DNA of 64,000 nucleotides from contig QQNE01000008.1 in NCBI GenBank assembly GCA_003402735.1, forward strand, positions 6,859-70,858. Reading direction: 5' to 3'. Position numbers and translations under genes: made by a program. The notes below the pieces were generated by a model. It was not told where the DNA came from and made no database searches. It was given only the letters and a program-made list of their open reading frames with translations. This document shows, piece by piece, positions 1-64,000 of this stretch; within the stretch, counting starts at the first letter, position 1, and every line of letters begins with the position of its first letter. Source of the stretch: Verrucomicrobiota bacterium. GTDB lineage: Bacteria; Verrucomicrobiota; Verrucomicrobiia; Verrucomicrobiales; DEV007.

Positions 1-1700
1 AACAACTCAAGCAACCCATTGGACTCCACTGTTTCCGACAGGTAAACCGGCCGATGCTCCGCCATGCGGAGTTCAAAACTGACCGGGCCACTGCGAATCC
101 TTGAGACTTCGTAAGGTGTTTTCCCCAGATACTCGCCCTTGCCGTCGAACACCTCCGCTCCGGCCGGCTCGGAGCGAATCACCAGACTCCCGTAGCTGGG
201 CCGGTCCACGTAAATGAGAAACGGACTGATGGCGACCTTGGACCGATCATAATCCAAGGCCCGGTTGGGCCAATTCAAGGTCTCGTCCTGAAGCGTCTCC
301 GCACGGTAGGTCGATTCGGTTCCGATAAATCCCGCGGCCTGATCCCGCGCCTGCAGCCATTCCGCAAAGGCCTTGGCCTCACGCGCGGACACGATCGGGA
401 TTGGATACGGTCTGCCCCGGATCGTTTGCATCACGATCTCCCCCTCAAACTGCCGCTTCGCCTCGATCGAGAACGCCATGAACAGATCGGCCTGCACCGG
501 CAAATCGAGACGATGCCCGGTCGTGGTCGGCTTGAACTCGAGCCCAAGGCTGTTGATCCACGTGGCTCCGGGTTGCGGAAAGCGGGTGTCCTCCAGCACC
601 AGATGAATGATTCTCCGCGGATCCGACTTCCCCGAGTAATCGATGACCTCGTTCCGAAACCCGCTCAACATCACCTCATACGTCACCCCTTCAACAGGCC
701 TCTTCTCCAAGACCAACGGAGTGACTCCAAGACGTTGCTCTCCAGCAAAAACCTCCGCCCCCGCCGGCTCCGTGGTGATCGAAAGGTTATCGAGCACCGC
801 CTGACGCCTGGCTCCGAGAACGCCCGCCAAAATGATGCCCACCGCCGCCGCAACCCCCGCCCACAGAGGCCAGCGCGCTTTGGCGGGAACTTCCTGCCCT
901 CGCAGCGCTTCGGCCATGTCGTGCGCGCAGGGATAACGGCTCTCCGCCCGCCGCGAGCAGGCTCGGCACACCACCCGGTTGATCCGGCGCCAAATCTCAC
1001 GCTGACTGTTCTCCCGAAGACTTGAGGGGACATCGGGGAAATCGAGCCGGTCCTTTCCGGTCGCCAACTCGTAGAGCACCATGCCCAAACTGAAGATATC
1101 CGCCGCCGGCGTTCCCGCCCCTTCCGGCGGCACATAGCCCTCCGTGCCGACAAAACTGCGGTCCCCCAACGCCGCGACCAGACCGATGTCCGCCAGTTTG
1201 GCTCGTCCATGGACGACGATGGCGTTGGACAATTTGACGTCCCGGTGAATCAGATTGCGCTCGTGAAGGTGTTGCAGGGCTTCCGCAAGTTGCGCCCCCT
1301 GCTCCGCCACGGTATCGAGCCGCACCTTGCACCCTTCCTGCAACGCGGAGCGAAAGGTGTGAGCCACATAAGTATCCGGTTCGATGACCTCGCCGTGATG
1401 AAGGTCATCGGCAACTTCCATCACGTAGTAATAGAAGCTGGCCTTCTGATCCCGACCCACCTGAAGAACGTTGACCAAGCCGGGGTGCTGCCGCGAAATC
1501 GGCTCATAGCGCCGAATCGCCTCAAACTCCCGCTCGAAGTCCCGCTCGTTGTCGAAATCTTCGCGGCGGATCACTTTCACGGCGCGATACACCCCCGTCA
1601 CGGTCCGGGCCAGCCAGACCTCACCGAAGGCACCGCGACCAATCATTCGCAGCACCTCGTGGTCCGGGATGATGGGGGTATCGCATCCTCGCTTCGCCAT
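1..1700 (-). CDS. Ser/Thr protein kinase, membrane-anchored, with extracytoplasmic PEGA-type segments (C-terminus runs off the window start)
   Basis: Absent from the ORF track because it has no stop inside the window. My reverse-strand translation starts at the ATG at revcomp 1698..1700. It reads MAKRGCDTPIIPDHEVLRMIGRGAFGEVWLA..YRAVKVI..LHERNLIHRDVKLSNAIV..KLADIGLV..GTEGYVPPE, which covers the Gly-loop, catalytic Lys, HRDxKxxN, DxG and APE-like motifs. A hydrophobic span WPLWAGVAAAVGIILAGVLGA follows, then two EPAGAEVF (PEGA-like) segments. The frame stays open to position 1. Confidence 0.85.
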   Translation of the reverse strand, partial: MAKRGCDTPIIPDHEVLRMIGRGAFGEVWLARTVTGVYRAVKVIRREDFDNERDFEREFEAIRRYEPISRQHPGLVNVLQVGRDQKASFYYYVMEVADDLHHGEVIEPDTYVAHTFRSALQEGCKVRLDTVAEQGAQLAEALQHLHERNLIHRDVKLSNAIVVHGRAKLADIGLVAALGDRSFVGTEGYVPPEGAGTPAADIFSLGMVLYELATGKDRLDFPDVPSSLRENSQREIWRRINRVVCRACSRRAESRYPCAHDMAEALRGQEVPAKARWPLWAGVAAAVGIILAGVLGARRQAVLDNLSITTEPAGAEVFAGEQRLGVTPLVLEKRPVEGVTYEVMLSGFRNEVIDYSGKSDPRRIIHLVLEDTRFPQPGATWINSLGLEFKPTTTGHRLDLPVQADLFMAFSIEAKRQFEGEIVMQTIRGRPYPIPIVSAREAKAFAEWLQARDQAAGFIGTESTYRAETLQDETLNWPNRALDYDRSKVAISPFLIYVDRPSYGSLVIRSEPAGAEVFDGKGEYLGKTPYEVSRIRSGPVSFELRMAEHRPVYLSETVESNGLLEL

Positions 1701-1799
1701 GATGTCAAGGCTTTCAGTGCCTCCGCCGCCGGAAACGCTCAAACTTCGAAGTGACCGATTCGCGTCCTGCAGAAATCCGGCCACCCAACAACAGAAGAC

Positions 1800-2345
1800 T
1801 CAAATCATGCCCAGCTTCATGCGGCCTTCCTCGGTGATCATCTCCTGACTCCAAGGGGGATCCCAGACCAACTCGACCTTGGCAACATCCACCACTCCGA
1901 TGGCCATGATTTTGGCTTGCGCATCCGCGGCGATGGCCGGCCCCATTCCGCATCCGGGAGCCGTGAGCGTCATCTTGACATTGACGAACTGCCGCCCTTC
2001 CACCTCCTGCACCTGACAATCATACACCAGCCCCAGATTCACGATGTCCACCGGGATCTCCGGATCGAAAACCGTTTTCAAGGACTCCCACACCGCTCCT
2101 TCCAGATCTCCGGCAGCCACTTTCTCGGCCAAGACCCGGGCCGCCTCGCCCCCCTTCGGCTCAATGCCCAGAGCGTCGGCGTCTTTCTCCCGGATTCGCG
2201 CCAACCCAAAATCCGTGGCGACCGTGTAGGATCCGCCGAGCGACTGGGTAATCATGACACGAGTCCCGATCGGCAAGACGATCTCGTCCCCGCGTGGAAT
2301 TTGGATCGCCTCGACTTCGCGACTCAGAAAGATTTCTTGATGCAT
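1800..2345 (-). CDS. sufT: SUF-system Fe-S assembly protein SufT (N-terminal domain plus DUF59/MIP18 domain)
   Basis: Track ORF 1800..2489 trimmed to the internal ATG (MHQEIFLSREVEAIQIPRGD..). It has the ITQSLGGSYTV motif of the long SufT family. The C-terminal DUF59 core reads FDPEIPVDIVNLGLVY..TLTAPGCGMG. It lies 10 nt downstream of the NifU-like gene. Confidence 0.8.
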   Translation of the reverse strand: MHQEIFLSREVEAIQIPRGDEIVLPIGTRVMITQSLGGSYTVATDFGLARIREKDADALGIEPKGGEAARVLAEKVAAGDLEGAVWESLKTVFDPEIPVDIVNLGLVYDCQVQEVEGRQFVNVKMTLTAPGCGMGPAIAADAQAKIMAIGVVDVAKVELVWDPPWSQEMITEEGRMKLGMI

Positions 2346-2355
2346 GGGGAGGGGT

Positions 2356-2862
2356 TCAGTTGAGCTTGACGATGCGCAGCTTCTTCCCCGCAGGAACGCC
2401 GGAAGTTGAGAGACTGTCAAGCAACGTCGCCGCACTGGCTTCCACCGCGCGATGCCCCGGGGAAGAAATCGGCTCTTCCTGTGCTTCACCCTCCACTCGC
2501 AAGGCCTCGCGCAAGGCCCCCTCGACCATTTGCCCGCAGTGAATCTTCATCGGCGGCAAGGGCCCCAGAGGCTCACTCAAGTCACTGGCCCCGAGTTGGC
2601 GCGCTTCCTCCACCGTCTTGCCTGCCAAAAGCTCGGTCGCCAGCGAAGCCACCGCGATGGCCGTCTGGCAACCAAAACTTTGAAAGCTGGCGCGGTCGAT
2701 GACTTTCTTGCCCCCCTTCTCCGTGAACTTCAACCAGAGGCGAACCATGTCCCCGCACTCCGGACTGCCCACCGTGCCGACCGCATCGGCATCCCTCATT
2801 TCCCCCATGTTCTTCGGGTTGGCGATCGCATCGCGGATCTTCTCCTCAAACGATTCCGGCAT
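2356..2862 (-). CDS. NifU/IscU-type Fe-S cluster scaffold protein with a ~45-aa C-terminal extension
   Basis: 168 aa. Three scaffold Cys contexts are present: GSPECGD, SFGCQTAIA and MKIHCGQM. It is co-oriented with sufT. Confidence 0.8.
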   Translation of the reverse strand: MPESFEEKIRDAIANPKNMGEMRDADAVGTVGSPECGDMVRLWLKFTEKGGKKVIDRASFQSFGCQTAIAVASLATELLAGKTVEEARQLGASDLSEPLGPLPPMKIHCGQMVEGALREALRVEGEAQEEPISSPGHRAVEASAATLLDSLSTSGVPAGKKLRIVKLN

Positions 2863-2937
2863 CCCGCAACCTAGATCAAGGCGACCGGGCGCGCGAGCGA
2901 TTTCGCGAACGCCCGGCCCTCCCTGACGGGGCCCCTG

Positions 2938-5511
2938 TCACCGCTGGAAGACCAGACGACTCCCTTCCAGCTTGCCGTGCACGGTGTCGCCCTCCTTGAA
3001 CTTGCCCTCCAGAACTTCCATGCTCAGCGGGTCCAACACCAGCCTCTGGATGGTGCGCTTCAGGGGACGGGCTCCGTAAACCGGGTCGTAACCTTCGCGC
3101 GCCAGGAAGTCGAGTTCGGCGTCAGCCAGTTCCAGTCCGATGCCCTGCAGCGCCAGACGGTGCCGGACACGCTGCAGTTGGATCCGGACAATCTGCCGCA
3201 AATCTTCCTCGGTGAGCCGATCGAAGATGACCGTCTCGTCGAGGCGATTGAGAAACTCCGGCCGAAAGAAATTGCGCAGGGAATCCTGCACGAGCTTCTC
3301 TCGTTTCACCGGATCATCCTCCCGCATGATGGCCTCGCTCCCGATGTTGCTGGTCATGATGATGACGGTGTTGCGGAAATCCACGGTGCGGCCCTGCCCA
3401 TCCGTGATCCGCCCATCATCGAGCACCTGGAGAAGAACGTTGAAGACGTCGGGATGCGCTTTCTCCACTTCGTCGAAGAGGACGACACTGTAAGGACGGC
3501 GTCGCACCGTCTCACTGAGTTGCCCCCCCTCCTCATACCCAACGTATCCCGGCGGCGCCCCGATCAGCCGGGCCACGGAATGCTTCTCCATGTATTCACT
3601 CATATCGAGCCGGACCATGGCATTCTCATCGTCGAAGAGAAACTCCGCCAGAGCACGAGCCAACTCCGTCTTCCCCACCCCGGTCGGCCCCAGGAAAAGG
3701 AAGGAACCGAGCGGACGGTTTTCATCCTGCAAACCCGCCCGAGCCCGGCGCACCGCATTGGCCACGGCCACGATCGCCTTGCGCTGACCGATGACCCGCT
3801 CGCCGAGGCGCCCCTCCATTCTCACGAGTTTGGAACGCTCTCCCTCCTGCAATCGGCTCACCGGAATGCCTGTCCAGGAGGCCACCACTTGAGCGACATC
3901 CTCCTCGGTCACCTCCTCCTTGAGAATCCGACTGGTCTTTTGCACCTCCGCAAGCCGGGCATTCTCCGCAGCGAGGCGCTTTTGCAGGTCCGGAAGAATT
4001 CCATACTGAATCTGACTCGCTTGCCCCAAATCCCCCCGCCGCTGCGCTTGCTCCAGTTCCGTTTTCCGTCCCTCGATTTCCTCCTGGATCTTCCGGACCA
4101 CGTCGATCACCCCCTTCTCGTTCTGCCACCTGGCCCGCATTTCGGAGGACTGCTCCCGGACATCAGCCAACTCGCGCACCACCTTTTCCAGGCGTTGTTT
4201 GGACGCGTCATCCTTTTCCTTCGCCAAGGCCTGCCGCTCCATCTCAAGCTGCATCGCCTGGCGTTCCAGTTGGTCAATTTCGGTCGGCAACGAATCCAGC
4301 TCGATCTTCAACCGCGAAGCCGCCTCGTCCACCAGATCGACCGCCTTGTCCGGAAGAAATCGATCGGAAATGTAGCGGTTCGAGAGAGTCGCCGCCGCCA
4401 CCAGGGCCGCATCCTGAATCCGCACACCGTGGTGAACTTCATACTTTTCTTTGATGCCGCGGAGGATGGCGATGGTGTCTTCGACACTCGGTTCACCCAC
4501 CATCACGGGTTGGAATCGGCGTTCCAGGGCGGCGTCCTTTTCGATGTATTTTCGATACTCATCGAGAGTCGTGGCCCCGATGGTGCGCAGCTCGCCCCGC
4601 GCCAGTTGCGGTTTGAGCAGGTTCGAGGCATCGACGGCCCCTTCGCTGGCCCCGGCCCCCACGATGGTGTGCAGTTCATCGATGAAGAGAATGATCTGCC
4701 CCTCGCTGGCGGTCACCTCCTTGAGAAAGGCCTTGAGCCGTTCTTCGAACTCGCCGCGATACTTCGCCCCCGCGATCATGCCGCCCAAATCCATCGCGAC
4801 CAACCGCTTGTTCTTCAGGCTGTCGGGAACGTCTCCGCTGATGATCCGCCGCGCCAATCCTTCCGCGATCGCGGTTTTCCCAACGCCCGGCTCCCCGATG
4901 AGCACGGGGTTATTCTTGGTGCGCCGGGAAAGAATCTGCATCACTCGGCGGATCTCCTCATCGCGTCCGATGATGGGATCGATCTTTCCCTGGCGAGCCA
5001 GGGCGGTGAGGTCTGTCCCATATTTCTCAAGCGCCTGGTATTTCCCTTCCGGGTCCTGATCGACCACGCGCTGACTCCCGCGCACCCCTTTCAGCGCCTT
5101 CTCGAGGGTGGAACGATCCGCCCCCGCTTTCCGCAGAAGCTCCCCCACACCGGAACGGCTCTCCGCCAAGGCGAGAAGCACGTGCTCAACGCTGAGAAAC
5201 TCGTCTTGCATCGCCTCCCGGCGCTGGTCCGCCGCGCGGAGGGCATCGCTCAACTCGCGCCCCACCTGGGGTTGCCCCGTGGCGCCGTGAACCCGGGGCA
5301 TCCGGGAAACCTGGGCCTGGGCCTGTTCTCGCAGACTGGTCAGGTTCACCCCGGCCTTTTCAAACACCGGTTGAGCCAGCCCCCCCTCCTGCTTGAGCAG
5401 AGCGACGAAGAGGTGAGCGGGGCCGATTTCCGGATGACCAGCGGTGCTGGCGAGATCGAGCGCGTCTTGAAGAGCGTCCTGAAGCTTGGCAGTGAATTTC
5501 TGGGGAGACAT
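2938..5511 (-). CDS. clpB: ATP-dependent chaperone/disaggregase ClpB
   Basis: 857 aa with a Clp_N-like N-terminus. It has two AAA+ modules with Walker [11 protein letters not shown] and [10 protein letters not shown] and a long coiled-coil middle domain. The length and layout are typical of ClpB. Confidence 0.97.
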
Positions 5512-5612
5512 GGGGTTCTAGGGATTTGTGAGGTTTCACAACTGAAGAGCAGGTGCCATTCCACCGGGCAAACCCCGTCGGATCCCACTCCGGTTCCCAT
5601 TTTTGCGCCATT

Positions 5613-5646
5613 TTGACTCTCCCCAGCTCGGTTTCTATAGAGTCAA
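5613..5646. promoter_or_regulatory. Inverted repeat TTGACTCT-N18-AGAGTCAA in the clpB / ROK-kinase divergent intergenic region (candidate operator)
   Basis: Perfect 8-bp arms at 5613..5620 and 5639..5646, read directly. The repeat lies ~100 nt upstream of the clpB start (5511) and ~85 nt upstream of the ROK gene start (5730). Confidence 0.3.
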
Positions 5647-5729
5647 TTTGACGCACGGCAAAATGTTCACAAAACTCTGCTTCCACCATCGTGACATTTT
5701 CGTAACAGTTCGCCCTTTCATCCTTCCAC

Positions 5730-6719
5730 ATGAGCGACGGTTCCAAATACTCCATAGGCTTTGATCTGGGCGGCACCAAGATGATGGCCTGCCTCTTCGA
5801 TGACAAATTCAAGGCGGTCGCCCGCCGCCGCCGTCCGGCCAAGGGGCAGGAGGGGGCTGACCAAGGTCTTGAGCGAATGATGGAGTGCATCCAGGCCATT
5901 CTCGACGAGGCCAAGGTCTCCCAGGAACAGGTCGCTGCCATCGGAGTCGGATGCCCCGGCGTGGTCAATCTCTCCAACGGCGTGCTTCGTCACGCGCCCA
6001 ACCTCGGGTGGACCGAGGTCCCCATCGGCCAAGTCATCCGCAGCCGCTTCGGGGCTCCCACCAAAATCCTCAACGACGTCGATGCCGGAGCCTACGGAGA
6101 ATACAAACTCGGAGCCGGCAAGGGAGCCTCCACTTTGGTCGCGGTATTCCCCGGCACCGGAGTCGGAGCCGGTTGCGTCATCGAGGGACGGCTCCTCACC
6201 GGAAAGAATGCGTCCTGCATGGAACTGGGCCATACCCGGGTGCATCTCTCGCACCTGGGGACCGAACGCGGAGAGCCCCCCGTCATGGAAAGCATCTGCG
6301 GACGACTCGGAATCGCCAGCGCCGCCATCGCGGAGGCCTATCGCGGCAACGCCCCCTTCCTGCTGAAAGAGGTTGGAACCGACCTGGAAAACGTGAAAAG
6401 CGGCGCCCTGGCCCGGGCCATCGATGCCGGCGATCTCGCGATCCGCCGCATCATGGAGAATTCCATCCATCACCTGGGGGTCGCCGTCTCCAACGTCGTT
6501 GATCTCCTCGGCCCGGATGTGGTGGTGCTGGGAGGCGGCTTGGTCGAACGCTTCTCCAAACTCTACCTGCGGGGTGTGAGTGCAGCGATTCAGCGGTATG
6601 CCAGTGCGGCCCTGGCCCAGGAGGTGGAAGTTCGTCAGGCGAAGTTGGGGGACGATGCCGTGGCTGCAGGAGCTGCGGCCTTCGCCCTGGCTCAAACGCA
6701 AGAAGCCGCACTGAAGTGA
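5730..6719 (+). CDS. ROK-family sugar kinase (glucokinase-like)
   Basis: 329 aa. The N-terminal ATPase motif is IGFDLGGTK. Further motifs are LNDVDAGAYGE and GTGVGAG. The stop overlaps the ppk1 GTG start (GTGA at 6716..6719). Confidence 0.85.
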   Translation: MSDGSKYSIGFDLGGTKMMACLFDDKFKAVARRRRPAKGQEGADQGLERMMECIQAILDEAKVSQEQVAAIGVGCPGVVNLSNGVLRHAPNLGWTEVPIGQVIRSRFGAPTKILNDVDAGAYGEYKLGAGKGASTLVAVFPGTGVGAGCVIEGRLLTGKNASCMELGHTRVHLSHLGTERGEPPVMESICGRLGIASAAIAEAYRGNAPFLLKEVGTDLENVKSGALARAIDAGDLAIRRIMENSIHHLGVAVSNVVDLLGPDVVVLGGGLVERFSKLYLRGVSAAIQRYASAALAQEVEVRQAKLGDDAVAAGAAAFALAQTQEAALK

Positions 6720-8794
6720 TCGACATCCCATTTCGCAGCAAGGAGGTAAGCTGGCTCTCCTTCAATTCCCGGGTTCTTCAAGAGGCCCGACTGCCGGAGA
6801 CCCCGCTCCTGGAACGGGTGAAATTCCTCGGCATCTATTCGTCGAACCTGGATGAGTTTTTCCGGATTCGCATCGCCACTTTGCGCCGGTTGGCCCGCCT
6901 CGGTTTGCCTCCGGAAAAACTGGGCATCCCCGATCCCAAGGAGACCTTGCAGAAGGTCAACCAGACCTTGAAGGCCGAATCGCGCCTTTTCAATGAGGTC
7001 TACGATCAGGTCTTCGAATCCCTCCGCGAAGAGCGCATCCGCGTGATCACGGACAAGGAAGTGCCCCCCTCCCTCGAAAAGCATCTTCGGGATTACTTCT
7101 CCCGCGAAGTGCTCCCCCGCCTGATGCCGATCGTGATCAAGAGCACCTCGATGCTGCGGGATTTGCAGGATCAACCGATGTATCTGGCCGTGAAACTCGG
7201 ACGGAAGGTTGGCAGCGGCCGCCCCCTTCATGCCCTGATCGAAATCCCAACGGACATCCCACGCTTCCATGTTCTCCCCAAAATCGGCGAGGAGAAGCTG
7301 GTCATGTATCTCGATGACGTCATTCGTTTCGGTCTGCCGATGGTCTTTGAGCCCACGCACTACGACACCTTTGAGGCTTATGCGGTGAAGTTCACGCGCG
7401 ATGCCGAAATGGAGTTCGACAACGACTTCATGGACAGCCTCTATGAACAGCTCAGCGAGGGGCTCAAGGCGCGGGAGGAAGGGGATCCTGTGCGGATCAA
7501 TTACGACGCCAACATGCCAAAGCCCTTTCTCCGCCTCGTCATGAACGCCCTCGATGTCGTCGGCGATGAGGACTCCAAGTTTCCGGGGGCGCGCTATCAC
7601 AACCGCAAAGATTTGATCAAATTCCCCACACTCGGTCGGGGAGACTTGCAATACCCACCTCTTCATCCAGTCCCGCCGCCTCGCATCGATACAGAGGACA
7701 ACAACCTGTTCCGCTCCATTCGGACCCGGGATATTCTCCTGCATCTTCCCTATCACAGCTTTCATCACTTCCTCGATCTGCTGCGCCAAGCCAGCATCGA
7801 TCCCCTGGTGAAAACCATCCGCATGACGCAATATCGCCTCGCCAAGGACTCCTTCGTGGCGCGCGCCCTGATCAACGCCGTGCGGAATGGCAAGGAAGTC
7901 ACGGTCCTGGTGGAGCCGACCGCACGGTTCGACGAACAGAACAACATGACCTGGGCGAGCCGCTACCGCGACGCCGGCATCCGTGTGATTTGGGGAGTGC
8001 CAGGCCTCAAGGTGCACGCCAAACTTTGTCTCATTGAGAGGATCGAATTGGGCGTACTGCGCAGCTACAGCGTGGTCGGCTCCGGCAACTTCAATGAAGT
8101 CACGGCCAAGATCTACACCGATCACATGCTCTTCACCGCCAACCCGGAAATCGGTGAGGATCTCCTCCAGATCTTCCGCTTCTTCGACCGCAATTTTGAG
8201 GTCCCCAAATTGCGCCACCTCGTCTGCGCCCCTTTCACTCTCCGCTCCACCATTTACGGCGCCATCGATGCGGAGATCGCCGCCGCACAAGCAGGCGAAA
8301 AGGCCCAGATCTGGATCAAGATCAACAACCTCTCCGATGTCGAGGTGGTTCGCCGTCTCTACCGCGCCGCAGCGGCGGGCGTCGATATCCGACTCATCAT
8401 CCGCGGCATGTTCTCACTCGACACCGGCGAACCGGACTGCTCAATCCACCTCAACGCCATCGGAATTGTCGATCAGTTGCTGGAGCATGCCAGGGTCCTG
8501 ATTTTCCACAATGGCGGCAAGCGCCGTTTTTACCTCAGCTCGGCCGACTTTCTGCCCCGCAATTTCGACAGCCGATGCGAAGTTCTGTGCCCCATCCTGG
8601 ATCCGTGGCTGCAGGAGCAACTCGGACGTTATCTTGAAATCCAGTGGTCAGACACGGTCAAAGCCAGAGTCCTCGATTCCAGCCTCAGCAACCGACTGCG
8701 TCAACCCACCGACACAACCCCTCCCGTTCGCGCCCAAGCCGCCATTCTGGAATACCTCTCCAACCTGGAACATCAAGATCCCCAAGGCGCATGA
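6716..8794 (+). CDS. ppk1: Polyphosphate kinase 1
   Basis: 692 aa. It has SWLSFNSRVLQEA and FLGIYSSNLDEFF, the PPK1 N-terminal signatures, and two PLD-like C-terminal domains. It has a GTG start, and its stop overlaps the next gene's ATG (ATGA at 8791..8794). Confidence 0.95.
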   Translation: MIDIPFRSKEVSWLSFNSRVLQEARLPETPLLERVKFLGIYSSNLDEFFRIRIATLRRLARLGLPPEKLGIPDPKETLQKVNQTLKAESRLFNEVYDQVFESLREERIRVITDKEVPPSLEKHLRDYFSREVLPRLMPIVIKSTSMLRDLQDQPMYLAVKLGRKVGSGRPLHALIEIPTDIPRFHVLPKIGEEKLVMYLDDVIRFGLPMVFEPTHYDTFEAYAVKFTRDAEMEFDNDFMDSLYEQLSEGLKAREEGDPVRINYDANMPKPFLRLVMNALDVVGDEDSKFPGARYHNRKDLIKFPTLGRGDLQYPPLHPVPPPRIDTEDNNLFRSIRTRDILLHLPYHSFHHFLDLLRQASIDPLVKTIRMTQYRLAKDSFVARALINAVRNGKEVTVLVEPTARFDEQNNMTWASRYRDAGIRVIWGVPGLKVHAKLCLIERIELGVLRSYSVVGSGNFNEVTAKIYTDHMLFTANPEIGEDLLQIFRFFDRNFEVPKLRHLVCAPFTLRSTIYGAIDAEIAAAQAGEKAQIWIKINNLSDVEVVRRLYRAAAAGVDIRLIIRGMFSLDTGEPDCSIHLNAIGIVDQLLEHARVLIFHNGGKRRFYLSSADFLPRNFDSRCEVLCPILDPWLQEQLGRYLEIQWSDTVKARVLDSSLSNRLRQPTDTTPPVRAQAAILEYLSNLEHQDPQGA

Positions 8795-9636
8795 GCGATC
8801 CCCCTCCCCCTGAGCGCCGCGGCCGACTCTGCGTCGTCGGCCCCCTCAGGCTCGATCACGTCGCCTCGATCAACACCTTGCCCCAACCGGGCCAAACCGT
8901 AACGGCCAACGAATTCACCATTCGCCACGGCGGCAGAGGCGCCAACCAGGCCATCGCAGCCGCCCGCCAGGGGGCCAAGGTTTCCCTGATCGGCGCCCTC
9001 GGTCCCGATGCCGCCGGAAGGGATTTTCACAACCATCTTGTGGCCGCAGGTGTCTCGACCCACCACCTCAAGCAGACCAGTCTGCCAACCGGCGCCGCCT
9101 TCCTCAATCTCCTGCCGTCCGGCCAATGGACCTCCGTCGTTTTCCCGGGAGCCAATCACACATTGACCCCCGAGGATGTCACTTCTGCCGCTGAAGCCAT
9201 CGCGGAGTCCGCCTTTCTGCTCATCCAACTCGAACTGCCGGTCGAAACCGTGGTGACCGCGATGCAGATCGCCAACCGCTCCGGCACCCAAGTCATTTTC
9301 AATCCCTCACCCTTTTCTCCGAATTTCCCCTGGTCCGAGGTCTTCATCGACATCCTCTTGGTGAACGAGATAGAAGCCGGTCAACTCGACGCCGCCACCC
9401 CGGCCGGAGAAGATCTCCCGGTCGGAAGTCTGATCATCACCCATGGCACCGAGCCGGTGGAGGTCATCACGCCTGAAGGAGACTTCAGTCTGCGCCCACC
9501 TCACGGCACGTCGGTGGACGAGGCCAGCGCTGGCGACACTTTTGCCGGAACCCTGGCGGCCCGGCTCGCCCTCGGAGATTCCCTCTCCGAGTCCGTCACT
9601 GCGGCCAACACCGCTGCGGCCCAGTCAATCTTTTAG
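8791..9636 (+). CDS. PfkB-family carbohydrate kinase (ribokinase-like); the C-terminus looks truncated by a possible frameshift
   Basis: Track ORF 8644..9636 trimmed to ATG 8791 (MSDPPPPERRGRLCVVG..). It has GGRGANQAIAAARQG and the SAGDTFAG anion-hole motif. It ends ..AANTAAAQSIF*. The conserved family tail (R-x-G-A ... E-A-F) is readable in the +1 frame just after a T4 run at 9631..9634. Confidence 0.75.
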   Translation: MSDPPPPERRGRLCVVGPLRLDHVASINTLPQPGQTVTANEFTIRHGGRGANQAIAAARQGAKVSLIGALGPDAAGRDFHNHLVAAGVSTHHLKQTSLPTGAAFLNLLPSGQWTSVVFPGANHTLTPEDVTSAAEAIAESAFLLIQLELPVETVVTAMQIANRSGTQVIFNPSPFSPNFPWSEVFIDILLVNEIEAGQLDAATPAGEDLPVGSLIITHGTEPVEVITPEGDFSLRPPHGTSVDEASAGDTFAGTLAARLALGDSLSESVTAANTAAAQSIF

Positions 9637-9735
9637 GCGGAATGGCGCTCCTTTGAGCGACTTCATCGAGGCCTTTCCTTGGAGACATTTCCGTGCGGAA
9701 ATGCCCCGGAGGTTCCTGGCGCGGGAAAGCAAGGC

Positions 9736-10671
9736 TCAGTAGAGCAAGTCATTGGCCGGTTCCTTGGTCGGCTCCATCTTCACCGCTTTCAAAATCGCCT
9801 GCTTCTGCCCATTTTCCACGGCGTAGACCATCGTCCCGCTGACCTTCACCCACTGCATCTCCTTGTGCGGAGGCGGCGTCCCCGGGAATTCCACCGCGAT
9901 CGATACCGGCTGGGCATCGGCAGCACAACAGCTGACCATCAGAATGAAGATCCGCAGCCGGTTCTTCTTGCCGGAGTCCTTGTCTGGAATGATCTGCCCC
10001 ACCGCCTCCACAGGCTGCCCTTTGAGAACCCGTTGCAACTCCGCGTCCCCGGCCGTGTAGAAAAGCTGGTCCACCGTGAGCATCAGGTTTCCCTCTGGGC
10101 TGCGCTGCACCACTTTCTCCAAGTCTGCCAAGGTGTATTCCAGAATCTCTTCCTCTTCCCCCTTTGCGGCGGAAGCGGCCCCGGGAAGCTCCTTCTCGAC
10201 CCGCGCAGCCACCGCGTTCGGATCCTCCACAAAGCCCTTGTTGCGGATCGTGGCGGACGAGAGAAATCGGTCTTGGGAATACAGCACCGAGATCAGGACC
10301 GGAATCACCATGATCGCCAATCCCGCGCCGTTGCCGAGGAACGAAGTGTCCTCATGGACGTGACCATGATCATGGTCATGCCCGCAGCAACCCTGCTCGT
10401 GGTCGTGGTCGTGATGATGATCGTGCCCGTGATCGTGACCGCAGGTTTCCTGAGCCCGCAAATGACGGAGGTTGAAGGCGGACAACGCCAGCAAACCCAG
10501 GCCCGCAAGCAACGTGCACGTCCGCAGATACTCCGGCCGAATGTAACTCTCAACCCTGCCGGTCACATAAAACCCCAGGAGCACCACGGCCCAAATCAAC
10601 ATGGCCCCGATCCCCATCAACCGGCAGATCTCCGTTCGGGACAATTGCATGGATTTTGAAATCGCGCTCAT
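9736..10671 (-). CDS. TIGR03943/DUF1980-family membrane protein with a His-rich loop
   Basis: 311 aa with two N-terminal TM spans. The His-rich loop reads CGHDHGHDHHHDHDHEQGCCGHDHDHGHVHED. The C-terminal domain contains a VSCCAADA motif. Its ATG overlaps the stop of the upstream permease (ATGA on the minus strand at 10668..10671). Confidence 0.8.
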   Translation of the reverse strand: MSAISKSMQLSRTEICRLMGIGAMLIWAVVLLGFYVTGRVESYIRPEYLRTCTLLAGLGLLALSAFNLRHLRAQETCGHDHGHDHHHDHDHEQGCCGHDHDHGHVHEDTSFLGNGAGLAIMVIPVLISVLYSQDRFLSSATIRNKGFVEDPNAVAARVEKELPGAASAAKGEEEEILEYTLADLEKVVQRSPEGNLMLTVDQLFYTAGDAELQRVLKGQPVEAVGQIIPDKDSGKKNRLRIFILMVSCCAADAQPVSIAVEFPGTPPPHKEMQWVKVSGTMVYAVENGQKQAILKAVKMEPTKEPANDLLY

Positions 10672-11618
10672 CGGACCGCCGCCTGATCAAAGACTCCCCA
10701 CTGATGGCAAACCACCCCCACCAAAATAAACAAGCCGCACGCCAAGATCAAAACAAACCTCGGCTTGAAGATGCTGGAATAGAGAAAAATCAACTTCAGG
10801 TCCATCATCGGCCCAAAGATCAAAAAGGCCAATTTCGCCGCGTAGGAAAACTCGTCCAACGAGGCCGCCACAAACGCATCCGAGGTGCTGCAAAGCGATA
10901 GGATGAACGCCGCCCCCATCAGCGTCGGAATCGCGGTCACGTCGTTCCCCGCCAGCGGCTCAATCCAATCGCGCGGGATCACATTGTTCAAAAACGCGGT
11001 CAACGCCACGCCCACCACGAAATACATCGCCACATCGGTGAAGTCACGCTGCGCGACCTGGAGCGCATGCACCAACTTCGCTCCACCGTGATGATGATCG
11101 TGATCGTGATCGTGCCCCCCAGCCTCGCCACGATCAACCGCCCACTGAATCTGCGGACGCAAAACCGACCGCAGCGCCACCCGAATCATCACCAACCCCA
11201 CCAATACGGTGATTCCGTAAGCCAGGATCGCCCGCGACGACGCCACCAGCACTCCGGCATCGCCCCGCTCTGAAAAGGCGGCAAAGGTGCTGACCATCGT
11301 CACCGGGTTGATGATCGGCGCCGCCAGCATGTAAGTGATCGCCACCGAGAGGGGCAACCCTTTGGCCACCAACCTCCGGATCACCGGCACGATGGCACAT
11401 TCGCAAACCGGAAGCACCGCCCCGAGAAGCCCCCCGACAGCCACCGCCAGCACCCGGTTCTTCGGCAGCATCCGGTCCAGCAGCGACGGCGGCAAATAGG
11501 CGTCGATAAAGCCGGAAATCACCGTTCCGATGAAAATGAAGAAGGCACCCTCCAGCAGAATGCTGAGGAAGGCGTAAAGGGAATCGTGGATCTGAGCAGG
11601 GTCGATCGCGAGAAGCAT
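10668..11618 (-). CDS. Permease (DUF318 / ArsP-YraQ-like) with a His-rich loop
   Basis: 316 aa and polytopic. It has the PVCECAIVP motif and a central GGHDHDHDHHHGG loop. It is paired with the DUF1980-type gene, as is usual for this two-gene module. Confidence 0.8.
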   Translation of the reverse strand: MLLAIDPAQIHDSLYAFLSILLEGAFFIFIGTVISGFIDAYLPPSLLDRMLPKNRVLAVAVGGLLGAVLPVCECAIVPVIRRLVAKGLPLSVAITYMLAAPIINPVTMVSTFAAFSERGDAGVLVASSRAILAYGITVLVGLVMIRVALRSVLRPQIQWAVDRGEAGGHDHDHDHHHGGAKLVHALQVAQRDFTDVAMYFVVGVALTAFLNNVIPRDWIEPLAGNDVTAIPTLMGAAFILSLCSTSDAFVAASLDEFSYAAKLAFLIFGPMMDLKLIFLYSSIFKPRFVLILACGLFILVGVVCHQWGVFDQAAVR

Positions 11619-11695
11619 CGCGAGGAATGGTGGCCCCTAGACGAACCAATTGCAAGACGTCGAACGCGCGGCGCGATTTTCTTGCGCCAACCTCC

Positions 11696-12199
11696 TCACC
11701 AACTGGTTCGCAAAATCACCGCCGGGACCGGCCCCGCCTTCACTTTCACCTTCCAATGATCCGACCCACTCCCCAAATCCGCCAGCAACGAGTCCCCGGA
11801 TCGGCGGTCGCTCCAGAACTTCAACTTGGCCAAGCTCTTGACCAGGGAAACCACGCCCGAAGGATCCGTCTCCAAGACTTCGTCCGCCCCAAAACCAAAA
11901 GCTTCTGCGGAATCGATCGGTCCCAGAACTCCCTCGGCACGAGGCAGTGATGGTCGATCCCACTGAATCAGCTCCAACTCGGACCAAGCCATCAGCAACT
12001 CCGGCGCGGTCTGGGAAAGCATGAGCCGATCCTTCTCGATCTCGTCCAGGAACTCCGGAGCAAACGAGGCCACGTAAAACGCGGGGGGCGCAAAACGGTC
12101 CACCTCTTCCCCGGCCCAGCCACCATCCACCCCAAACATCCCGGCCAGAAACCAGAGAGGCAGAGAGACGAGATCTGTGAACGGGCGGCGAGCAGTCAC
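11696..12199 (-). CDS. Hypothetical protein (start uncertain, GTG at 12199)
   Basis: 167-aa ORF with protein-like composition. It is co-oriented with the permease pair, 77 nt upstream. I recognised no motif. Confidence 0.5.
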   Translation of the reverse strand: MTARRPFTDLVSLPLWFLAGMFGVDGGWAGEEVDRFAPPAFYVASFAPEFLDEIEKDRLMLSQTAPELLMAWSELELIQWDRPSLPRAEGVLGPIDSAEAFGFGADEVLETDPSGVVSLVKSLAKLKFWSDRRSGDSLLADLGSGSDHWKVKVKAGPVPAVILRTSW

Positions 12200-12290
12200 G
12201 GCTCAGCGTCCCTAGCGCAATCAAGCGGAGTGCGCAAGGGGCAAGATCCAGGATCGCAAGGGCGGATTGCCACCTGGGCAGCCCCACCTC

Positions 12291-13025
12291 TCAACGGGCT
12301 GGCGCGGCGTTCCAGACCTTGATGTCGTCAATCCAACCGGTCTTCCCGGCCACTCCCAGCTCGATCTTCGACTTCATCTCGTGTCCGATTCCGGACGACT
12401 GCAGATACGCGACACGCTTCCCGTCGATCGTCACCCGCATTTCGTCCCCGGCGGTCTCCACGCCGAGCAGATACCATTTGCCCGGTTGCAACTTCACCGG
12501 GTAGGTGACTTGGCGCCCCTCCAACAACTTGTTCTTCTCCGGCCCGGTGGCCATCGCACGGATGTCATTCTTCATGTTCCCATCCCGCTCATCGATGATG
12601 GTGACCCCGGTCAACCGGACCTGCGCCCGGCAAATGTGCCCGTAATGCGCTCCGGTGTATTTCCGGTCGTCAAACTCCACATCGATCATCGTGGCGCCGT
12701 CGAACTTGATCCGGCACTCGACCACGCTGTCCTTGGTCGGAATCTCCAACCCATGCACCGCCGCATGGGCCTTGATTTCAGGCTTGTCCCCAGCGGCGGG
12801 AATCGTGACGTCCCGGGTTTGCGTCCCCTTCAACGCCCCCGCCTCAAAGGCGAATGTCTCCACCACCTTGTGCCATTGCGCCGGTCTGGCGCTCCCCTCG
12901 AAATCATCCGAGAACAACAACTCCTTTTTCTGCGCGATCGGCTTGGAAGGAATTTTGGGCAAATCAGCGGCGCGCGCGGTCCCCGCCAGAAAGAGACAGA
13001 CAACAACAAGAAAACGAAGGGTCAT
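12291..13025 (-). CDS. Secreted jelly-roll protein (DUF1080/LamG-like), function unknown
   Basis: 244 aa. The signal peptide is MTLRFLVVVCLFLAGTARA. The composition is beta-rich and the protein ends ..GWIDDIKVWN. The family assignment is from recollection only. Confidence 0.6.
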   Translation of the reverse strand: MTLRFLVVVCLFLAGTARAADLPKIPSKPIAQKKELLFSDDFEGSARPAQWHKVVETFAFEAGALKGTQTRDVTIPAAGDKPEIKAHAAVHGLEIPTKDSVVECRIKFDGATMIDVEFDDRKYTGAHYGHICRAQVRLTGVTIIDERDGNMKNDIRAMATGPEKNKLLEGRQVTYPVKLQPGKWYLLGVETAGDEMRVTIDGKRVAYLQSSGIGHEMKSKIELGVAGKTGWIDDIKVWNAAPAR

Positions 13026-13176
13026 AAGGCGCGCACTGTAGCCGCCCGGACCGCCAGGGAAAAGTCAAAACACGCGGGACCAGATCAACGGAAAATTCCT
13101 GCAACCTCGGACTTGAATTTACCAGCTCTCTTAGTATTTAAGAGTTGTTGATCTTTCACTGGTAACCTTCCAGCCG

Positions 13177-13401
13177 ATGTATTCTTCCGAGGCGTCCGTT
13201 CCATCTCCCGAAACCGGTCTCGGTCTGACCCGGGACGAAACAGCTGCCTTGCAGCGAATCGCCGGGGATCTTGGCATCTCCAGCCTGACCGATCTCGTGA
13301 CTCTTCTGCTCCGCGACATCGCGGCCGCCGAGTTGAACCCGGAAGGCTGGGAACACGAAGCCGTCACCGAGTGGTTGCAATTCCGACTCACTTCCTCATG
13401 A
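13177..13401 (+). CDS. Small hypothetical protein, possibly ribbon-helix-helix-like
   Basis: 74 aa. The segment LTRDETAALQRIAGDLGISSLTDLVTLLLRD fits a strand-helix-helix pattern. The stop overlaps the next ATG (ATGA at 13398..13401). Confidence 0.45.
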   Translation: MYSSEASVPSPETGLGLTRDETAALQRIAGDLGISSLTDLVTLLLRDIAAAELNPEGWEHEAVTEWLQFRLTSS

Positions 13402-13976
13402 GCCGCAGCATTTCTTCCGGTCATCCAGCACCTGGCAAATCGTCGGTGACTTCCATCGCGCAGCAAGACAACGTCTGCTCCGCCGCCACCTCCCGAATCA
13501 GTCCTCCGGAACAGGTCGAGCGGGCCGGGGCCTACCACTTTCTCGGCCTCCACGACGAGGCCATGGAGTGTCTGGATCATCTGCCCGAGGGCTTGCGGCA
13601 CGACCGCGATATCAACGTGTTGCGCCTCTCCATCCTCCAGGGACAGGGCAACTGGCAGGCCGCAGCTGACCTCGCCAGGGCCAATCTTGCCGCTCGCCCC
13701 TCCACCCCCGAATTCTACGTGATGGGTGCCTTTGCCATCCGCCTCACGGAATCGATGGAGGCTGCCCACGCCTTTCTCCGCCAGGGGGCTGCCTTTAGCG
13801 ACACCTCGGCCATCTGGTGGTACAATCTTGCCTGTTACGAGTGCCAGCTCGGCCAACTCGACCGCACCCAGGCCTCCCTTGACCAGGCATTCCACCTCGA
13901 TGGAGCTTACCGCCGTTTGGCCCAGCACGACGACGATCTGGCGGCTTGGCGCCGTTCCGGCAACTCCCGCGATTGA
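13398..13976 (+). CDS. TPR-like helical repeat protein
   Basis: Track ORF 13371..13976 trimmed to ATG 13398. It has helical-repeat character (..WWYNLACYECQLGQLDRTQASLDQAF..) and is translationally coupled to the upstream small ORF. Confidence 0.55.
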   Translation: MSRSISSGHPAPGKSSVTSIAQQDNVCSAATSRISPPEQVERAGAYHFLGLHDEAMECLDHLPEGLRHDRDINVLRLSILQGQGNWQAAADLARANLAARPSTPEFYVMGAFAIRLTESMEAAHAFLRQGAAFSDTSAIWWYNLACYECQLGQLDRTQASLDQAFHLDGAYRRLAQHDDDLAAWRRSGNSRD

Positions 13977-14111
13977 GGGCGTTCGCCCCGCTCCCGGACT
14001 CACTCTGGGCCCGGATTTCTCTCTCTTGCCGGGCCGCCCCCTCCGGCGCAGGGTTGACTGGGGAGTCCCGGTGCCCTAGAACCTGGGAGCAACCCTCGCG
14101 CATTTTCTCTG

Positions 14112-17100
14112 ATGCCCCGATCCCTCTTTTTCGCCCTGCTCATCTCAAGCCGGTTTGTCCTCCCCGAACTTGCGCCTGCCGCGGGGAATTTGGTGTTCAA
14201 CCGGGACGTCCGCCCCATCCTCTCCGACGCCTGTTTCCAGTGCCACGGTCCCGACGAGAAAAACCGAAAAGCCGGACTTCGTCTCGATCTGGCCGAGCCC
14301 GCCCTTCGTCCGGCAAAGTCCGGGGCGACTCCCATCACCCCCGGCAAGCCGGCCGAGAGCGAGGTCATCGCCCGCATCTTTCTCGATCCGGCCGACTCCG
14401 ACCTCATGCCTCCGCACGAAAGCGGAAAAGTTCTCTCGGACGAGCAAAAGCAGATTCTCCGCACCTGGATTGAGCAGGGAGCCACCTATCAGGGGCACTG
14501 GGCCTTCCTCCCCCCGCAAAGGCCCGACGTCCCTGCATCGCCTGGAGCGTCTCACCCGGTCGATGCCTTTCTTCTAGATCGCTTGGAAGAGGAAGGGCTC
14601 ACCATGCAACCTGAAGCCGATCGCGCCACCTTGCTGCGCCGGGTCTCACTCGATCTGACCGGACTGCCCCCGACCCTGGCCGAACAGGACGCCTTCGAAA
14701 AGGATCTCGCCCCAGGCGCTTACGAACGCGTCGTCGACCGCCTGCTCGACTCCCCTCACTTCGGGGAGCGGATGGCCATCGAATGGCTGGACCTGGCCCG
14801 TTATGCCGACAGCAACGGCTACCAGACCGATGGCAGCCGTCAAATGTGGCTCTGGCGGGACTGGCTGATCCAGACCTACAACCGCAACCTGCCTTTCGAT
14901 CAATTCACCATCGAACAACTCGCCGGAGACCTTCTTCCGAACCCCACCCGCGACCAACTCATCGCCACCGGGTTCAACCGCAACCACCGCCTCAACGGGG
15001 AAGGCGGACGCATCGAGGAGGAATGGTTCGTCGAAACCGTGATCGACCGGGTGGAAACCACGGGGATGACTTGGATGGCCCTCACCCTGAACTGTGCCCG
15101 CTGCCACGATCACAAATACGATCCGGTCACGCAGCGGGAATTCTACCAACTGTTCTCCTTTTTCAATTCCGTGGAGGAGAGCGGCGTTCTCCATCCCGAA
15201 GGCAAAAACGGCATCAACACGCCCCCGCTGTTGCGAGTCCCTTCCAGCGCCCAAATGGCTCAGATCACCGCCCTGGAGGCCAAGATCGCTTCCGCCAAAA
15301 CCGCCCACGCCAAGGCGGAGGCGCAGATGCCCGCCGCTTTCGCCGACTGGGAGTCCTCTGCCCGGGCCAGACTCCTCTCAGGGAAATCCGACCCCACTTC
15401 ATGGACGCCGCTCGCCGGCGAATCGGCCAAAAGCCTGGGCGGAGCCACCCTGACGCGCCAGCCCGACGGCTCCTGGCTCGCCGGAGGACGCAACGCCGCC
15501 AACGACACCTACGAGATCACCGGCCCCCTGAACGAGGGGCGTTTCGGCGGAATTTTGCTCGAGGTGTTCCCAGATCCCTCTCTCCCAAACCAAAGCCTCG
15601 GCCGGGGCTCAAATGGCAACTTTGTCCTCACCGGCATCGAACTCACCATCCAGCAACCCGACCAAAGCAAGGCTTCCACCTTCTCAATCCCGCTGGCCAA
15701 GGCCGTCGCCTCGTTTGAGCAATCGGGATGGCCGGTCTCCTCGATCGTCGATCCGGCCGCCAAATCACGCGGCTGGGCCATCGAGGGAAACGCGCCGGAC
15801 AAACGGCTCGCCCGGCGCGCCATGTTCCTCCCAGCCTCCCCCGTGCAGATCGTCAAGGACAGCCGACTGACTGCCCGGCTCCGGCACGCCTCCGGGTTCG
15901 GAGATCACAACATCGGTCGCTTTCGGCTCTCCGTCACGCAGGCTTCACCCGACCTCGCCTCCCTCGACGGTGGCAGCGATCTTCCGCCTGCCATCCGTCG
16001 CATCCTCGCCCTCTCTCCGAACGATCGTTCGCCCGCAGACCTTGCCACGCTGAAAACCCACTTTCGCGAGGCGGTTGAAAACCCGGTTCGCCAAGCCAAA
16101 TCAGCCCTCGACGCCGCCACCGCAGAACGCGTGAAGTTTGAGGAGAGTCTGCCCTCCACGATGATCATGAAGGAGCGCCCCACGCCGCGCCCAGCCTTCC
16201 TCCTGACACGCGGTGAATACGACCGACCCGCGGACAAGGTGAACCGAGCCCTGCCCGCCGCCCTTCCCCCGCTCCCGCCCGGAGCCCCCATGAACCGACT
16301 CGGCTTGGCGCAGTGGATCGTTTCCGGTGAACACCCACTCACCGCGCGGGTCTGGGTCAATCGCACCTGGGAACGCCTCTTCGGAATTGGCATCGTCAAA
16401 ACATCGGAGAATTTCGGTTCCCAGGCGGAATGGCCCATGCACCCGGAGCTGCTCGACTGGTTGGCTGTCGAATTCACCTCGCCGACCGTGCTGCCCTCCG
16501 TCCATGGGCGACCGGCCACCTCCTGGGATATGAAGGCGATGCTCAAGTTCCTGGCAACGAGCCGGGCCTATCGCCAGAGCTCCGCAGCAACGCCAACCTT
16601 GATCCGGAAGGATCCGGACAACCGCCTCCTGGCCCGGGGCCCACGCTTCCGACTCCGCGGCGAATTGCTCCGGGACCAGGCCCTGGCCGTCAGCGGACTG
16701 CTCACTCCGGCCATCGGAGGCCCCAGCGTTCGCCCCTACATGCCCAAGGGCGTCTGGGAGGAAACCACCCGCTACGGCGATCTTCGCAACTACAAACCGG
16801 ACACCGGTGCCGATCTGTATCGGCGCACCATGTATACCATCTGGAAACGCACCGCCGCTCCGCCCACGATGCTGATCTTCGACTCGCCAACCCGTGAGGT
16901 CTGCAGCCCCAAGCGCTCGCGCACCAACACTCCCCTCCAGGCCCTCGCCCTTCTCAACGAGGTGACCTTTGTCGAGGCCGCTCGCGCCCTCGCGGAACGC
17001 ATGCTCCGGGAAGGCGGCTCCTCCTCCGAGGCTCGGCTCACCACCGGCTATCGGATCGCTTGCGGGCGTCGACCTGACCCGGCTACCCTGACGATTCTCC

Positions 17101-17276
17101 GCCAAGGACTCGATGCCCGGCTCGCCCATTACGCCACCGCGCCCGAGGCGGCCCGCCAACTCATCACCCACGGCTCTTCCAAGCCGGATCCCACCTTTCC
17201 CGCGGCGGAACTGGCCGCTTACACCGTCACCGCCAACGTCCTCCTCAATCTCGACCGGGTCATCACCCGCGACTGA
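14112..17276 (+). CDS. PSCyt (Planctomycete cytochrome c) / DUF1549 / DUF1553 domain protein
   Basis: 1054 aa. After a signal peptide it has an N-terminal CFQCHG haem-type motif in FNRDVRPILSDACFQCHGPDEKNRKAGLRLD. The layout is the long DUF1549...DUF1553 type, and a DUF1501 gene follows immediately. Confidence 0.85.
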   Translation: MPRSLFFALLISSRFVLPELAPAAGNLVFNRDVRPILSDACFQCHGPDEKNRKAGLRLDLAEPALRPAKSGATPITPGKPAESEVIARIFLDPADSDLMPPHESGKVLSDEQKQILRTWIEQGATYQGHWAFLPPQRPDVPASPGASHPVDAFLLDRLEEEGLTMQPEADRATLLRRVSLDLTGLPPTLAEQDAFEKDLAPGAYERVVDRLLDSPHFGERMAIEWLDLARYADSNGYQTDGSRQMWLWRDWLIQTYNRNLPFDQFTIEQLAGDLLPNPTRDQLIATGFNRNHRLNGEGGRIEEEWFVETVIDRVETTGMTWMALTLNCARCHDHKYDPVTQREFYQLFSFFNSVEESGVLHPEGKNGINTPPLLRVPSSAQMAQITALEAKIASAKTAHAKAEAQMPAAFADWESSARARLLSGKSDPTSWTPLAGESAKSLGGATLTRQPDGSWLAGGRNAANDTYEITGPLNEGRFGGILLEVFPDPSLPNQSLGRGSNGNFVLTGIELTIQQPDQSKASTFSIPLAKAVASFEQSGWPVSSIVDPAAKSRGWAIEGNAPDKRLARRAMFLPASPVQIVKDSRLTARLRHASGFGDHNIGRFRLSVTQASPDLASLDGGSDLPPAIRRILALSPNDRSPADLATLKTHFREAVENPVRQAKSALDAATAERVKFEESLPSTMIMKERPTPRPAFLLTRGEYDRPADKVNRALPAALPPLPPGAPMNRLGLAQWIVSGEHPLTARVWVNRTWERLFGIGIVKTSENFGSQAEWPMHPELLDWLAVEFTSPTVLPSVHGRPATSWDMKAMLKFLATSRAYRQSSAATPTLIRKDPDNRLLARGPRFRLRGELLRDQALAVSGLLTPAIGGPSVRPYMPKGVWEETTRYGDLRNYKPDTGADLYRRTMYTIWKRTAAPPTMLIFDSPTREVCSPKRSRTNTPLQALALLNEVTFVEAARALAERMLREGGSSSEARLTTGYRIACGRRPDPATLTILRQGLDARLAHYATAPEAARQLITHGSSKPDPTFPAAELAAYTVTANVLLNLDRVITRD

Positions 17277-17288
17277 TCGATTCCCCGC

Positions 17289-18743
17289 ATGAACCGGATC
17301 ACCGAATCACCCGACGCCGCCACCATCCAGGATTACCTGAATCGCCGCGTCTTCCTCCGCCGCAGCGCTTCCGCCCTCAGCGCCACCGCCCTGGCCTCAC
17401 TCGCCAACGCCGAGGAAGCCCGCCTCGGCTTGCCCGGTTTTCCAAACTTCCCGGCCAAGGCTAAGCGGATCATCTACCTCTTCCAGTCCGGCGCCCCATC
17501 GCAAATGGATCTCTTCGATCCCAAACCCCAGATGGAAAAACAACGGGGCAAGGATCTCCCCGAATCCATCCGCAAAGGTCAGCGGCTCACCACGATGACC
17601 TCCGGGCAGAAGCGTTTTCCCGTGGCCCCGAGCATCTTCAAGTTCGCCAGGCACGGCCAAAGCGGGGCTTGGCTGAGCGAAGTCTTGCCCCACATGGCCA
17701 AGGTGGCCGATGAACTGTGCTGGATCCGCACCATGCACACCGAGGCCATCAATCACGATCCCGCGATCACCTTCTGCCAGACCGGTCACCAACTCGCCGG
17801 CCGCCCCAGCATCGGTTCCTGGCTCAGCTATGGCCTCGGCAGCCAAAACAAGAATCTGCCCGCTTATGTCGTCCTCACCTCCTTCGGCTCAGGCCGCCCC
17901 GACGACCAACCACTCTATGACCGACTCTGGTCCGCCGGTTTCATCCCCGCCCAGCATCAAGGGGTGAAATTTCGCAATTCCGGCGATCCCGTTCTCTATC
18001 TCTCGGACCCCGCCGGTCTGGATCGCAACGTGCGCCGCGGCATGCTCGACGAGTTGGCCGCGCTGAATCGGAGGGATCACGAGACCTATGCAGATCCGGA
18101 AATCGATGCCCGGATCGCTCAATACGAGATGGCTTTCCGCATGCAAGCCAGCGTCCCGGATCTCATCGATGTTTCCGACGAACCCGCACACATCCTCGAT
18201 CTCTATGGACCGGATGTGAAACGCCCTGGCAGCTATGCAGCAAATTGTCTCCTCGCCCGCCGCCTCGCGGAACGCGATGTCCGGTGCATCCAGCTCTTCC
18301 ACATGGGCTGGGACCACCACGGAGGTCTGCCCAATGCCATCAAGGGCCAGTGCCGCGACACTGACCAACCCACCGCGGCCCTGATCACAGATCTCAAACA
18401 ACGCGGACTCCTCGAGGATACCCTCATCGTTTGGGGCGGAGAATTCGGTCGAACCATCTATTCCCAAGGCGCCCTCACCGATACCAATTATGGCCGCGAT
18501 CATCATCCCCGCTGCTTCACCGTTTTCCTCGCCGGAGCCGGAGTGAAGAAAGGGTTCACCCTCGGCGAGACCGATGATTACTGCTACAACATCGTCAGTG
18601 ATCCCGTCCACGTTCACGATCTCAATGCCACCATTCTCCATCTCCTCGGCATCGATCACAAAAAACTAACCTACCGCTTCCAAGGCCGCGACTATCGCCT
18701 GACGGACATTCATGGGGAACTGGTCAGGAAAATCCTGGCATGA
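17289..18743 (+). CDS. DUF1501 domain protein (sulfatase-fold) with a TAT-type signal
   Basis: 484 aa with a twin-arginine N-terminus ([13 protein letters not shown]). It has the canonical PVC pairing with the upstream PSCyt/DUF1553 gene, with a 12-nt gap. Confidence 0.85.
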
Positions 18744-18754
18744 AGCTGATTTCC

Positions 18755-19945
18755 CTACGGTTTCGCCAAGGCCCGGGCCGCGGCCTCTTGAAACGCTCGG
18801 CGGACCTCACTGCCATCACTATTCGGCAAATTGGAGCGCTGGATCATCAGGAGATAAGCCACACCTTGAACCGGATCCATCCAGGCTTGGGTTCCCCAGG
18901 CACCCCCGTGCCCGAAGGTCCCGGGCGATAGCATCGCCGCCACGCCTTCATGGGGCCTGCGCAAAATGCAAGTGCCGATCCCCCATCCGTAGTTGGCGCC
19001 CAACCCCTGGGCCTGGAAGAACCCTGTCGGCAAATCCCCAGTTTGCGGCGTGATCAGAAACTTGAGCGTTTCCGGGCCCAGAAACCGATGCCCCTCCCAG
19101 GTCCCGCCATGCAAAAGCATTTGGCAGAACCGCGCATAATCTCGCGGCGTGGAAAACAGCCCGCCGTTGCCCTGGGGCGGACGATTCCGCGTCCCCTCAT
19201 ACCCCTGACGCGGAGGCACGGGTTCCAGGACGCCCGTATCTGGATGCTTGGCATACGCGGTGACAAGGCGCGCCCTCTGAACCTCACTCGGATAAAAGGT
19301 GGTGTCCTTCATTCCCAACGGACCAAACAGGTGTTGCTCCAGGAAGGCATCAAAACTCTGGCCGCTGACCAGTTCCACGATCCGGGCCGCCGCGTTGATG
19401 CCGCTTTGGCAGTATTTCCACCTCGCCCCGGGCTCATCCTGCATCGGCGCGGCCAGCCAGATTGGGACGAGATCCGCCAGAGTCTTGGCTTCCGTGGCCG
19501 CCGGACCACTCGCCTCCCCCAACCCGGAAGTGTGCGTCAGGATCTGCGTGATGGTGAGATGCGCCGCTCGGCCCGTCGGCGTTTTCAGGCCCGCAAATTC
19601 CGGCAGGTATTTCGCCACGGGATCAGAGACATCCAGCTTGCCTTGCTCCTGCAACATCAACACCGCCACGCCCGTCACCGGCTTGCTCATCGAGGCGATC
19701 CAAAACAGCGTGTCCGGCGTCATCAATCGCTGCGCCGCCAAATCCGCGAAGCCCGTGCATTCGAGATGAAGCACCCGGTCCTTCGTCACGACCATCGTCA
19801 CCGCTCCCGCGATCTCCTGTTTCCCCACCAACCCCTGCATCGCGGCACCGATCCCCGGCAGAACCGGTGGTTCCGCCTCCAACCAGGAGGGAAATAGGCA
19901 GGCGAATGTCAGAGCGGAGAAAACGGCTGGCACACGAGGCTTCAT
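18755..19945 (-). CDS. Serine hydrolase, beta-lactamase/PBP4-like family, secreted
   Basis: Track ORF 18755..20122 trimmed to the ATG giving [18 protein letters not shown] (signal peptide). The S-x-x-K motif is present in [11 protein letters not shown]. Confidence 0.8.
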
Positions 19946-20031
19946 ACCTCGGCATTCTCTCCGCCAACCGAACGCCAAGTCACGAAAATTTTCCATTCCC
20001 TTCGGAACATGGTTTGAGGCAACGTCCCAGG

Positions 20032-21144
20032 ATGCAGCCGCCGTTCCCCATTCTCGCCGCCGTGCCCCTCGCGCTCGCCTTCGCCTGCGCACTTCCGCCT
20101 GTCTCCCTGGCCCGGAACCCAACGCTCGACCTCTATTGGATCGATTCCGAGGGCGGCGGCTCCACCCTCATCGTGACGCCGGCCGGCGAATCCGTGCTGG
20201 TGGACACCGGCAACCCCGGCGGTCGGGATCCGCAACGCATCCAAACGGTGGCGCGCGAAGTCGCCGGCCTGCAACGGATCGATCACGTCGTCATCAGCCA
20301 CTTCCACATCGATCACTTTGGAGGCTTGGCGGAGCTGCCCAACTTCATCCCCATCGGCGTCCTCTACGACAAGGGAATCCCCGAAGGCAGCCCAGACGGG
20401 AAGCCCCAGGATCTGCCCTGGTCCGTGGCCGGCAAGCGTTACCGCGAGGCCAAGGTCGAAAAACGAGTCGTCCTGGCGGCGGGCGACGTCATCCCTCTCC
20501 GCTCCCTCCAAGGCAGCCCCGCCCTGCGCTTGCGTTGTCTTGGGGCCAATCAACGCTTCATCCCCCCCACTCCCGGCCAACCGCAAAATCCACTCCAAGG
20601 CACCGTGCCGCCCAAGGCGCCAGACACGAGCGACAACGCCAACAGCATCGTGCTCCTCCTCGAATTCGGCGGCTTTCGCTTTTTCGATGGAGGCGATCTC
20701 TCCTGGAATTCCGAAGAAAAGCTCGTCTCCCCCTTCAATCTGGTGGGCTCCGTCGACCTCTACCAAGTCAACCACCACGGACTGGAAGCGAGCAACAATC
20801 CACTGCTCATCCGGAGCCTGGAACCCGTGGTGGCGGTGATGAACAACGGTCCAAGAAAAGGCACCGGGAAAGCCGCCTTGGAAGCCCTTCGGAGCACGCC
20901 CACCATCCAGGCAATCTACCAGATTCACGAAAACGTCCGCGAGGATCACGAGAACACCTCCGATCCCGCCATGATCGCCAACCACGGCGATCTCGGCGAG
21001 CGCTGCGCCGCACACCCTATCCACTGCTCCGTGAGCGCGAATGGGCAACAATATACCGTCCATCTTCCCTCCACCGGCCATTCCCGGACCTTCACGACGC
21101 GCGCGGAATCATCCCGCGCCCCCGCTCCCCCTGTTTCGCGGTGA
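20032..21144 (+). CDS. MBL-fold metallo-hydrolase, secreted
   Basis: Track ORF 19867..21144 trimmed to ATG 20032 ([18 protein letters not shown], a signal peptide). The HxHxDH motif appears as [12 protein letters not shown]. Confidence 0.8.
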
Positions 21145-21196
21145 GCGGTTTTCCATCCCAAAGTTCGTCCCGTCCCAAGATTTCCTAGTCCCCAAA

Positions 21197-21268
21197 AAAT
21201 CGAAATCGAAATCGAACTCGAAATCGAAATCGAACTCGAAATCGAAATCGAAATCGAACTCGAACTGG
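21197..21268. repeat. Intergenic hexanucleotide microsatellite, 12 units of AAATCG/AACTCG
   Basis: Read directly: aaatcg x3, aactcg, aaatcg x2, aactcg, aaatcg x3, aactcg, aactgg. It starts 52 nt after the MBL gene stop and ends 138 nt before ATG 21407. Confidence 0.95.
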
Positions 21269-21406
21269 CAACCAATCTCCAAGCGGATTGCCCCCCCACC
21301 GCCGCACAAAACGTTCCCCAACCAACAATAAACACCCTTTGCAGCTGACACGATCGTCACCGCCTACGGCATTTCACAGGCCCAGACACGCCGCAAAAAG
21401 ATTCGC

Positions 21407-22117
21407 ATGGTGCGCCTGCTCCAGTTATCCTGGCAGATAACCCTCATCCAAATGGCAACTCCCACCGCCGACTCTCTCATGGACCTCGAACGAATGATCG
21501 AGGCCGATATCATCGAGTGTTTGGACATTCTCATCCAAGGTCGAGCCGAAGCTCTCCGGGAACTCCGCGCTTCGCTCACCGCCGCCGGAGATTCAGGCAA
21601 AGCCGCAGAGGAACGACTCAGATCCACGACATCGGCAAGTCTGGCCCCCGTCGAAGCCGTGCAACGTGAACTCGGGGCCCTCAACCTCACCCTCAACGAT
21701 TTCCTGCTCACCAACGCCCCCAGCATCGAAAGCTTGGCTGCGTTCGATTCCTGGCGCGATCGCGTTCTCGGCGCGATTCACGACGCGAAAATGGCCATCG
21801 GAACCTTGGGGGCGGAACACGATGATGTTTGGGGCACGGACCTCGAAAACGCTTGGCGGCGCTTCCATCAGCGTCTCGAGATCGTCCGGGTTCATCTCGA
21901 AATCGACGAAACCCGGGCCGCCGACGAATTCGCCTTGCAACGCAAAGCGCTCCTCGACCGGGTCGCGCAACTTCGCGAGCAAATGGCGCGCAATCCCAAA
22001 CAAGTCCGCGACCAACTCCACCGCCTCGGCACCGGAGAAGACACCTCAGCCGACACCCGTCGCCTCCGCGGTTGGATCAAAGCGCTCTGGATGTGGCGGG
22101 AAAACGGGCAGCAGTAG
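21407..22117 (+). CDS. Hypothetical helical protein
   Basis: 236-aa ORF with an ATG start. Codon usage matches neighbouring genes and the composition is helix-rich. I recognised no motif. Confidence 0.55.
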   Translation: MVRLLQLSWQITLIQMATPTADSLMDLERMIEADIIECLDILIQGRAEALRELRASLTAAGDSGKAAEERLRSTTSASLAPVEAVQRELGALNLTLNDFLLTNAPSIESLAAFDSWRDRVLGAIHDAKMAIGTLGAEHDDVWGTDLENAWRRFHQRLEIVRVHLEIDETRAADEFALQRKALLDRVAQLREQMARNPKQVRDQLHRLGTGEDTSADTRRLRGWIKALWMWRENGQQ

Positions 22118-22290
22118 TCCAAAGCCGAGGGGCGATCGGCAAATTCGGACCGTGCCACGCCCGAGTCAAAAAGTCGGCGCCGACCGGAGCCGACTCTGGC
22201 AAATGCTTCACCGGGACGCTTGGCGGCGCGACAAAGGTATTCACAATCGGCGGAGGCTTGGGGGCTTGACAGAGCCGCTTCCGCCGATGG

Positions 22291-22878
22291 ATGAATCTCT
22301 TTGGGAACGGTATCAGGAAATTTCAATCAACAGTGACTCCAGCCGCCTTCGTGAGCTCAACCAATCAGACGTCCTTGCGCGAGCGAGTCGAGGCGTTTGC
22401 TCTCGATCAGGCCGGGGCGTCGCTGCCCTTCACGAGTCGTTTGGCGCGGGAGCAGGGTTGGAGCCATGCGTTCGCAGGACGGGTCGCCACGGAATACAAA
22501 CGCTTTGTGGTCCTGGCGATCCAGGCGGGCCATCCGGTCACGCCGTCGGTGCAGGTGGATCAGGCTTGGCACCTGCACTTGGTCTACACCCGCAGCTATT
22601 GGCAAGGCTTGTGCCGTGAGGTGCTCGGCCAGGATCTCCATCACGAACCCACCACCGGCGGCGGCGCGGAGGCAGCGAAGTTCGTTGACTGGTATTCCCG
22701 GACGCTGGAGAGCTACCGCCGAATCTTCCGCGAAGAACCGCCCGCCGACATCTGGCCCGCCCCGGAACGCCGGTTCGCCGAAGCCCCAAAAGCACGCTGG
22801 GTCGATGAAGCGAAATTCTGGCTGCTGCCGAAACCGAGTTGGTCGATCTTCCGTCCCCAAACGCCATCCAACCGATGA
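22291..22878 (+). CDS. DUF1399-like (glycine-rich domain-containing protein-like) protein
   Basis: 195 aa. The motif VDQAWHLHLVYTRSYW matches the D-x-x-W-H-x-H-(I/L)-x-x-T-x-x-Y core I recall for this family. The stop overlaps the next ATG (ATGA at 22875..22878). Confidence 0.7.
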   Translation: MNLFGNGIRKFQSTVTPAAFVSSTNQTSLRERVEAFALDQAGASLPFTSRLAREQGWSHAFAGRVATEYKRFVVLAIQAGHPVTPSVQVDQAWHLHLVYTRSYWQGLCREVLGQDLHHEPTTGGGAEAAKFVDWYSRTLESYRRIFREEPPADIWPAPERRFAEAPKARWVDEAKFWLLPKPSWSIFRPQTPSNR

Positions 22879-23825
22879 CCGCCGACACCATCATGCTCGC
22901 CATCCCTTCGCCGCTGGACTGGCGCGGCCGGGACTTCCTGCTCTTTTACGTGATCGCTCTGATCGCGGCGGGGATCTGGTGCAACCGTCGGGCGAATCGA
23001 GCCCTGGACCGATTCGATCGCCGCATGAAGGAGCCCCTGGTGGACCCGTTCGAAATCGCGTTTCTCGCTGCGGGTGCCGGTCGCGTGATTCAGCTGGCGA
23101 TCACTCGTCTGATTCATTCCGGGCTCCTGGAGTGGATCTCCAACGGCACGAAAGCGGCCCTGGTGGCAACGACCAAACCCGCTCCCGGTGATCTGCATCC
23201 AGCCGAACAAGTGCTCTTTAAAAAAGCAAAGGCCATGGGGGCCAAAGGCATCCTGGTGCGCGAAGTCGGCAAGACCGTTGAGCCGACGATGCGGTCGATC
23301 GAAGTATCTTTGGCCACGCGCGGATTGCGTCCAACCACTGAAGAGCGCCGCGGCGCCTCCCTCGGCGCCGTCCTGCCATTGCTCGCACTGTTCGCGTTCG
23401 GCGTAGCAAAGGTGGTCATCGGCGTGAGTCGGGAGAAGCCGGTGCTGTTTCTCATCATCCTCCTGTTCGTCACGATCTTCGTGACCATGATCTTTGGAGC
23501 CGCGGTCAAGAGGCTGACCGCCTCGGGCGAGGCCGTCTTGGCCGACCTCCGGACGCGCAACGAAGTCGAACGGGCAGAAGTGGCGACCCCAGACGAGGGA
23601 GGGTTGCCGCTGGTCTCCAATTCCGTAGCCCTTTACGGGCCCTCGGTGCTCGCAGCGATCCCGCTCTTCAGCCCGATCCACGGGCACTTGGAGAGGATGC
23701 AAGCCAAGGCGACTGCGAAATCAAGCAGCGGCTGTTCGAGCGGTTGCAGCAGCGGAGGCAGCGATGGCGATGGCGGTGGAGGATGTGGGAGCGGCTGCGG
23801 CGGTTGCGGCGGAGGCGGGGATTGA
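22875..23825 (+). CDS. TIGR04222-type membrane protein with a Cys/Gly-rich C-terminal tail
   Basis: Track ORF 22839 (TTG) trimmed to ATG 22875. The N-terminus is ..DWRGRDFLLFYVIALIAAGIW and there are several TM spans. The tail is SSSGCSSGCSSGGSDGDGGGGCGSGCGGCGGGGD. Confidence 0.7.
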   Translation: MTADTIMLAIPSPLDWRGRDFLLFYVIALIAAGIWCNRRANRALDRFDRRMKEPLVDPFEIAFLAAGAGRVIQLAITRLIHSGLLEWISNGTKAALVATTKPAPGDLHPAEQVLFKKAKAMGAKGILVREVGKTVEPTMRSIEVSLATRGLRPTTEERRGASLGAVLPLLALFAFGVAKVVIGVSREKPVLFLIILLFVTIFVTMIFGAAVKRLTASGEAVLADLRTRNEVERAEVATPDEGGLPLVSNSVALYGPSVLAAIPLFSPIHGHLERMQAKATAKSSSGCSSGCSSGGSDGDGGGGCGSGCGGCGGGGD

Positions 23826-24302
23826 AAACCAAATCCGGGAAAATCAGGGCACGACATCACGAAGCGCTCCCTCGGTGAACTGGCCCACACGCCCCTTGAC
23901 CAGAACGGGGCTGACGGTTGACCGAGTGCGGAGCTCGGATCCCGGCGATTGCGTGGGCAAAGCAGACCACTCTCGGAAGCGAAACGCGGCAGGCAAAATC
24001 GCCCTTCATTCTCAACCCATCCATGCAGATTTTGCCTGACCCCAAACCGCTCAGGAAAAAGATCGAACGGGTCGTGAAAGAACTCGGGCGCGGGGCCAGG
24101 GTGCCGGGTCACCAGAACTGCTTTGCAAGCCGGTGGGTAGGTCAATCTCCAGCCGAAGACAGGATCAGAGCCTTCGGGTTGCGTTCGCGGGCCAGTTCCC
24201 AGCCCACCCGATCATCAGGGAGAATCTTGTCCGTTCCAAAAAGCTCCAAGCCGCGGAACGATTTGCAGGGCCCGGGGTTGAACGTAGGCTTCGAAGGGTC
24301 CG

Positions 24303-25793
24303 ATGCGCCTGATCCCGCTCCTCATTCTGCTTTCCGTCCTTCCCGCCGTGGCCGACACGCCGCGTCCGAACGTCGTCTGGTTCGTCGTCGATGACATGTC
24401 GGCGGAGTTTTCCTGTTATGGGGAAACCGCGATCGCCACGCCCCACGTCGACCGGATCGCCGAGGCGGGGATGCGCTTCGAAAACGCCTTTGTCACCGCA
24501 CCGGTCTGCTCGAGCAGCCGTTCTGCGATGATCACGGGCTGCTATCAGACGACCATCGGGGCCCACCACCATCGCAGCGGGCGGGGCGAGCACCGGATCA
24601 CGCTCCCCGCGGACGTCGAACCGCTCCCGGCGCGGATGCAACGGGCCGGCTACTTCACCTGCATCGGGAGCGGCCTGCCGGGCTTCGATCACCGCGGACT
24701 TCCGGTGAAAAAAGACCAGACGGGCAAGACCGATTACAACTTCCAATGGAACAAAGCGATCTACCACAGCCACGACTGGGCCGGAAGAAAAGAGGGCCAG
24801 CCGTTCTTCATGCAGGTGCAGCTGCACGGGGGCAAATTGCGCGGCGACAGCGAGGCCTCCTTCGCCGAGCTGCAAAAGCGTGCCGCTGCGGCCTTTGGCG
24901 AAGCCGTCGATCCCGGGAGAATCACCCTGCCATCCCATTACCCGGATGACCCCTTGTTGCGGCGCGACTGGGCCGCCTATCTCGACAGCGTCCGCCTGAC
25001 CGATCAACACGTCGGTCTCGTCATGGACCGTCTCCGGGCCGAGGGCCTCGCCGGAAACACCCTCGTCATCTTCATGACCGACCACGGCATCAGCCACGCG
25101 CGGGGCAAGCAATTCCTCTACGACGAAGGCACGCACATCCCCTTCATCGTGAGTGGTCCCGGCGTGCCCCCGGGAACGGTGCGGACCGATCTCGTCGAAT
25201 CCATCGACATGGCCGCGATCACGCTCGCCGCGGCCGGGCTCGCAATTCCGGGATGGATGCAGGGCCGCGATGTCCTGGCCGAGGACTACGAGCCGCGCGA
25301 CATCGTTTTCGCGGCCCGCGACCGCTGCGGGGAAGCCTCCGACCGGATTCGTTCGGCAAGGACCGCCACCCATCTCTACATCCGCAACTTTCATCCCGAC
25401 CGCCCGCTTCTGATGCCGAACGACTACAAGGACAGCAAGGCGATCCTCCAGCGGCTTCGCGAACTTCACGCCGCAGGTTCATTGCCGGAGCTTGCGGAGA
25501 ATCTGCTCTTCGCCCCCGCCCGCCCGGCCGAGGAATTGTATGAGTGGAAGGCCGACCGTTGGCAGCACCTGAATCTCGCAGGCGACCCGGCTCACGCGGA
25601 GACGAAGCGCGCGCTTTCCGCCCGACTCGATCAATGGATCGCCGAAAGCCGCGATCCGGGCGACGAGTCGCCCGAGGTCTACGATCTCGAGATCGCCGAT
25701 GAACTCGCCCAGATCAAGAAAGGCACCGAACGCCACCGGGCTTTCTCGGGAAACGCGGATATTTACCGCCAATGGATGCGGGCGGGAAAATGA
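24303..25793 (+). CDS. Sulfatase (arylsulfatase family), secreted; active-site motif reads C-S-S-S-R
   Basis: 496 aa with signal peptide MRLIPLLILLSVLPAVA. NVVWFVVDDMS is the metal-site Asp-Asp. APVCSSSRSAMITG occupies the position of the C-x-P-x-R formylglycine motif. Confidence 0.9.
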   Translation: MRLIPLLILLSVLPAVADTPRPNVVWFVVDDMSAEFSCYGETAIATPHVDRIAEAGMRFENAFVTAPVCSSSRSAMITGCYQTTIGAHHHRSGRGEHRITLPADVEPLPARMQRAGYFTCIGSGLPGFDHRGLPVKKDQTGKTDYNFQWNKAIYHSHDWAGRKEGQPFFMQVQLHGGKLRGDSEASFAELQKRAAAAFGEAVDPGRITLPSHYPDDPLLRRDWAAYLDSVRLTDQHVGLVMDRLRAEGLAGNTLVIFMTDHGISHARGKQFLYDEGTHIPFIVSGPGVPPGTVRTDLVESIDMAAITLAAAGLAIPGWMQGRDVLAEDYEPRDIVFAARDRCGEASDRIRSARTATHLYIRNFHPDRPLLMPNDYKDSKAILQRLRELHAAGSLPELAENLLFAPARPAEELYEWKADRWQHLNLAGDPAHAETKRALSARLDQWIAESRDPGDESPEVYDLEIADELAQIKKGTERHRAFSGNADIYRQWMRAGK

Positions 25794-26067
25794 GCCGCTT
25801 CATTTCGACTTCATACGAGGCCATTCGCCCTCCATGCCCTCCCCGGCCTTTTCTCCCCGGCCTCCCGACAAAGGGAGACTTCTCTGGCGATTCGTTGCTG
25901 TTTGTCGACGAATTGGGTTGGCAGGCTTGGGGTTGATTGAGTTTGCCGGGTCCGTGGAATCGGTGCTGGTGTGCCGGAAGATGGCGCGGCGGTCGGATCT
26001 GGTGCGCATCCTCCGCCTCGTTCCCACCCAAAGAGAGGGACAGACTCGGCTTCGCTTCGATCACACT

Positions 26068-27816
26068 TTACCCATCCGAAAGCGTGCGCAGAAAGGCGAC
26101 GAGCGCTTGTTGATCAGCGGCGCTGAGCTCCAATCCGCCCACGGGATGCTTGGCCAAATTGGGATCGAGCGTTGGACTCCGGTGGATGCTCCCGCTGTAA
26201 TGGGCCACGACTTGTTCGAGGGTGGCGAAGCGTCCGTCGTGCATGTAGGGAGCGGTGCGCGACACGTTGCGCAGGCTTGGGGTGACGAACTTGTGGCGAT
26301 CGGCCTCGCTCCGGGTCACCCGGAAACGGCCCGGATCGGCCTCGACCGGGGCGAGGCCGTTGTTGTGAAACTGGTGGTCGGTGAGCAGCGGACCGCCATG
26401 GCAATGAAAGCAGTCGGCCCCGCGCTGGTTGGTGCGTGGGTCATACTCGGTCATGAAAAGTTCAAAGCCGCGCATTTCTTGATCGGTCAGACTCGCCTCC
26501 CCTCTCAGGGCGCGGTCGAACCGGGCATTGTAAGCGGTCAGCGTGAGGAGATACTGTTCCAGCGCCAGTCCCAGATTGGCCCCGGTCATCTCGCCCGACC
26601 CGAACGCGGCCTGGAAAAGCCGGAGATACTCCGGGCTCGCGGCCAACCGGGCGGTGACGCGTTCGAGGGTTTCCTCCATCTCCGTATGGTCAAGGATGGG
26701 CATCAGAGCCTGAGCGCGGAGCGACGGCGCGCGACCGTCCCAGAAGAAGCTGCTTTTCCAGGCGAGATTGAAGAGCGCCATCGCGTTGCGGGTGCCGACC
26801 TGACCGCGGACCCCGGTGCTGTATCGACGCGGATCCGCCATCGCATTCGTCTCGAGATGGCAGGATGCGCAGGAAATCGTCCCGTCCCGCGAGAGGGAAG
26901 TCTCGTGGAACAGCGCCTTGCCGAGCGCCACCCTTTCCACGATGAGCGGATTGTCGCGCGGAAGATCCGGCAGAGGAAAGGCTCCGCTCATGACGAATCG
27001 ATAGGGAGTGTATCTCTTCGGCAAATCAATGGGCTGGGGCGGCGGGGAACGGCGCGACGGAGAAACGGCGGAAAGAACCTGACTCACCCGAAAAGAGCCG
27101 GGAAGATTCGCGACCAACGCAGCGGCGACGGGGTCCCCTTCCCGCGAATGGGTCGCGGCACCGTCGTTTTCGAACGAGATGGCCCGCGGCGCATTGCAGA
27201 GCGTGCCGAGATCGAAGTCGAGCAGGACCGCGACGTCGCTCGTCAAATCCAAGACCACGGGGAGCGAGATCCGGGTGCGGTTGGGGTCACGGGCCAGGTG
27301 CTGCGCGTAGCCCTTCAATTCCTCGCTTCCCGTCCGATATTGTCCCTCGAAAGCGAGGAAAATGTAACCGCCCTGCCAGCTCCAGTGCAGGCCATTGAGG
27401 TTGGCGTTGAGGGGATGGTCGGCCGCATAGGCGGCCGGGTTGGCGGCGTTGCCCGCTGGATCCGGGCCGACGTGGAATCGCAGGGCACGATAGCCCGCTG
27501 CAGCGATTCCCTCGAGGCGGACGACGGTGCGCCGCCGCGCCAAGTCCATCCAGGCGTATTGGTCAGGAACTTCCACCCAGGTGCCGTCGGCCCGTTCCAG
27601 GGCAAAACCGCTCAAGAGATAACTCAATCGGGTGACTGATAGCGTTTCATCGGCGGCGTTGTGATAGCGCAGGGAATCCAGCAGCAGGGGCTCGCCGTTG
27701 AAGAGATGCCGGACGGCGACTTCAAGGACCGCGCCGCGCACGGAACCGTTCCCCAATATCAACAGCGCCAACCAGATGGTGGCGACGCGGCGGAGCAGGC
27801 GGACGAGGTCGTTCAT
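26068..27816 (-). CDS. Fusion protein: N-terminal MbnP-like domain plus C-terminal di-haem cytochrome c peroxidase (MbnH/MauG-like)
   Basis: 582 aa with a signal/anchor at the N-terminus. The first ~270 aa contain NGLHWSWQGGYIFLAFEG. The C-terminal half has two CxxCH motifs (CASCH, CFHCH) plus FFWDGRA and PYMHDG, typical of bacterial CCP/MauG enzymes. Confidence 0.8.
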   Translation of the reverse strand: MNDLVRLLRRVATIWLALLILGNGSVRGAVLEVAVRHLFNGEPLLLDSLRYHNAADETLSVTRLSYLLSGFALERADGTWVEVPDQYAWMDLARRRTVVRLEGIAAAGYRALRFHVGPDPAGNAANPAAYAADHPLNANLNGLHWSWQGGYIFLAFEGQYRTGSEELKGYAQHLARDPNRTRISLPVVLDLTSDVAVLLDFDLGTLCNAPRAISFENDGAATHSREGDPVAAALVANLPGSFRVSQVLSAVSPSRRSPPPQPIDLPKRYTPYRFVMSGAFPLPDLPRDNPLIVERVALGKALFHETSLSRDGTISCASCHLETNAMADPRRYSTGVRGQVGTRNAMALFNLAWKSSFFWDGRAPSLRAQALMPILDHTEMEETLERVTARLAASPEYLRLFQAAFGSGEMTGANLGLALEQYLLTLTAYNARFDRALRGEASLTDQEMRGFELFMTEYDPRTNQRGADCFHCHGGPLLTDHQFHNNGLAPVEADPGRFRVTRSEADRHKFVTPSLRNVSRTAPYMHDGRFATLEQVVAHYSGSIHRSPTLDPNLAKHPVGGLELSAADQQALVAFLRTLSDG

Positions 27817-27881
27817 GGAACGGGGACGAGCTCAATCGATGCCTGGAACCGGAGAGCAAAGCCTGGATGATCGGACAGGGT

Positions 27882-29498
27882 TCAAGGGTTGCGCTTCACG
27901 CGATAGAACCGCCTCGGGTTGCTTGCGGGTGCCGCGGCGGAGCTGTCAATGAAGGAAGTCGTGGTGATCACGGTGGCAGGGGCCGGGAGAGCGGTGTTGT
28001 CGGGACCGGGAACGGAGGCGTTCAGGGTGTTCCAGGTGGCGAGATCCGCGGAGGTCTCCACTTTGTAAGTGCCTCCCTCGAGTGCGCTCCAAGTCAGGGT
28101 GACATTGCCGTTGGAAGTGGCCACGACAGGGCTGCCTGACCAAGTTTCCGCGACCGTCGTGCTGTTGAACAATTCGGTGACTCCGCTACCCGGCACGGTC
28201 ACACCGGTGGTGGTGCCGGTCTTGGTTCCGCAATATTGCTTACCAAGCATGTAGGGAAAAGCAGGATTTCCGGAGGAGTCGATGGTCACGAAGTAGGCGT
28301 AAGTGCCTTCCGGGAACTCCGGGGTCACACAGGTGCGGCCATTGTAGACGTCGAGGTCGAAGTGCACACCCTGCGTCTTGCCCCGGTCACCGAGATAATC
28401 ATAGTCTCCTATATAGCGCCCGAGCGAGTAGGTCGCCCCCTGGGGACCGGTGGTGGTGTAGTTCGTAGTGGGACCGTAGAATGTGGCGGAGGCGAGCACG
28501 TAGTCGCCATTGCTGAGCGTTTGAGAAGCATAGTTCACCGGCGTGGCAAAGCCCTCGGTGATCGCCGCCCATTTCGGAAGCGTGGTGCGCCCGGTGGAGG
28601 AGACATTGGTCGTGCCGTTGGTGCCGTCGCGCAGGACGAACCCGGTGCGCATCCGGGTCACGGCGCTGTTCGCGTCCATGGACGAGGAGTAACCATACGG
28701 TCCGTAGATCGGATATCCGTCAAAGCTCCAGCCGAGGATGGGAGAATGATGCAGGTTCGAGGTGTCCTCGGTGTAACTGTAAGTGTGGTTCGTGGCGTCA
28801 TAAAGCGCCTTCATGTTGTCACCCAGCTGATGCCGCAGCGCCTTGGGTTCCGCGTGGTAATGATATTGCCCGTTGATGCCGGGTTGGTGGGCGAAACCGG
28901 GATCAAAGGTCACCACCTCCACCGCGAGGGCATCCCTCCACCAGGGGTGCGTCGCGTTGGTGTTGCCCATCACGTCACTGCCCGTCACCGGCGAGGCCGA
29001 AGTCTGCACGAACCCGAAGGCGTCGCCCAAGTCATAGATCCCCACACCATTCACCATGAGACCGATCAATCCACCGCCGTGCGTCGTCTTATTGGTTGGG
29101 GGCGATCCGGGAGCGCGCGGCAGTTTGGCGAGGTAGTTCTGGGCCACGGGCCAGAAACCGAACAACCCTCCGGCCTGCTTGGTGAGGAAGGGGCCCATGG
29201 TGTAGGAGGCGAGTCCACTGGCATTCACATAGACCCAATTGGCGTCGTAGCGAACCCGCAGGACATCGGCATACGCGGGGGTGGTCTGTGCGAGACTGCC
29301 AGTGTTGTTGTTGACGATGCCAGCCGTCGGCCAGGTGGTCACGGGCGTGGTGTTTTGCGTTCCGGTTGTCGTGCTCGTCGTCTGAATGACCCGGGCGTAG
29401 GTCGTCGAGTTCTTGGTGAACCACGAAGAGAGGATCGGTTCTGCGCGCAGGCAGCCGACTCCGACGAGCAACGCAACAAGGACCAAACGGACGATCAT
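27882..29498 (-). CDS. YHYH-domain secreted protein with a C-terminal beta-sandwich domain
   Basis: 538 aa with signal peptide MIVRLVLVALLVGVGCLRA. It has INGQYHYHAEP and DGYPIYGPYG motifs. It sits 65 nt upstream of the MbnP-like/CCP gene and is co-oriented with it. Confidence 0.8.
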   Translation of the reverse strand: MIVRLVLVALLVGVGCLRAEPILSSWFTKNSTTYARVIQTTSTTTGTQNTTPVTTWPTAGIVNNNTGSLAQTTPAYADVLRVRYDANWVYVNASGLASYTMGPFLTKQAGGLFGFWPVAQNYLAKLPRAPGSPPTNKTTHGGGLIGLMVNGVGIYDLGDAFGFVQTSASPVTGSDVMGNTNATHPWWRDALAVEVVTFDPGFAHQPGINGQYHYHAEPKALRHQLGDNMKALYDATNHTYSYTEDTSNLHHSPILGWSFDGYPIYGPYGYSSSMDANSAVTRMRTGFVLRDGTNGTTNVSSTGRTTLPKWAAITEGFATPVNYASQTLSNGDYVLASATFYGPTTNYTTTGPQGATYSLGRYIGDYDYLGDRGKTQGVHFDLDVYNGRTCVTPEFPEGTYAYFVTIDSSGNPAFPYMLGKQYCGTKTGTTTGVTVPGSGVTELFNSTTVAETWSGSPVVATSNGNVTLTWSALEGGTYKVETSADLATWNTLNASVPGPDNTALPAPATVITTTSFIDSSAAAPASNPRRFYRVKRNP

Positions 29499-29674
29499 GG
29501 GCTGAATAATGACTCAGAAATTTCTTTCAAGCCCGACCGCCGAGCACTCCAGGACCAACGCGAGAAAAGGACGGACCGTTCGATTTCAATCGTCCTCCGC
29601 CGATTGGTCAAGACATTCGAACTCGAGTCGGCGGATTTCAACAGACTCTTGAGCGGTGAACCAGATTGACGGTT

Positions 29675-29686
29675 GCAATCGATTGC
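29675..29686. promoter_or_regulatory. Perfect 12-bp palindrome GCAATCGATTGC, 20 nt upstream of the isomerase ATG (candidate operator)
   Basis: Read directly. It shares the AATCGATT core with the palindrome at 33832..33841. Confidence 0.35.
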
Positions 29687-29706
29687 GGCTGAATGGGATC
29701 GCGCTC

Positions 29707-30666
29707 ATGAATCGCCGCCGTCTTCTTCAACTCGCCGCTCTCCCTCCCCTGGGATTTTCCTTGGCCGACGCGGCTGATTCACCGCACCCACGCTCCGGCA
29801 AGGAAGGGTTGTCGCCCACTCTGAACGCGTATTCCTTCCTCGAACCACTCAACGCGAACCTGGCCGATCCGACAACGGGCATCGATCTCTTCGGCGTGTG
29901 CGATTTCTGCGCGCAGCATGAAATCGAGGCCGTGGACCTGACCGGCTACTTTTTTCCAGGTTACCCAAAAGCGCCCGCGGACGACTACATCGCCCGCATC
30001 AAACGCTACACACGGGATCGAGGCATCGCCATCAGCGGCACGGGCGTGAAGAATGACTTCGCCACGGCGGATAAGAAGGTGCGTGCCGAGGGCGTGGCTC
30101 TGACCAAGCGATGGATCGAGGTGGCCGCGCAGCTCGGTGCCCCGGTGGTGCGCGTCTTTGCCGGTCCACAGCAAAAAAATCCCCGGGACTGGCAGAGCGC
30201 CGCCGGTGGCGCGCCGCGTGAGGAGGTGGAAACGTGGATGGCCGAAGCGCTGCTCGAGTGCGCGGCGCATGGCGAAACCTACGGAGTTGCCCTGGCCCTG
30301 CAGAACCATGGCGACTTCCTCTCCAACGGCCCAGATCACCTGAGTCTGCTGAAGCGGGTGAATCACGCCTGGTGCGGCGCCTTGGTGGACACGGGCAAAT
30401 ACTTCACGGACGACCCGTATGCGGACATCGCACTCATGGTGCCGCACGCGGTGAACTGGCAGATCAAAGAGACCCTCGGCAGCAAACTCAAGACTCCTCC
30501 CACCGACTTTCGCAAGCTGGTCAAGATCATCCACGACGGCGGGTATCGTGGCTTCCTGCCCATCGAAACCCTCGCCATGGGACGCAAGGACTACGATCCC
30601 GCTGCCGAGATCCTCAAGGCCCTCAAGGCGATGCGTGAGGCGATCGCGGAGATGGACCTTCCGTGA
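29707..30666 (+). CDS. Sugar phosphate isomerase/epimerase (xylose-isomerase-like TIM barrel) with a TAT-type signal
   Basis: Track ORF 29656..30666 trimmed to ATG 29707 (MNRRRLLQLAALPPLG). Segments typical of the AP_endonuc_2 fold are present (..APVVRVFAG.., ..LALQNHGDF.., ..GFLPIE..). Confidence 0.8.
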   Translation: MNRRRLLQLAALPPLGFSLADAADSPHPRSGKEGLSPTLNAYSFLEPLNANLADPTTGIDLFGVCDFCAQHEIEAVDLTGYFFPGYPKAPADDYIARIKRYTRDRGIAISGTGVKNDFATADKKVRAEGVALTKRWIEVAAQLGAPVVRVFAGPQQKNPRDWQSAAGGAPREEVETWMAEALLECAAHGETYGVALALQNHGDFLSNGPDHLSLLKRVNHAWCGALVDTGKYFTDDPYADIALMVPHAVNWQIKETLGSKLKTPPTDFRKLVKIIHDGGYRGFLPIETLAMGRKDYDPAAEILKALKAMREAIAEMDLP

Positions 30667-30690
30667 CGTCGTCCGCGGTGAAGACGCTCT

Positions 30691-31878
30691 TCAGGGTTGT
30701 TCCAGCCAGTCGAGGTTGAAGCGGGCGAGGCGCAGGCCGGAGCCGGAGAAGCTGAGCTTGCTGCCCGCGCCATAAAAGCAGAGGATCGTGCCGTTTTGTG
30801 TGACGGCGAGGTCGGAATAGGCGCTGGGACCGTCCTCGAGGAGTTTGTTCACCGGCCAGGTCTGGCCTTCGTCTCGGCTGATCTTGATGCTGACATTCTT
30901 GCGGGCCGTGCTCCCGCTCTTTTGCGTGTCCGCATGCGAGGGATTCGAGAAGAGGATGAGACTCTTGCCGCCGTGGTTGTAACGGACGATGCCGGCCATG
31001 CAAATCGGTTCCAGCAGGGCCTCGTCGAACTTCGGCCTGCTCCAGTTGGTGGCTCCATCCGGGCTGGTGACGACCAGTCGGCGATGCGCCTTGGATTCGC
31101 TGCGGACATTGAGCAAGACCCGACCGTCGTTGAGTTCGATGGCGACGGTTTCGTTCGGGTTGATCCACTCGTCGGTGCAGGGCACGGCGATTTCGCCGGC
31201 CTTCCAGGTTTTGCCCTGGTCATCGCTGTAGATGGTGGCGGTGACGCTGGGACGGTGCGCGTTGCCGCCCTCTCCGGTGGAGAGCCATACCGGCACCACG
31301 AGCCGCCCGGTCCTCAGCTGGATGCTGTGATTCGGACCGGTGGCGAGCACCTTCCACGCATAGTCTTTCTTGAAAGCTTCGAAAGTGGCGGTGATCTCGA
31401 CCGGCTTCGACCAGGAGAGACCGTCGTCCTCGCTGCGCTGGGAAAAACAGCGCTCGTATTCGAGGCAGAAGATCATGTGCACGGTGCCGTCCTTGTCCGC
31501 GATGAGCACGGGGTTGTTGTAGGTTACGTCGTTCGGATCCACGTTCTTCATGCGCAGGGCGAAAGGGTTTTTCCGCTTGGGCCCCGGCACTTCGGCGATG
31601 CTTTGCGGTGCGCTCCAGGTCTTTCCGTCGTCGGTGCTGCGGCGGAGGAGGATGCGGATGTCGTCCCAGTCACTGACCCCCGCGGGACGCTTCCGCGCCT
31701 CGCACCAAGCCAACACGGTGCCCTTGGCGGTCACGACGATGCCGGGGATGTGGTAGATGTTGTAGGCGGGATTGTCGCCGACGGTGAAGAGATCCTGTTT
31801 TTCCAGAAACGGCTCCGCGGCGGAGGCACCGGAGCAGGCGAGGAAAAGCAAGGAACAGAGGGTGAGGGTGGGTTTCAT
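30691..31878 (-). CDS. Exo-alpha-sialidase (BNR/Asp-box beta-propeller), secreted
   Basis: Track ORF trimmed to MKPTLTLCSLLFLACSGASA. There are five Asp-boxes (STDDGKTWS, SEDDGLSWS, SDDQGKTWK, SPDGATNWS, SRDEGQTWP) and a YHIPGIV (RIP-like) motif. Confidence 0.85.
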   Translation of the reverse strand: MKPTLTLCSLLFLACSGASAAEPFLEKQDLFTVGDNPAYNIYHIPGIVVTAKGTVLAWCEARKRPAGVSDWDDIRILLRRSTDDGKTWSAPQSIAEVPGPKRKNPFALRMKNVDPNDVTYNNPVLIADKDGTVHMIFCLEYERCFSQRSEDDGLSWSKPVEITATFEAFKKDYAWKVLATGPNHSIQLRTGRLVVPVWLSTGEGGNAHRPSVTATIYSDDQGKTWKAGEIAVPCTDEWINPNETVAIELNDGRVLLNVRSESKAHRRLVVTSPDGATNWSRPKFDEALLEPICMAGIVRYNHGGKSLILFSNPSHADTQKSGSTARKNVSIKISRDEGQTWPVNKLLEDGPSAYSDLAVTQNGTILCFYGAGSKLSFSGSGLRLARFNLDWLEQP

Positions 31879-31906
31879 AAGGTCTGCGTTTGAAATCGGG
31901 ATCGGT

Positions 31907-32650
31907 TCACCATTCGCCATCGCGTTGGAACTGGGCTTTGGCCTTTCTTCCAAACTCGGCCCCTGCAGCAGCGAGGTTGGCAAGGATTTGGTCGGCGCTC
32001 AACCCGGCGCTGTTCCGAGCGGCCGGGATAACGGTCTGGCACTCGTTGGCATCCATGAAGCGTGCCGCCTCCACGATCTGCGGCTGGGCCTCGGGCTCGA
32101 TGACGAGAAATCCGTGCTTGTCGGCGTGAATGAGGTCTCCGGGAGCGATCTTCCGGCCAAAAACCTCCACCTCCCCGTTCCAGCGCACAGGATGGACGTG
32201 CGCATGACCGACGCAGAGACGACGGGCCAGCGCCTTGAAGCCTGCGTTGGTCATTTCATCGACGTCGCGGATGGCTCCATCGACAATGGTTCCGACACAG
32301 CCGAGCGCGCGGTGCATGTTGCTGTTGACCTCGCCCCAAAACGAGCCGATGACGCGCGGCTTGTCGAGGTCCTGCACGCAGACGATTTTGGGACCGGGAA
32401 TGCTGGCCACGTAGCAGCGGTATTCGTTCCAAGCCTCGGGACGGGCCTCGCGATGCGCCCGGTTCGACGGTTCAACGACCACGGTGACGGCATACCCCAC
32501 CATCGGTCCCATCTGAGGCATGAAGTCCCTGGTCTCCTCCAGATTGAAGGCATGGGCGGCGGGATCGAGCCGGGTGATCTGCTCCCAGCCGTTGTAGATG
32601 GTTGGCGTGTTCCATCGCTTGAGTTGCAGGAGTTCGGAATGGGACAACAT
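31907..32650 (-). CDS. RraA-family protein (aldolase/decarboxylase-like)
   Basis: Track ORF trimmed to ATG 32650 (MLSHSELLQLKRWNTPTIYNG..). It has GAIRDVDE and ..GDLIHADKHGFLVI.. segments typical of RraA/HMG-aldolase-like proteins. It lies 28 nt upstream of the sialidase. Confidence 0.7.
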   Translation of the reverse strand: MLSHSELLQLKRWNTPTIYNGWEQITRLDPAAHAFNLEETRDFMPQMGPMVGYAVTVVVEPSNRAHREARPEAWNEYRCYVASIPGPKIVCVQDLDKPRVIGSFWGEVNSNMHRALGCVGTIVDGAIRDVDEMTNAGFKALARRLCVGHAHVHPVRWNGEVEVFGRKIAPGDLIHADKHGFLVIEPEAQPQIVEAARFMDANECQTVIPAARNSAGLSADQILANLAAAGAEFGRKAKAQFQRDGEW

Positions 32651-32728
32651 GTGAAGCTCGGCCGGAGTGAAGTTTCCCGGCCACAGAACGCAGCATAACC
32701 CACCGCCCCCCAAAGGACCGCGCGCAAT

Positions 32729-33829
32729 CTAGCTGTTCTTTTTTGGAACAGGTATCGGCCCCAGGGTCTCTCCTTTGACGAAGGTGGGCATCAGGAGGTG
32801 CCTGACCTGTTTCAACGGCAGTCCGTTGCCTAGCGAGGTCACGAGATGCGCCAACTTCTTGGCGAACGCATCCGGCTTCCGCTCATACCGGGCGGGTTCG
32901 GGAACGAGGTGGGAGAGAAAGGGTTCGTCATCACGCGAGATGAGCGACATCCGTGCCGGAACCGGAACACCGTGCTGCGCCAGCCCGGTCAAAGCGGTGG
33001 CGGCATGACGGGCTTCGAAAACGAAAATGGCAGTGGGCGGCTCCTCGGCACTCAGCAAGGTTTTGAGCGCCTGCAGGACACTCGCCTTGTTCTCCTCCAG
33101 CAAAAACACCTGGAGAATCGCTCCCTCAAAACTCTCGCGCAGCACCCGAAGGCTCTCGTCATTGCCGGGGAAGGAGATCGCCGGGACCAAAACGGCGACG
33201 GAACGGTGCCCCAAACCCAGCAAGCGAGCCGCCGCGTGCCGGGAAGTCGCCCGAAAATCGGTATCCACCTGCGGCAGGCTGATTCCCCCATGACACGAAC
33301 CCGCGATCACGGTCGGCAATTGCCTCTTCTCAAACCAACGCTGCATCGGTGCCGTCGAACGGTAAAGGATCCAGACCGCCGACGGATGCCGCTCCACGAG
33401 AACCTCCAGCGCCGCCCCCGGCACACGCCGAAACGCAGCCGACTCCACCACAAAATGCAGCTGCCATCCCGCACTCTGCAAGCGCGAGCGCAAGGCTTCC
33501 ATCCACAACAGCACCGCCTGGGCCAGCGTCTGCCATGGCGTCCGCAACACCAGGACCGCGACTTTCCCCACCAACTGCCTTTCGCTCCCCACCCGTTCAA
33601 CCACCTCTCTCCGCCGCCCCGGAACGGTGCGCACCAACCCCTCCTTCTCCAAGATGGACAGCGCCGCACGGATCGTGTTCCTGCCCACCTGCAACGCCCT
33701 CGCCAACTCGAACTCCCCCGGCAACACCCGCCCCCATTCCCCGCCCAGCAAACGCTCCCGCAAGCAGTCCGCCACTTCCACGGGCAGGGAAGCCCTCGAA
33801 CGGAACTGCGGGGACCATGGCTCTTTCAT
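32729..33829 (-). CDS. AraR-type transcriptional regulator (GntR wHTH plus LacI-type periplasmic-binding-fold sugar sensor)
   Basis: Track ORF trimmed to ATG 33829 (MKEPWSPQ..). The wHTH reads LPGEFELARALQVGRNTIRAALSILEKEGLVRTVPGRRREV. The C-terminal PBP-like domain contains ..LPTVIAGS..VDTDFRATSRHAAARLLGLGHRSVAVL... Confidence 0.8.
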   Translation of the reverse strand: MKEPWSPQFRSRASLPVEVADCLRERLLGGEWGRVLPGEFELARALQVGRNTIRAALSILEKEGLVRTVPGRRREVVERVGSERQLVGKVAVLVLRTPWQTLAQAVLLWMEALRSRLQSAGWQLHFVVESAAFRRVPGAALEVLVERHPSAVWILYRSTAPMQRWFEKRQLPTVIAGSCHGGISLPQVDTDFRATSRHAAARLLGLGHRSVAVLVPAISFPGNDESLRVLRESFEGAILQVFLLEENKASVLQALKTLLSAEEPPTAIFVFEARHAATALTGLAQHGVPVPARMSLISRDDEPFLSHLVPEPARYERKPDAFAKKLAHLVTSLGNGLPLKQVRHLLMPTFVKGETLGPIPVPKKNS

Positions 33830-33831
33830 GC

Positions 33832-33841
33832 GAATCGATTC
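33832..33841. promoter_or_regulatory. Perfect 10-bp palindrome GAATCGATTC abutting the regulator start codon (candidate autoregulatory operator)
   Basis: Read directly. It begins 3 nt beyond the regulator ATG (revcomp 33827..33829) and has the AATCGATT core, as at 29675..29686. Confidence 0.35.
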
Positions 33842-33977
33842 AACCGGGCCGGGACTTGCCCGGAAGCCAGGCACCATCCACCGCTGATTCCAGATCGGCA
33901 ACCCCGAGCACCGCAAGCAGGGCGGTTTGAAAGCCTCCATTTCCACCGTCCGATTGCGGTCGTTCACGGGAAAGTTC

Positions 33978-33992
33978 TTCGTTCGGAACGAA
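33978..33992. promoter_or_regulatory. 15-bp palindrome TTCGTTC-g-GAACGAA, ending 4 nt upstream of the FG-GAP/BNR gene ATG
   Basis: Read directly with 7-bp perfect arms. It overlaps the expected ribosome-binding region of the 33997 gene. Confidence 0.3.
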
Positions 33993-33996
33993 CCCC

Positions 33997-36975
33997 ATGA
34001 ACAACATCCCAATCCCCGCCCTGGCCGCGATCCTGACACTGCCTCTCTCGGCGGCGGAACAGGATTGGAAGCTGCAGAGAATGCCCTACAATCATCCCGG
34101 TCTTGCGGTCGATCTCGCCGTCGGACTCTGGGCTTGGCCCCTGCCACTGGACTACGATGACGACGGCGACCTCGACCTGCTCGTCGCCTGTCCTGACAAA
34201 CCCTCTAACGGCATCTATTTTTTCGAGAATCCTGGCAGCAACTCCAAAGAGAAGATGCCGCTCTTCAAGCCTGGCATCCGGCTCGGACCGGCGGACCACA
34301 ATCTCCAGGTAAGCCACGTCGATGGCCAGCCACGCATCCTGGTGGAGAACCGGGAATATGTGGATTTCAAAACCAAGGGCTTTGTCAGCCCCCGCACCAT
34401 CTACCCAAACGCACGCTTTCATCCCGGCAACACCCGCGGACGGATGTGGCGATACGTCGACTACGACGGCGACGGCGATCACGATCTCATCGCGGGCATC
34501 GACGACTGGAGCGACTACGTCTGGGACCAGGCTTACGACAACGAGGGACGATGGCGCAACGGACCGCTCCACGGGTTTGTCTACTTCATCGAGAACGTCG
34601 ATGGGGCCTTTCCAGCCAAACCCGTTCAAATCAACGCGGGAGGATCTCCGGTCGATGTCTTCGGCTGGCCTTCGCCGAATTTCGGAGATTTCGACGGCGA
34701 TGGCGACCTCGATCTCCTGTGCGGCGAATTCCTCGATGGGTTCACCTACTTTGAAAACACCGGGACCCGCCGCGAACCGGTCTACGGGGTGGGACGCCGC
34801 CTCTCCGGATCCGACGGCCGCCCGCTGGTGATGCACCTGCAAATGATCACCCCGACGGCGATCGACTGGGACCGAGACAGCGACCTCGATCTGATCGTGG
34901 GCGATGAAGATGGTCGAGTCGCCCTCGTCGAGCACACCGGACAGACCCGCGCGGGCCTTCCCGTCTTCCAGCCACCCGCCTATTTCCGGCAGGAGGCCGA
35001 TACCCTCAAGTTCGGGGCGCTTTCCACGCCTTTCGTCGTCGATTGGGACGCGGACGGTGATCAGGACCTTCTCTGCGGCAACACCGCCGGCAACATCGCG
35101 TTTTTCGAGAATCTCGGCATGACGGAGAGCGGCACCCCGAAATGGAACGCGCCCGCTCTCCTCCGAACGGCCGACGGTGCCCCCTACCGGGTCATGGCCG
35201 GGCCCAACGGATCCGTGCAGGGACCTTGCGAGGCAAAGTGGGGTTACACCAGTCTCTCCGTGGCGGATTGGGATGGCGACGGAAAACCCGACGTCATTTG
35301 CAATTCCATTCTCGGACGCATCAGCCTGCTCCTCGGCACCGGCGATCCCCTGCGCGTCGTGCCCGCTCCCTTCGACACCGGGATCAAGGAGTTGCCGCCA
35401 AAATGGCAATGGTGGCAGTCCCCCGCGAGCGACACCCTCACGCAGTGGCGAACCACTCCCCTGGTGATCGACTACGACGGGGATAAAAAGCTGGATCTGG
35501 TCGCCCTCGACCAGGAAGGGGTTCTCGTGCTGCGCCGCGGTGGCAAATCTGCGGAGCGGATCTTCGTCGATGAAGATCTCCGACCGCTCACCCTCAACGG
35601 TCGGTCTTGCGGAGCCAGCGGTCGCGCCCAGCTCGCCATGACGGATTGGGACCGCGATGGAAACCTCGACCTCCTCGTCAACTCGCAGAACGCGGTTTGG
35701 TATCGCAACGTCGGAAAACGGGACGGCAGGGTGATTCTCAAAAAGATCGGCAACGTCACGGACCGCGATGTCTCCGGTCACAACACCTGTCCGACGGTGG
35801 CCGATTTCAACGGCGATGGCGACCCCGAACTCGTCCTCGGAGCGGAGGATGGCCGGATTTATCACCTGCCTCGAAAGGACGGGATCGTCTACTCCGCCCA
35901 AAACCTCCAGCCGCGCCCTCCGGCCGACCCGGAAAAGCCCCGCTTCCCCGGCCTGGTGAAGGAGGAGTTCCTCTTTCAAAAAGCCCCCTTCCCCCAATGC
36001 CACGCATCCACTCTGGCCGAGACCGCGCGCGGACTGGTCGCCGCCTGGTTCGGCGGTTCCGCCGAGGGCAAACCGAATGTCTCCATCTGGTCGAACTACT
36101 TCGACGGCGTCGAGTGGACAAAGCCGCTCGAATGCGCCAACGGGATCCAATATGAAGGCAAACGCTGGCCCTGTTGGAATCCCGTGCTCTGGCAGGCCCC
36201 GGGAGACGGCCCGCTCCACCTCTTTTTCAAGGTCGGCCCAAGTCCCCAAAGCTGGTGGGGTGAACTCATGGTGAGCTACGACGGTGGAAGATCCTTCCGC
36301 AACCGACGCCGTCTCCCCGAAGGCATCGACGGACCGGTCCGCGGCAAACCGCTTCCCAAAGCGGACGGCACCCTCCTCTGTCCATCCTCGACCGAGCATG
36401 GCGGCGACTGGCGCTTCCACTTCGAGATCCTCGAGAACCTTGATCGTCCAGAACTCGGCGCGTCCTGGGAACGCCACGAACCGGAGACTCAACCCTATCA
36501 GGTCATCCAACCGACGGTGCTGACCCTGGCCGACGGCACCCTGCGCGCCCTGTATCGTTCCAAGAACAAGAAAATCATCACGAACCACTCCCGAGACGGT
36601 GGTCGGACCTGGAGCGCGCTCGAGGAGACGAACCTGCCCAACAACAATTCCGGCGTCGAGGGCCTCACCCTCAAGGATGGCCGCCACCTTCTCCTCTACA
36701 ACCACCTCGGTGGCGAACACGCCGATGGCTGGGGCAAGCGCAATGTCCTCAACCTCGCCGTCAGCAAGGACGGCCTCGTCTGGGAGGCGGTCGCCTTCAT
36801 CGAAAAGGAGGAAAAGGGCGAATTCTCTTACCCGGCCATGATCCAGACCCGGGACGGGCGCATCCACCTGACCTACACCTGGAACCGGACCAAGGTGAAG
36901 CACGTCGTGATCGCTCCGGAAAGCCTCGAACCGCAACCGATCGGAATCTTCGAGCCCAAGGCTCCAGGCTCATAA
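33997..36975 (+). CDS. Secreted FG-GAP/VCBS-repeat propeller fused to a BNR/sialidase-like C-terminal domain
   Basis: 992 aa with a signal peptide. There are nine Ca-loop motifs of DxDxDGxxD type (DYDDDGDLDLLV, DYDGDGDHDLIAG, DFDGDGDLDLLCG, DWDRDSDLDLIVG, DWDADGDQDLLCG, DWDGDGKPDVICN, DYDGDKKLDLVAL, DWDRDGNLDLLVN, DFNGDGDPELVLG). The last ~370 aa carry Asp-box-like SYDGGRSF, SRDGGRTWS and SKDGLVWE. Confidence 0.8.
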   Translation: MNNIPIPALAAILTLPLSAAEQDWKLQRMPYNHPGLAVDLAVGLWAWPLPLDYDDDGDLDLLVACPDKPSNGIYFFENPGSNSKEKMPLFKPGIRLGPADHNLQVSHVDGQPRILVENREYVDFKTKGFVSPRTIYPNARFHPGNTRGRMWRYVDYDGDGDHDLIAGIDDWSDYVWDQAYDNEGRWRNGPLHGFVYFIENVDGAFPAKPVQINAGGSPVDVFGWPSPNFGDFDGDGDLDLLCGEFLDGFTYFENTGTRREPVYGVGRRLSGSDGRPLVMHLQMITPTAIDWDRDSDLDLIVGDEDGRVALVEHTGQTRAGLPVFQPPAYFRQEADTLKFGALSTPFVVDWDADGDQDLLCGNTAGNIAFFENLGMTESGTPKWNAPALLRTADGAPYRVMAGPNGSVQGPCEAKWGYTSLSVADWDGDGKPDVICNSILGRISLLLGTGDPLRVVPAPFDTGIKELPPKWQWWQSPASDTLTQWRTTPLVIDYDGDKKLDLVALDQEGVLVLRRGGKSAERIFVDEDLRPLTLNGRSCGASGRAQLAMTDWDRDGNLDLLVNSQNAVWYRNVGKRDGRVILKKIGNVTDRDVSGHNTCPTVADFNGDGDPELVLGAEDGRIYHLPRKDGIVYSAQNLQPRPPADPEKPRFPGLVKEEFLFQKAPFPQCHASTLAETARGLVAAWFGGSAEGKPNVSIWSNYFDGVEWTKPLECANGIQYEGKRWPCWNPVLWQAPGDGPLHLFFKVGPSPQSWWGELMVSYDGGRSFRNRRRLPEGIDGPVRGKPLPKADGTLLCPSSTEHGGDWRFHFEILENLDRPELGASWERHEPETQPYQVIQPTVLTLADGTLRALYRSKNKKIITNHSRDGGRTWSALEETNLPNNNSGVEGLTLKDGRHLLLYNHLGGEHADGWGKRNVLNLAVSKDGLVWEAVAFIEKEEKGEFSYPAMIQTRDGRIHLTYTWNRTKVKHVVIAPESLEPQPIGIFEPKAPGS

Positions 36976-37078
36976 CGCTTCCTCTCCGGCGTCGCACCGA
37001 CCCGGTCCGGACTCCTTACCACCCGCCCAATGACGAGGTGTTTCTATTTTTTGAGCGAGCGGCTCGCCTGACCGCCGC

Positions 37079-38791
37079 TCAACGGAAAATCACATCGATC
37101 CCCATGGCGCTCTCCCGGACGAATTCGGGAATCCAGCCAGGTCGCCGCCGCTTCACCAACCGATAGAACAGGGAGAGCAGGTGAAGGACGAAAACGCGGT
37201 CCAAAATGCGATAGCCGGGCCGGGTCCGGAACAAGTTCTTGAGGAGCCAGCGGGAGAACCGGCCCGGATCCTCAAATCGGCGGAAGCTCACGCTGATCCG
37301 GTAGCGAGGCCGGTGCGTGTATTTCTTGCGGTAAGCCGCCTTGGCTCGCTGGATGCGGCGCCGGATCTCGTCGTTGTCCGGCCCCATGAAGAATTCCCGC
37401 GCCAAGGCGAGAATCTCAAAGGTGTCCCGCATGAAGTGGATGTCTTCCATCGGTAATCCGCACCGCTGGACCAACTCTTCCATCCGCTCCAGCTTGCGCA
37501 GGGCTTGCCGGGCCGTGCGGACCGCCGCCTGCCGATCCCGTGCAAAGTGACCCAACAGTTTGCGAATCGACTGATGCACAAAGATGGTGTGCCAGTAAAC
37601 CTCCACCAACGGCGGGATCCGGATCCTTCGAAAATAGATTTTCTCCCGGGCGTAATCCTCGAAGTAGAGCAGCTCTTTGACCACCTCTTCGGACAACCGC
37701 AGCAGCTCAAGCACCGCCTCCACATCCCTCAAGCCCATGAACCGGGCACACTCCTGCACAGCCACCTCGACCGACTCCCGATGGGCAAAAATCCGGAGAC
37801 TGACAAACGCGTTGATCTCCGTCCAGACCGCGTGTTCGTCGATGTAGGCCAGGCGTCGGAACGGCACCCACCCACCTGTCTGGCACCACACAGAAAAACC
37901 TACCAAGTTCCCCGCCTCACGCAGTTCCGCCGCGTAGCGCTCATAATCATGGCCAACAAATGAGGGAAACTCACCGCTCCCCTCGTATTCCCGCCGGGCC
38001 TGCAACTCGATCAGGGTCTTGCGACCCGTCCCGAAAAAATTCCGGTTCAGGGGCAAATGCCGGAAAAAATCCGACTCCCCGTATTTCATCGAAAGGACCA
38101 AGGCATCGCTCCGAATCCCCTTGAGCGCGCGCGCCAGGGTGCGGCGATGCCAGAGAAGGTCCCCCACGCTGTAGGCCCCCACCGTCCAGGTGCGAAAGAT
38201 CAGGGTCTTTCCGGCGGATTCAAAGACCGGCAGGATCTCTCGAAGCAGGCACCGGACATCGGCGGCGGTGCGAATCACCAGCTCACTCCGGAAATCCCCC
38301 TTCACGTCGAGCCCATCACTTTCCCCGATGCGCAGGATCAATCCCTCCACCTCCGGGAAGGTGCGGAAACCGCGCTCCACCAATTCCCGCAGAAACGCGC
38401 TGGCATCTTCCGCCCCGGTGCCCAGGCGCATCCGCATTTCCGGCGTGTAGGAGAGCACGTCCTGGGTCAAAAAAATCTTGAGCCCCGCCTCGCGCAGAAT
38501 GGCGAAAAGAACTCGGTATTCCTCCTGAAAAACGGCAATGCGGTCGCGGATTTCCGGGGCGTGATCGTGGTCCACCAGATGAATCAAGTCGTCAAGCGAG
38601 ACCGCGTTGTAACCGACGGCGGCGACGCGCTGCGCAAAGAGCTTCATGTCCTCCCGGATCCGGTCCCACTGGACCCGGCGTCTCGGCCCTGCGCTGGCCA
38701 AATGCTCGAACGGAATCTTCGACCAGTTGATCCGGACCAACGGATAGTCCCGAAAAAACGGACCGATGGCATCAATGAGGCGGATCTCCAT
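37079..38791 (-). CDS. Conserved-looking hypothetical protein, possibly a (beta/alpha)8 glycosidase-like fold
   Basis: Track ORF trimmed to ATG 38791 (MEIRLIDAIGPFFRDYPLVRINWSKIPFEHL..). It is 570 aa with coding-like composition throughout. I cannot place the family and the fold guess is weak. Confidence 0.55.
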   Translation of the reverse strand: MEIRLIDAIGPFFRDYPLVRINWSKIPFEHLASAGPRRRVQWDRIREDMKLFAQRVAAVGYNAVSLDDLIHLVDHDHAPEIRDRIAVFQEEYRVLFAILREAGLKIFLTQDVLSYTPEMRMRLGTGAEDASAFLRELVERGFRTFPEVEGLILRIGESDGLDVKGDFRSELVIRTAADVRCLLREILPVFESAGKTLIFRTWTVGAYSVGDLLWHRRTLARALKGIRSDALVLSMKYGESDFFRHLPLNRNFFGTGRKTLIELQARREYEGSGEFPSFVGHDYERYAAELREAGNLVGFSVWCQTGGWVPFRRLAYIDEHAVWTEINAFVSLRIFAHRESVEVAVQECARFMGLRDVEAVLELLRLSEEVVKELLYFEDYAREKIYFRRIRIPPLVEVYWHTIFVHQSIRKLLGHFARDRQAAVRTARQALRKLERMEELVQRCGLPMEDIHFMRDTFEILALAREFFMGPDNDEIRRRIQRAKAAYRKKYTHRPRYRISVSFRRFEDPGRFSRWLLKNLFRTRPGYRILDRVFVLHLLSLFYRLVKRRRPGWIPEFVRESAMGIDVIFR

Positions 38792-38885
38792 GTTCTGAGG
38801 CGTCGCCACGCTACCGCACGGAGCCATGCAGGCAAACGGAACCTCCCGCTTGCAAGTGACGGACGCCATCTTATCTGTCCCGCCG

Positions 38886-40175
38886 ATGAAGATCGTTCTC
38901 GCCTACTCCGGAGGTCTTGACACCAGCGTGCTGCTGAAATGGCTGGGCCAAGTCTATGACGCCGAAATCATTGCCTACTGCTCCGACGTCGGCCAGGAGG
39001 AGGAACTCGACGGACTCGAAGCCAAGGCCTTGGCGACCGGTGCCAGCAAATGCATCATCGGCGATCAAAGGGAGGAATTCGCCCGGGATTTCATCTTCCC
39101 CATGCTCCAGGCCAACGCCATTTACGAGGGCCAATACCTGCTCGGCACCAGCATCGCCCGCCCCTGCATCGCCAAAGGCATGCTCGACGTCGTGAAACAG
39201 GAGGGCGCTCACGCCATCGCCCACGGAGCGACCGGAAAAGGCAACGATCAAGTCCGTTTTGAACTGACCGCCGCCGCTCTGGCCCCGGAAATCGACGTGA
39301 TCGCCCCCTGGCGGGACGCCCGGTTCCGGGCCCAGTTCCCCGGCCGGTCCGAGATGATCGCCTACGCCGCGGAAAACCAGATCCCGGTCCAGGCCTCCGC
39401 CAAAAAACCCTACAGCATGGACCGGAATCTTCTCCACATCAGCTTCGAGAGCGGCATGCTGGAAGACCCTTGGTTCGACTCCAGCCAGGCCTCGAACCGG
39501 GAGATGTTCGTCCTCAGCGTTTCGCCCGAGGAGGCCCCGGATCAGGCGGAAATCGTGGAACTGCTCTTTCAAAAGGGCGATTGCATCGGGTTGCGGTGCG
39601 ATCGACTCGGAGACCTCTCCGCGTCCATGAAATTGACGTCGCTCGGGGAGAAGGACGGTTACACTCTGTTCTCCCCCTACGGCATCATGAAAATTCTCAA
39701 TCGCCTCGGCGGAGATCACGGCGTCGGCCGGGTGGACATGGTGGAAAACCGCTTTGTCGGCATGAAATCCCGCGGCGTTTATGAAACTCCGGGCGGAGCC
39801 ATTCTCCTGGCCGCACATCGGGACTTGGAGAGCCTCACCATGGACCGCGAGGTCATGCTGCTCCGGGATTCCTTGATCCCGAAGTATGCTCAACTCGTCT
39901 ACAACGGCTTCTGGTTCGCGCCGGAGCGCCACGCCTTGCAAGCTCTGGTCACCGAAAGCCAACAAAACGTCACGGGCGAAGTCCGGGTCAAGCTCTACAA
40001 GGGCAACGTGATCCGCTCCGGACGCAAATCCCCCCGCAGCCTCTACCGGGAAGCGGTCGCCACCATGGAGGCTGACCCCACCCAGGCCTACAACCAGGAC
40101 GACGCCACCGGCTTCATCCGACTCAACGGACTTCGCCTGAAAAACGAGGCGCTTCGCGACCAGCGCAGCAGCTGA
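38886..40175 (+). CDS. argG: Argininosuccinate synthase
   Basis: Track ORF trimmed to ATG 38886. [14 protein letters not shown] is the ATP-PPase P-loop. The [15 protein letters not shown] and [17 protein letters not shown] motifs are also present. Confidence 0.95.
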
Positions 40176-40225
40176 TTCCAGGAAGACTGGGATTTCGGGG
40201 CTTGCGGCGGAGGAAATGGGAGACG

Positions 40226-40576
<351 letters not shown>

Positions 40577-40589
40577 AGAGAAATTCATG

Positions 40590-41117
40590 TCAAATTGAGC
40601 TCTTGGGATCATAGGCCAGCCGAACCTGCGATGCGTCGTAGACGATTTTGAGGTGCCGCACGGCATACTGCAGATCTTGATCGCTCATGTGTCCGGTGCT
40701 GAAAAACTGACCAGCGAAGGGTCCCTTGGAGACCACCACCCCTTCCCGCAGCAACAACGCGGTGGCCTCGGCCCCGCCCAGCGAATCGGGAAGCACGTGT
40801 TCTTCCCCGACGGCGGCCAGGGAGGAGGAGATCGATGCGATCGCCTGCGCATTGCGCTGCGAGGCGGACTTGGACGCACTCTCGCGGACGCCGTTGATCG
40901 CCGGCATTCCGATGGTCACCATGATGCCGGTGATCGCCACCATCACCAGAATTTCCTCAAGGGAAAAACTGGCCAGCGACCTTTTCCGGACAAGCTGCCT
41001 CCTCCCCTTTCCCGAACCTCGGGAGGAGAAACTCGTTTGTCCTGTTGGGGACGGCACGTTCACGGGCGTTTCAGGAGAAATTGCCGGGGTTGATGATTCG
41101 CGGTGAAGGAACTCCAA
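40590..41117 (-). CDS. Pseudopilin-like protein with a prepilin-type N-terminal methylation motif and an unusually long leader (start uncertain)
   Basis: 175-aa ORF from TTG 41117, with in-frame GTGs at 41063 and 41057. The motif is ..RKRSLAS|FSLEEILVMVAITGIMVTIG, with Phe+1, Glu+5 and a hydrophobic helix. A small globular part follows. Confidence 0.6.
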   Translation of the reverse strand: MEFLHRESSTPAISPETPVNVPSPTGQTSFSSRGSGKGRRQLVRKRSLASFSLEEILVMVAITGIMVTIGMPAINGVRESASKSASQRNAQAIASISSSLAAVGEEHVLPDSLGGAEATALLLREGVVVSKGPFAGQFFSTGHMSDQDLQYAVRHLKIVYDASQVRLAYDPKSSI

Positions 41118-41189
41118 GATGCCCCGAGAACGAAGACCGCCCGGTTCTGGGCGAGCGTCGCACGCATCTTGCGATGGCGGAGGAGATCA

Positions 41190-41335
41190 TGAAGTTCCTT
41201 AAAAAAGTTGATATTTAAGCAACTTTTGTTGATCTACGATAATTTATGGCTATTATTGTGACAACAAAAATTTAAGATTTTTCCGTAGATACCATAAGCA
41301 GAACTTCCTTACATCCCTTTTTGCTTTTTCCCGCA
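41190..41335. promoter_or_regulatory. AT-rich divergent control region between the pseudopilin-like operon and the hybrid kinase gene
   Basis: By direct count, 41201..41300 contains 26 G+C out of 100. The flanks are GC-rich. Short direct repeats GTTGAT (41207, 41228) and ATTTAAG (41213, 41270) are present. Confidence 0.5.
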
Positions 41336-41343
41336 GCCGTTTC

Positions 41344-44300
41344 ATGTCCCCTCTCCCTCCAGTCACACCCTTCTTCCTGACCCTCGCCCGAGCGGTCCGG
41401 CGGATCGGAATCTTGGCGGGCGTCTTGGTCGGCCATCTCCCTGGGGCCGAAGAGATGCCGGTGCGGATCGCCTTCACAACGCTCACGGCGCAGCAGGGTC
41501 TTGCGGAAGGGCCTCTGCTGAACATCATCCAGGACAAGCAGGGACGCATCGTGTTTGCCCAGAGGTATGGCTTGGCCCGGTTTGACGGGTTTGCGCTGCG
41601 TCCGATCCTGGATGTTCGGCAGTTGGGGTCGGAGGGAGCACACCGTTCCCTCCACGCCTTCGCCGAAGATGCCAACGGAGAGGGTTACTGGATCGGGACA
41701 GACGCCGGCCTGGTTCACCACTCCCCGGCGTCCGGTCCCTCGGCGTTCTTCCAGAATGATCCCCAGCAAATCCTTTCGGTCCCGCCGGGGACGGTCACCG
41801 CGATTCTCCGCGATGGCAACAGCGCCCTCTGGATCGGGACCGAGTCGGGATTGTGTCGGTTTGAGCTGGGCTCGAAACTTTTTGCCCCCGTGCAGGTGGA
41901 ACCGCTGAAACGGGAAATCATTCAATGCCTGGCTCAAGCTCCGGGCACCGTGGCCTCCCTATGGGTCGGCACCCGGGGCAGCGGGCTCTTCGGTCTTCTG
42001 CCGGACGGGCGCTGGGTGGATGTTTGGCACCGCCCCGCCGATGTGACCTCCATCTGCCCGGGAAGCGATCCCAAGACCGGGGAAAAGCTTCTTTGGGTCG
42101 GCACAAGGGGTGGAGGTCTGTTCCGGTGCAACGGGTCCGGCGAGCCGATCCGGCACTACCTGCCCCGGAACAGCCAGGGGATGCCAAGCCGGGACGTGAT
42201 TTCCCTGCTGGCAGACAGCGAGCATTTCCTCTGGGTGGGGACTCCGACCGGGATTTTGCGGTTGGATCCGGCGAGCGAAACCTGGCTCTCCTACGGGCCC
42301 GAAAACGGGTCCGGCGAAGGAATTGGCAGCGGAGCCCCCGGGACGATTTTCGAGGACCGTCGCAAGACTCTCTGGATCGGCACGGACGAGGGGCAAGTCA
42401 GCTACCACCGGTTGAACCTGTTCCGGTTCCCCCATCACCACGCCGATGTCCGTCCGGGGTGCAGGCTCAGCGACAATTCGGTTTGGGGCATGGCGGAAGG
42501 GAGTGCGGGGAAAGTCTGGATCGCCACGGAAAACGGGCTGACCCGGTTTGATCCGCAGGCGAAGGTGTTCGAGTCCTGGACGCACCAGGCGGGAGACTCG
42601 GGAAGCCTGCCGGACGCCCGACTGTCCTGCGTGAACGAGGACCGGAAAGGACGGGTCTGGGTGGGAACGGAGGGGAGTGGTTTGGCCCGACTGGACCTCG
42701 GGAAAGGACATTTCAAGCGCTTTGGTCCGAATCCCCGGGACCCGTGGAGCCTGCCGGGGAACGCGATCTCGGCGATTCTGGAGGACCGGGAGGGCCGGGT
42801 CTGGATCAGCGTGGCTGGCGCAGGCGTGGTCCGGTTTGAAGAGGAAGGGGAACGCTTTGTTCGGCTGGGCCCGAAGGAACAGGGGCCGCGTTTCGTGAGC
42901 CAGCTGGTCGAAGATCGCCAAGGCCGGATCTGGGCCGGTTGCTCGAGCGGACTTTGGCGTTTGGACCCAACCGAAAACCGGATGATCCATTATCGGGACC
43001 TCCCCAACACCGGGGACCGCCTCCCTGGGGAACACGTTTTCGCCCTGGCAAGCCGCCCGGACGGCTCGCTCTGGATCGGGACCCAGGGAGGCGCGCTGAC
43101 GCTCTTCAATCCGGAGACGGGGGCCATGAAGTTTTTCCAACAAGCTCTCCTGAGCCGCACGGCCAACGAGATCTGCGCCCTTCTGGCGGATGACCGCGAC
43201 AATCTCTGGATCTCGACCGAGTCGGGCCTGGCCATTTTCCGTTCCAAGGACAAATTGTTTCGCCCGTTGAGCCTTCAGGATGGCGTGCAGACGACCCGGT
43301 TCCATGCAGGATCGGCCCTCCAGCTTCGCGACGGAACGCTCCTCTTCGGCGGGCCGGATGGGGTTGACCAGATCGATCCCCGGCGGCTTCCCGACTTTCC
43401 CGAGTCGGCTCGGCCGCTGCTCACGGGACTGGAATACGACGGGCAGATGGTGATGCCCTCGGCCAAGGGAATCTTGCCGCGGCCCATGCCAGCCATGGGA
43501 AACCTCCCCTTGCGGATGCCGTCCGACCGCAAAATGCGTTTTGCGTTGCATTTCGGAACGCTGGATTACTCCAGCCTCAATCAATACCGGTTCGAATACC
43601 GCCTGGACGGGGTGGACGATTCCTGGCAGAAGGCGGGAAGCGAACGCACTGCGCTCTACCGGAGCCTCTCCCCCGGTCGCTATTTCTTCAACGTGCGGGC
43701 CTCCCGAGACGGCGTGCACTGGCAGGAACTCTCCTACCCTCTCGGCATTTGGGTCGATCCGCCCTGGCACCGCACCAAGTGGGCCATCGCGACCTTCATT
43801 TTGCTCGGAGTGGGCCTGATCTGCACCGCCGCTTCCGTCTATTTCCGAATCCGTGAGACGCGCGAGCGAATCCGCCGGGAGCACCTGGAGAACGAGCGGA
43901 ACCGGGCGGAGGCGGCCCTGGCCCGTCAAGTGCAGCACGCCATGCTGCTGGAGCGGACCAGTGCGGAATTCCGCCGCAGCCTCGACAGCTCCCACGTCTT
44001 TCAGTCCGCCCTGCGTCGGCTGGGCGAGCACTTCAAGATCCGGCGCTGCTTTCTGGCGGCCATCACCGAGGGACAGGAAGACCTCGATATCCTGGCCCAG
44101 TTCGAGTCGCCGGACTTGGCCCCGCTTCGCTTTGAGAAACTCTCGAGCAAGCACCCGCTCGTGGCCCGCCTCATGAAGGCCGACGGCGCGGTCAACCTTC
44201 TGGCGGAGCCCCTTCCGGCCCCGGGGATGCCCCGCTCCAACGGTGAGGCCGACCCTTGCCTCTGGGGAATCCGCACCGCTTACCTGGAAAAGTGCAACGG

Positions 44301-45666
44301 CATCATCGTCCTGGACCGGGACAACTCGGCCGCGGGATGGCACAGGGAGGAACTGCGCTTGCTGGAATCCCTTGCGGCGCAATTGGGCATTGCCGTGGCC
44401 CAGTTCCTCCTGAGCCAGAAAGAGGCGAAGCAGGCCCTCGAACTCCAGGAGGCGAGGGTCGCCGCAGACGTCGCCAACCAGGCCAAGAGCGATTTCCTCG
44501 CGAAGATGACCCACGAGCTGCGCACCCCGCTCAACTCCATCATCGGCTTCTCCGAGGTCATGAAAACGGAACCGGGCCTCAATGATGCCCACCTGAAACA
44601 TCTCAGCATCATCACCAGCAGCGGCGAGCATCTCCTCGGGGTCATCAACGATATCCTGGAAGTCTCCAAGATCGAGGAAGGCAAGGCTGAACTCGTCCCG
44701 CTCCGTTTCGACCTCAAGGAACTGCTTCAATCCGTCCACGCCATCATGTCGACCGCGTCCGACAAGAAGGGCGTCAAACTGGATCTGCTGCTCGAGGGCG
44801 AGCTCCCCCAACGCGTCGAGACCGACAAACAAAAGCTGCGGCAAATCCTCATCAACCTCCTCAGCAACGCCATCAAGTTCACCTCCAAGGGGTCCGTTTC
44901 CCTGCGGGTCCAGGCCAAGTCCGCCCCGAACACAGCTTCCGCAACCGCCCCTCACCCCGTCCAGTTGACCATCGAAGTCACCGACACCGGGGAGGGAATC
45001 GCGGAAGGCGAATTGCAAAAGCTCTTCGGCAGATTCGTCCAAACCCAAAGCGGCAAAAACTCCCTGCAGGGCAGCGGACTGGGCCTCTCCATCGTCCAGG
45101 GGTTCACCCGGTTGCTCGGAGGCAGCATCAGCGTGCGCAGCCAGCTCGGCGTCGGCACCACCTTCTCTCTGGAACTCCCCATCCTCGCCATCCCGCAGAC
45201 CCAGGTCGTCGATCTGATCCGCCCCATCGCCCGCGATGTGGTGGGACTGGCCCCCGGTCACCGCCCCGTGCGGGTCCTGGTCGTGGAGGACAACGAAATG
45301 AACCGCCTCCTCATGCGCAAGTTCCTCGTAAAGGCCGGGTTCGAAATGGCGGAAGCGGAGAACGGCAAGATCGCGGTGGAGACTTGGCGGGACGTCCGTC
45401 CCGACATCATTTTCATGGACGAAAGCATGCCGGTGATGTGCGGACTGGAAGCCACCCGAGCCATCACGGAAATGGCGGGAGAGGACAGACCGCCCATCGT
45501 TTCCCTCACCGCCTTCGCCCTCGAGGAGCAGCGAAGATCAGCTCTCGAAGCCGGTTGCGTCGATTTCCTGGCCAAGCCCTTCAAGCGTGACGATTTGTTC
45601 GAAATCATCCGCAAACATTGCCAGGTCACCTACCAATACCGGGACCAAATCGCCCAGGCAGCCTGA
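41344..45666 (+). CDS. Hybrid sensor histidine kinase: periplasmic two-component-regulator propeller repeats plus Y_Y_Y, then TM, GAF, HisKA, HATPase and receiver
   Basis: 1440 aa with an N-terminal anchor. Many ..LWVGT/LWIGT.. propeller blades are followed by [24 protein letters not shown] (Y_Y_Y). The TM span is [26 protein letters not shown]-like region follows. The H-box is [21 protein letters not shown] and the G-boxes are DTGEGI and GSGLGLSIV. The receiver reads [21 protein letters not shown]. Confidence 0.9.
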
Positions 45667-45702
45667 TGCCGGAGCGGTCCGGAAAAAAAGACGCCCAAGG
45701 CG

Positions 45703-45729
45703 TTGACGAGCTAGGGAATTTTCTATAAT
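45703..45729 (+). promoter_or_regulatory. Sigma70-like promoter candidate (TTGACG-N15-TATAAT) upstream of the giant gene
   Basis: TTGACG at 45703..45708 and TATAAT at 45724..45729. The 15-nt spacer is shorter than optimal. By direct count, 45711..45760 contains 12 G+C out of 50. Confidence 0.3.
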
Positions 45730-45762
45730 TTCAATATTTATAGTAATTTTGGAAGCTTTCCC

Positions 45763-48700
45763 GTGACCGTCCGTTCCCGCCACAGCGCCTTTTCTCTGCT
45801 CGAGATCCTCCTCGCGGTCGCGATCATCGGCACCCTCGCGGCTGTGGCCGTGGTGCGGCACCACAATTCCATCGAGAACGTCCGTGTCGCCAAGCTCGAG
45901 TCGGACATCGCCACCATCAATTCAGCGATCAAGACCTATGCCGCCAACGGCGGTTCCCTGGCCGGCATCGTCACGCCCCAGGCGGTTCTCGACAAAATGA
46001 AGACGTCGTTGTCGACGGAAGAGGACGCCCGTTTTGTCGGGATCGGCGGCTCCATGATCGATGCGCGTCTCACCGCGGTTTCTTCGGATGACCTGCCCGA
46101 CGGAAAGCCCCGGGCCATCTGGAACAGCGTGGCTTCGCGCTTTGACTTGGCCACGAACGGGAGCGGGATTGCCCAATTCGTTTTGGATGCCACCGCGGGC
46201 CGGGCGGAGTATGGCACGGAGTCCCGTGAGGATGGCGTCACCTTCTCCTACAACACAAGCAATGGATGGGTCTGGAATTACAACGATGCGGCACCGCTTC
46301 CCCGTCCCACCCCCTCGCTGGTTTCCGTGAGCGGTCTTCCGTCTGGGACCAGCAACACGGTCGACCCCACGCCCTGGAGCGATCCCTTGCTCTCCAATCT
46401 TCTGCCCCCCACATTCTCGTTGGACGGGGGCAGTTACCGCCCGTCGCGTTTCCCGTTGGAGGTCCAGCTGATCAACCCGAACCCCGCCGCCTCGAGCACG
46501 ATCCTGGTTTCCGTGGGCGGTTCCAACTTTGTGCCCTACACCGCGCCGCTCAAGCTGGTGGCCGACACGACGGTCACGGCCTTTGCGACCGGGGATCCGT
46601 CCCTCTGGTTCCCCAGCAGCACCGTGGGCGAAACCTACCTCGTCTCCCCGCCGGAGCAGCTTGCCACGCCGGTGATTTCGCCGTCCAGTCCACAGTTCCA
46701 GTGGGACACGGCCGAGACCATCTCCGTTTCGATCTCCAACCCGAACAGTTCCGACGACTCCGCTCTGGATTACAAGATCGACGATGGCAGTTGGTCCCGC
46801 TACTCCGGGTCGTTCAGTTTGGAATTCAGCGCGAACGAGGACGGGGCTGTGATCTCCGCCCGGGTGATTCCTCTGGGCCCCGACTACACCGAAAGCCAGG
46901 TGGCCACCGTCTCGATTGCACCGGCCCCGCCGCAACAAAACCTGGTCGCTCCCGTGATCACCACGAGCCAGCCAAAGTTCATCCAGGGCTCGGTCGAGAC
47001 CATCACGGTCACCTTGGCGGACCAGAACGCTGCCGGTTCCGCTCTGGAGTATCGGCTGCAGGGTGGCAACTGGCTGACTTATGCCTCCAGTTTCAACGTC
47101 ACCCGAGCCGCTTACCCGCAAGGCGTGAAGATCGAGGCACGCTCCCGCGCCATCTCGCGAGCCTACATCAACAGCACCACCTCGAGTTTCACCGTGGAAC
47201 TCTCCACCGTGGAACTCCGCCCGCCCAACATCATCCCCACTGCGGCGAACTTCATCGTGGGAGCGGTTGAGACCGTGAACGTGACGATCACCAACCCCAA
47301 CCCCACCTCCGCCGCATCCCTCCTGGACTACAAGATCAACAACGGTGCCTGGTTGCCCTACACCACCGCCCTGTCCTTCACGCGAGCCAACTACAGCTCC
47401 GGGTTCACCATCGCCGCGCGAGCCCGATCAACGTCCGCCGGTTATACCAACAGCGTGGATTCCTCGGTCCAAATCGGTGTGACCGGGATTCCCCTCCTGC
47501 CTCCCAGCATCACTCCGAGCGCCCCCAACTTCGTGGCCGGAAATGTGGAAACCGTGACCGTCACCCTGACCAACCTGAATTCGGTCGCGTCATCGGTGTC
47601 CTACCGCCTCAACGGTGGAACGTGGCTGAACTACTCGGGCGTCTTCTCCGTGACCCGATCCACCTATCCTTCCGGAGTGCTGGTGGAGGCGCGGGTCGCC
47701 GGAACCACAACGGCTTCCGCCACCAGCGCCATCAACTCGGTCAGCATCGGCTTGGCCACGCTGCAGCTGCGGCCTCCCAGCTTGGTGCCGAGCGCGGCAA
47801 ACTTCATTGCGGGCGTCACCGACTCCATCTCCGTCTCGATCGTCGACCCGAACACGGTCGCATCGGCGGCGGAATACCGGATCGACAACGGTGCCTGGCA
47901 AGCCTACCAGGGCCCGTTCACCGTGACCCTTGCCGGCTTCCCGTCCGGACTCATGATTGAGGCCCGGGCCCGCGCCACCGCCCCCACCCATGTCGATAGC
48001 GACCTCGACACCGCCATCATCGGCCTGACCCTGGCCCAGTTGCGCCGCCCCCTCATCAGCACGTCTGCCGCCAGCCTCATGGCGGGGGCCGCGGAAAGCG
48101 TGTCCGTGAGCATCTCCAACCCCAACGCGGTCGGCTTGGGAGAGGTGGAGTATCGGCTGGATGGCGGTGCCTGGCAGACCTACGCGGCCCCGTTCACCGT
48201 GAGCCGCGCCGCTTACCCATCCGGTGCGACCATCGAGAGCCGGGTTCGGGCCCTCAGTCTCGCGCTGCTGGACAGCGATGTGAGCACCTCGATCATCAGC
48301 CTGATTCCCTGGCGGCTGCGCTCCCCGACGGTCAGCAGCGACGTGGCCGGGTTCGTCGCCGGATTCGTGGAGAGCGCAACGATCACGGTGACCGCCACGG
48401 ATGCCGCCAGCGAAGGGCTCGAATACCGCCTGAACGGCCAGAGTTGGCAGGCCTACACCGCGCCGTTTGCCGTGACCCGCACGAACTACCCGACCGGGGT
48501 CACGGTGGAAGCTCGCAGCATCTCCTCCTCACCGGCCCTTGACCCCAGCGAGATCGCCTCATTGACGATTGGCCTGAGCCCAGTGCAGTTGCAATCCCCG
48601 ATCATCATGAGAAGCGCAACCGTTTTCTCGACCTCGACCAACACGGTCACCGTCAGCTTGGTGAACCCGAATCTGTCCGGGGCGCTCATGGATTACCGCC

Positions 48701-51700
48701 TCAACAACGGGGCTTGGCAGACTTACACGGTCCCCTTCACCTTGGCTTGGACCAACTTCTCCGCCGGGGTCACGATCGATGCCCGGGCCCGCTCCATTTC
48801 GGCCGCCTTCCTCACCAGCGGCATCGCCTCGGCCTTGGTTGGAACCAGCGCCTCTGAATTGCAGTCCCCGGTCATCACGCCAACCGCTCCCAACTTTATC
48901 CAGGGATTCCAGGAATGGATTGCGATCGGCCTGAGCAATCCAAATCCCGTCGGCAGCTCGGCCTTGGATTACCGGATCAACGGAGGGGAGTGGCTGGCCT
49001 ACACCACGACGATCACCGCGACGCGAACCGCCTACCCATCGGGTCTCACCATTGAAGCCCGCGCCCGGGCCTTGAGCAGCACGTTCACCACCAGCCCGAA
49101 CGCCATTCTCGCGATCGGTCTTACGTCGGTGCTGCTCCGCTCCCCGATGATCGCCACCACGGCCCCGAGATTCATCGCCGAGAACACCGAGACCGTGACG
49201 GTGACCCTGACCAACCCCAACGCAACGGGTTCCGTGATCGACTACCGGCTCAATGGCGGTTCCTGGCTCACTTACACCTCCAGCTTTACCGGGACCTTGG
49301 CCGCCAATCCCAATGGACTGACCATCGAGGCCCGGTGCCGAGCGACCGATTCCGCCTTGGCCACCAGCACGATCGCCTCGGCCTTCGTCGGCGTGGCTCC
49401 GGTCCGCCTGCAAACGCCGTTGATCAGCCCCAGCGCCTCCAATTTCCTGGCCGGCAGCGCCGAAAGCGTGACCGTGACTTTGACCACGCCCAACACCACC
49501 GGATTCGTCCTGGAATACCGGTTGGCCAACGGCGTATGGGTCACCTACTCGACCCCCTTCGTCGTCACCCAGCAAAGCTACCAAGCCGGGGTCGTGGTGG
49601 AAGCGCGGGCCCGAGCCCTCACCGCCGCGTATGTGGACAGCAACATCGCCCTCGCCGCGATCGGCCGCACCCCGGTGCTGCTGCGACGTCCATCCATCAT
49701 CCCGAGTGCGAACAGCTTCCTGCCCGGGTCGATCGAGTCGGTCTCGGTGACCCTGACCAACCCAAACCCGGTCGGCGCGGTGCTGGAATACCGGGTCAAC
49801 AACGGAGCTTGGCTGGTTTACTCCGCACCGTTCACCGTGACCCGAACCTCCTTCCCCAACGGGGTGCCCATCGAGGCGCGGGCCCGAGCCCTGTCCAGCG
49901 CCTACATCACCAGTGAATCCTCCACCTTCACCGTGAAACTGACGCCTGTGCAGCTGATCGAACCCTCGATCCGTTCCAGCGCTTCAGACTTCATTCCCGG
50001 TTCAGTGGAAACCCTCACGGTCACCCTCGTCAATCCGAACCCGATCGGTTCGGTGATGGATTACCGCATCAACGGCGGCGGTTGGACCACCTACTCCACC
50101 GCGCTAAGCCTAAGGCGGACCAGTTATCCTACCGGTGTCTCGCTGGAGGCCCGGGCCAGGGCCACCCAGAGCGCCTATGCCACCAGCAACACCTCGACCG
50201 CCAACTTCGGCGTTGCCTTGGTCCAACTGTTGACCCCGACCATCTCCTCGAGTGATCCGGCATTCGTCGCAGGAACCACCGAAACCATCACCGTCAGCAT
50301 TTCCGACCCGAATGCCACAACAACGACGACGACGACAAATGCCGCTCCCATGGCTGCTTCCCCATTGGAAGCCAGCGTGAATGGCAACAGGTCCATGCTG
50401 CAATATCGGCTCAATGGCCGCGCGTGGGTCAACTACTCGGCCCCGTTCACCGTGACGCGGACACTCTATCCCACCGGGGTCACCGTGGAGGCGCGCGCCC
50501 TGGCGACGACCCCTGCCTATCTGACGAGCAACAACGCCCTGAGGGGCATCGGATTGACCACCCTGACCCTGCAAACCCCGACCCTGGCCTCGAATGTCCG
50601 CAATTTCAGGATCGGTTCGGCGGATTTCGCGACCGTCACCGTGACCAATCCCAATCCCTCGGGAATTTCCGCCCTGCAATACCGCATCAACAGCGGCGGT
50701 TGGCTGGCCTACACCGGCCCCGTCACCTTCGCCCGGACCGCTTATCCCTCGGGCCTCACGGTCGGTGCCCGGGCCGTCGCCGCCGCCATCTCCGGTTACG
50801 GAACCAGCCGCATCGGCACGACCACGATCGGCTTGACCCAGGTGCAACTCTTGCCCCCGAGCATCACCAGGACCCTCCCCAACTTCGTTGCCGGCTCGGG
50901 CGAAACCATCACGATCACCCTCAGCAATCGGAACCCGAGCGGCTCGGCCCTGCAATACCGTTTGGCCGGCGGTGGCTGGACGACCTATACGACCCCCTTC
51001 ACCGTGACCCGGTCCAGGTTTCCCAAGGGCGTCATCGTGGAAGCTCAGGCCCGCGCCACGATCTCCGCTTACCTGGCCAGCACCATCGCCTCGACCAACA
51101 TCGGCATCGGCACGGTGCAGCTCCAGATCCCGGTGATCACCCCCAGCGCACAGAATTTCATGGCCGGCTCCACGGAATCGATCACCGTCACGGTGAGCAA
51201 CCCCAACCCGTCCGGATCCTCCATCCTCCAATACCGCATCAACGGCACCGCCTGGCGGAACTATACGGGGGCCTTCGCGGTGAACCGAACAAGCTACCCG
51301 ACCGGGTTGAACATCGAGGCCCAGGCCCTGACCGCCTCCACCGTCTACGTGACCAGCGCGGCCGCCTCCGCCACCATCGGCTTGACCCCCGCCCGTCTCA
51401 ACCAGGCCACGATCCGCCGCAGCCCCGTGAACGTCAATTTCATGGCCGGTTCCGTGGAGACAATGACCATCAGCCTGGCCTGGCGAACCCCCAATCCGTC
51501 GGGCGTCTCCGTCAACGAGTATCGCCTCAACGGCGGATCCTGGCTCACCTACACCAGCGCCTTCAACGTCACCCGGTCCGCTTTCCCCCAAGGGGTCACC
51601 ATCGATGCCCGGTCCCGTTCCACTTCGGTGGCCTACATCGACAGCACGACCTCCACGATGACGATCGGGGTGACGCTCGTTCCGCTGCAAACGCCCATGA

Positions 51701-52431
51701 TCCGCCGCAGTTCACCCAACTTCGTGCCGAACCAGGTGGATGCCATCACCGTGACGCTCATCAATCCGAACAGCACCCTCACCTCCGCGCTGGATTACCG
51801 CATCAACGACGGGACGTGGGTTCCCTACACGGCCCCCTTCTCCCTGACCCGCGCCGTTTACCCCAACGGGTGCTCGGTCCAGGCCAGAGCGCGCGCCATC
51901 GTGGCGGGTTACGACAACAGCCCCAACAGCTCCGCCACGATCAGCCTGAAACTCAACGCCACCAAGACCACGGTGACCTTCACTTCCATGGCCTCGACCG
52001 CCGGGTATCTCAATGAGGCCTACATCTACATCGATGGAGACGCCTACTATCTCGGCAATAGCGACATGGGAGCGGGCTTCGCCGTCAACGTCGATGTCTA
52101 TCTGGAAACGGGCGTCACCAACGTCTTTGATCTCAGCATCGACACCTACATGCGCAGCGGTGGACGATTCATCTCCGGTGCGCTGCGGGGGCTCGACACC
52201 CGCACCGGATCGCTCTTCAGTCGGATCGACAGCAACGCCTCGTTCCGGGGACAATCGACGAACTCGGCCAAGATCAAGGACCTCAGCTTCCAGAGCAACC
52301 TGAACATGATCGTCGGCTACGAGGACCTGATCATCGCCAAGCAGAATCCGGACTGGGACTACGATGACTTCATGTTCCGGCTCACCTCGAGCCAGGCCTT
52401 CAACTTCACGTTCGGCGGTTACGCCCGCTGA
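45763..52431 (+). CDS. Giant (2222 aa) prepilin-type N-terminal domain protein with ~20 tandem ~92-aa Ig-like repeats and a distinct C-terminal domain
   Basis: GTG start. The N-terminus is MTVRSRHSA|FSLLEILLAVAIIGTLAAVAV, with Phe+1, Glu+5 and a hydrophobic helix. A ~200-aa unique region follows. Then come 19 clear repeats carrying the (L/M)x(Y)(R/K)(L/I)NGGxWxxY..PF.V.R..YP.G..(V/I)EARARA signature, plus one degenerate copy. The final 158-aa non-repeat domain ends ..GYEDLIIAKQNPDWDYDDFMFRL... Confidence 0.85.
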   Translation: MTVRSRHSAFSLLEILLAVAIIGTLAAVAVVRHHNSIENVRVAKLESDIATINSAIKTYAANGGSLAGIVTPQAVLDKMKTSLSTEEDARFVGIGGSMIDARLTAVSSDDLPDGKPRAIWNSVASRFDLATNGSGIAQFVLDATAGRAEYGTESREDGVTFSYNTSNGWVWNYNDAAPLPRPTPSLVSVSGLPSGTSNTVDPTPWSDPLLSNLLPPTFSLDGGSYRPSRFPLEVQLINPNPAASSTILVSVGGSNFVPYTAPLKLVADTTVTAFATGDPSLWFPSSTVGETYLVSPPEQLATPVISPSSPQFQWDTAETISVSISNPNSSDDSALDYKIDDGSWSRYSGSFSLEFSANEDGAVISARVIPLGPDYTESQVATVSIAPAPPQQNLVAPVITTSQPKFIQGSVETITVTLADQNAAGSALEYRLQGGNWLTYASSFNVTRAAYPQGVKIEARSRAISRAYINSTTSSFTVELSTVELRPPNIIPTAANFIVGAVETVNVTITNPNPTSAASLLDYKINNGAWLPYTTALSFTRANYSSGFTIAARARSTSAGYTNSVDSSVQIGVTGIPLLPPSITPSAPNFVAGNVETVTVTLTNLNSVASSVSYRLNGGTWLNYSGVFSVTRSTYPSGVLVEARVAGTTTASATSAINSVSIGLATLQLRPPSLVPSAANFIAGVTDSISVSIVDPNTVASAAEYRIDNGAWQAYQGPFTVTLAGFPSGLMIEARARATAPTHVDSDLDTAIIGLTLAQLRRPLISTSAASLMAGAAESVSVSISNPNAVGLGEVEYRLDGGAWQTYAAPFTVSRAAYPSGATIESRVRALSLALLDSDVSTSIISLIPWRLRSPTVSSDVAGFVAGFVESATITVTATDAASEGLEYRLNGQSWQAYTAPFAVTRTNYPTGVTVEARSISSSPALDPSEIASLTIGLSPVQLQSPIIMRSATVFSTSTNTVTVSLVNPNLSGALMDYRLNNGAWQTYTVPFTLAWTNFSAGVTIDARARSISAAFLTSGIASALVGTSASELQSPVITPTAPNFIQGFQEWIAIGLSNPNPVGSSALDYRINGGEWLAYTTTITATRTAYPSGLTIEARARALSSTFTTSPNAILAIGLTSVLLRSPMIATTAPRFIAENTETVTVTLTNPNATGSVIDYRLNGGSWLTYTSSFTGTLAANPNGLTIEARCRATDSALATSTIASAFVGVAPVRLQTPLISPSASNFLAGSAESVTVTLTTPNTTGFVLEYRLANGVWVTYSTPFVVTQQSYQAGVVVEARARALTAAYVDSNIALAAIGRTPVLLRRPSIIPSANSFLPGSIESVSVTLTNPNPVGAVLEYRVNNGAWLVYSAPFTVTRTSFPNGVPIEARARALSSAYITSESSTFTVKLTPVQLIEPSIRSSASDFIPGSVETLTVTLVNPNPIGSVMDYRINGGGWTTYSTALSLRRTSYPTGVSLEARARATQSAYATSNTSTANFGVALVQLLTPTISSSDPAFVAGTTETITVSISDPNATTTTTTTNAAPMAASPLEASVNGNRSMLQYRLNGRAWVNYSAPFTVTRTLYPTGVTVEARALATTPAYLTSNNALRGIGLTTLTLQTPTLASNVRNFRIGSADFATVTVTNPNPSGISALQYRINSGGWLAYTGPVTFARTAYPSGLTVGARAVAAAISGYGTSRIGTTTIGLTQVQLLPPSITRTLPNFVAGSGETITITLSNRNPSGSALQYRLAGGGWTTYTTPFTVTRSRFPKGVIVEAQARATISAYLASTIASTNIGIGTVQLQIPVITPSAQNFMAGSTESITVTVSNPNPSGSSILQYRINGTAWRNYTGAFAVNRTSYPTGLNIEAQALTASTVYVTSAAASATIGLTPARLNQATIRRSPVNVNFMAGSVETMTISLAWRTPNPSGVSVNEYRLNGGSWLTYTSAFNVTRSAFPQGVTIDARSRSTSVAYIDSTTSTMTIGVTLVPLQTPMIRRSSPNFVPNQVDAITVTLINPNSTLTSALDYRINDGTWVPYTAPFSLTRAVYPNGCSVQARARAIVAGYDNSPNSSATISLKLNATKTTVTFTSMASTAGYLNEAYIYIDGDAYYLGNSDMGAGFAVNVDVYLETGVTNVFDLSIDTYMRSGGRFISGALRGLDTRTGSLFSRIDSNASFRGQSTNSAKIKDLSFQSNLNMIVGYEDLIIAKQNPDWDYDDFMFRLTSSQAFNFTFGGYAR
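46657..51960 (+). repeat. Tandem coding repeat array, 19 units of 270-288 nt (one of 342 nt), diverged at DNA level
   Basis: Anchor Tyr codons of the YR(L/I)NGG motif are at 46771, 47050, 47329, 47602, 47875, 48151, 48424, 48694, 48970, 49243, 49516, 49789, 50062, 50404, 50680, 50956, 51232, 51520 and 51796. The array boundaries are approximate. Confidence 0.9.
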
Positions 52432-52436
52432 GGCTC

Positions 52437-55400
52437 TCAGGCCATCACCTCGCGCAAGTCATCGAGGGAGAGTCCCTGCATGAGCGGAGCGGCGTCGTCC
52501 AGGGCGGCTTCGATCACGTCCCGTTTCTTGCGCTGCAGCGCCACGATCTTTTCTTCCACGGTTCCGGCAGCGATGAGTTTGTAGGAGCTGACCGGGCGCG
52601 ACTGGCCGATCCGGTGCGCCCGGTCCGTGGCCTGGGCCTCCACGGCGGGGTTCCACCACGGATCGTAATGGATCACGGTGTCCGCCGCGGTCAGGGTCAA
52701 CCCGTAACCACCCGCCTTGAGGCTGATCAAAAAGAGGCCCGGGCCGTGGCCACCCTGGAACCGCTCCACCTGCTCCGCCCGGTCGGTGGAGGATCCGTCC
52801 AGGTAACAATACGGCGTGCCCCGTGCATCGAGCACCTGCCGCAACAGGCCCAGCATTCCGGTGAACTGGCTAAAAACCAGGGCCTTGTGGCCCCCACTCT
52901 CGCACTCTTCCAAAAGCTCGTCGAACAACTCGAGCTTCGCGGACCCCGCCTTGGCGGCGTCCTCCACCCCGAGCAGCCGCGGGTCACAGCAGACCTGGCG
53001 CAAACGCAGCAACGCCGTCAACATCGTCATCCGCGCCTGTCCCTCGCTCTTCTTTGCCAGGGCGTCGTCGATCTGCTTGCGGGACTCGCGCAGGATGGAC
53101 TCGTAAAGTTTGGCCTGGCCCGGCGTCAGTTCGCAGGTGCGGACCTGTTCGATTTTGGGCGGCAACTCCTTGGCCACGCTCTCCTTGAGGCGGCGCAACA
53201 TGACCGGCTGGATCCGCTGCCGCAACCGCTCCAAAACCGGACGCGGGGCCGCGCCACCGCTCAACGGAAGTTCATACCGCTCCCGAAACTCTTCCCGGCG
53301 CCCCAGATATCCGGGGATCAGGAACTCAAAGATGGACCAAAGCTCGCGCACGCTGTTTTCCACCGGAGTTCCACTCAAGGCCAGCCGGGCCCGGGCCCGG
53401 AGTTTGCGCGCGGCCCGGGCGCTCTGCGTGTCCGGATTCTTGATGGCCCCGGCCTCGTCCAGGATCACCGCCAGAAATTCCCGCCCGGCCAAGGCTTCCA
53501 CGTCCCGGACCAGCAAGGCGTAACTGGTGACCAGCAAATCCGCCGTCTCGATCTCCCTCTCCTCCTCCCAGCGCCGGCTCCCGTGCCAGACGTGACAGCG
53601 GCGCCCGGGAAGAAAACGCTCCGCCTCCTTCCGCCAGTTGTGCAGCAAGGAGGTGGGGGCGACGACCAAGATCTGCCCCTTTCCCTGTGTCTGCCAAAGC
53701 CATTCCGCGCCGGCCAGGGCCTGCAAGGTCTTGCCGAGCCCCATCTCGTCCGCCAACAATCCCGCCCCCGCCGGCCCGCGCCAAATCCCGGCCAACCAGC
53801 GCACCCCGTCCCGCTGATAATCCCGCAAGGTGACTTCGAGCTCCCCCAACGGCTCCAAATCGACCGGTTCCCCGTCTTCCAACTCCCCCTGAAACGCGGT
53901 GCGCAAAAATCCCGCCTGGGCGGCGCGCACCCGGAACAAACCGTCCTCCTGGACCGGCTGGGCATCGAAAATCACCTCGTCCGCCTCGGCACAGGCTTCC
54001 AGGTCCACAAACGCGCTGCGCCCGTTGGCCAACTGCACTTTGCTCTGTCCTTTGGCCAGAAGTTTCTGGATCTCCTGCCGACTGATCTCCACGCCCCCCT
54101 CGCCCGAGTAACGCAGCGCAAAGCCGAACCAGTTGGCGTCGCTTCCCCGTTGCTCCAGACGGGGCCGGATGATCTCCACCTGCCGACTCACGTGCTGGAA
54201 TCTCTCGCCAAGCTCCACCTTCCAGTGCCGCACCAACTCGGGGTAACCGCGTGCATAAAAGCGTCCCACCTCCTTCTCTCCGCGGAGGTGAAATTGCCCC
54301 GCCGCATCCGGCCCCGTGAACCCAAATTCCTCCAACCGCGCCGCCCCCAGCCGCTCCGCCCGCTGGTTGCGGGTCACAAAACTCCCGTCGTCGGCCCGGT
54401 AGGGAAATGATCCACCCGGCGGTTCCGCCCCCAGCCGAAACGTCACCGCTTCCCCATAGCCGACCGTCACGACCCCGCTCAACGCATGGAACGAGCCCTC
54501 AAAACGGGCCGAAAAAGTCGGAACCCCGGGCCGCAAGATGATCCCCTGACCCGGCTCCGACAAGAATTCGATGGAGTCGTGCCAGGCACCGAGCCCGGCC
54601 AGAAGCAACCCCGGCGGAAGGGTCACCGCCTTTCCGTCCAGAAGATCGTCATACGCAGAACCGGCCCCGGCCGGAGCGGGACGCACCGGCTCCAGAAGCG
54701 CGCGTTGGGCAAAATAAACCCACCGTCGGTTTCCCGCCCGCAACCACTGCTGCTGGTTGCCTTCCCGCACCAGCGGCGTGAGCCGGAAATCGCCGTCCGC
54801 ACCCGTCTCCAACCGGACCCGAACCCGGGCCGCCGACGTCCCCGCCACCACCAGAAGGTCTTCCCCGCGCCGCCCCGCCCCCGTATCCTGCAGCACTTCG
54901 AGCAGATCGATCGCCTGCTCCGGGTTCACCACGCAGACCGCCGGCAGTTTGCCGATTTTGGCCCGGTCGAGCCATTTCCAAACCACTTCTCCTCCCTGAG
55001 CGGCGGGCTCCACCCGCACCGGGATCCGCCCCTTCTCCCAGAGCTCGGCGAACCTGGCGTCAAACCGCACACAGACCCCGCCGCGCGTCTCCGGCCGGAC
55101 CTGTTCCCGGGCGGAGACGGAAGGAACCGGAGCAATTTTCCCTGGCACGATCCCCGCCGGAGCTACCGGGCTCCCCGCGCCCAGAATGTGCGCCAGCGCC
55201 ACCGCCGTGGAATGGGCGCAAACCTGACCGTAACGCCGGGAAAGATGACAGGGACAGAGATTGCGCAAATCCGTGCGGCTCTCGATCTCAAAACCGGCCA
55301 CCTGGGGTTTGCCCTGGGCGACGACCACCCCTTTCAAACGGCGTCCCTCCACCCGCACTTCGGCCACGCCTCCGCCCTGATGCAAGGACCGGGCCTCTTT

Positions 55401-55484
55401 GAGAACCTTCCAACCCGCGGCATCGGAGAGCCACTTTTCGGTCAGGTCAAAGGGGAGGCCGGGGGCGGGATCAGAAGAACTCAT
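52437..55484 (-). CDS. SNF2-family helicase/translocase with an N-terminal SWIM zinc finger
   Basis: 1015 aa. The SWIM motif is CPCHLSRRYGQVCAHSTA. The SNF2 ATPase motifs are LADEMGLGKT, DEAGAIKN and the helicase-C block (..LISLKAGGYGLTLTAADTVIHYDPWWNPAVEAQATDRAHRIGQ..). Confidence 0.92.
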   Translation of the reverse strand: MSSSDPAPGLPFDLTEKWLSDAAGWKVLKEARSLHQGGGVAEVRVEGRRLKGVVVAQGKPQVAGFEIESRTDLRNLCPCHLSRRYGQVCAHSTAVALAHILGAGSPVAPAGIVPGKIAPVPSVSAREQVRPETRGGVCVRFDARFAELWEKGRIPVRVEPAAQGGEVVWKWLDRAKIGKLPAVCVVNPEQAIDLLEVLQDTGAGRRGEDLLVVAGTSAARVRVRLETGADGDFRLTPLVREGNQQQWLRAGNRRWVYFAQRALLEPVRPAPAGAGSAYDDLLDGKAVTLPPGLLLAGLGAWHDSIEFLSEPGQGIILRPGVPTFSARFEGSFHALSGVVTVGYGEAVTFRLGAEPPGGSFPYRADDGSFVTRNQRAERLGAARLEEFGFTGPDAAGQFHLRGEKEVGRFYARGYPELVRHWKVELGERFQHVSRQVEIIRPRLEQRGSDANWFGFALRYSGEGGVEISRQEIQKLLAKGQSKVQLANGRSAFVDLEACAEADEVIFDAQPVQEDGLFRVRAAQAGFLRTAFQGELEDGEPVDLEPLGELEVTLRDYQRDGVRWLAGIWRGPAGAGLLADEMGLGKTLQALAGAEWLWQTQGKGQILVVAPTSLLHNWRKEAERFLPGRRCHVWHGSRRWEEEREIETADLLVTSYALLVRDVEALAGREFLAVILDEAGAIKNPDTQSARAARKLRARARLALSGTPVENSVRELWSIFEFLIPGYLGRREEFRERYELPLSGGAAPRPVLERLRQRIQPVMLRRLKESVAKELPPKIEQVRTCELTPGQAKLYESILRESRKQIDDALAKKSEGQARMTMLTALLRLRQVCCDPRLLGVEDAAKAGSAKLELFDELLEECESGGHKALVFSQFTGMLGLLRQVLDARGTPYCYLDGSSTDRAEQVERFQGGHGPGLFLISLKAGGYGLTLTAADTVIHYDPWWNPAVEAQATDRAHRIGQSRPVSSYKLIAAGTVEEKIVALQRKKRDVIEAALDDAAPLMQGLSLDDLREVMA

Positions 55485-55586
55485 GGCAGGCGGGGAACCA
55501 CAATCTCACGGGCTATGAGCCTGTTGCCAACCGCCAAACGCGAAAACCCGATTGCCAAAGTCCCCCGTTTGTGACAAGGTTAGGAA

Positions 55587-55614
55587 TTGTTGTCTATCAG
55601 CTCGCTTTTATAAT
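55587..55614 (+). promoter_or_regulatory. Promoter candidate TTGTTG-N16-TATAAT ending 9 nt before the ParA ATG (would give a leaderless or near-leaderless mRNA)
   Basis: TTGTTG at 55587..55592, TATAAT at 55609..55614 and the ATG at 55624, all read directly. Confidence 0.3.
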
Positions 55615-55623
55615 CGGTTTGCC

Positions 55624-56406
55624 ATGAAAATCGTTGCGCTATCCAACCACAAAGGAGGGGTCGGGAAAACCACGACCGCGGTCAATCTCGGGGCCTATTT
55701 GGCCCGGGCCGGACAAAAAGTTCTCGTCCTCGACCTCGATCCCCAAGCCAACGCCACCGAGACCTTGGGACTCAATCCGGAGGAACACACCAGCATTTAC
55801 GAGACCATGCTCGGTCAGGGCGACATCAGCCGTCTCCCGGTCGCCACCAACCTGGAAAATCTCCACCTGATTCCCGCCAACGCCGACCTTTCCGGCATCG
55901 AGGTGGATCTGGGAGCGGACGAGCATCGCTTGGCCAGGCTTCATGCGCCGCTGCAGAATTACAAGGCGATCGCTCCCTACGATTATCTGTTGATCGATTG
56001 CCCGCCCTCCCTCGGAGTGCTCATGACCTGCGCCCTGGCCGCGGCGGATGAAATCGTCATCCCGGTCCAGTGCGAGTATTTGAGCTTGATCGGTTTGACC
56101 AAAATGGTGGATCTCCTCAACGAGATCCGCTCCACCGGAGTCAACCCGGGAGTGGTCATCGAAGGCATCGTCCTCACCATGGCGGACGGACGCACCAACC
56201 TCACCGAAGAGGTGATCAACGAGGTGCGTCAGCAGATGAACAGCATCGCTTACGACACCGTGATTCCGCGGAACGTGAAACTTGGGGAAGCTCCGAGCCA
56301 CGGCAAAACCATCCTGGAATACGCGCCCGATTCCAAGGGAGCCGAGGCCTACGAAACCCTCTGCAACGAGTTCCTCCAGCGCCACGGAGTCGTGCTCAGC
56401 GCCTGA
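55624..56406 (+). CDS. ParA/Soj-family ATPase (no adjacent parB)
   Basis: Track ORF trimmed to ATG 55624. MKIVALSNHKGGVGKTTTAVNLG is the deviant Walker A. VLVLDLDPQANAT and YLLIDCPPSLG are also present. Confidence 0.9.
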   Translation: MKIVALSNHKGGVGKTTTAVNLGAYLARAGQKVLVLDLDPQANATETLGLNPEEHTSIYETMLGQGDISRLPVATNLENLHLIPANADLSGIEVDLGADEHRLARLHAPLQNYKAIAPYDYLLIDCPPSLGVLMTCALAAADEIVIPVQCEYLSLIGLTKMVDLLNEIRSTGVNPGVVIEGIVLTMADGRTNLTEEVINEVRQQMNSIAYDTVIPRNVKLGEAPSHGKTILEYAPDSKGAEAYETLCNEFLQRHGVVLSA

Positions 56407-56425
56407 TCAGGACGCCCGGACCCGG

Positions 56426-56737
56426 TCAGTCGTTGTCGCTCTTGGTGTCGTTCGCGTAACGCGCCGCCCCTTCGAACACCTTCGGAACCTTTTCCGTGAC
56501 GAACGTGTCCGTGGCGTTCACCGCGCCCACCGCCGTCAGGCCAAGTTCCTCGGCGGACCCGATGAAGATGGAGCCGATCCACTCCCCAATCCCGATTACC
56601 ACATTCCCAATGGCCCGGCCAATCGGGGCCAACGGATTCGGGCGGGGCGACACCGGGACCACCACTTCCTCACCGGCTTGCAGGGAGGCAGCCTGAAGGA
56701 CCAGCGTCAAGACAACAAGAGCGCGTGCGAGTTTCAT
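56426..56737 (-). CDS. Small secreted hypothetical protein
   Basis: 103 aa with signal peptide MKLARALVVLTLVLQAASLQA and a Gly/Ile-rich middle. Confidence 0.5.
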   Translation of the reverse strand: MKLARALVVLTLVLQAASLQAGEEVVVPVSPRPNPLAPIGRAIGNVVIGIGEWIGSIFIGSAEELGLTAVGAVNATDTFVTEKVPKVFEGAARYANDTKSDND

Positions 56738-56771
56738 GTTCCTTCACTCTGGAGCAGGAGGACGCCTCAAG

Positions 56772-58529
56772 TCAATCTGCGACCTGGGAAATCACCACTG
56801 CGGAAACTCCCGGAAGGTTCACCGGGATCTGCTCATCCCGCTCCTCCCCTCCAAACCTCCGCCAACCGGAGTAAAGCCGCACGCCGTCCCTGCCGGGAAA
56901 ATCGACCGGTTCACTCCCCAGATTCACCACCACCTGCGCCGCCCCTCCCGCATAACTCAGCCGGAACCAGCCGATCTCCGGCTTTGCCTCCACGGACAGA
57001 CCACCCGAGTCCAAAAGACCGTTCGCCCTCCAGCGTTTGCGGAGCGCTAGGAGGGAACGATACCAGTTCCACATGCCCAGGTCCCCGGCCTCCAAGCGGC
57101 AGAGCTTGGAGCGCAAAAACGTCGCCTCTTCCACGGGCGAGACAAAGTTGGCCCAATCGTGCTGGTGATAATCCCGTTTCCGTCCCTCCACCACGGCCTT
57201 GCGAAGATGGCTGTCCCCGAAATCGACGAAGAAACAGAACGGACTGGGAGCCGCGAATTCCTCTCCCATGAAGCACATCGGCACCGCCGGGTGCAGCAGG
57301 ACCATGGCCGCCCCAGCCCGCTGCAAGGTCGGCGAAGCCACTTGGTGCAATCGCCTGCCCTCGGGATGATTCCCCACCTGGTCGTGCGTTTGCAACCCCT
57401 GCATCATCGAGCCCAAATCACATCGCTCCGGTTCACCACTCCGAAGGATGTCGGTCCCGGTTCGCCGCCGCTCGAAGACATAACCGGTGTCGAGCGCCTG
57501 TCCCAAATCCTCCATGCCCCGGTAGGTGCGCGCATCGATGCGGTGCTTACCCAAGACCGCCGAGAAAAGCGAGTGGGGAATTTCATCGTTCCAGAGCAAA
57601 TCATAGGTCCCTTCCCCTTTCACGGGATCGAGCAGCACCGGATCGTGGACGTTCGCCTCGGCGATCAAGTGGATCGGCCGGGTTTGGTCCGCCGCCCACC
57701 GATGCACGGCCCGGGCGATCTCCTCCGTGACGTGGTGCTCGCTGTCATCCTGCATCAAACGGATGGCGTCGAGCCGGAGCCCATCCAGATGATATTCCTC
57801 CAGCCAGAAAACGGCGTTCTCCACGACAAACTGGCGCACCGGGAGATTCGATGCCCCGTCAAAATTCAAGGCCGGTCCCCACGGCGTGTGATGCCGTCGG
57901 GAAAAGTAGGGTCCGAAGTCCCAGAGATAGTTTCCCTCCGGCCCGAAATGGTTGTAGACCACGTCCAGGATCACCGCCAACCCGCGCTGGTGACAGACAT
58001 CGACGAACCGGCGCAGGTCATCCGGGCTCCCATAATGGTGATTCGGGGCAAACAGGTTGACGCCGTCGTAGCCCCAGTTCCAACGCCCCGGTGCCTGCGC
58101 CAGCGGCATCAGCTCCACCGCCGTCGCTCCCAGATCCAAAAGGTGATCGAGACGGCGGAGCGCCCCCTCGTATGTCCCTTCCGGCGAAAACGTGCCGACG
58201 TGGATCTCGTAAATCACCAGATCTCCCTTGGCGATCCCGCGCCAGCCCTGATCCTGCCAGGCATAGCCCGAGGGATCGACCAACCGGGACGGCCCATGCA
58301 CCCCCTGCGGTTGAAACCGGGACCGCGGATCCGGGCGCCGCGTCTCCCCGTCCAGGACCACCCAATAATCGTCCCCGGGACGGGCATCCTTCACCAGACC
58401 TTGCCACCATCCCCCGCCCTTCGCTTCCAACGCGTGCTCCCGAATGCCGATCCGCACCGCCACGGCCCGGCGCTCCGGAGCCCAAACCTCAAATCGAGTT
58501 CCTTCTGGAGTGCAGGTTGGCAATGGCAT
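56772..58529 (-). CDS. treZ: Malto-oligosyltrehalose trehalohydrolase (GH13)
   Basis: Track ORF 56772..58988 trimmed to ATG 58529 (MPLPTCTPEGTRFEVWAPERRAV..). The GH13 regions GLAVILDVVYNHFGPEG, LDGLRLDAI and ..LIAE.. are present. The length and N-terminal E-set domain fit TreZ. Confidence 0.85.
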   Translation of the reverse strand: MPLPTCTPEGTRFEVWAPERRAVAVRIGIREHALEAKGGGWWQGLVKDARPGDDYWVVLDGETRRPDPRSRFQPQGVHGPSRLVDPSGYAWQDQGWRGIAKGDLVIYEIHVGTFSPEGTYEGALRRLDHLLDLGATAVELMPLAQAPGRWNWGYDGVNLFAPNHHYGSPDDLRRFVDVCHQRGLAVILDVVYNHFGPEGNYLWDFGPYFSRRHHTPWGPALNFDGASNLPVRQFVVENAVFWLEEYHLDGLRLDAIRLMQDDSEHHVTEEIARAVHRWAADQTRPIHLIAEANVHDPVLLDPVKGEGTYDLLWNDEIPHSLFSAVLGKHRIDARTYRGMEDLGQALDTGYVFERRRTGTDILRSGEPERCDLGSMMQGLQTHDQVGNHPEGRRLHQVASPTLQRAGAAMVLLHPAVPMCFMGEEFAAPSPFCFFVDFGDSHLRKAVVEGRKRDYHQHDWANFVSPVEEATFLRSKLCRLEAGDLGMWNWYRSLLALRKRWRANGLLDSGGLSVEAKPEIGWFRLSYAGGAAQVVVNLGSEPVDFPGRDGVRLYSGWRRFGGEERDEQIPVNLPGVSAVVISQVAD

Positions 58530-58598
58530 GAGTGGACGGGACGCGACAAACCTTTCCTTGCATTCCGCCACGGCGCAACTATCCGAGATCCCACTGCG

Positions 58599-59057
58599 AT
58601 GATTCTCGACACCATCGACCACTCGGTCCGCTACGAACCCCTGCACCCGCGGCTGCGTCTGGCATTTTCCTTCCTCCGCGGCATGAACGGTCAGGAAGCG
58701 GACGGGCGCCACGAGATCGACGGCGATGACGTTTTCGCCCTGGTGCAACGGGTCACCACCAAGCCCATTGGCGACGTGGAGTTCGAAGCGCACCGACGCT
58801 ACATCGACGTTCAATACCTCTTGGAAGGTGAGGAAACCATCCTGTGGGCGCCCATCAGCGCCATGACCGAAACGGTCCGCCTCTATGACGAGACCAAGGA
58901 CGTCGCCAAATGGCGCCTGGTCCATCCCCACACACCGCTGCGGCTCAGGCCCGGCACCTTCGCCATCTTCTACCCGGAAGACGCTCACTCCCCCTGCGTG
59001 GCCGCCCCGGAGCCCGGGCCCGTAACCAAGGTGGTGATCAAAGTCCGCGGAGCCTGA
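58599..59057 (+). CDS. YhcH/YjgK/YiaL-family (DUF386) protein
   Basis: The last 152 aa of track ORF 57159..59057, from ATG 58599. MILDTIDHSVRYEPLHPRL..GRHEIDGDDVF..EAHRRYIDVQYLLEGEE..LRPGTFAIFYPEDAHSP..KVVIKV aligns by eye to E. coli YhcH. Confidence 0.8.
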   Translation: MILDTIDHSVRYEPLHPRLRLAFSFLRGMNGQEADGRHEIDGDDVFALVQRVTTKPIGDVEFEAHRRYIDVQYLLEGEETILWAPISAMTETVRLYDETKDVAKWRLVHPHTPLRLRPGTFAIFYPEDAHSPCVAAPEPGPVTKVVIKVRGA

Positions 59058-59102
59058 ACGCGCCGAAAGGCGACTGAAAGCGCCCAGTTCCGCCTGAGCG
59101 CC

Positions 59103-59369
59103 TCAAGCCACAGAATTCTGGCGGGCCCTGGAAGCCATCCAGTTGGCCCGGTGATTCGTCACCCAATCCATCAGGGCACTGTCGAAATCGACATCATGCC
59201 CCGCTCTCTGGCTCAGGATCCGCTTGTTCTTCAAGATCTCGTCCCGCTCCGCCAAAAACTCTCGATACGAGAACGGCAGCTGGGAACGATCCCCGTTCTG
59301 CAAATCAGGTGGATTTTTCAAGAGAGAACTGGGGCAAAAGTTGGACACAATTATGGGAGACAACCTCAT
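59103..59369 (-). CDS. Small hypothetical protein with a (H/N)K-x-x-x-S-x-x-AG-x-D-(V/I) helix motif
   Basis: 88 aa. The segment ..ERDEILKNKRILSQRAGHDVDFDSALMDWVTNHRANW.. resembles a motif I associate with DUF4032-type domains. That is recollection and is unverified. It lies downstream of the DAK gene on the same strand. Confidence 0.45.
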   Translation of the reverse strand: MRLSPIIVSNFCPSSLLKNPPDLQNGDRSQLPFSYREFLAERDEILKNKRILSQRAGHDVDFDSALMDWVTNHRANWMASRARQNSVA

Positions 59370-59453
59370 TTATTCACAGGTTGTTCGCATTGTCAACATC
59401 CCTTACGTTCCTCTTGCCGCGATCCCGCACCCCACCCACGGGGCCCCTGCAGC

Positions 59454-61160
59454 CTATTGATTCGCGTAATCACGCATCGCCTGAAAAATGATGGCGATGG
59501 AGACCGCCCCGGCATCGGGGTGACCGATGGAGCGTTCTCCCAACGTCTTGGCCCGACCCATGGTGGCGATCAGGTTGCGACTTGCCTCCATCCCGGCTGT
59601 GGCGGCATCCGAGACCGCCTTGAGAGCCTCGGTCAGGGGAAGGGAGACGACTTCCGCCGCGCGGCGCGCCGCCGGGTCGAGGGCATCGAGCATGGTTTTG
59701 TCCCCCGGTTTGGCCCCGCCACGCTGTTGAATCGATTCCACGGCGGCCTGGAGCGAGACCGCCAAGCCGGCTGCATCGAGAACAGAACGGCCCTTCAACT
59801 CCCGACCGGCGGAGCGGAACAACGTCCCGAACACAACGCCCGAGGCTCCTCCCATGGAAGACATCATGGCCCGGCCCATCTCGGTAAAAGGTTCGTCCAC
59901 GGTGGCAAAGCTGCGACCGCCAAGCGCTTCCAAAACGGCTTCCATGCCGCGCTGCATGCCCAGGCCGTGATCGCCATCGCCCAAGGCCCGATCGGCATCG
60001 GTGAGGATCGGTTCGGCCGCGATGATCCGCAAGGCCACCTGCCGCAGCATCTCATGGACTTCGTTGACCCCCAGTCCCGGACCGGAAGGAACCGCCGCCG
60101 CCGCTGGTGCGGGGGCCGACACCGCCACCGCGCCCGGAGTTTCCATCTTGCTGTAGCAAACGGATTCACAAGGCAAATTCCAATACCCCTTCAACTCGGC
60201 ATCAAGCTTGGTGACGCTGAAAGAGAGCCCCGACATCTCCTGACACGTCACGAGCGGTCCGACGATCGTGTCGTAAACCCGGATCCCCCGGGCGTTGAGC
60301 AACTGCTTCGCCTTGCGCAGCGCGATCAGGCACTCCATCATCGTCGTCGCCCCCAGGCTGTTGACGAAGAAGATGATCTCGTCTCCGGCGCGCAGCTCCT
60401 CCACTTCTCCGTCCTCGGTGAAATCCTTGAAGATCAGATCGAGCATCTTCCCCGTGAGATCGTCGGCGGTGGTCATCGGAATCTCCGCGACCCCCGGTTC
60501 TCCGTGAATGCCCATCCCCAACCCGATCTTGTTGGGATCGATGTCAAAGGTCGGTTTCCCGGTGGCCGGGATCGAACCCGGCGACATGGAAACCCCGACG
60601 GAACGGGTGTGGAGAACCGCTTTGAGCGCGATCCGTTCCAGATCCGCCAGACTCTTCACGGTTTGGGAAGCCGCTCCCACGAGCTTCACAATCGGCACCA
60701 GCCCGGCCACGCCACGCCGCTTGCTCTTCGAGGTGGGCGGGGCGGAGCAGACATCGTCCCAAATCAAGACGGTGCGGACATCGATCCCCTCGTCACGCGC
60801 ATCCTCGCTGCCGATGTCAAAATTCATGACATCCCCGGCGTAGTTGCCGTAGAGATAGAGGACACCGTTGCCGCGGTTCACCGCACGGGTAGCTTCCAGG
60901 ACGATGTCGGGGGTCGGGGCGGCAAAAATGTCGCCACAGGCGGCCCCATCCGCCAAGTTGCGCCCCACCAGCCCGTGGTAAATCGGCTCGTGTCCGCTTC
61001 CTCCACCGACGAGCAAAGCCACTTTGCCGTGGGGGATGGAGGTCTTCACGATGGAGCGCCGCCCCACCTTGACGCACTCGCCATCGTAGGCTTCTACCAG
61101 ACCGTCGAGCAATTCGTCGGCCACTTTCAGGGGATCATTTACCAGTTTCTTGTTCAACAT
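59454..61160 (-). CDS. Dihydroxyacetone kinase, fused DhaK-DhaL type
   Basis: 568 aa. VGGGSGHEP is the DhaK motif. An Ala/Pro linker follows, then the DhaL domain with DRALGDGDHG and ..GGASG... Confidence 0.9.
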   Translation of the reverse strand: MLNKKLVNDPLKVADELLDGLVEAYDGECVKVGRRSIVKTSIPHGKVALLVGGGSGHEPIYHGLVGRNLADGAACGDIFAAPTPDIVLEATRAVNRGNGVLYLYGNYAGDVMNFDIGSEDARDEGIDVRTVLIWDDVCSAPPTSKSKRRGVAGLVPIVKLVGAASQTVKSLADLERIALKAVLHTRSVGVSMSPGSIPATGKPTFDIDPNKIGLGMGIHGEPGVAEIPMTTADDLTGKMLDLIFKDFTEDGEVEELRAGDEIIFFVNSLGATTMMECLIALRKAKQLLNARGIRVYDTIVGPLVTCQEMSGLSFSVTKLDAELKGYWNLPCESVCYSKMETPGAVAVSAPAPAAAAVPSGPGLGVNEVHEMLRQVALRIIAAEPILTDADRALGDGDHGLGMQRGMEAVLEALGGRSFATVDEPFTEMGRAMMSSMGGASGVVFGTLFRSAGRELKGRSVLDAAGLAVSLQAAVESIQQRGGAKPGDKTMLDALDPAARRAAEVVSLPLTEALKAVSDAATAGMEASRNLIATMGRAKTLGERSIGHPDAGAVSIAIIFQAMRDYANQ

Positions 61161-61226
61161 GACGATGATGTGGGTGGTGGGATTGAAGAGGGTGTCGGCT
61201 TTGCCAGCAAGTTCTTTCCACTGCGG

Positions 61227-63194
61227 TCAGATGACACGGTCATTGCCGCCATCCACCGGAATTTGTGCGCCCGTGGTTTTGCCGAAGAGCGGACTCGCCA
61301 TCGCAGCCACCATGGCTCCGACATCGCGGGACTTGATCTCGGTTCGCAACAGGTTGCGGGATTTGTATTCCTCCACGGTCATGCCGTAGCGCTCCGCCGA
61401 GCGGGCCAGATTTTCCGGGGTCCAGAGCTTGGTGTCAAAGACTGCGTCGGGATGAATGATGTTGCAGCGCACACCCACCGGTGCCAGTTCCAGGGCGGCG
61501 ACCCGGCAGAGCTGCGTGAGCGCCGCCTTGGCGCACGAGTAACTGGCGGCTCCCGCACCCGGGGCCTGCACGTTGCGCGAGCCCACCAAAACGATGGCCG
61601 GGTCGATCCCGTGCTTGAGGTAGGGAATGGTGTATTTGAGAAGCTTTTGGTGACTCGTCAGGTTCACGGCCATCGATTTGTCCCAGTTCTCCTGAGCCAA
61701 TTGATCGAGATACTGTCCGGCCGTGAAAATGCCGGCATTGCTCACCAAGATGTCAATCCCCCCAAACTCACGGACCGCACCCTCCACGGCCTCGAGCACC
61801 GCCGCGTCGTTGGTCAGGTTCACCACTTTGCCCACCCCGCCCAGGCTCGCCATCCCCGCCACGATCTCCTCGCTCAAATCCAGCCCGATGACTTTGGCTC
61901 CCTGCATCGCGAGCGCCTCGGCGCAGGCAAATCCAATCCCCGCCGCCGAGCCCGTGACCAGTGCCACTTTGCCCTGGTGCACCTTCGCCTGCCCTCCCTT
62001 GCGCAGCTTCGCCTGTTCCAGGTCCCAGTATTCCACCTCAAAGATGTCCTTCTCAGAAAGCGCCTGCCATCCCCCGGTCATCTCCGCCTTCTGCACCGTT
62101 TCCCAGGTCGCCCTCGCGATGTCCAGCACCGCGTCCGCCTCGGCCACGCTGCGGCCGAACGACACCACCCCCTGCCCCGGCCAAATCACCACCCGAGGCG
62201 CCGGATCGAGCATCGTCTGTCCGGTTGCATGCCGCCCAAAATAAGCCGCGTATTCCGCCGCGTAAGCCTCCAGTGAGGCGCGTCGGTCTTCACCCAGCAC
62301 CGCCGGGATGCGCTTCGTCCGGATGCTGTGATCCGGGGTGGCCGGCCCTCTCGTGGCCAAGTCCGAGATGTTCGGGAGCGCCGCGTATCCAACCGCCGCC
62401 TCACTCGCGTCCAACCGGGCGATCATCGCCGCCCCCTGCATCCGGGAGACCTGTCCCCGCAATTCCGCCAAGCCCAACAAATCCGGCGCTCCCGGAGCAA
62501 CGCTGGCCAACCGCGCCCCGGCCGCCGCCAGCGCAGCTTCGGCTTGCGACACCAGATCGATCATGGTCTCGTAACTAGTCCGGGCATCGTCCGCGAACGT
62601 GAAAATTCCGTGATTCATGAGAATGATCCCACGGATCCCCTCCGCGGCCAGATCTCGCCCCCGAATCAACTCCCACACGGTCCGCGCCAGAATGAAGCCC
62701 GGCATCACGTAGGGCACCACCAGCACCGCGCCGCCAAATACCCCGCGAACTCGCTCCTCGCCCCGCGGAGAATTCGTCAACGCGATGATTGCATTCGCGT
62801 GGGTGTGATCCACAAACCGAAACGGAAGAATCGCGTGCAGAATCGCCTCGATCGACGGATTGGGCGCCTCCGGATCGAGCATCGCGGCACGCTGTTGCTT
62901 CACCATGTCCGCATCGGAGAGGTGCGGCATCTCCGCCATCTGCAACAGGGGCTTCATCCGAACCGGAGCGAAGCCTGCCGCCTCGATCGTGGCCAAGTCC
63001 CAACCACTCCCCTTCACATACAAAATCTCGGTGCTCTCGCCGAAAAAATCGGTCTCCCGGACTTTGACCGAGGTGTTGCCGCCCCCATGCAAAACAAGTT
63101 CCGGGTCCGCCCCCAAAAGCCGGGAAGTGTAGACCCGTTTTCCCAAATCACCGGCAAAGCCTTCGGCTTGCGAATCGGACCAGAGTGAACGCAT
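61227..63194 (-). CDS. Bifunctional class II aldolase / short-chain dehydrogenase (rhamnulose-1-phosphate aldolase/alcohol dehydrogenase-like)
   Basis: Track ORF trimmed to ATG 63194 (MRSLWSD..). The N-terminal aldolase-II-like half contains HGGGNTS and FVDHTHA. The C-terminal SDR half has TGSAAGIG and YSCAKAA (YxxxK). Confidence 0.85.
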   Translation of the reverse strand: MRSLWSDSQAEGFAGDLGKRVYTSRLLGADPELVLHGGGNTSVKVRETDFFGESTEILYVKGSGWDLATIEAAGFAPVRMKPLLQMAEMPHLSDADMVKQQRAAMLDPEAPNPSIEAILHAILPFRFVDHTHANAIIALTNSPRGEERVRGVFGGAVLVVPYVMPGFILARTVWELIRGRDLAAEGIRGIILMNHGIFTFADDARTSYETMIDLVSQAEAALAAAGARLASVAPGAPDLLGLAELRGQVSRMQGAAMIARLDASEAAVGYAALPNISDLATRGPATPDHSIRTKRIPAVLGEDRRASLEAYAAEYAAYFGRHATGQTMLDPAPRVVIWPGQGVVSFGRSVAEADAVLDIARATWETVQKAEMTGGWQALSEKDIFEVEYWDLEQAKLRKGGQAKVHQGKVALVTGSAAGIGFACAEALAMQGAKVIGLDLSEEIVAGMASLGGVGKVVNLTNDAAVLEAVEGAVREFGGIDILVSNAGIFTAGQYLDQLAQENWDKSMAVNLTSHQKLLKYTIPYLKHGIDPAIVLVGSRNVQAPGAGAASYSCAKAALTQLCRVAALELAPVGVRCNIIHPDAVFDTKLWTPENLARSAERYGMTVEEYKSRNLLRTEIKSRDVGAMVAAMASPLFGKTTGAQIPVDGGNDRVI

Positions 63195-63258
63195 CCCGGA
63201 TGATGGAGGCAATCCGGCAGGTTTCCAGAGCAAAATCGCACCATTGCCCCACCCGCAC

Positions 63259-64000
63259 TCAATGGGTGCAATGCATCGGCCCGGAAAAGGTTTCGTGTCG
63301 GCGGAACCAGAGAACCTTCCGCAGCCACCATGGGATCGGCTCCGTCAGCCGCTCGTCCCCTGTCACGAAACCGCCGCGGCGCACAAACTCCTGATCTTCC
63401 CCGTAACGGCGATACGTCATCCGGAGGTCCCCGCGGTGCTCACTCACCAGGCGCCGGAGTTCAAAGTAAGGAAAGATCCGCCCCGTATTGGCAAAGTGCT
63501 GCAACCGGGTCGGGCTGCCGGTGGGATCCAGAAGATCGGGCTCGGACGCCACCAACTCCACCAGATCCAACTGATACCCGAACAGATCGATCCGCTCGAG
63601 GAAGAGATGGTTCCCGAACGCTTCGCTGCGCAGATTGCTATACATCGAAAAGCAGGTTTGCGTCTTCAGCCCGATCCAAGGACTCAACCCATTCCCGATC
63701 ACCAGCAACACCACCACCCAAGCCACCGAACCCACCGGGCGGTTCGGCCATTCCATCGGTTCCTCCCGCGCCTGCCACATCGCCGCAAGGTGGGTCCCTC
63801 CCAACCAAACCCCAAACACGGCCCAGAGCCAGAACCCGATCCGGTTCGCCACCTCGAAGGTCTCGCGGGTCCGCCCCAGGACTGTATAACACATCGCCTG
63901 AGACAAAACCCCAACCAAAAAGAGGCCGATCACGATGCGCGGCAGCCAGACCGCCAGGGAAAACCCCGTCCGCTTCTGCAACCACGACAGTTGTCTCTCC
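63259..64000 (-). CDS. HTTM-like polytopic membrane protein (N-terminus beyond the window end)
   Basis: The frame remains open upstream of the track's TTG start to position 64000 (..ERQLSWLQKRTG..). It has TM spans and the SMYSNLRSEAFGNHLF motif I associate with HTTM-domain proteins. It ends ..GPMHCTH*. Confidence 0.5.
   Translation of the reverse strand, partial: ERQLSWLQKRTGFSLAVWLPRIVIGLFLVGVLSQAMCYTVLGRTRETFEVANRIGFWLWAVFGVWLGGTHLAAMWQAREEPMEWPNRPVGSVAWVVVLLVIGNGLSPWIGLKTQTCFSMYSNLRSEAFGNHLFLERIDLFGYQLDLVELVASEPDLLDPTGSPTRLQHFANTGRIFPYFELRRLVSEHRGDLRMTYRRYGEDQEFVRRGGFVTGDERLTEPIPWWLRKVLWFRRHETFSGPMHCTH

Follow-up and report, generated by a model that had tools for sequence, protein, structure and literature searches.

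The forward strand of the window (the whole 64-kb stretch of DNA that was analyzed) carries at 45763..52431 an open reading frame for a protein of 2,222 aa that starts with GTG, exactly as the first-pass annotation had read it. The GC content at the third codon position (0.83, versus 0.52 and 0.55 at positions 1 and 2) indicates that this strand and frame are coding, and the protein of NCBI entry P0001 is identical to it, start included. The encoded protein has a mass of 234 kDa and a pI of 6.6, contains two Cys, and consists for 36% of Ser, Thr and Ala. Its architecture was confirmed as a prepilin-type N-terminus, a head of ~165 aa, a Pro-rich linker, a degenerate Ig-like domain, 19 repeats and a C-terminal domain of 160 aa. 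The features of the locus are the following:

45667..45762, forward strand: AT-rich intergenic region upstream of the gene (read from the sequence)
45763..52431, forward strand: whole gene, 2,222-aa modular pilin-like protein (ORF, coding statistics, NCBI entry)
45763..45789, forward strand: leader peptide, aa 1-9 (MTVRSRHSA), with a predicted prepilin-peptidase cut after Ala9 (TIGR02532, N_methyl, family conservation)
45790..45945, forward strand: alpha-1 helix, composed of the hydrophobic alpha-1N (FSLLEILLAVAIIGTLAAVAVV) and the amphipathic alpha-1C (AlphaFold, pLDDT 93-97; PDB profile matches)
45946..46257, forward strand: globular head, aa 62-165, two short helices and then four beta-strands (AlphaFold)
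46258..46404, forward strand: Pro/Ser/Thr-rich linker, aa 166-214, predicted to be disordered (pLDDT 47-70; sequence)
46405..46653, forward strand: first, degenerate Ig-like domain, aa 215-297 (AlphaFold all-beta; Foldseek)
46654..51957, forward strand: 19 Ig-like/Fn3-like repeats of ~92 aa, aa 298-2065 (repeat HMM; repeat-pair model; Foldseek)
50314..50397, forward strand: Thr-rich insertion in repeat 14, about aa 1518-1545 (repeat HMM; sequence comparison)
51949..52428, forward strand: C-terminal DUF4114-like domain, aa 2063-2222 (Pfam on eight homologous C-termini; alignment)

In the intergenic region, TTGACG (45703-45708) and TATAAT (45724-45729) can be recognized by eye, separated by a spacer of 15 nt. 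A sigma-70 scan of the upstream region, which demanded a spacer of 16-18 nt, called no promoter, and the pair is thus given as a candidate only. The sequence GGAAG is found 8 nt upstream of the GTG.

The protein begins with MTVRSRHSA|FSLLEILLAVAIIGTLAAVAV. The class III layout proposed earlier is indeed present: a basic leader of 9 aa with Ala at -1, followed by Phe at +1 and Glu at +5; a Gly is found at +14. Several searches point to a prepilin motif rather than a plain signal anchor. TIGR02532 scores 17.8-20.7 bits (cut-off 16.3), and Pfam N_methyl reaches 22.7 bits (gathering score 21.2) in a scan restricted to the first 300 aa, versus a subthreshold 18.8 bits in the full-length scan. A PDB profile search with aa 1-212 returned pilins and pseudopilins exclusively, with matches over aa 2-60 to Geopilin (E 3e-6), PilA, GspG and PilE1. 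The other NCBIfam matches to aa 1-215 are likewise pilins and pseudopilins (GspG, GspH, PilA, PpdD, ComGE and GspI), the single exception being a weak match to the transmembrane helix of FtsL (14.8 bits). The five orthologues whose N-terminus is intact (P0002-P0004, P0006 and P0008) all have the motif at the same place, and each keeps (A/G)FSLLE. The canonical Gly at -1 occurs in one of these five; across the head family this position is Gly in 81 and Ala in 54 of the 137 members, while +1 is Phe in 108 and +5 is Glu in 131. In pilins, this Glu is important for filament assembly and not for membrane anchoring.

The names in NCBI ('pseudopilin PulG' for P0001, 'GspH family' for P0002) and the weak GspG and GspH matches across aa 9-69 would fit an ordinary pseudopilin, i.e. 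a component of the type II secretion piston with no adhesive role. This is very improbable. The class III signal peptide and the alpha-1 helix are indeed common to GspG, GspH and this protein, and the matches are confined to that shared helix; the scores stay far under the family cut-offs (TIGR01710 for GspG: 22-25.7 versus 88.85 bits; TIGR01708 for GspH: 18.3 versus 80), and no sequence relationship extends to the globular part. Moreover, pseudopilins are 130-330 aa long, whereas the present protein is 7-17 times longer and contains ~2,000 additional aa that form an Ig-like rod and a lectin-like end.

For the head, AlphaFold predicts a helix of 50 residues (aa 12-61) and then a four-stranded sheet (aa 103-141, with strands at aa 103-107, 117-121, 126-130 and 136-141), at a pLDDT of 91-98 across aa 11-150. 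The predicted fold of aa 12-141 corresponds to the pilin topology. A Foldseek search with the N-terminal model found zero pilin structures, all matches deriving from the Ig-like domain (aa 215-300), and no PDB entry is related in sequence to the globular head; 'pilin fold' therefore stands here for a predicted topology alone. The globular head is not covered by any Pfam or NCBIfam model.

The family of this head in the Verrucomicrobiota is large. Counted in 50%-identity clusters, 3,802 matches were found at E<=1e-3, 570 at E<=1e-10 and 211 at E<=1e-30. Among 150 matches listed, the head starts within ~60 residues of the protein N-terminus in nearly all, and the proteins among the matches listed range from 163 to 2,222 aa. 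The modules behind the head are variable (vWA, Ig-like, DUF4114-like). Of 74 members scanned, 13 contain a vWA module, and CHB_HEX_C_1, Fn3_assoc, DUF4114, cadherin-like, Big_9 and ice-binding-like adhesive domains were also encountered. No characterized non-pilin function of the family came to light. Prepilin-like N-termini are very common among the proteins of PVC bacteria, and we know of no such protein that has been demonstrated to polymerize.

Behind the linker, 19 clear repeats and one degenerate copy had been anticipated. The degenerate copy (aa 215-297) is modeled as a beta-sandwich with a pLDDT of 96-98. Scanned alone it yields no Pfam or NCBIfam match; the repeat HMM gives weak scores (16-22 bits) on its equivalent in two orthologues, and Foldseek matches it to Fn3/Ig domains and to an accessory domain of an Akkermansia glycosidase. 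With the HMM derived from the repeats, the copies number exactly 19, at 100-127 bits each. Their anchor Tyr residues run from aa 337 to 2012 (nt 46771 to 51796), as had been claimed. The spacing of 270-288 nt that was given for them holds for every step except that from repeat 13 to repeat 14, which measures 342 nt because repeat 14 holds a Thr-rich insertion of 23 aa (missing in a 71%-identical orthologue). The copies are strongly diverged, as had also been noticed: Tandem Repeats Finder detects no long-period DNA array, and at the protein level two repeats are on average 41% identical (22-55%). A resemblance to CHB_HEX_C, in turn, was not reproduced by Pfam on single repeats. NCBIfam recognizes in each repeat only an OmpL47-type motif of ~22 residues, and NF047446 scores 16-20 bits per repeat (186 bits summed).

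A modeled repeat pair (pLDDT >90) matches tandem Fn3/Ig arrays in Foldseek, as well as InvD (5ldy), SiiE (2yn5) and Hoc. The giant Gram-negative adhesins (SiiE, invasin/InvD, LapA/Bap type) are similarly built as rods of tandem Ig-like beta-sandwiches with a terminal binding domain. They depend on type I or type V secretion for export and anchoring, whereas the present protein has a prepilin-type N-terminus and, in the Pfam/NCBIfam scan, no RTX, autotransporter or sortase signal.

Each of the four long orthologues contains exactly 19 repeats, and all 19 are positionally orthologous to those of P0002. Relatives that share this head and tail contain 3-4 or 11-12 domains (the lower figure of each pair leaves out the degenerate first domain). 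Since the number of 19 is held at 52-71% identity, the length of the stalk appears to be a selected property.

The separate C-terminal domain that had been proposed comprises aa 2063-2222. It is retained by every orthologue and contains the invariant motif GYED...PD[WY]DY[DN]D[FL]. DUF4114 is the sole Pfam family matched by the eight homologous C-termini that were scanned (17.9-26.3 bits, under the gathering score of 27 in all eight). The AlphaFold model of this domain is poor (pLDDT 35-65). In Myxococcus, the pilus-tip adhesins PilY1.1 and PilY1.2 have DUF4114 as their N-terminal module, which was proposed to bind exopolysaccharide in a Ca2+-dependent manner (PMC9109919, PMC13190605). The DUF4114-like domain described here is probably also Ca2+-dependent and glycan-binding.

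The gene is solitary. The window encodes no pilus or type II secretion machinery, and three orthologous loci have none at a distance of up to 10 kb from the gene; no prepilin peptidase was seen in the sequence searched (64 kb of the source genome). Paralogues with the same type of head are located differently. In 27 of 35 genome loci, a paralogue of ~510-720 aa, whose head is 34-46% identical to the present one, adjoins a divergent secretin gene and/or a gene for a PilT/PilU-family ATPase. The longer loci continue with a gene for an N_methyl pilin-like protein of 140-152 aa and a PilC/GspF platform gene. The paralogue belongs to a conserved secretin / PilT-like ATPase / PilC-GspF cluster, and the closest paralogous modules are encoded between the secretin and the ATPase.

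From its solitary position, unlinked to any machinery, it could be argued that the prepilin-type N-terminus serves only for insertion and anchoring in the membrane. Cleaved or not, the protein would then be a stalk that is tethered to the inner membrane or released, and never polymerized, comparable to the archaeal sugar-binding proteins with class III signal peptides. The very large family with its very varied C-terminal modules is a pattern that fits a general sorting signal, and the lack of a peptidase in the 64 kb agrees with it as well. We consider this explanation possible but rather unlikely. What is conserved goes beyond the signal and comprises the whole ~165-aa module with pilin topology; the near-invariant Glu at +5 is a residue of assembly and not of anchoring; and the closest paralogous modules have their place between secretin and ATPase genes. 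In addition, a rod of ~70-80 nm would exceed the width of the diderm periplasm, and a conduit through the outer membrane would be needed anyway.

If the protein is instead taken to be the abundant repeating subunit of a fibre, each copy would project a side arm of ~70-80 nm and a brush-like coat or matrix would result. Type 4 filaments typically rise ~1 nm per subunit along their axis, at which twenty domains on every subunit would be severely crowded and would also have to pass the secretin beside the filament. The clusters contain a separate pilin-like gene of 140-152 aa, whose product would suit the role of major subunit better. A fibre of this kind is accordingly improbable, although the cluster-encoded paralogue (first gene behind the secretin gene) is itself ~510 aa long and although ~50 disordered residues separate head and stalk. 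Such a disordered linker is the condition for incorporation in the filament body according to Raynaud et al. (PMC8179133).

We lean towards a low-abundance, probably tip-located modular pilin of a Verrucomicrobiota bacterium, with a stalk of ~70-80 nm and a DUF4114-like, PilY1.1-like glycan-binding end; most likely, a pilus machine presents this very long protein as an adhesin. Prepilin peptidase would cut off the 9-residue leader before Phe10, and cleavage, methylation and polymerization are all inferred. The hydrophobic alpha-1N would first hold the protein in the inner membrane and would later dock the pilin module (~165 aa) into a type 4 filament. The machine that builds this filament is presumably of the secretin / PilT-like ATPase / PilC-GspF kind and would have its genes in another part of the genome. 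Because of its bulk the subunit is most likely of low abundance, and the filament tip is a likelier place for it than the sides of the fibre. Behind the flexible Pro-rich linker, the 20 Ig-like beta-sandwich domains would form a thin rod of ~70-80 nm (assuming about 4 nm per domain) that keeps the C-terminal domain far from the cell. In view of this rod and its probably glycan-binding end, a role as adhesin or 'fishing line' is proposed.

Two of the effector modules of the family also occur on type 4 filament 'carriers' in M. xanthus, namely DUF4114 in PilY1.1 and PilY1.2 and vWA in PilY1.3. The PilY1 proteins are not pilins and dock with a C-terminal beta-propeller onto minor pilins (PMC9109919, PMC13190605). 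Here, in contrast, an N-terminal pilin module serves as carrier, and a long stalk bears the effector at its C-terminal end; a PilY1 domain was not found in the Pfam/NCBIfam scan of the protein. The large minor pilins (ETEC CofB, Vibrio cholerae TcpB, GspK and Thermus ComZ) similarly consist of a pilin module followed by beta-rich domains, and they are tip-located, where they prime or cap the filament (PMC8179133). They differ from the present protein in having one or two extra domains and genes inside pilus operons, and past alpha-1 there is no sequence similarity. Their size is roughly 330-550 aa.

The protein is most likely an extreme case of the already known 'modular pilin' design, described for PilB (vWA module) and PilC (lectin module) of Streptococcus sanguinis (Raynaud et al. 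2021, PMC8179133; PMC9934059). The vWA domain is the adhesive module of PilB and of PilY1.3 (PMC8179133), and it recurs in the relatives scanned here. As in these pilins, a class III signal peptide and a small pilin module are joined by a short linker to a grafted effector module that is not specific to pili, and the predicted role of a tip-exposed adhesin is the same. Unlike these pilins, the present protein comes from a diderm PVC bacterium and is encoded by a gene without linkage to pilus genes, and its head constitutes a sequence family of its own that lacks a Pfam model. The most extreme modular pilin named in a 2021 InterPro survey has 860 aa with 12 copies of a motif (PMC8179133). The present protein extends over 2,222 aa with 20 Ig-like domains and a terminal domain, as opposed to the single extra module of PilB, a protein of 461 aa.

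The target gene occupies positions 45763-52431 of the forward strand, has GTG as its start codon and codes for 2,222 aa, as the first-pass annotation had read it. An identical protein with an identical start, derived from a Verrucomicrobia MAG and named 'pseudopilin PulG', was found in NCBI by homology search. Long antisense ORFs are typical of a genome with 62% GC, and it follows from the codon-position GC of 0.52/0.55/0.83 (positions 1/2/3) that the forward frame is the coding one. The antisense ORFs inside the gene were rejected as real genes, as both GC3 and conservation in the orthologues favor the forward frame. The upstream spacer of 96 nt is AT-rich and contains TTGACG and TATAAT (15 nt apart) as well as GGAAG at 8 nt before the start; a stricter sigma-70 promoter scan upstream of the gene found no promoter. 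Neither Rfam nor a tRNA scan gave a match in the window. The encoded protein (234 kDa, pI 6.6, 36% Ser+Thr+Ala, less than 1% Lys, two Cys) can be subdivided as follows:

aa 1-9: basic leader, MTVRSRHSA
aa 10-31: hydrophobic segment FSLLEILLAVAIIGTLAAVAVV, with Phe at +1, Glu at +5 and Gly at +14
aa 12-61: single long helix, as predicted by AlphaFold
aa 62-165: globular part of the head, two short helices and four beta-strands (AlphaFold)
aa 166-214: linker rich in Pro, Ser and Thr, with low model confidence
aa 215-297: degenerate repeat copy, a beta-sandwich that is confident in the model
aa 298-2065: array of 19 repeats (repeat HMM)
aa 2063-2222: separate C-terminal domain

The N-terminus had been claimed to follow the class III (prepilin peptidase) signal layout with Ala at -1. 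All elements of a type IV pilin signal are present: behind a short basic leader the target has the small residue Ala at -1, the hydrophobic Phe at +1, a Glu at +5 and a stretch of about 20 hydrophobic residues. The claim is upheld by profiles, PDB matches and orthologues alike. TIGR02532 (cut-off 16.3) scored 17.8 bits on the full length and 20.7 bits on aa 1-215. The Pfam N_methyl model reached 22.7 bits when aa 1-300 were scanned, passing its cut-off of 21.2, and remained below it (18.8) in the full-length scan. With the exception of a weak match to an FtsL helix, NCBIfam otherwise matched aa 1-215 only to families of pilins or pseudopilins. When the PDB was searched with a profile of aa 1-212, pilins and pseudopilins were matched over aa 2-60, with Geopilin as the best (E 3e-6), followed by PilA, the CFA/III pilin, GspG and PilE1; a few unrelated proteins are found among the remaining weak matches (E>0.01).

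In the AlphaFold model, a helix (aa 12-61) precedes four strands (aa 103-141), with a pLDDT of 91-98 over aa 11-150. The predicted helix of ~50 residues followed by a four-stranded sheet is the layout of a pilin. Foldseek with the model of aa 1-300 returned no pilin structure and matched only Ig/Fn3 folds, from aa 215-300. The Ig-like domain in that model accounts for these matches, and the pilin fold is a prediction from topology. A PDB sequence search with the globular head minus alpha-1N gave no relative either.

The motif is kept in every orthologue with an intact N-terminus (P0002, P0003, P0004, P0006 and P0008), and in P0006 the -1 residue is the canonical Gly. The motif is recognizable in 137 relatives, of which 81 have Gly at -1 and 54 have Ala, the second commonest residue; position +1 is Phe in 108 and position +5 is Glu in 131. 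In the head family, the proteins that share the N-terminal ~165 aa, an Ala at -1 is nothing unusual. The N-terminus of the target is pilin-like on five lines: profiles, PDB matches, predicted topology, orthologues and the -1 residues of the family. A lesser rival explanation would make the target an ordinary pseudopilin, as its name in NCBI suggests. However, the GspG (PulG) equivalog TIGR01710 gave only 22-25.7 bits against a cut-off of 88.85, with a match confined to aa 9-62. By membership tests the target lies outside the GspG and GspH families despite its database names, and the names PulG and GspH are misleading here.

Behind the head, 19 clear repeats of ~92 aa and one degenerate copy had been described. 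The repeat HMM indeed finds 19, each at 100-127 bits, and the degenerate copy is modeled confidently. The repeats share 22-55% identity (mean 41%), and those of the target were not detected at the DNA level by Tandem Repeats Finder. Repeat 14 contains a Thr-rich insertion of 23 aa that is missing from the 71%-identical orthologue and that explains the single anchor spacing of 342 nt. This insertion (ATTTTTTTNAAPMAASPLEASVNGNRS, window 50314-50397, forward strand) lies in a loop of the repeat, is found in this genome only and could be an O-glycosylation-type tract or a product of recent slippage.

The number of repeats behind the kept pilin N-terminus varies, as the first-pass annotation had proposed to check. 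The target copy in NCBI (P0001) and the full-length orthologues (P0002-P0004; together 2,192-2,222 aa) contain 19 repeats plus the degenerate domain, the shorter P0005 and P0006 (1,444 and 1,467 aa) contain 11 plus this domain, and P0008 (740 aa) contains three plus this domain. The groups that differ in repeat number have the same head and tail in common. The 19 repeats are constant among orthologues that are 71%, 57% and 52% identical to the target, and they are positionally orthologous for 19 of 19 in the closest orthologue and for 12 of 19 in the next. The array is thus old and its length maintained. An assembly artefact or a recent repeat expansion was rejected on the 22-55% identity and the positional orthology across species, and the earlier view of a strongly diverged, old array stands on the same grounds. 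That the repeat number is kept at 19, against 3-4 or 11-12 domains in the relatives, points to selection on reach.

A modeled repeat pair is all-beta with a pLDDT above 90, and Foldseek relates it to tandem Fn3/Ig arrays, including those of the rod-like adhesins InvD and SiiE and of phage Hoc. The proposed Ig-like fold of the repeats is supported by both, but the proposed resemblance to CHB_HEX_C is not. Pfam returned nothing at E≤1 for four single repeats, the degenerate domain and a consensus repeat, so that no match places the target repeats in CHB_HEX_C_1 (PF13290) or Fn3_assoc. The OmpL47-type model NF047446 does reach 186 bits when summed over the target, against a cut-off of 40 bits. 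On single repeats, however, it scores only 16-20 bits and covers ~22 residues around the Y-R-L-N-G-G-x-W motif. The CHB_HEX_C resemblance is unconfirmed because single repeats match nothing in Pfam and the OmpL47-type match spans just these ~22 residues.

For the C-terminal domain, DUF4114 (PF13448) is the sole Pfam family matched in all eight homologous C-termini, with scores of 17.9-26.3 bits, none of which reaches the gathering score (27). The acidic motif GYED...PD[WY]DY[DN]D[FL] is invariant in these C-termini, and the AlphaFold model of the domain is poor (pLDDT 35-65). In PilY1.1 and PilY1.2, two pilus-tip adhesins of Myxococcus xanthus, DUF4114 forms the N-terminal module; a Ca2+-dependent binding of exopolysaccharide has been proposed for it there, and it is described as occurring in many sugar-binding proteins (PMC9109919, PMC13190605). 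The vWA domain serves as adhesive module in PilB of S. sanguinis and in PilY1.3 (PMC8179133, PMC9109919). The pair of vWA and DUF4114 found in the PilY1 tip adhesins is also used by the head family, with a DUF4114-like domain.

The head family was defined by an exhaustive HMMER search with aa 1-212 over cluster representatives; two of three word-indexed homology searches gave little (one match with the profile of aa 1-212, three with a head-only profile). The number of representatives is 3,802 at E≤1e-3, 570 at E≤1e-10 and 211 at E≤1e-30. In the 150 matches listed, protein length ranges from 163 to 2,222 aa (median about 590) and the head begins within about 60 residues of the N-terminus in nearly all. 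The target and its three full-length orthologues are the longest members. Most members scanned with the repeat HMM contain the same Ig-like repeat in 1-6 copies. Pfam found N_methyl in 41 and vWA in 13 of 74 members, next to CHB_HEX_C_1, Fn3_assoc, DUF4114, cadherin-like, Big_9 and ice-binding-like adhesive domains. CHB_HEX_C_1/Fn3_assoc domains are carried by two members of the family. With its constant N-terminal head and varied attached modules, the family is a carrier-plus-effector family. Neither Pfam nor NCBIfam holds a model for the head, which marks a large, unannotated family of Verrucomicrobiota with vWA and DUF4114-like effector modules. One contig (L036, 609-5200) holds a tandem pair of head-family genes (754 and 658 aa), so that local expansion of the family in a genome is possible. 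Three MAG contigs with family members (L006, L013 and L017) bear the title 'Akkermansia muciniphila'; L006 apparently carries P0003, the 57%-identical orthologue, with the same N-terminal sequence. These labels look doubtful, as neighboring matches are labeled Prosthecobacter or Verrucomicrobiaceae.

A locus scan with one genome per GTDB species yielded 35 loci, all from Verrucomicrobiota and labeled Verrucomicrobiales, Verrucomicrobiaceae or Prosthecobacter. In 27 of them the family member measures about 510-720 aa and shares 34-46% identity with the target in the head; its gene is the immediate neighbor of a divergent secretin gene, immediately precedes an ATPase gene, or both. The cluster in L039 (7714-19842) comprises, in this order:

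reverse strand: secretin
family protein, 528 aa, with TIGR02532 at 18 bits and a C-terminal choice-of-anchor K domain
ATPase of the PilT/PilU family, 354 aa, 274 bits
five ORFs without family, one with a GspH-like N-terminus
N_methyl protein, 152 aa, pilin-like
platform protein (PilC/GspF), 408 aa

The L039 stretch examined contains no ATPase of PilB size and no prepilin peptidase. Through these cluster-encoded paralogues the carrier module is linked, in this lineage, to machinery for a type 4 filament, and the target is a dispersed paralogue. The cluster is conserved in L039 and 26 other loci (L008-L038) from MAGs labeled Verrucomicrobiaceae or Prosthecobacter; its head-family protein has ~510 aa, and its ORFs without family measure 289, 194, 198, 283, 327 and 626 aa.

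The surroundings of the target gene itself are different in content:

41344-45666, forward strand: hybrid sensor kinase of 1,440 aa (Reg_prop beta-propeller, Y_Y_Y, GAF, HisKA/HATPase, receiver), directly upstream of the target gene
52437-55484, reverse strand: SNF2-family helicase, convergent with the target gene, stop codons 5 nt apart
55552-56406, forward strand: ParA-like ATPase, downstream of the target gene beyond the helicase

The other genes of the window are housekeeping or PVC-typical (PSCyt/PSD1 with DUF1501, sulfatase, BNR sialidase-like, ArgG, ClpB). The 64 kb contain no further pilin-like N-terminus and no GspE/PilB-type Walker motif, and tblastn with six machinery proteins from the L039-type cluster gave nothing in the window. 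A motif search (A24 motif GxGDxK) found no prepilin peptidase in the window or in 39 related loci. No pilus genes lie within 10 kb in three orthologous loci, and in the stretches covered neither the target nor its orthologues show an association with ATPase, platform protein and secretin. These surroundings would suit the main rival explanation, in which the N-terminus merely anchors or sorts the protein. Against it stand the clusters in which paralogous heads adjoin filament genes, and this rival is considered rather unlikely.

On balance, the target is instead somewhat likely to be a rare type 4 filament subunit, probably located at the tip, that displays a glycan-binding DUF4114-like end. 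From sequence features, predicted folds, conservation and the family-level linkage to machinery, we infer the following steps. A prepilin peptidase would cut before Phe10, and the protein would be pulled out of the inner membrane. The head would then be built into the filament in few copies and probably at its tip, and the Ig-like rod would thread through the secretin. If each of the 20 domains measures ~4 nm, the DUF4114-like domain would finally be displayed at a distance of ~70-80 nm and bind a glycan. A bottle-brush fibre, for which the target itself would have to polymerize, is a lesser rival of the rare subunit.

To our knowledge, the target has about four times the length of any pilin studied structurally. 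Getting a 234-kDa subunit out of the membrane and through a secretin, and keeping it on a filament, would pose an assembly puzzle. Modular pilins are defined by an N-terminal IPR012902/N_methyl motif and at least one extra domain that is not pilus-specific (PMC8179133); the target combines N_methyl/TIGR02532 with 20 Ig-like domains and a DUF4114-like domain. More than 1,200 such proteins with 264 architectures are known, the most extreme named one having 860 aa and 12 motif copies (PMC8179133). In contrast, the target is about 2.6 times longer, its head has no Pfam or NCBIfam model and its number of stalk domains is fixed. Modular pilins are a means by which simple filaments acquire many functions. 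The examples studied so far have just one or two additional domains, and the idea would be stretched by a pilin module that bears ~2,000 residues. The target is noteworthy for pilus specialists and a lead into the PVC prepilin-like proteins, rather than a new principle.

A broader proposal, which is regarded as improbable, is that in Verrucomicrobiaceae one machine (secretin, PilT-like ATPase, PilC) and the ~165-aa pilin carrier form a general surface-display route, with the cargo as an adhesin repertoire of hundreds of architectures. The target would then be a length-calibrated tether of 19 domains and ~70-80 nm, cast on a retractable filament or, if polymerizing, forming a brush-like coat. 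Under this proposal, giant adhesins would have a display pathway of their own that depends on type 4 filaments and runs alongside type I and type V secretion. The source organism of the target is uncultured, and some head-family members belong to MAGs that have been assigned to Prosthecobacter, of which cultured species exist. Culturable relatives offer a route to ask whether PVC 'prepilin-like' proteins are true filament subunits.

Among the neighbors of the target gene, the kinase is also found upstream of the closest orthologue (L001), and a glutaminase/cNMP-binding protein takes its place in L002. The SNF2 and ParA genes recur downstream in two other orthologous loci and the kinase recurs in one. 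A functional unit of the target with the kinase or the SNF2 helicase was rejected because the upstream neighbor differs between orthologous loci. The best NCBIfam match of the helicase is the SCO1167 helicase family; the second-best, NF053675 ('pilus expression-regulating Snf2 family helicase'), reaches 376 bits, far under its cut-off of 1100. A 596-aa ORF at 37079-38869 (reverse strand) with coding-like GC3, and several small ORFs at 40202-41117 in the interval between argG and the kinase, are without Pfam or NCBIfam match. A PSCyt1/PSCyt2/PSD1 protein (1,054 aa) followed by a DUF1501 protein (484 aa), a PVC-typical pair, lies at 14112-18743 (forward strand), and a PSCyt/PSD1 and DUF1501 pair is also found immediately upstream of the L039 pilus cluster.
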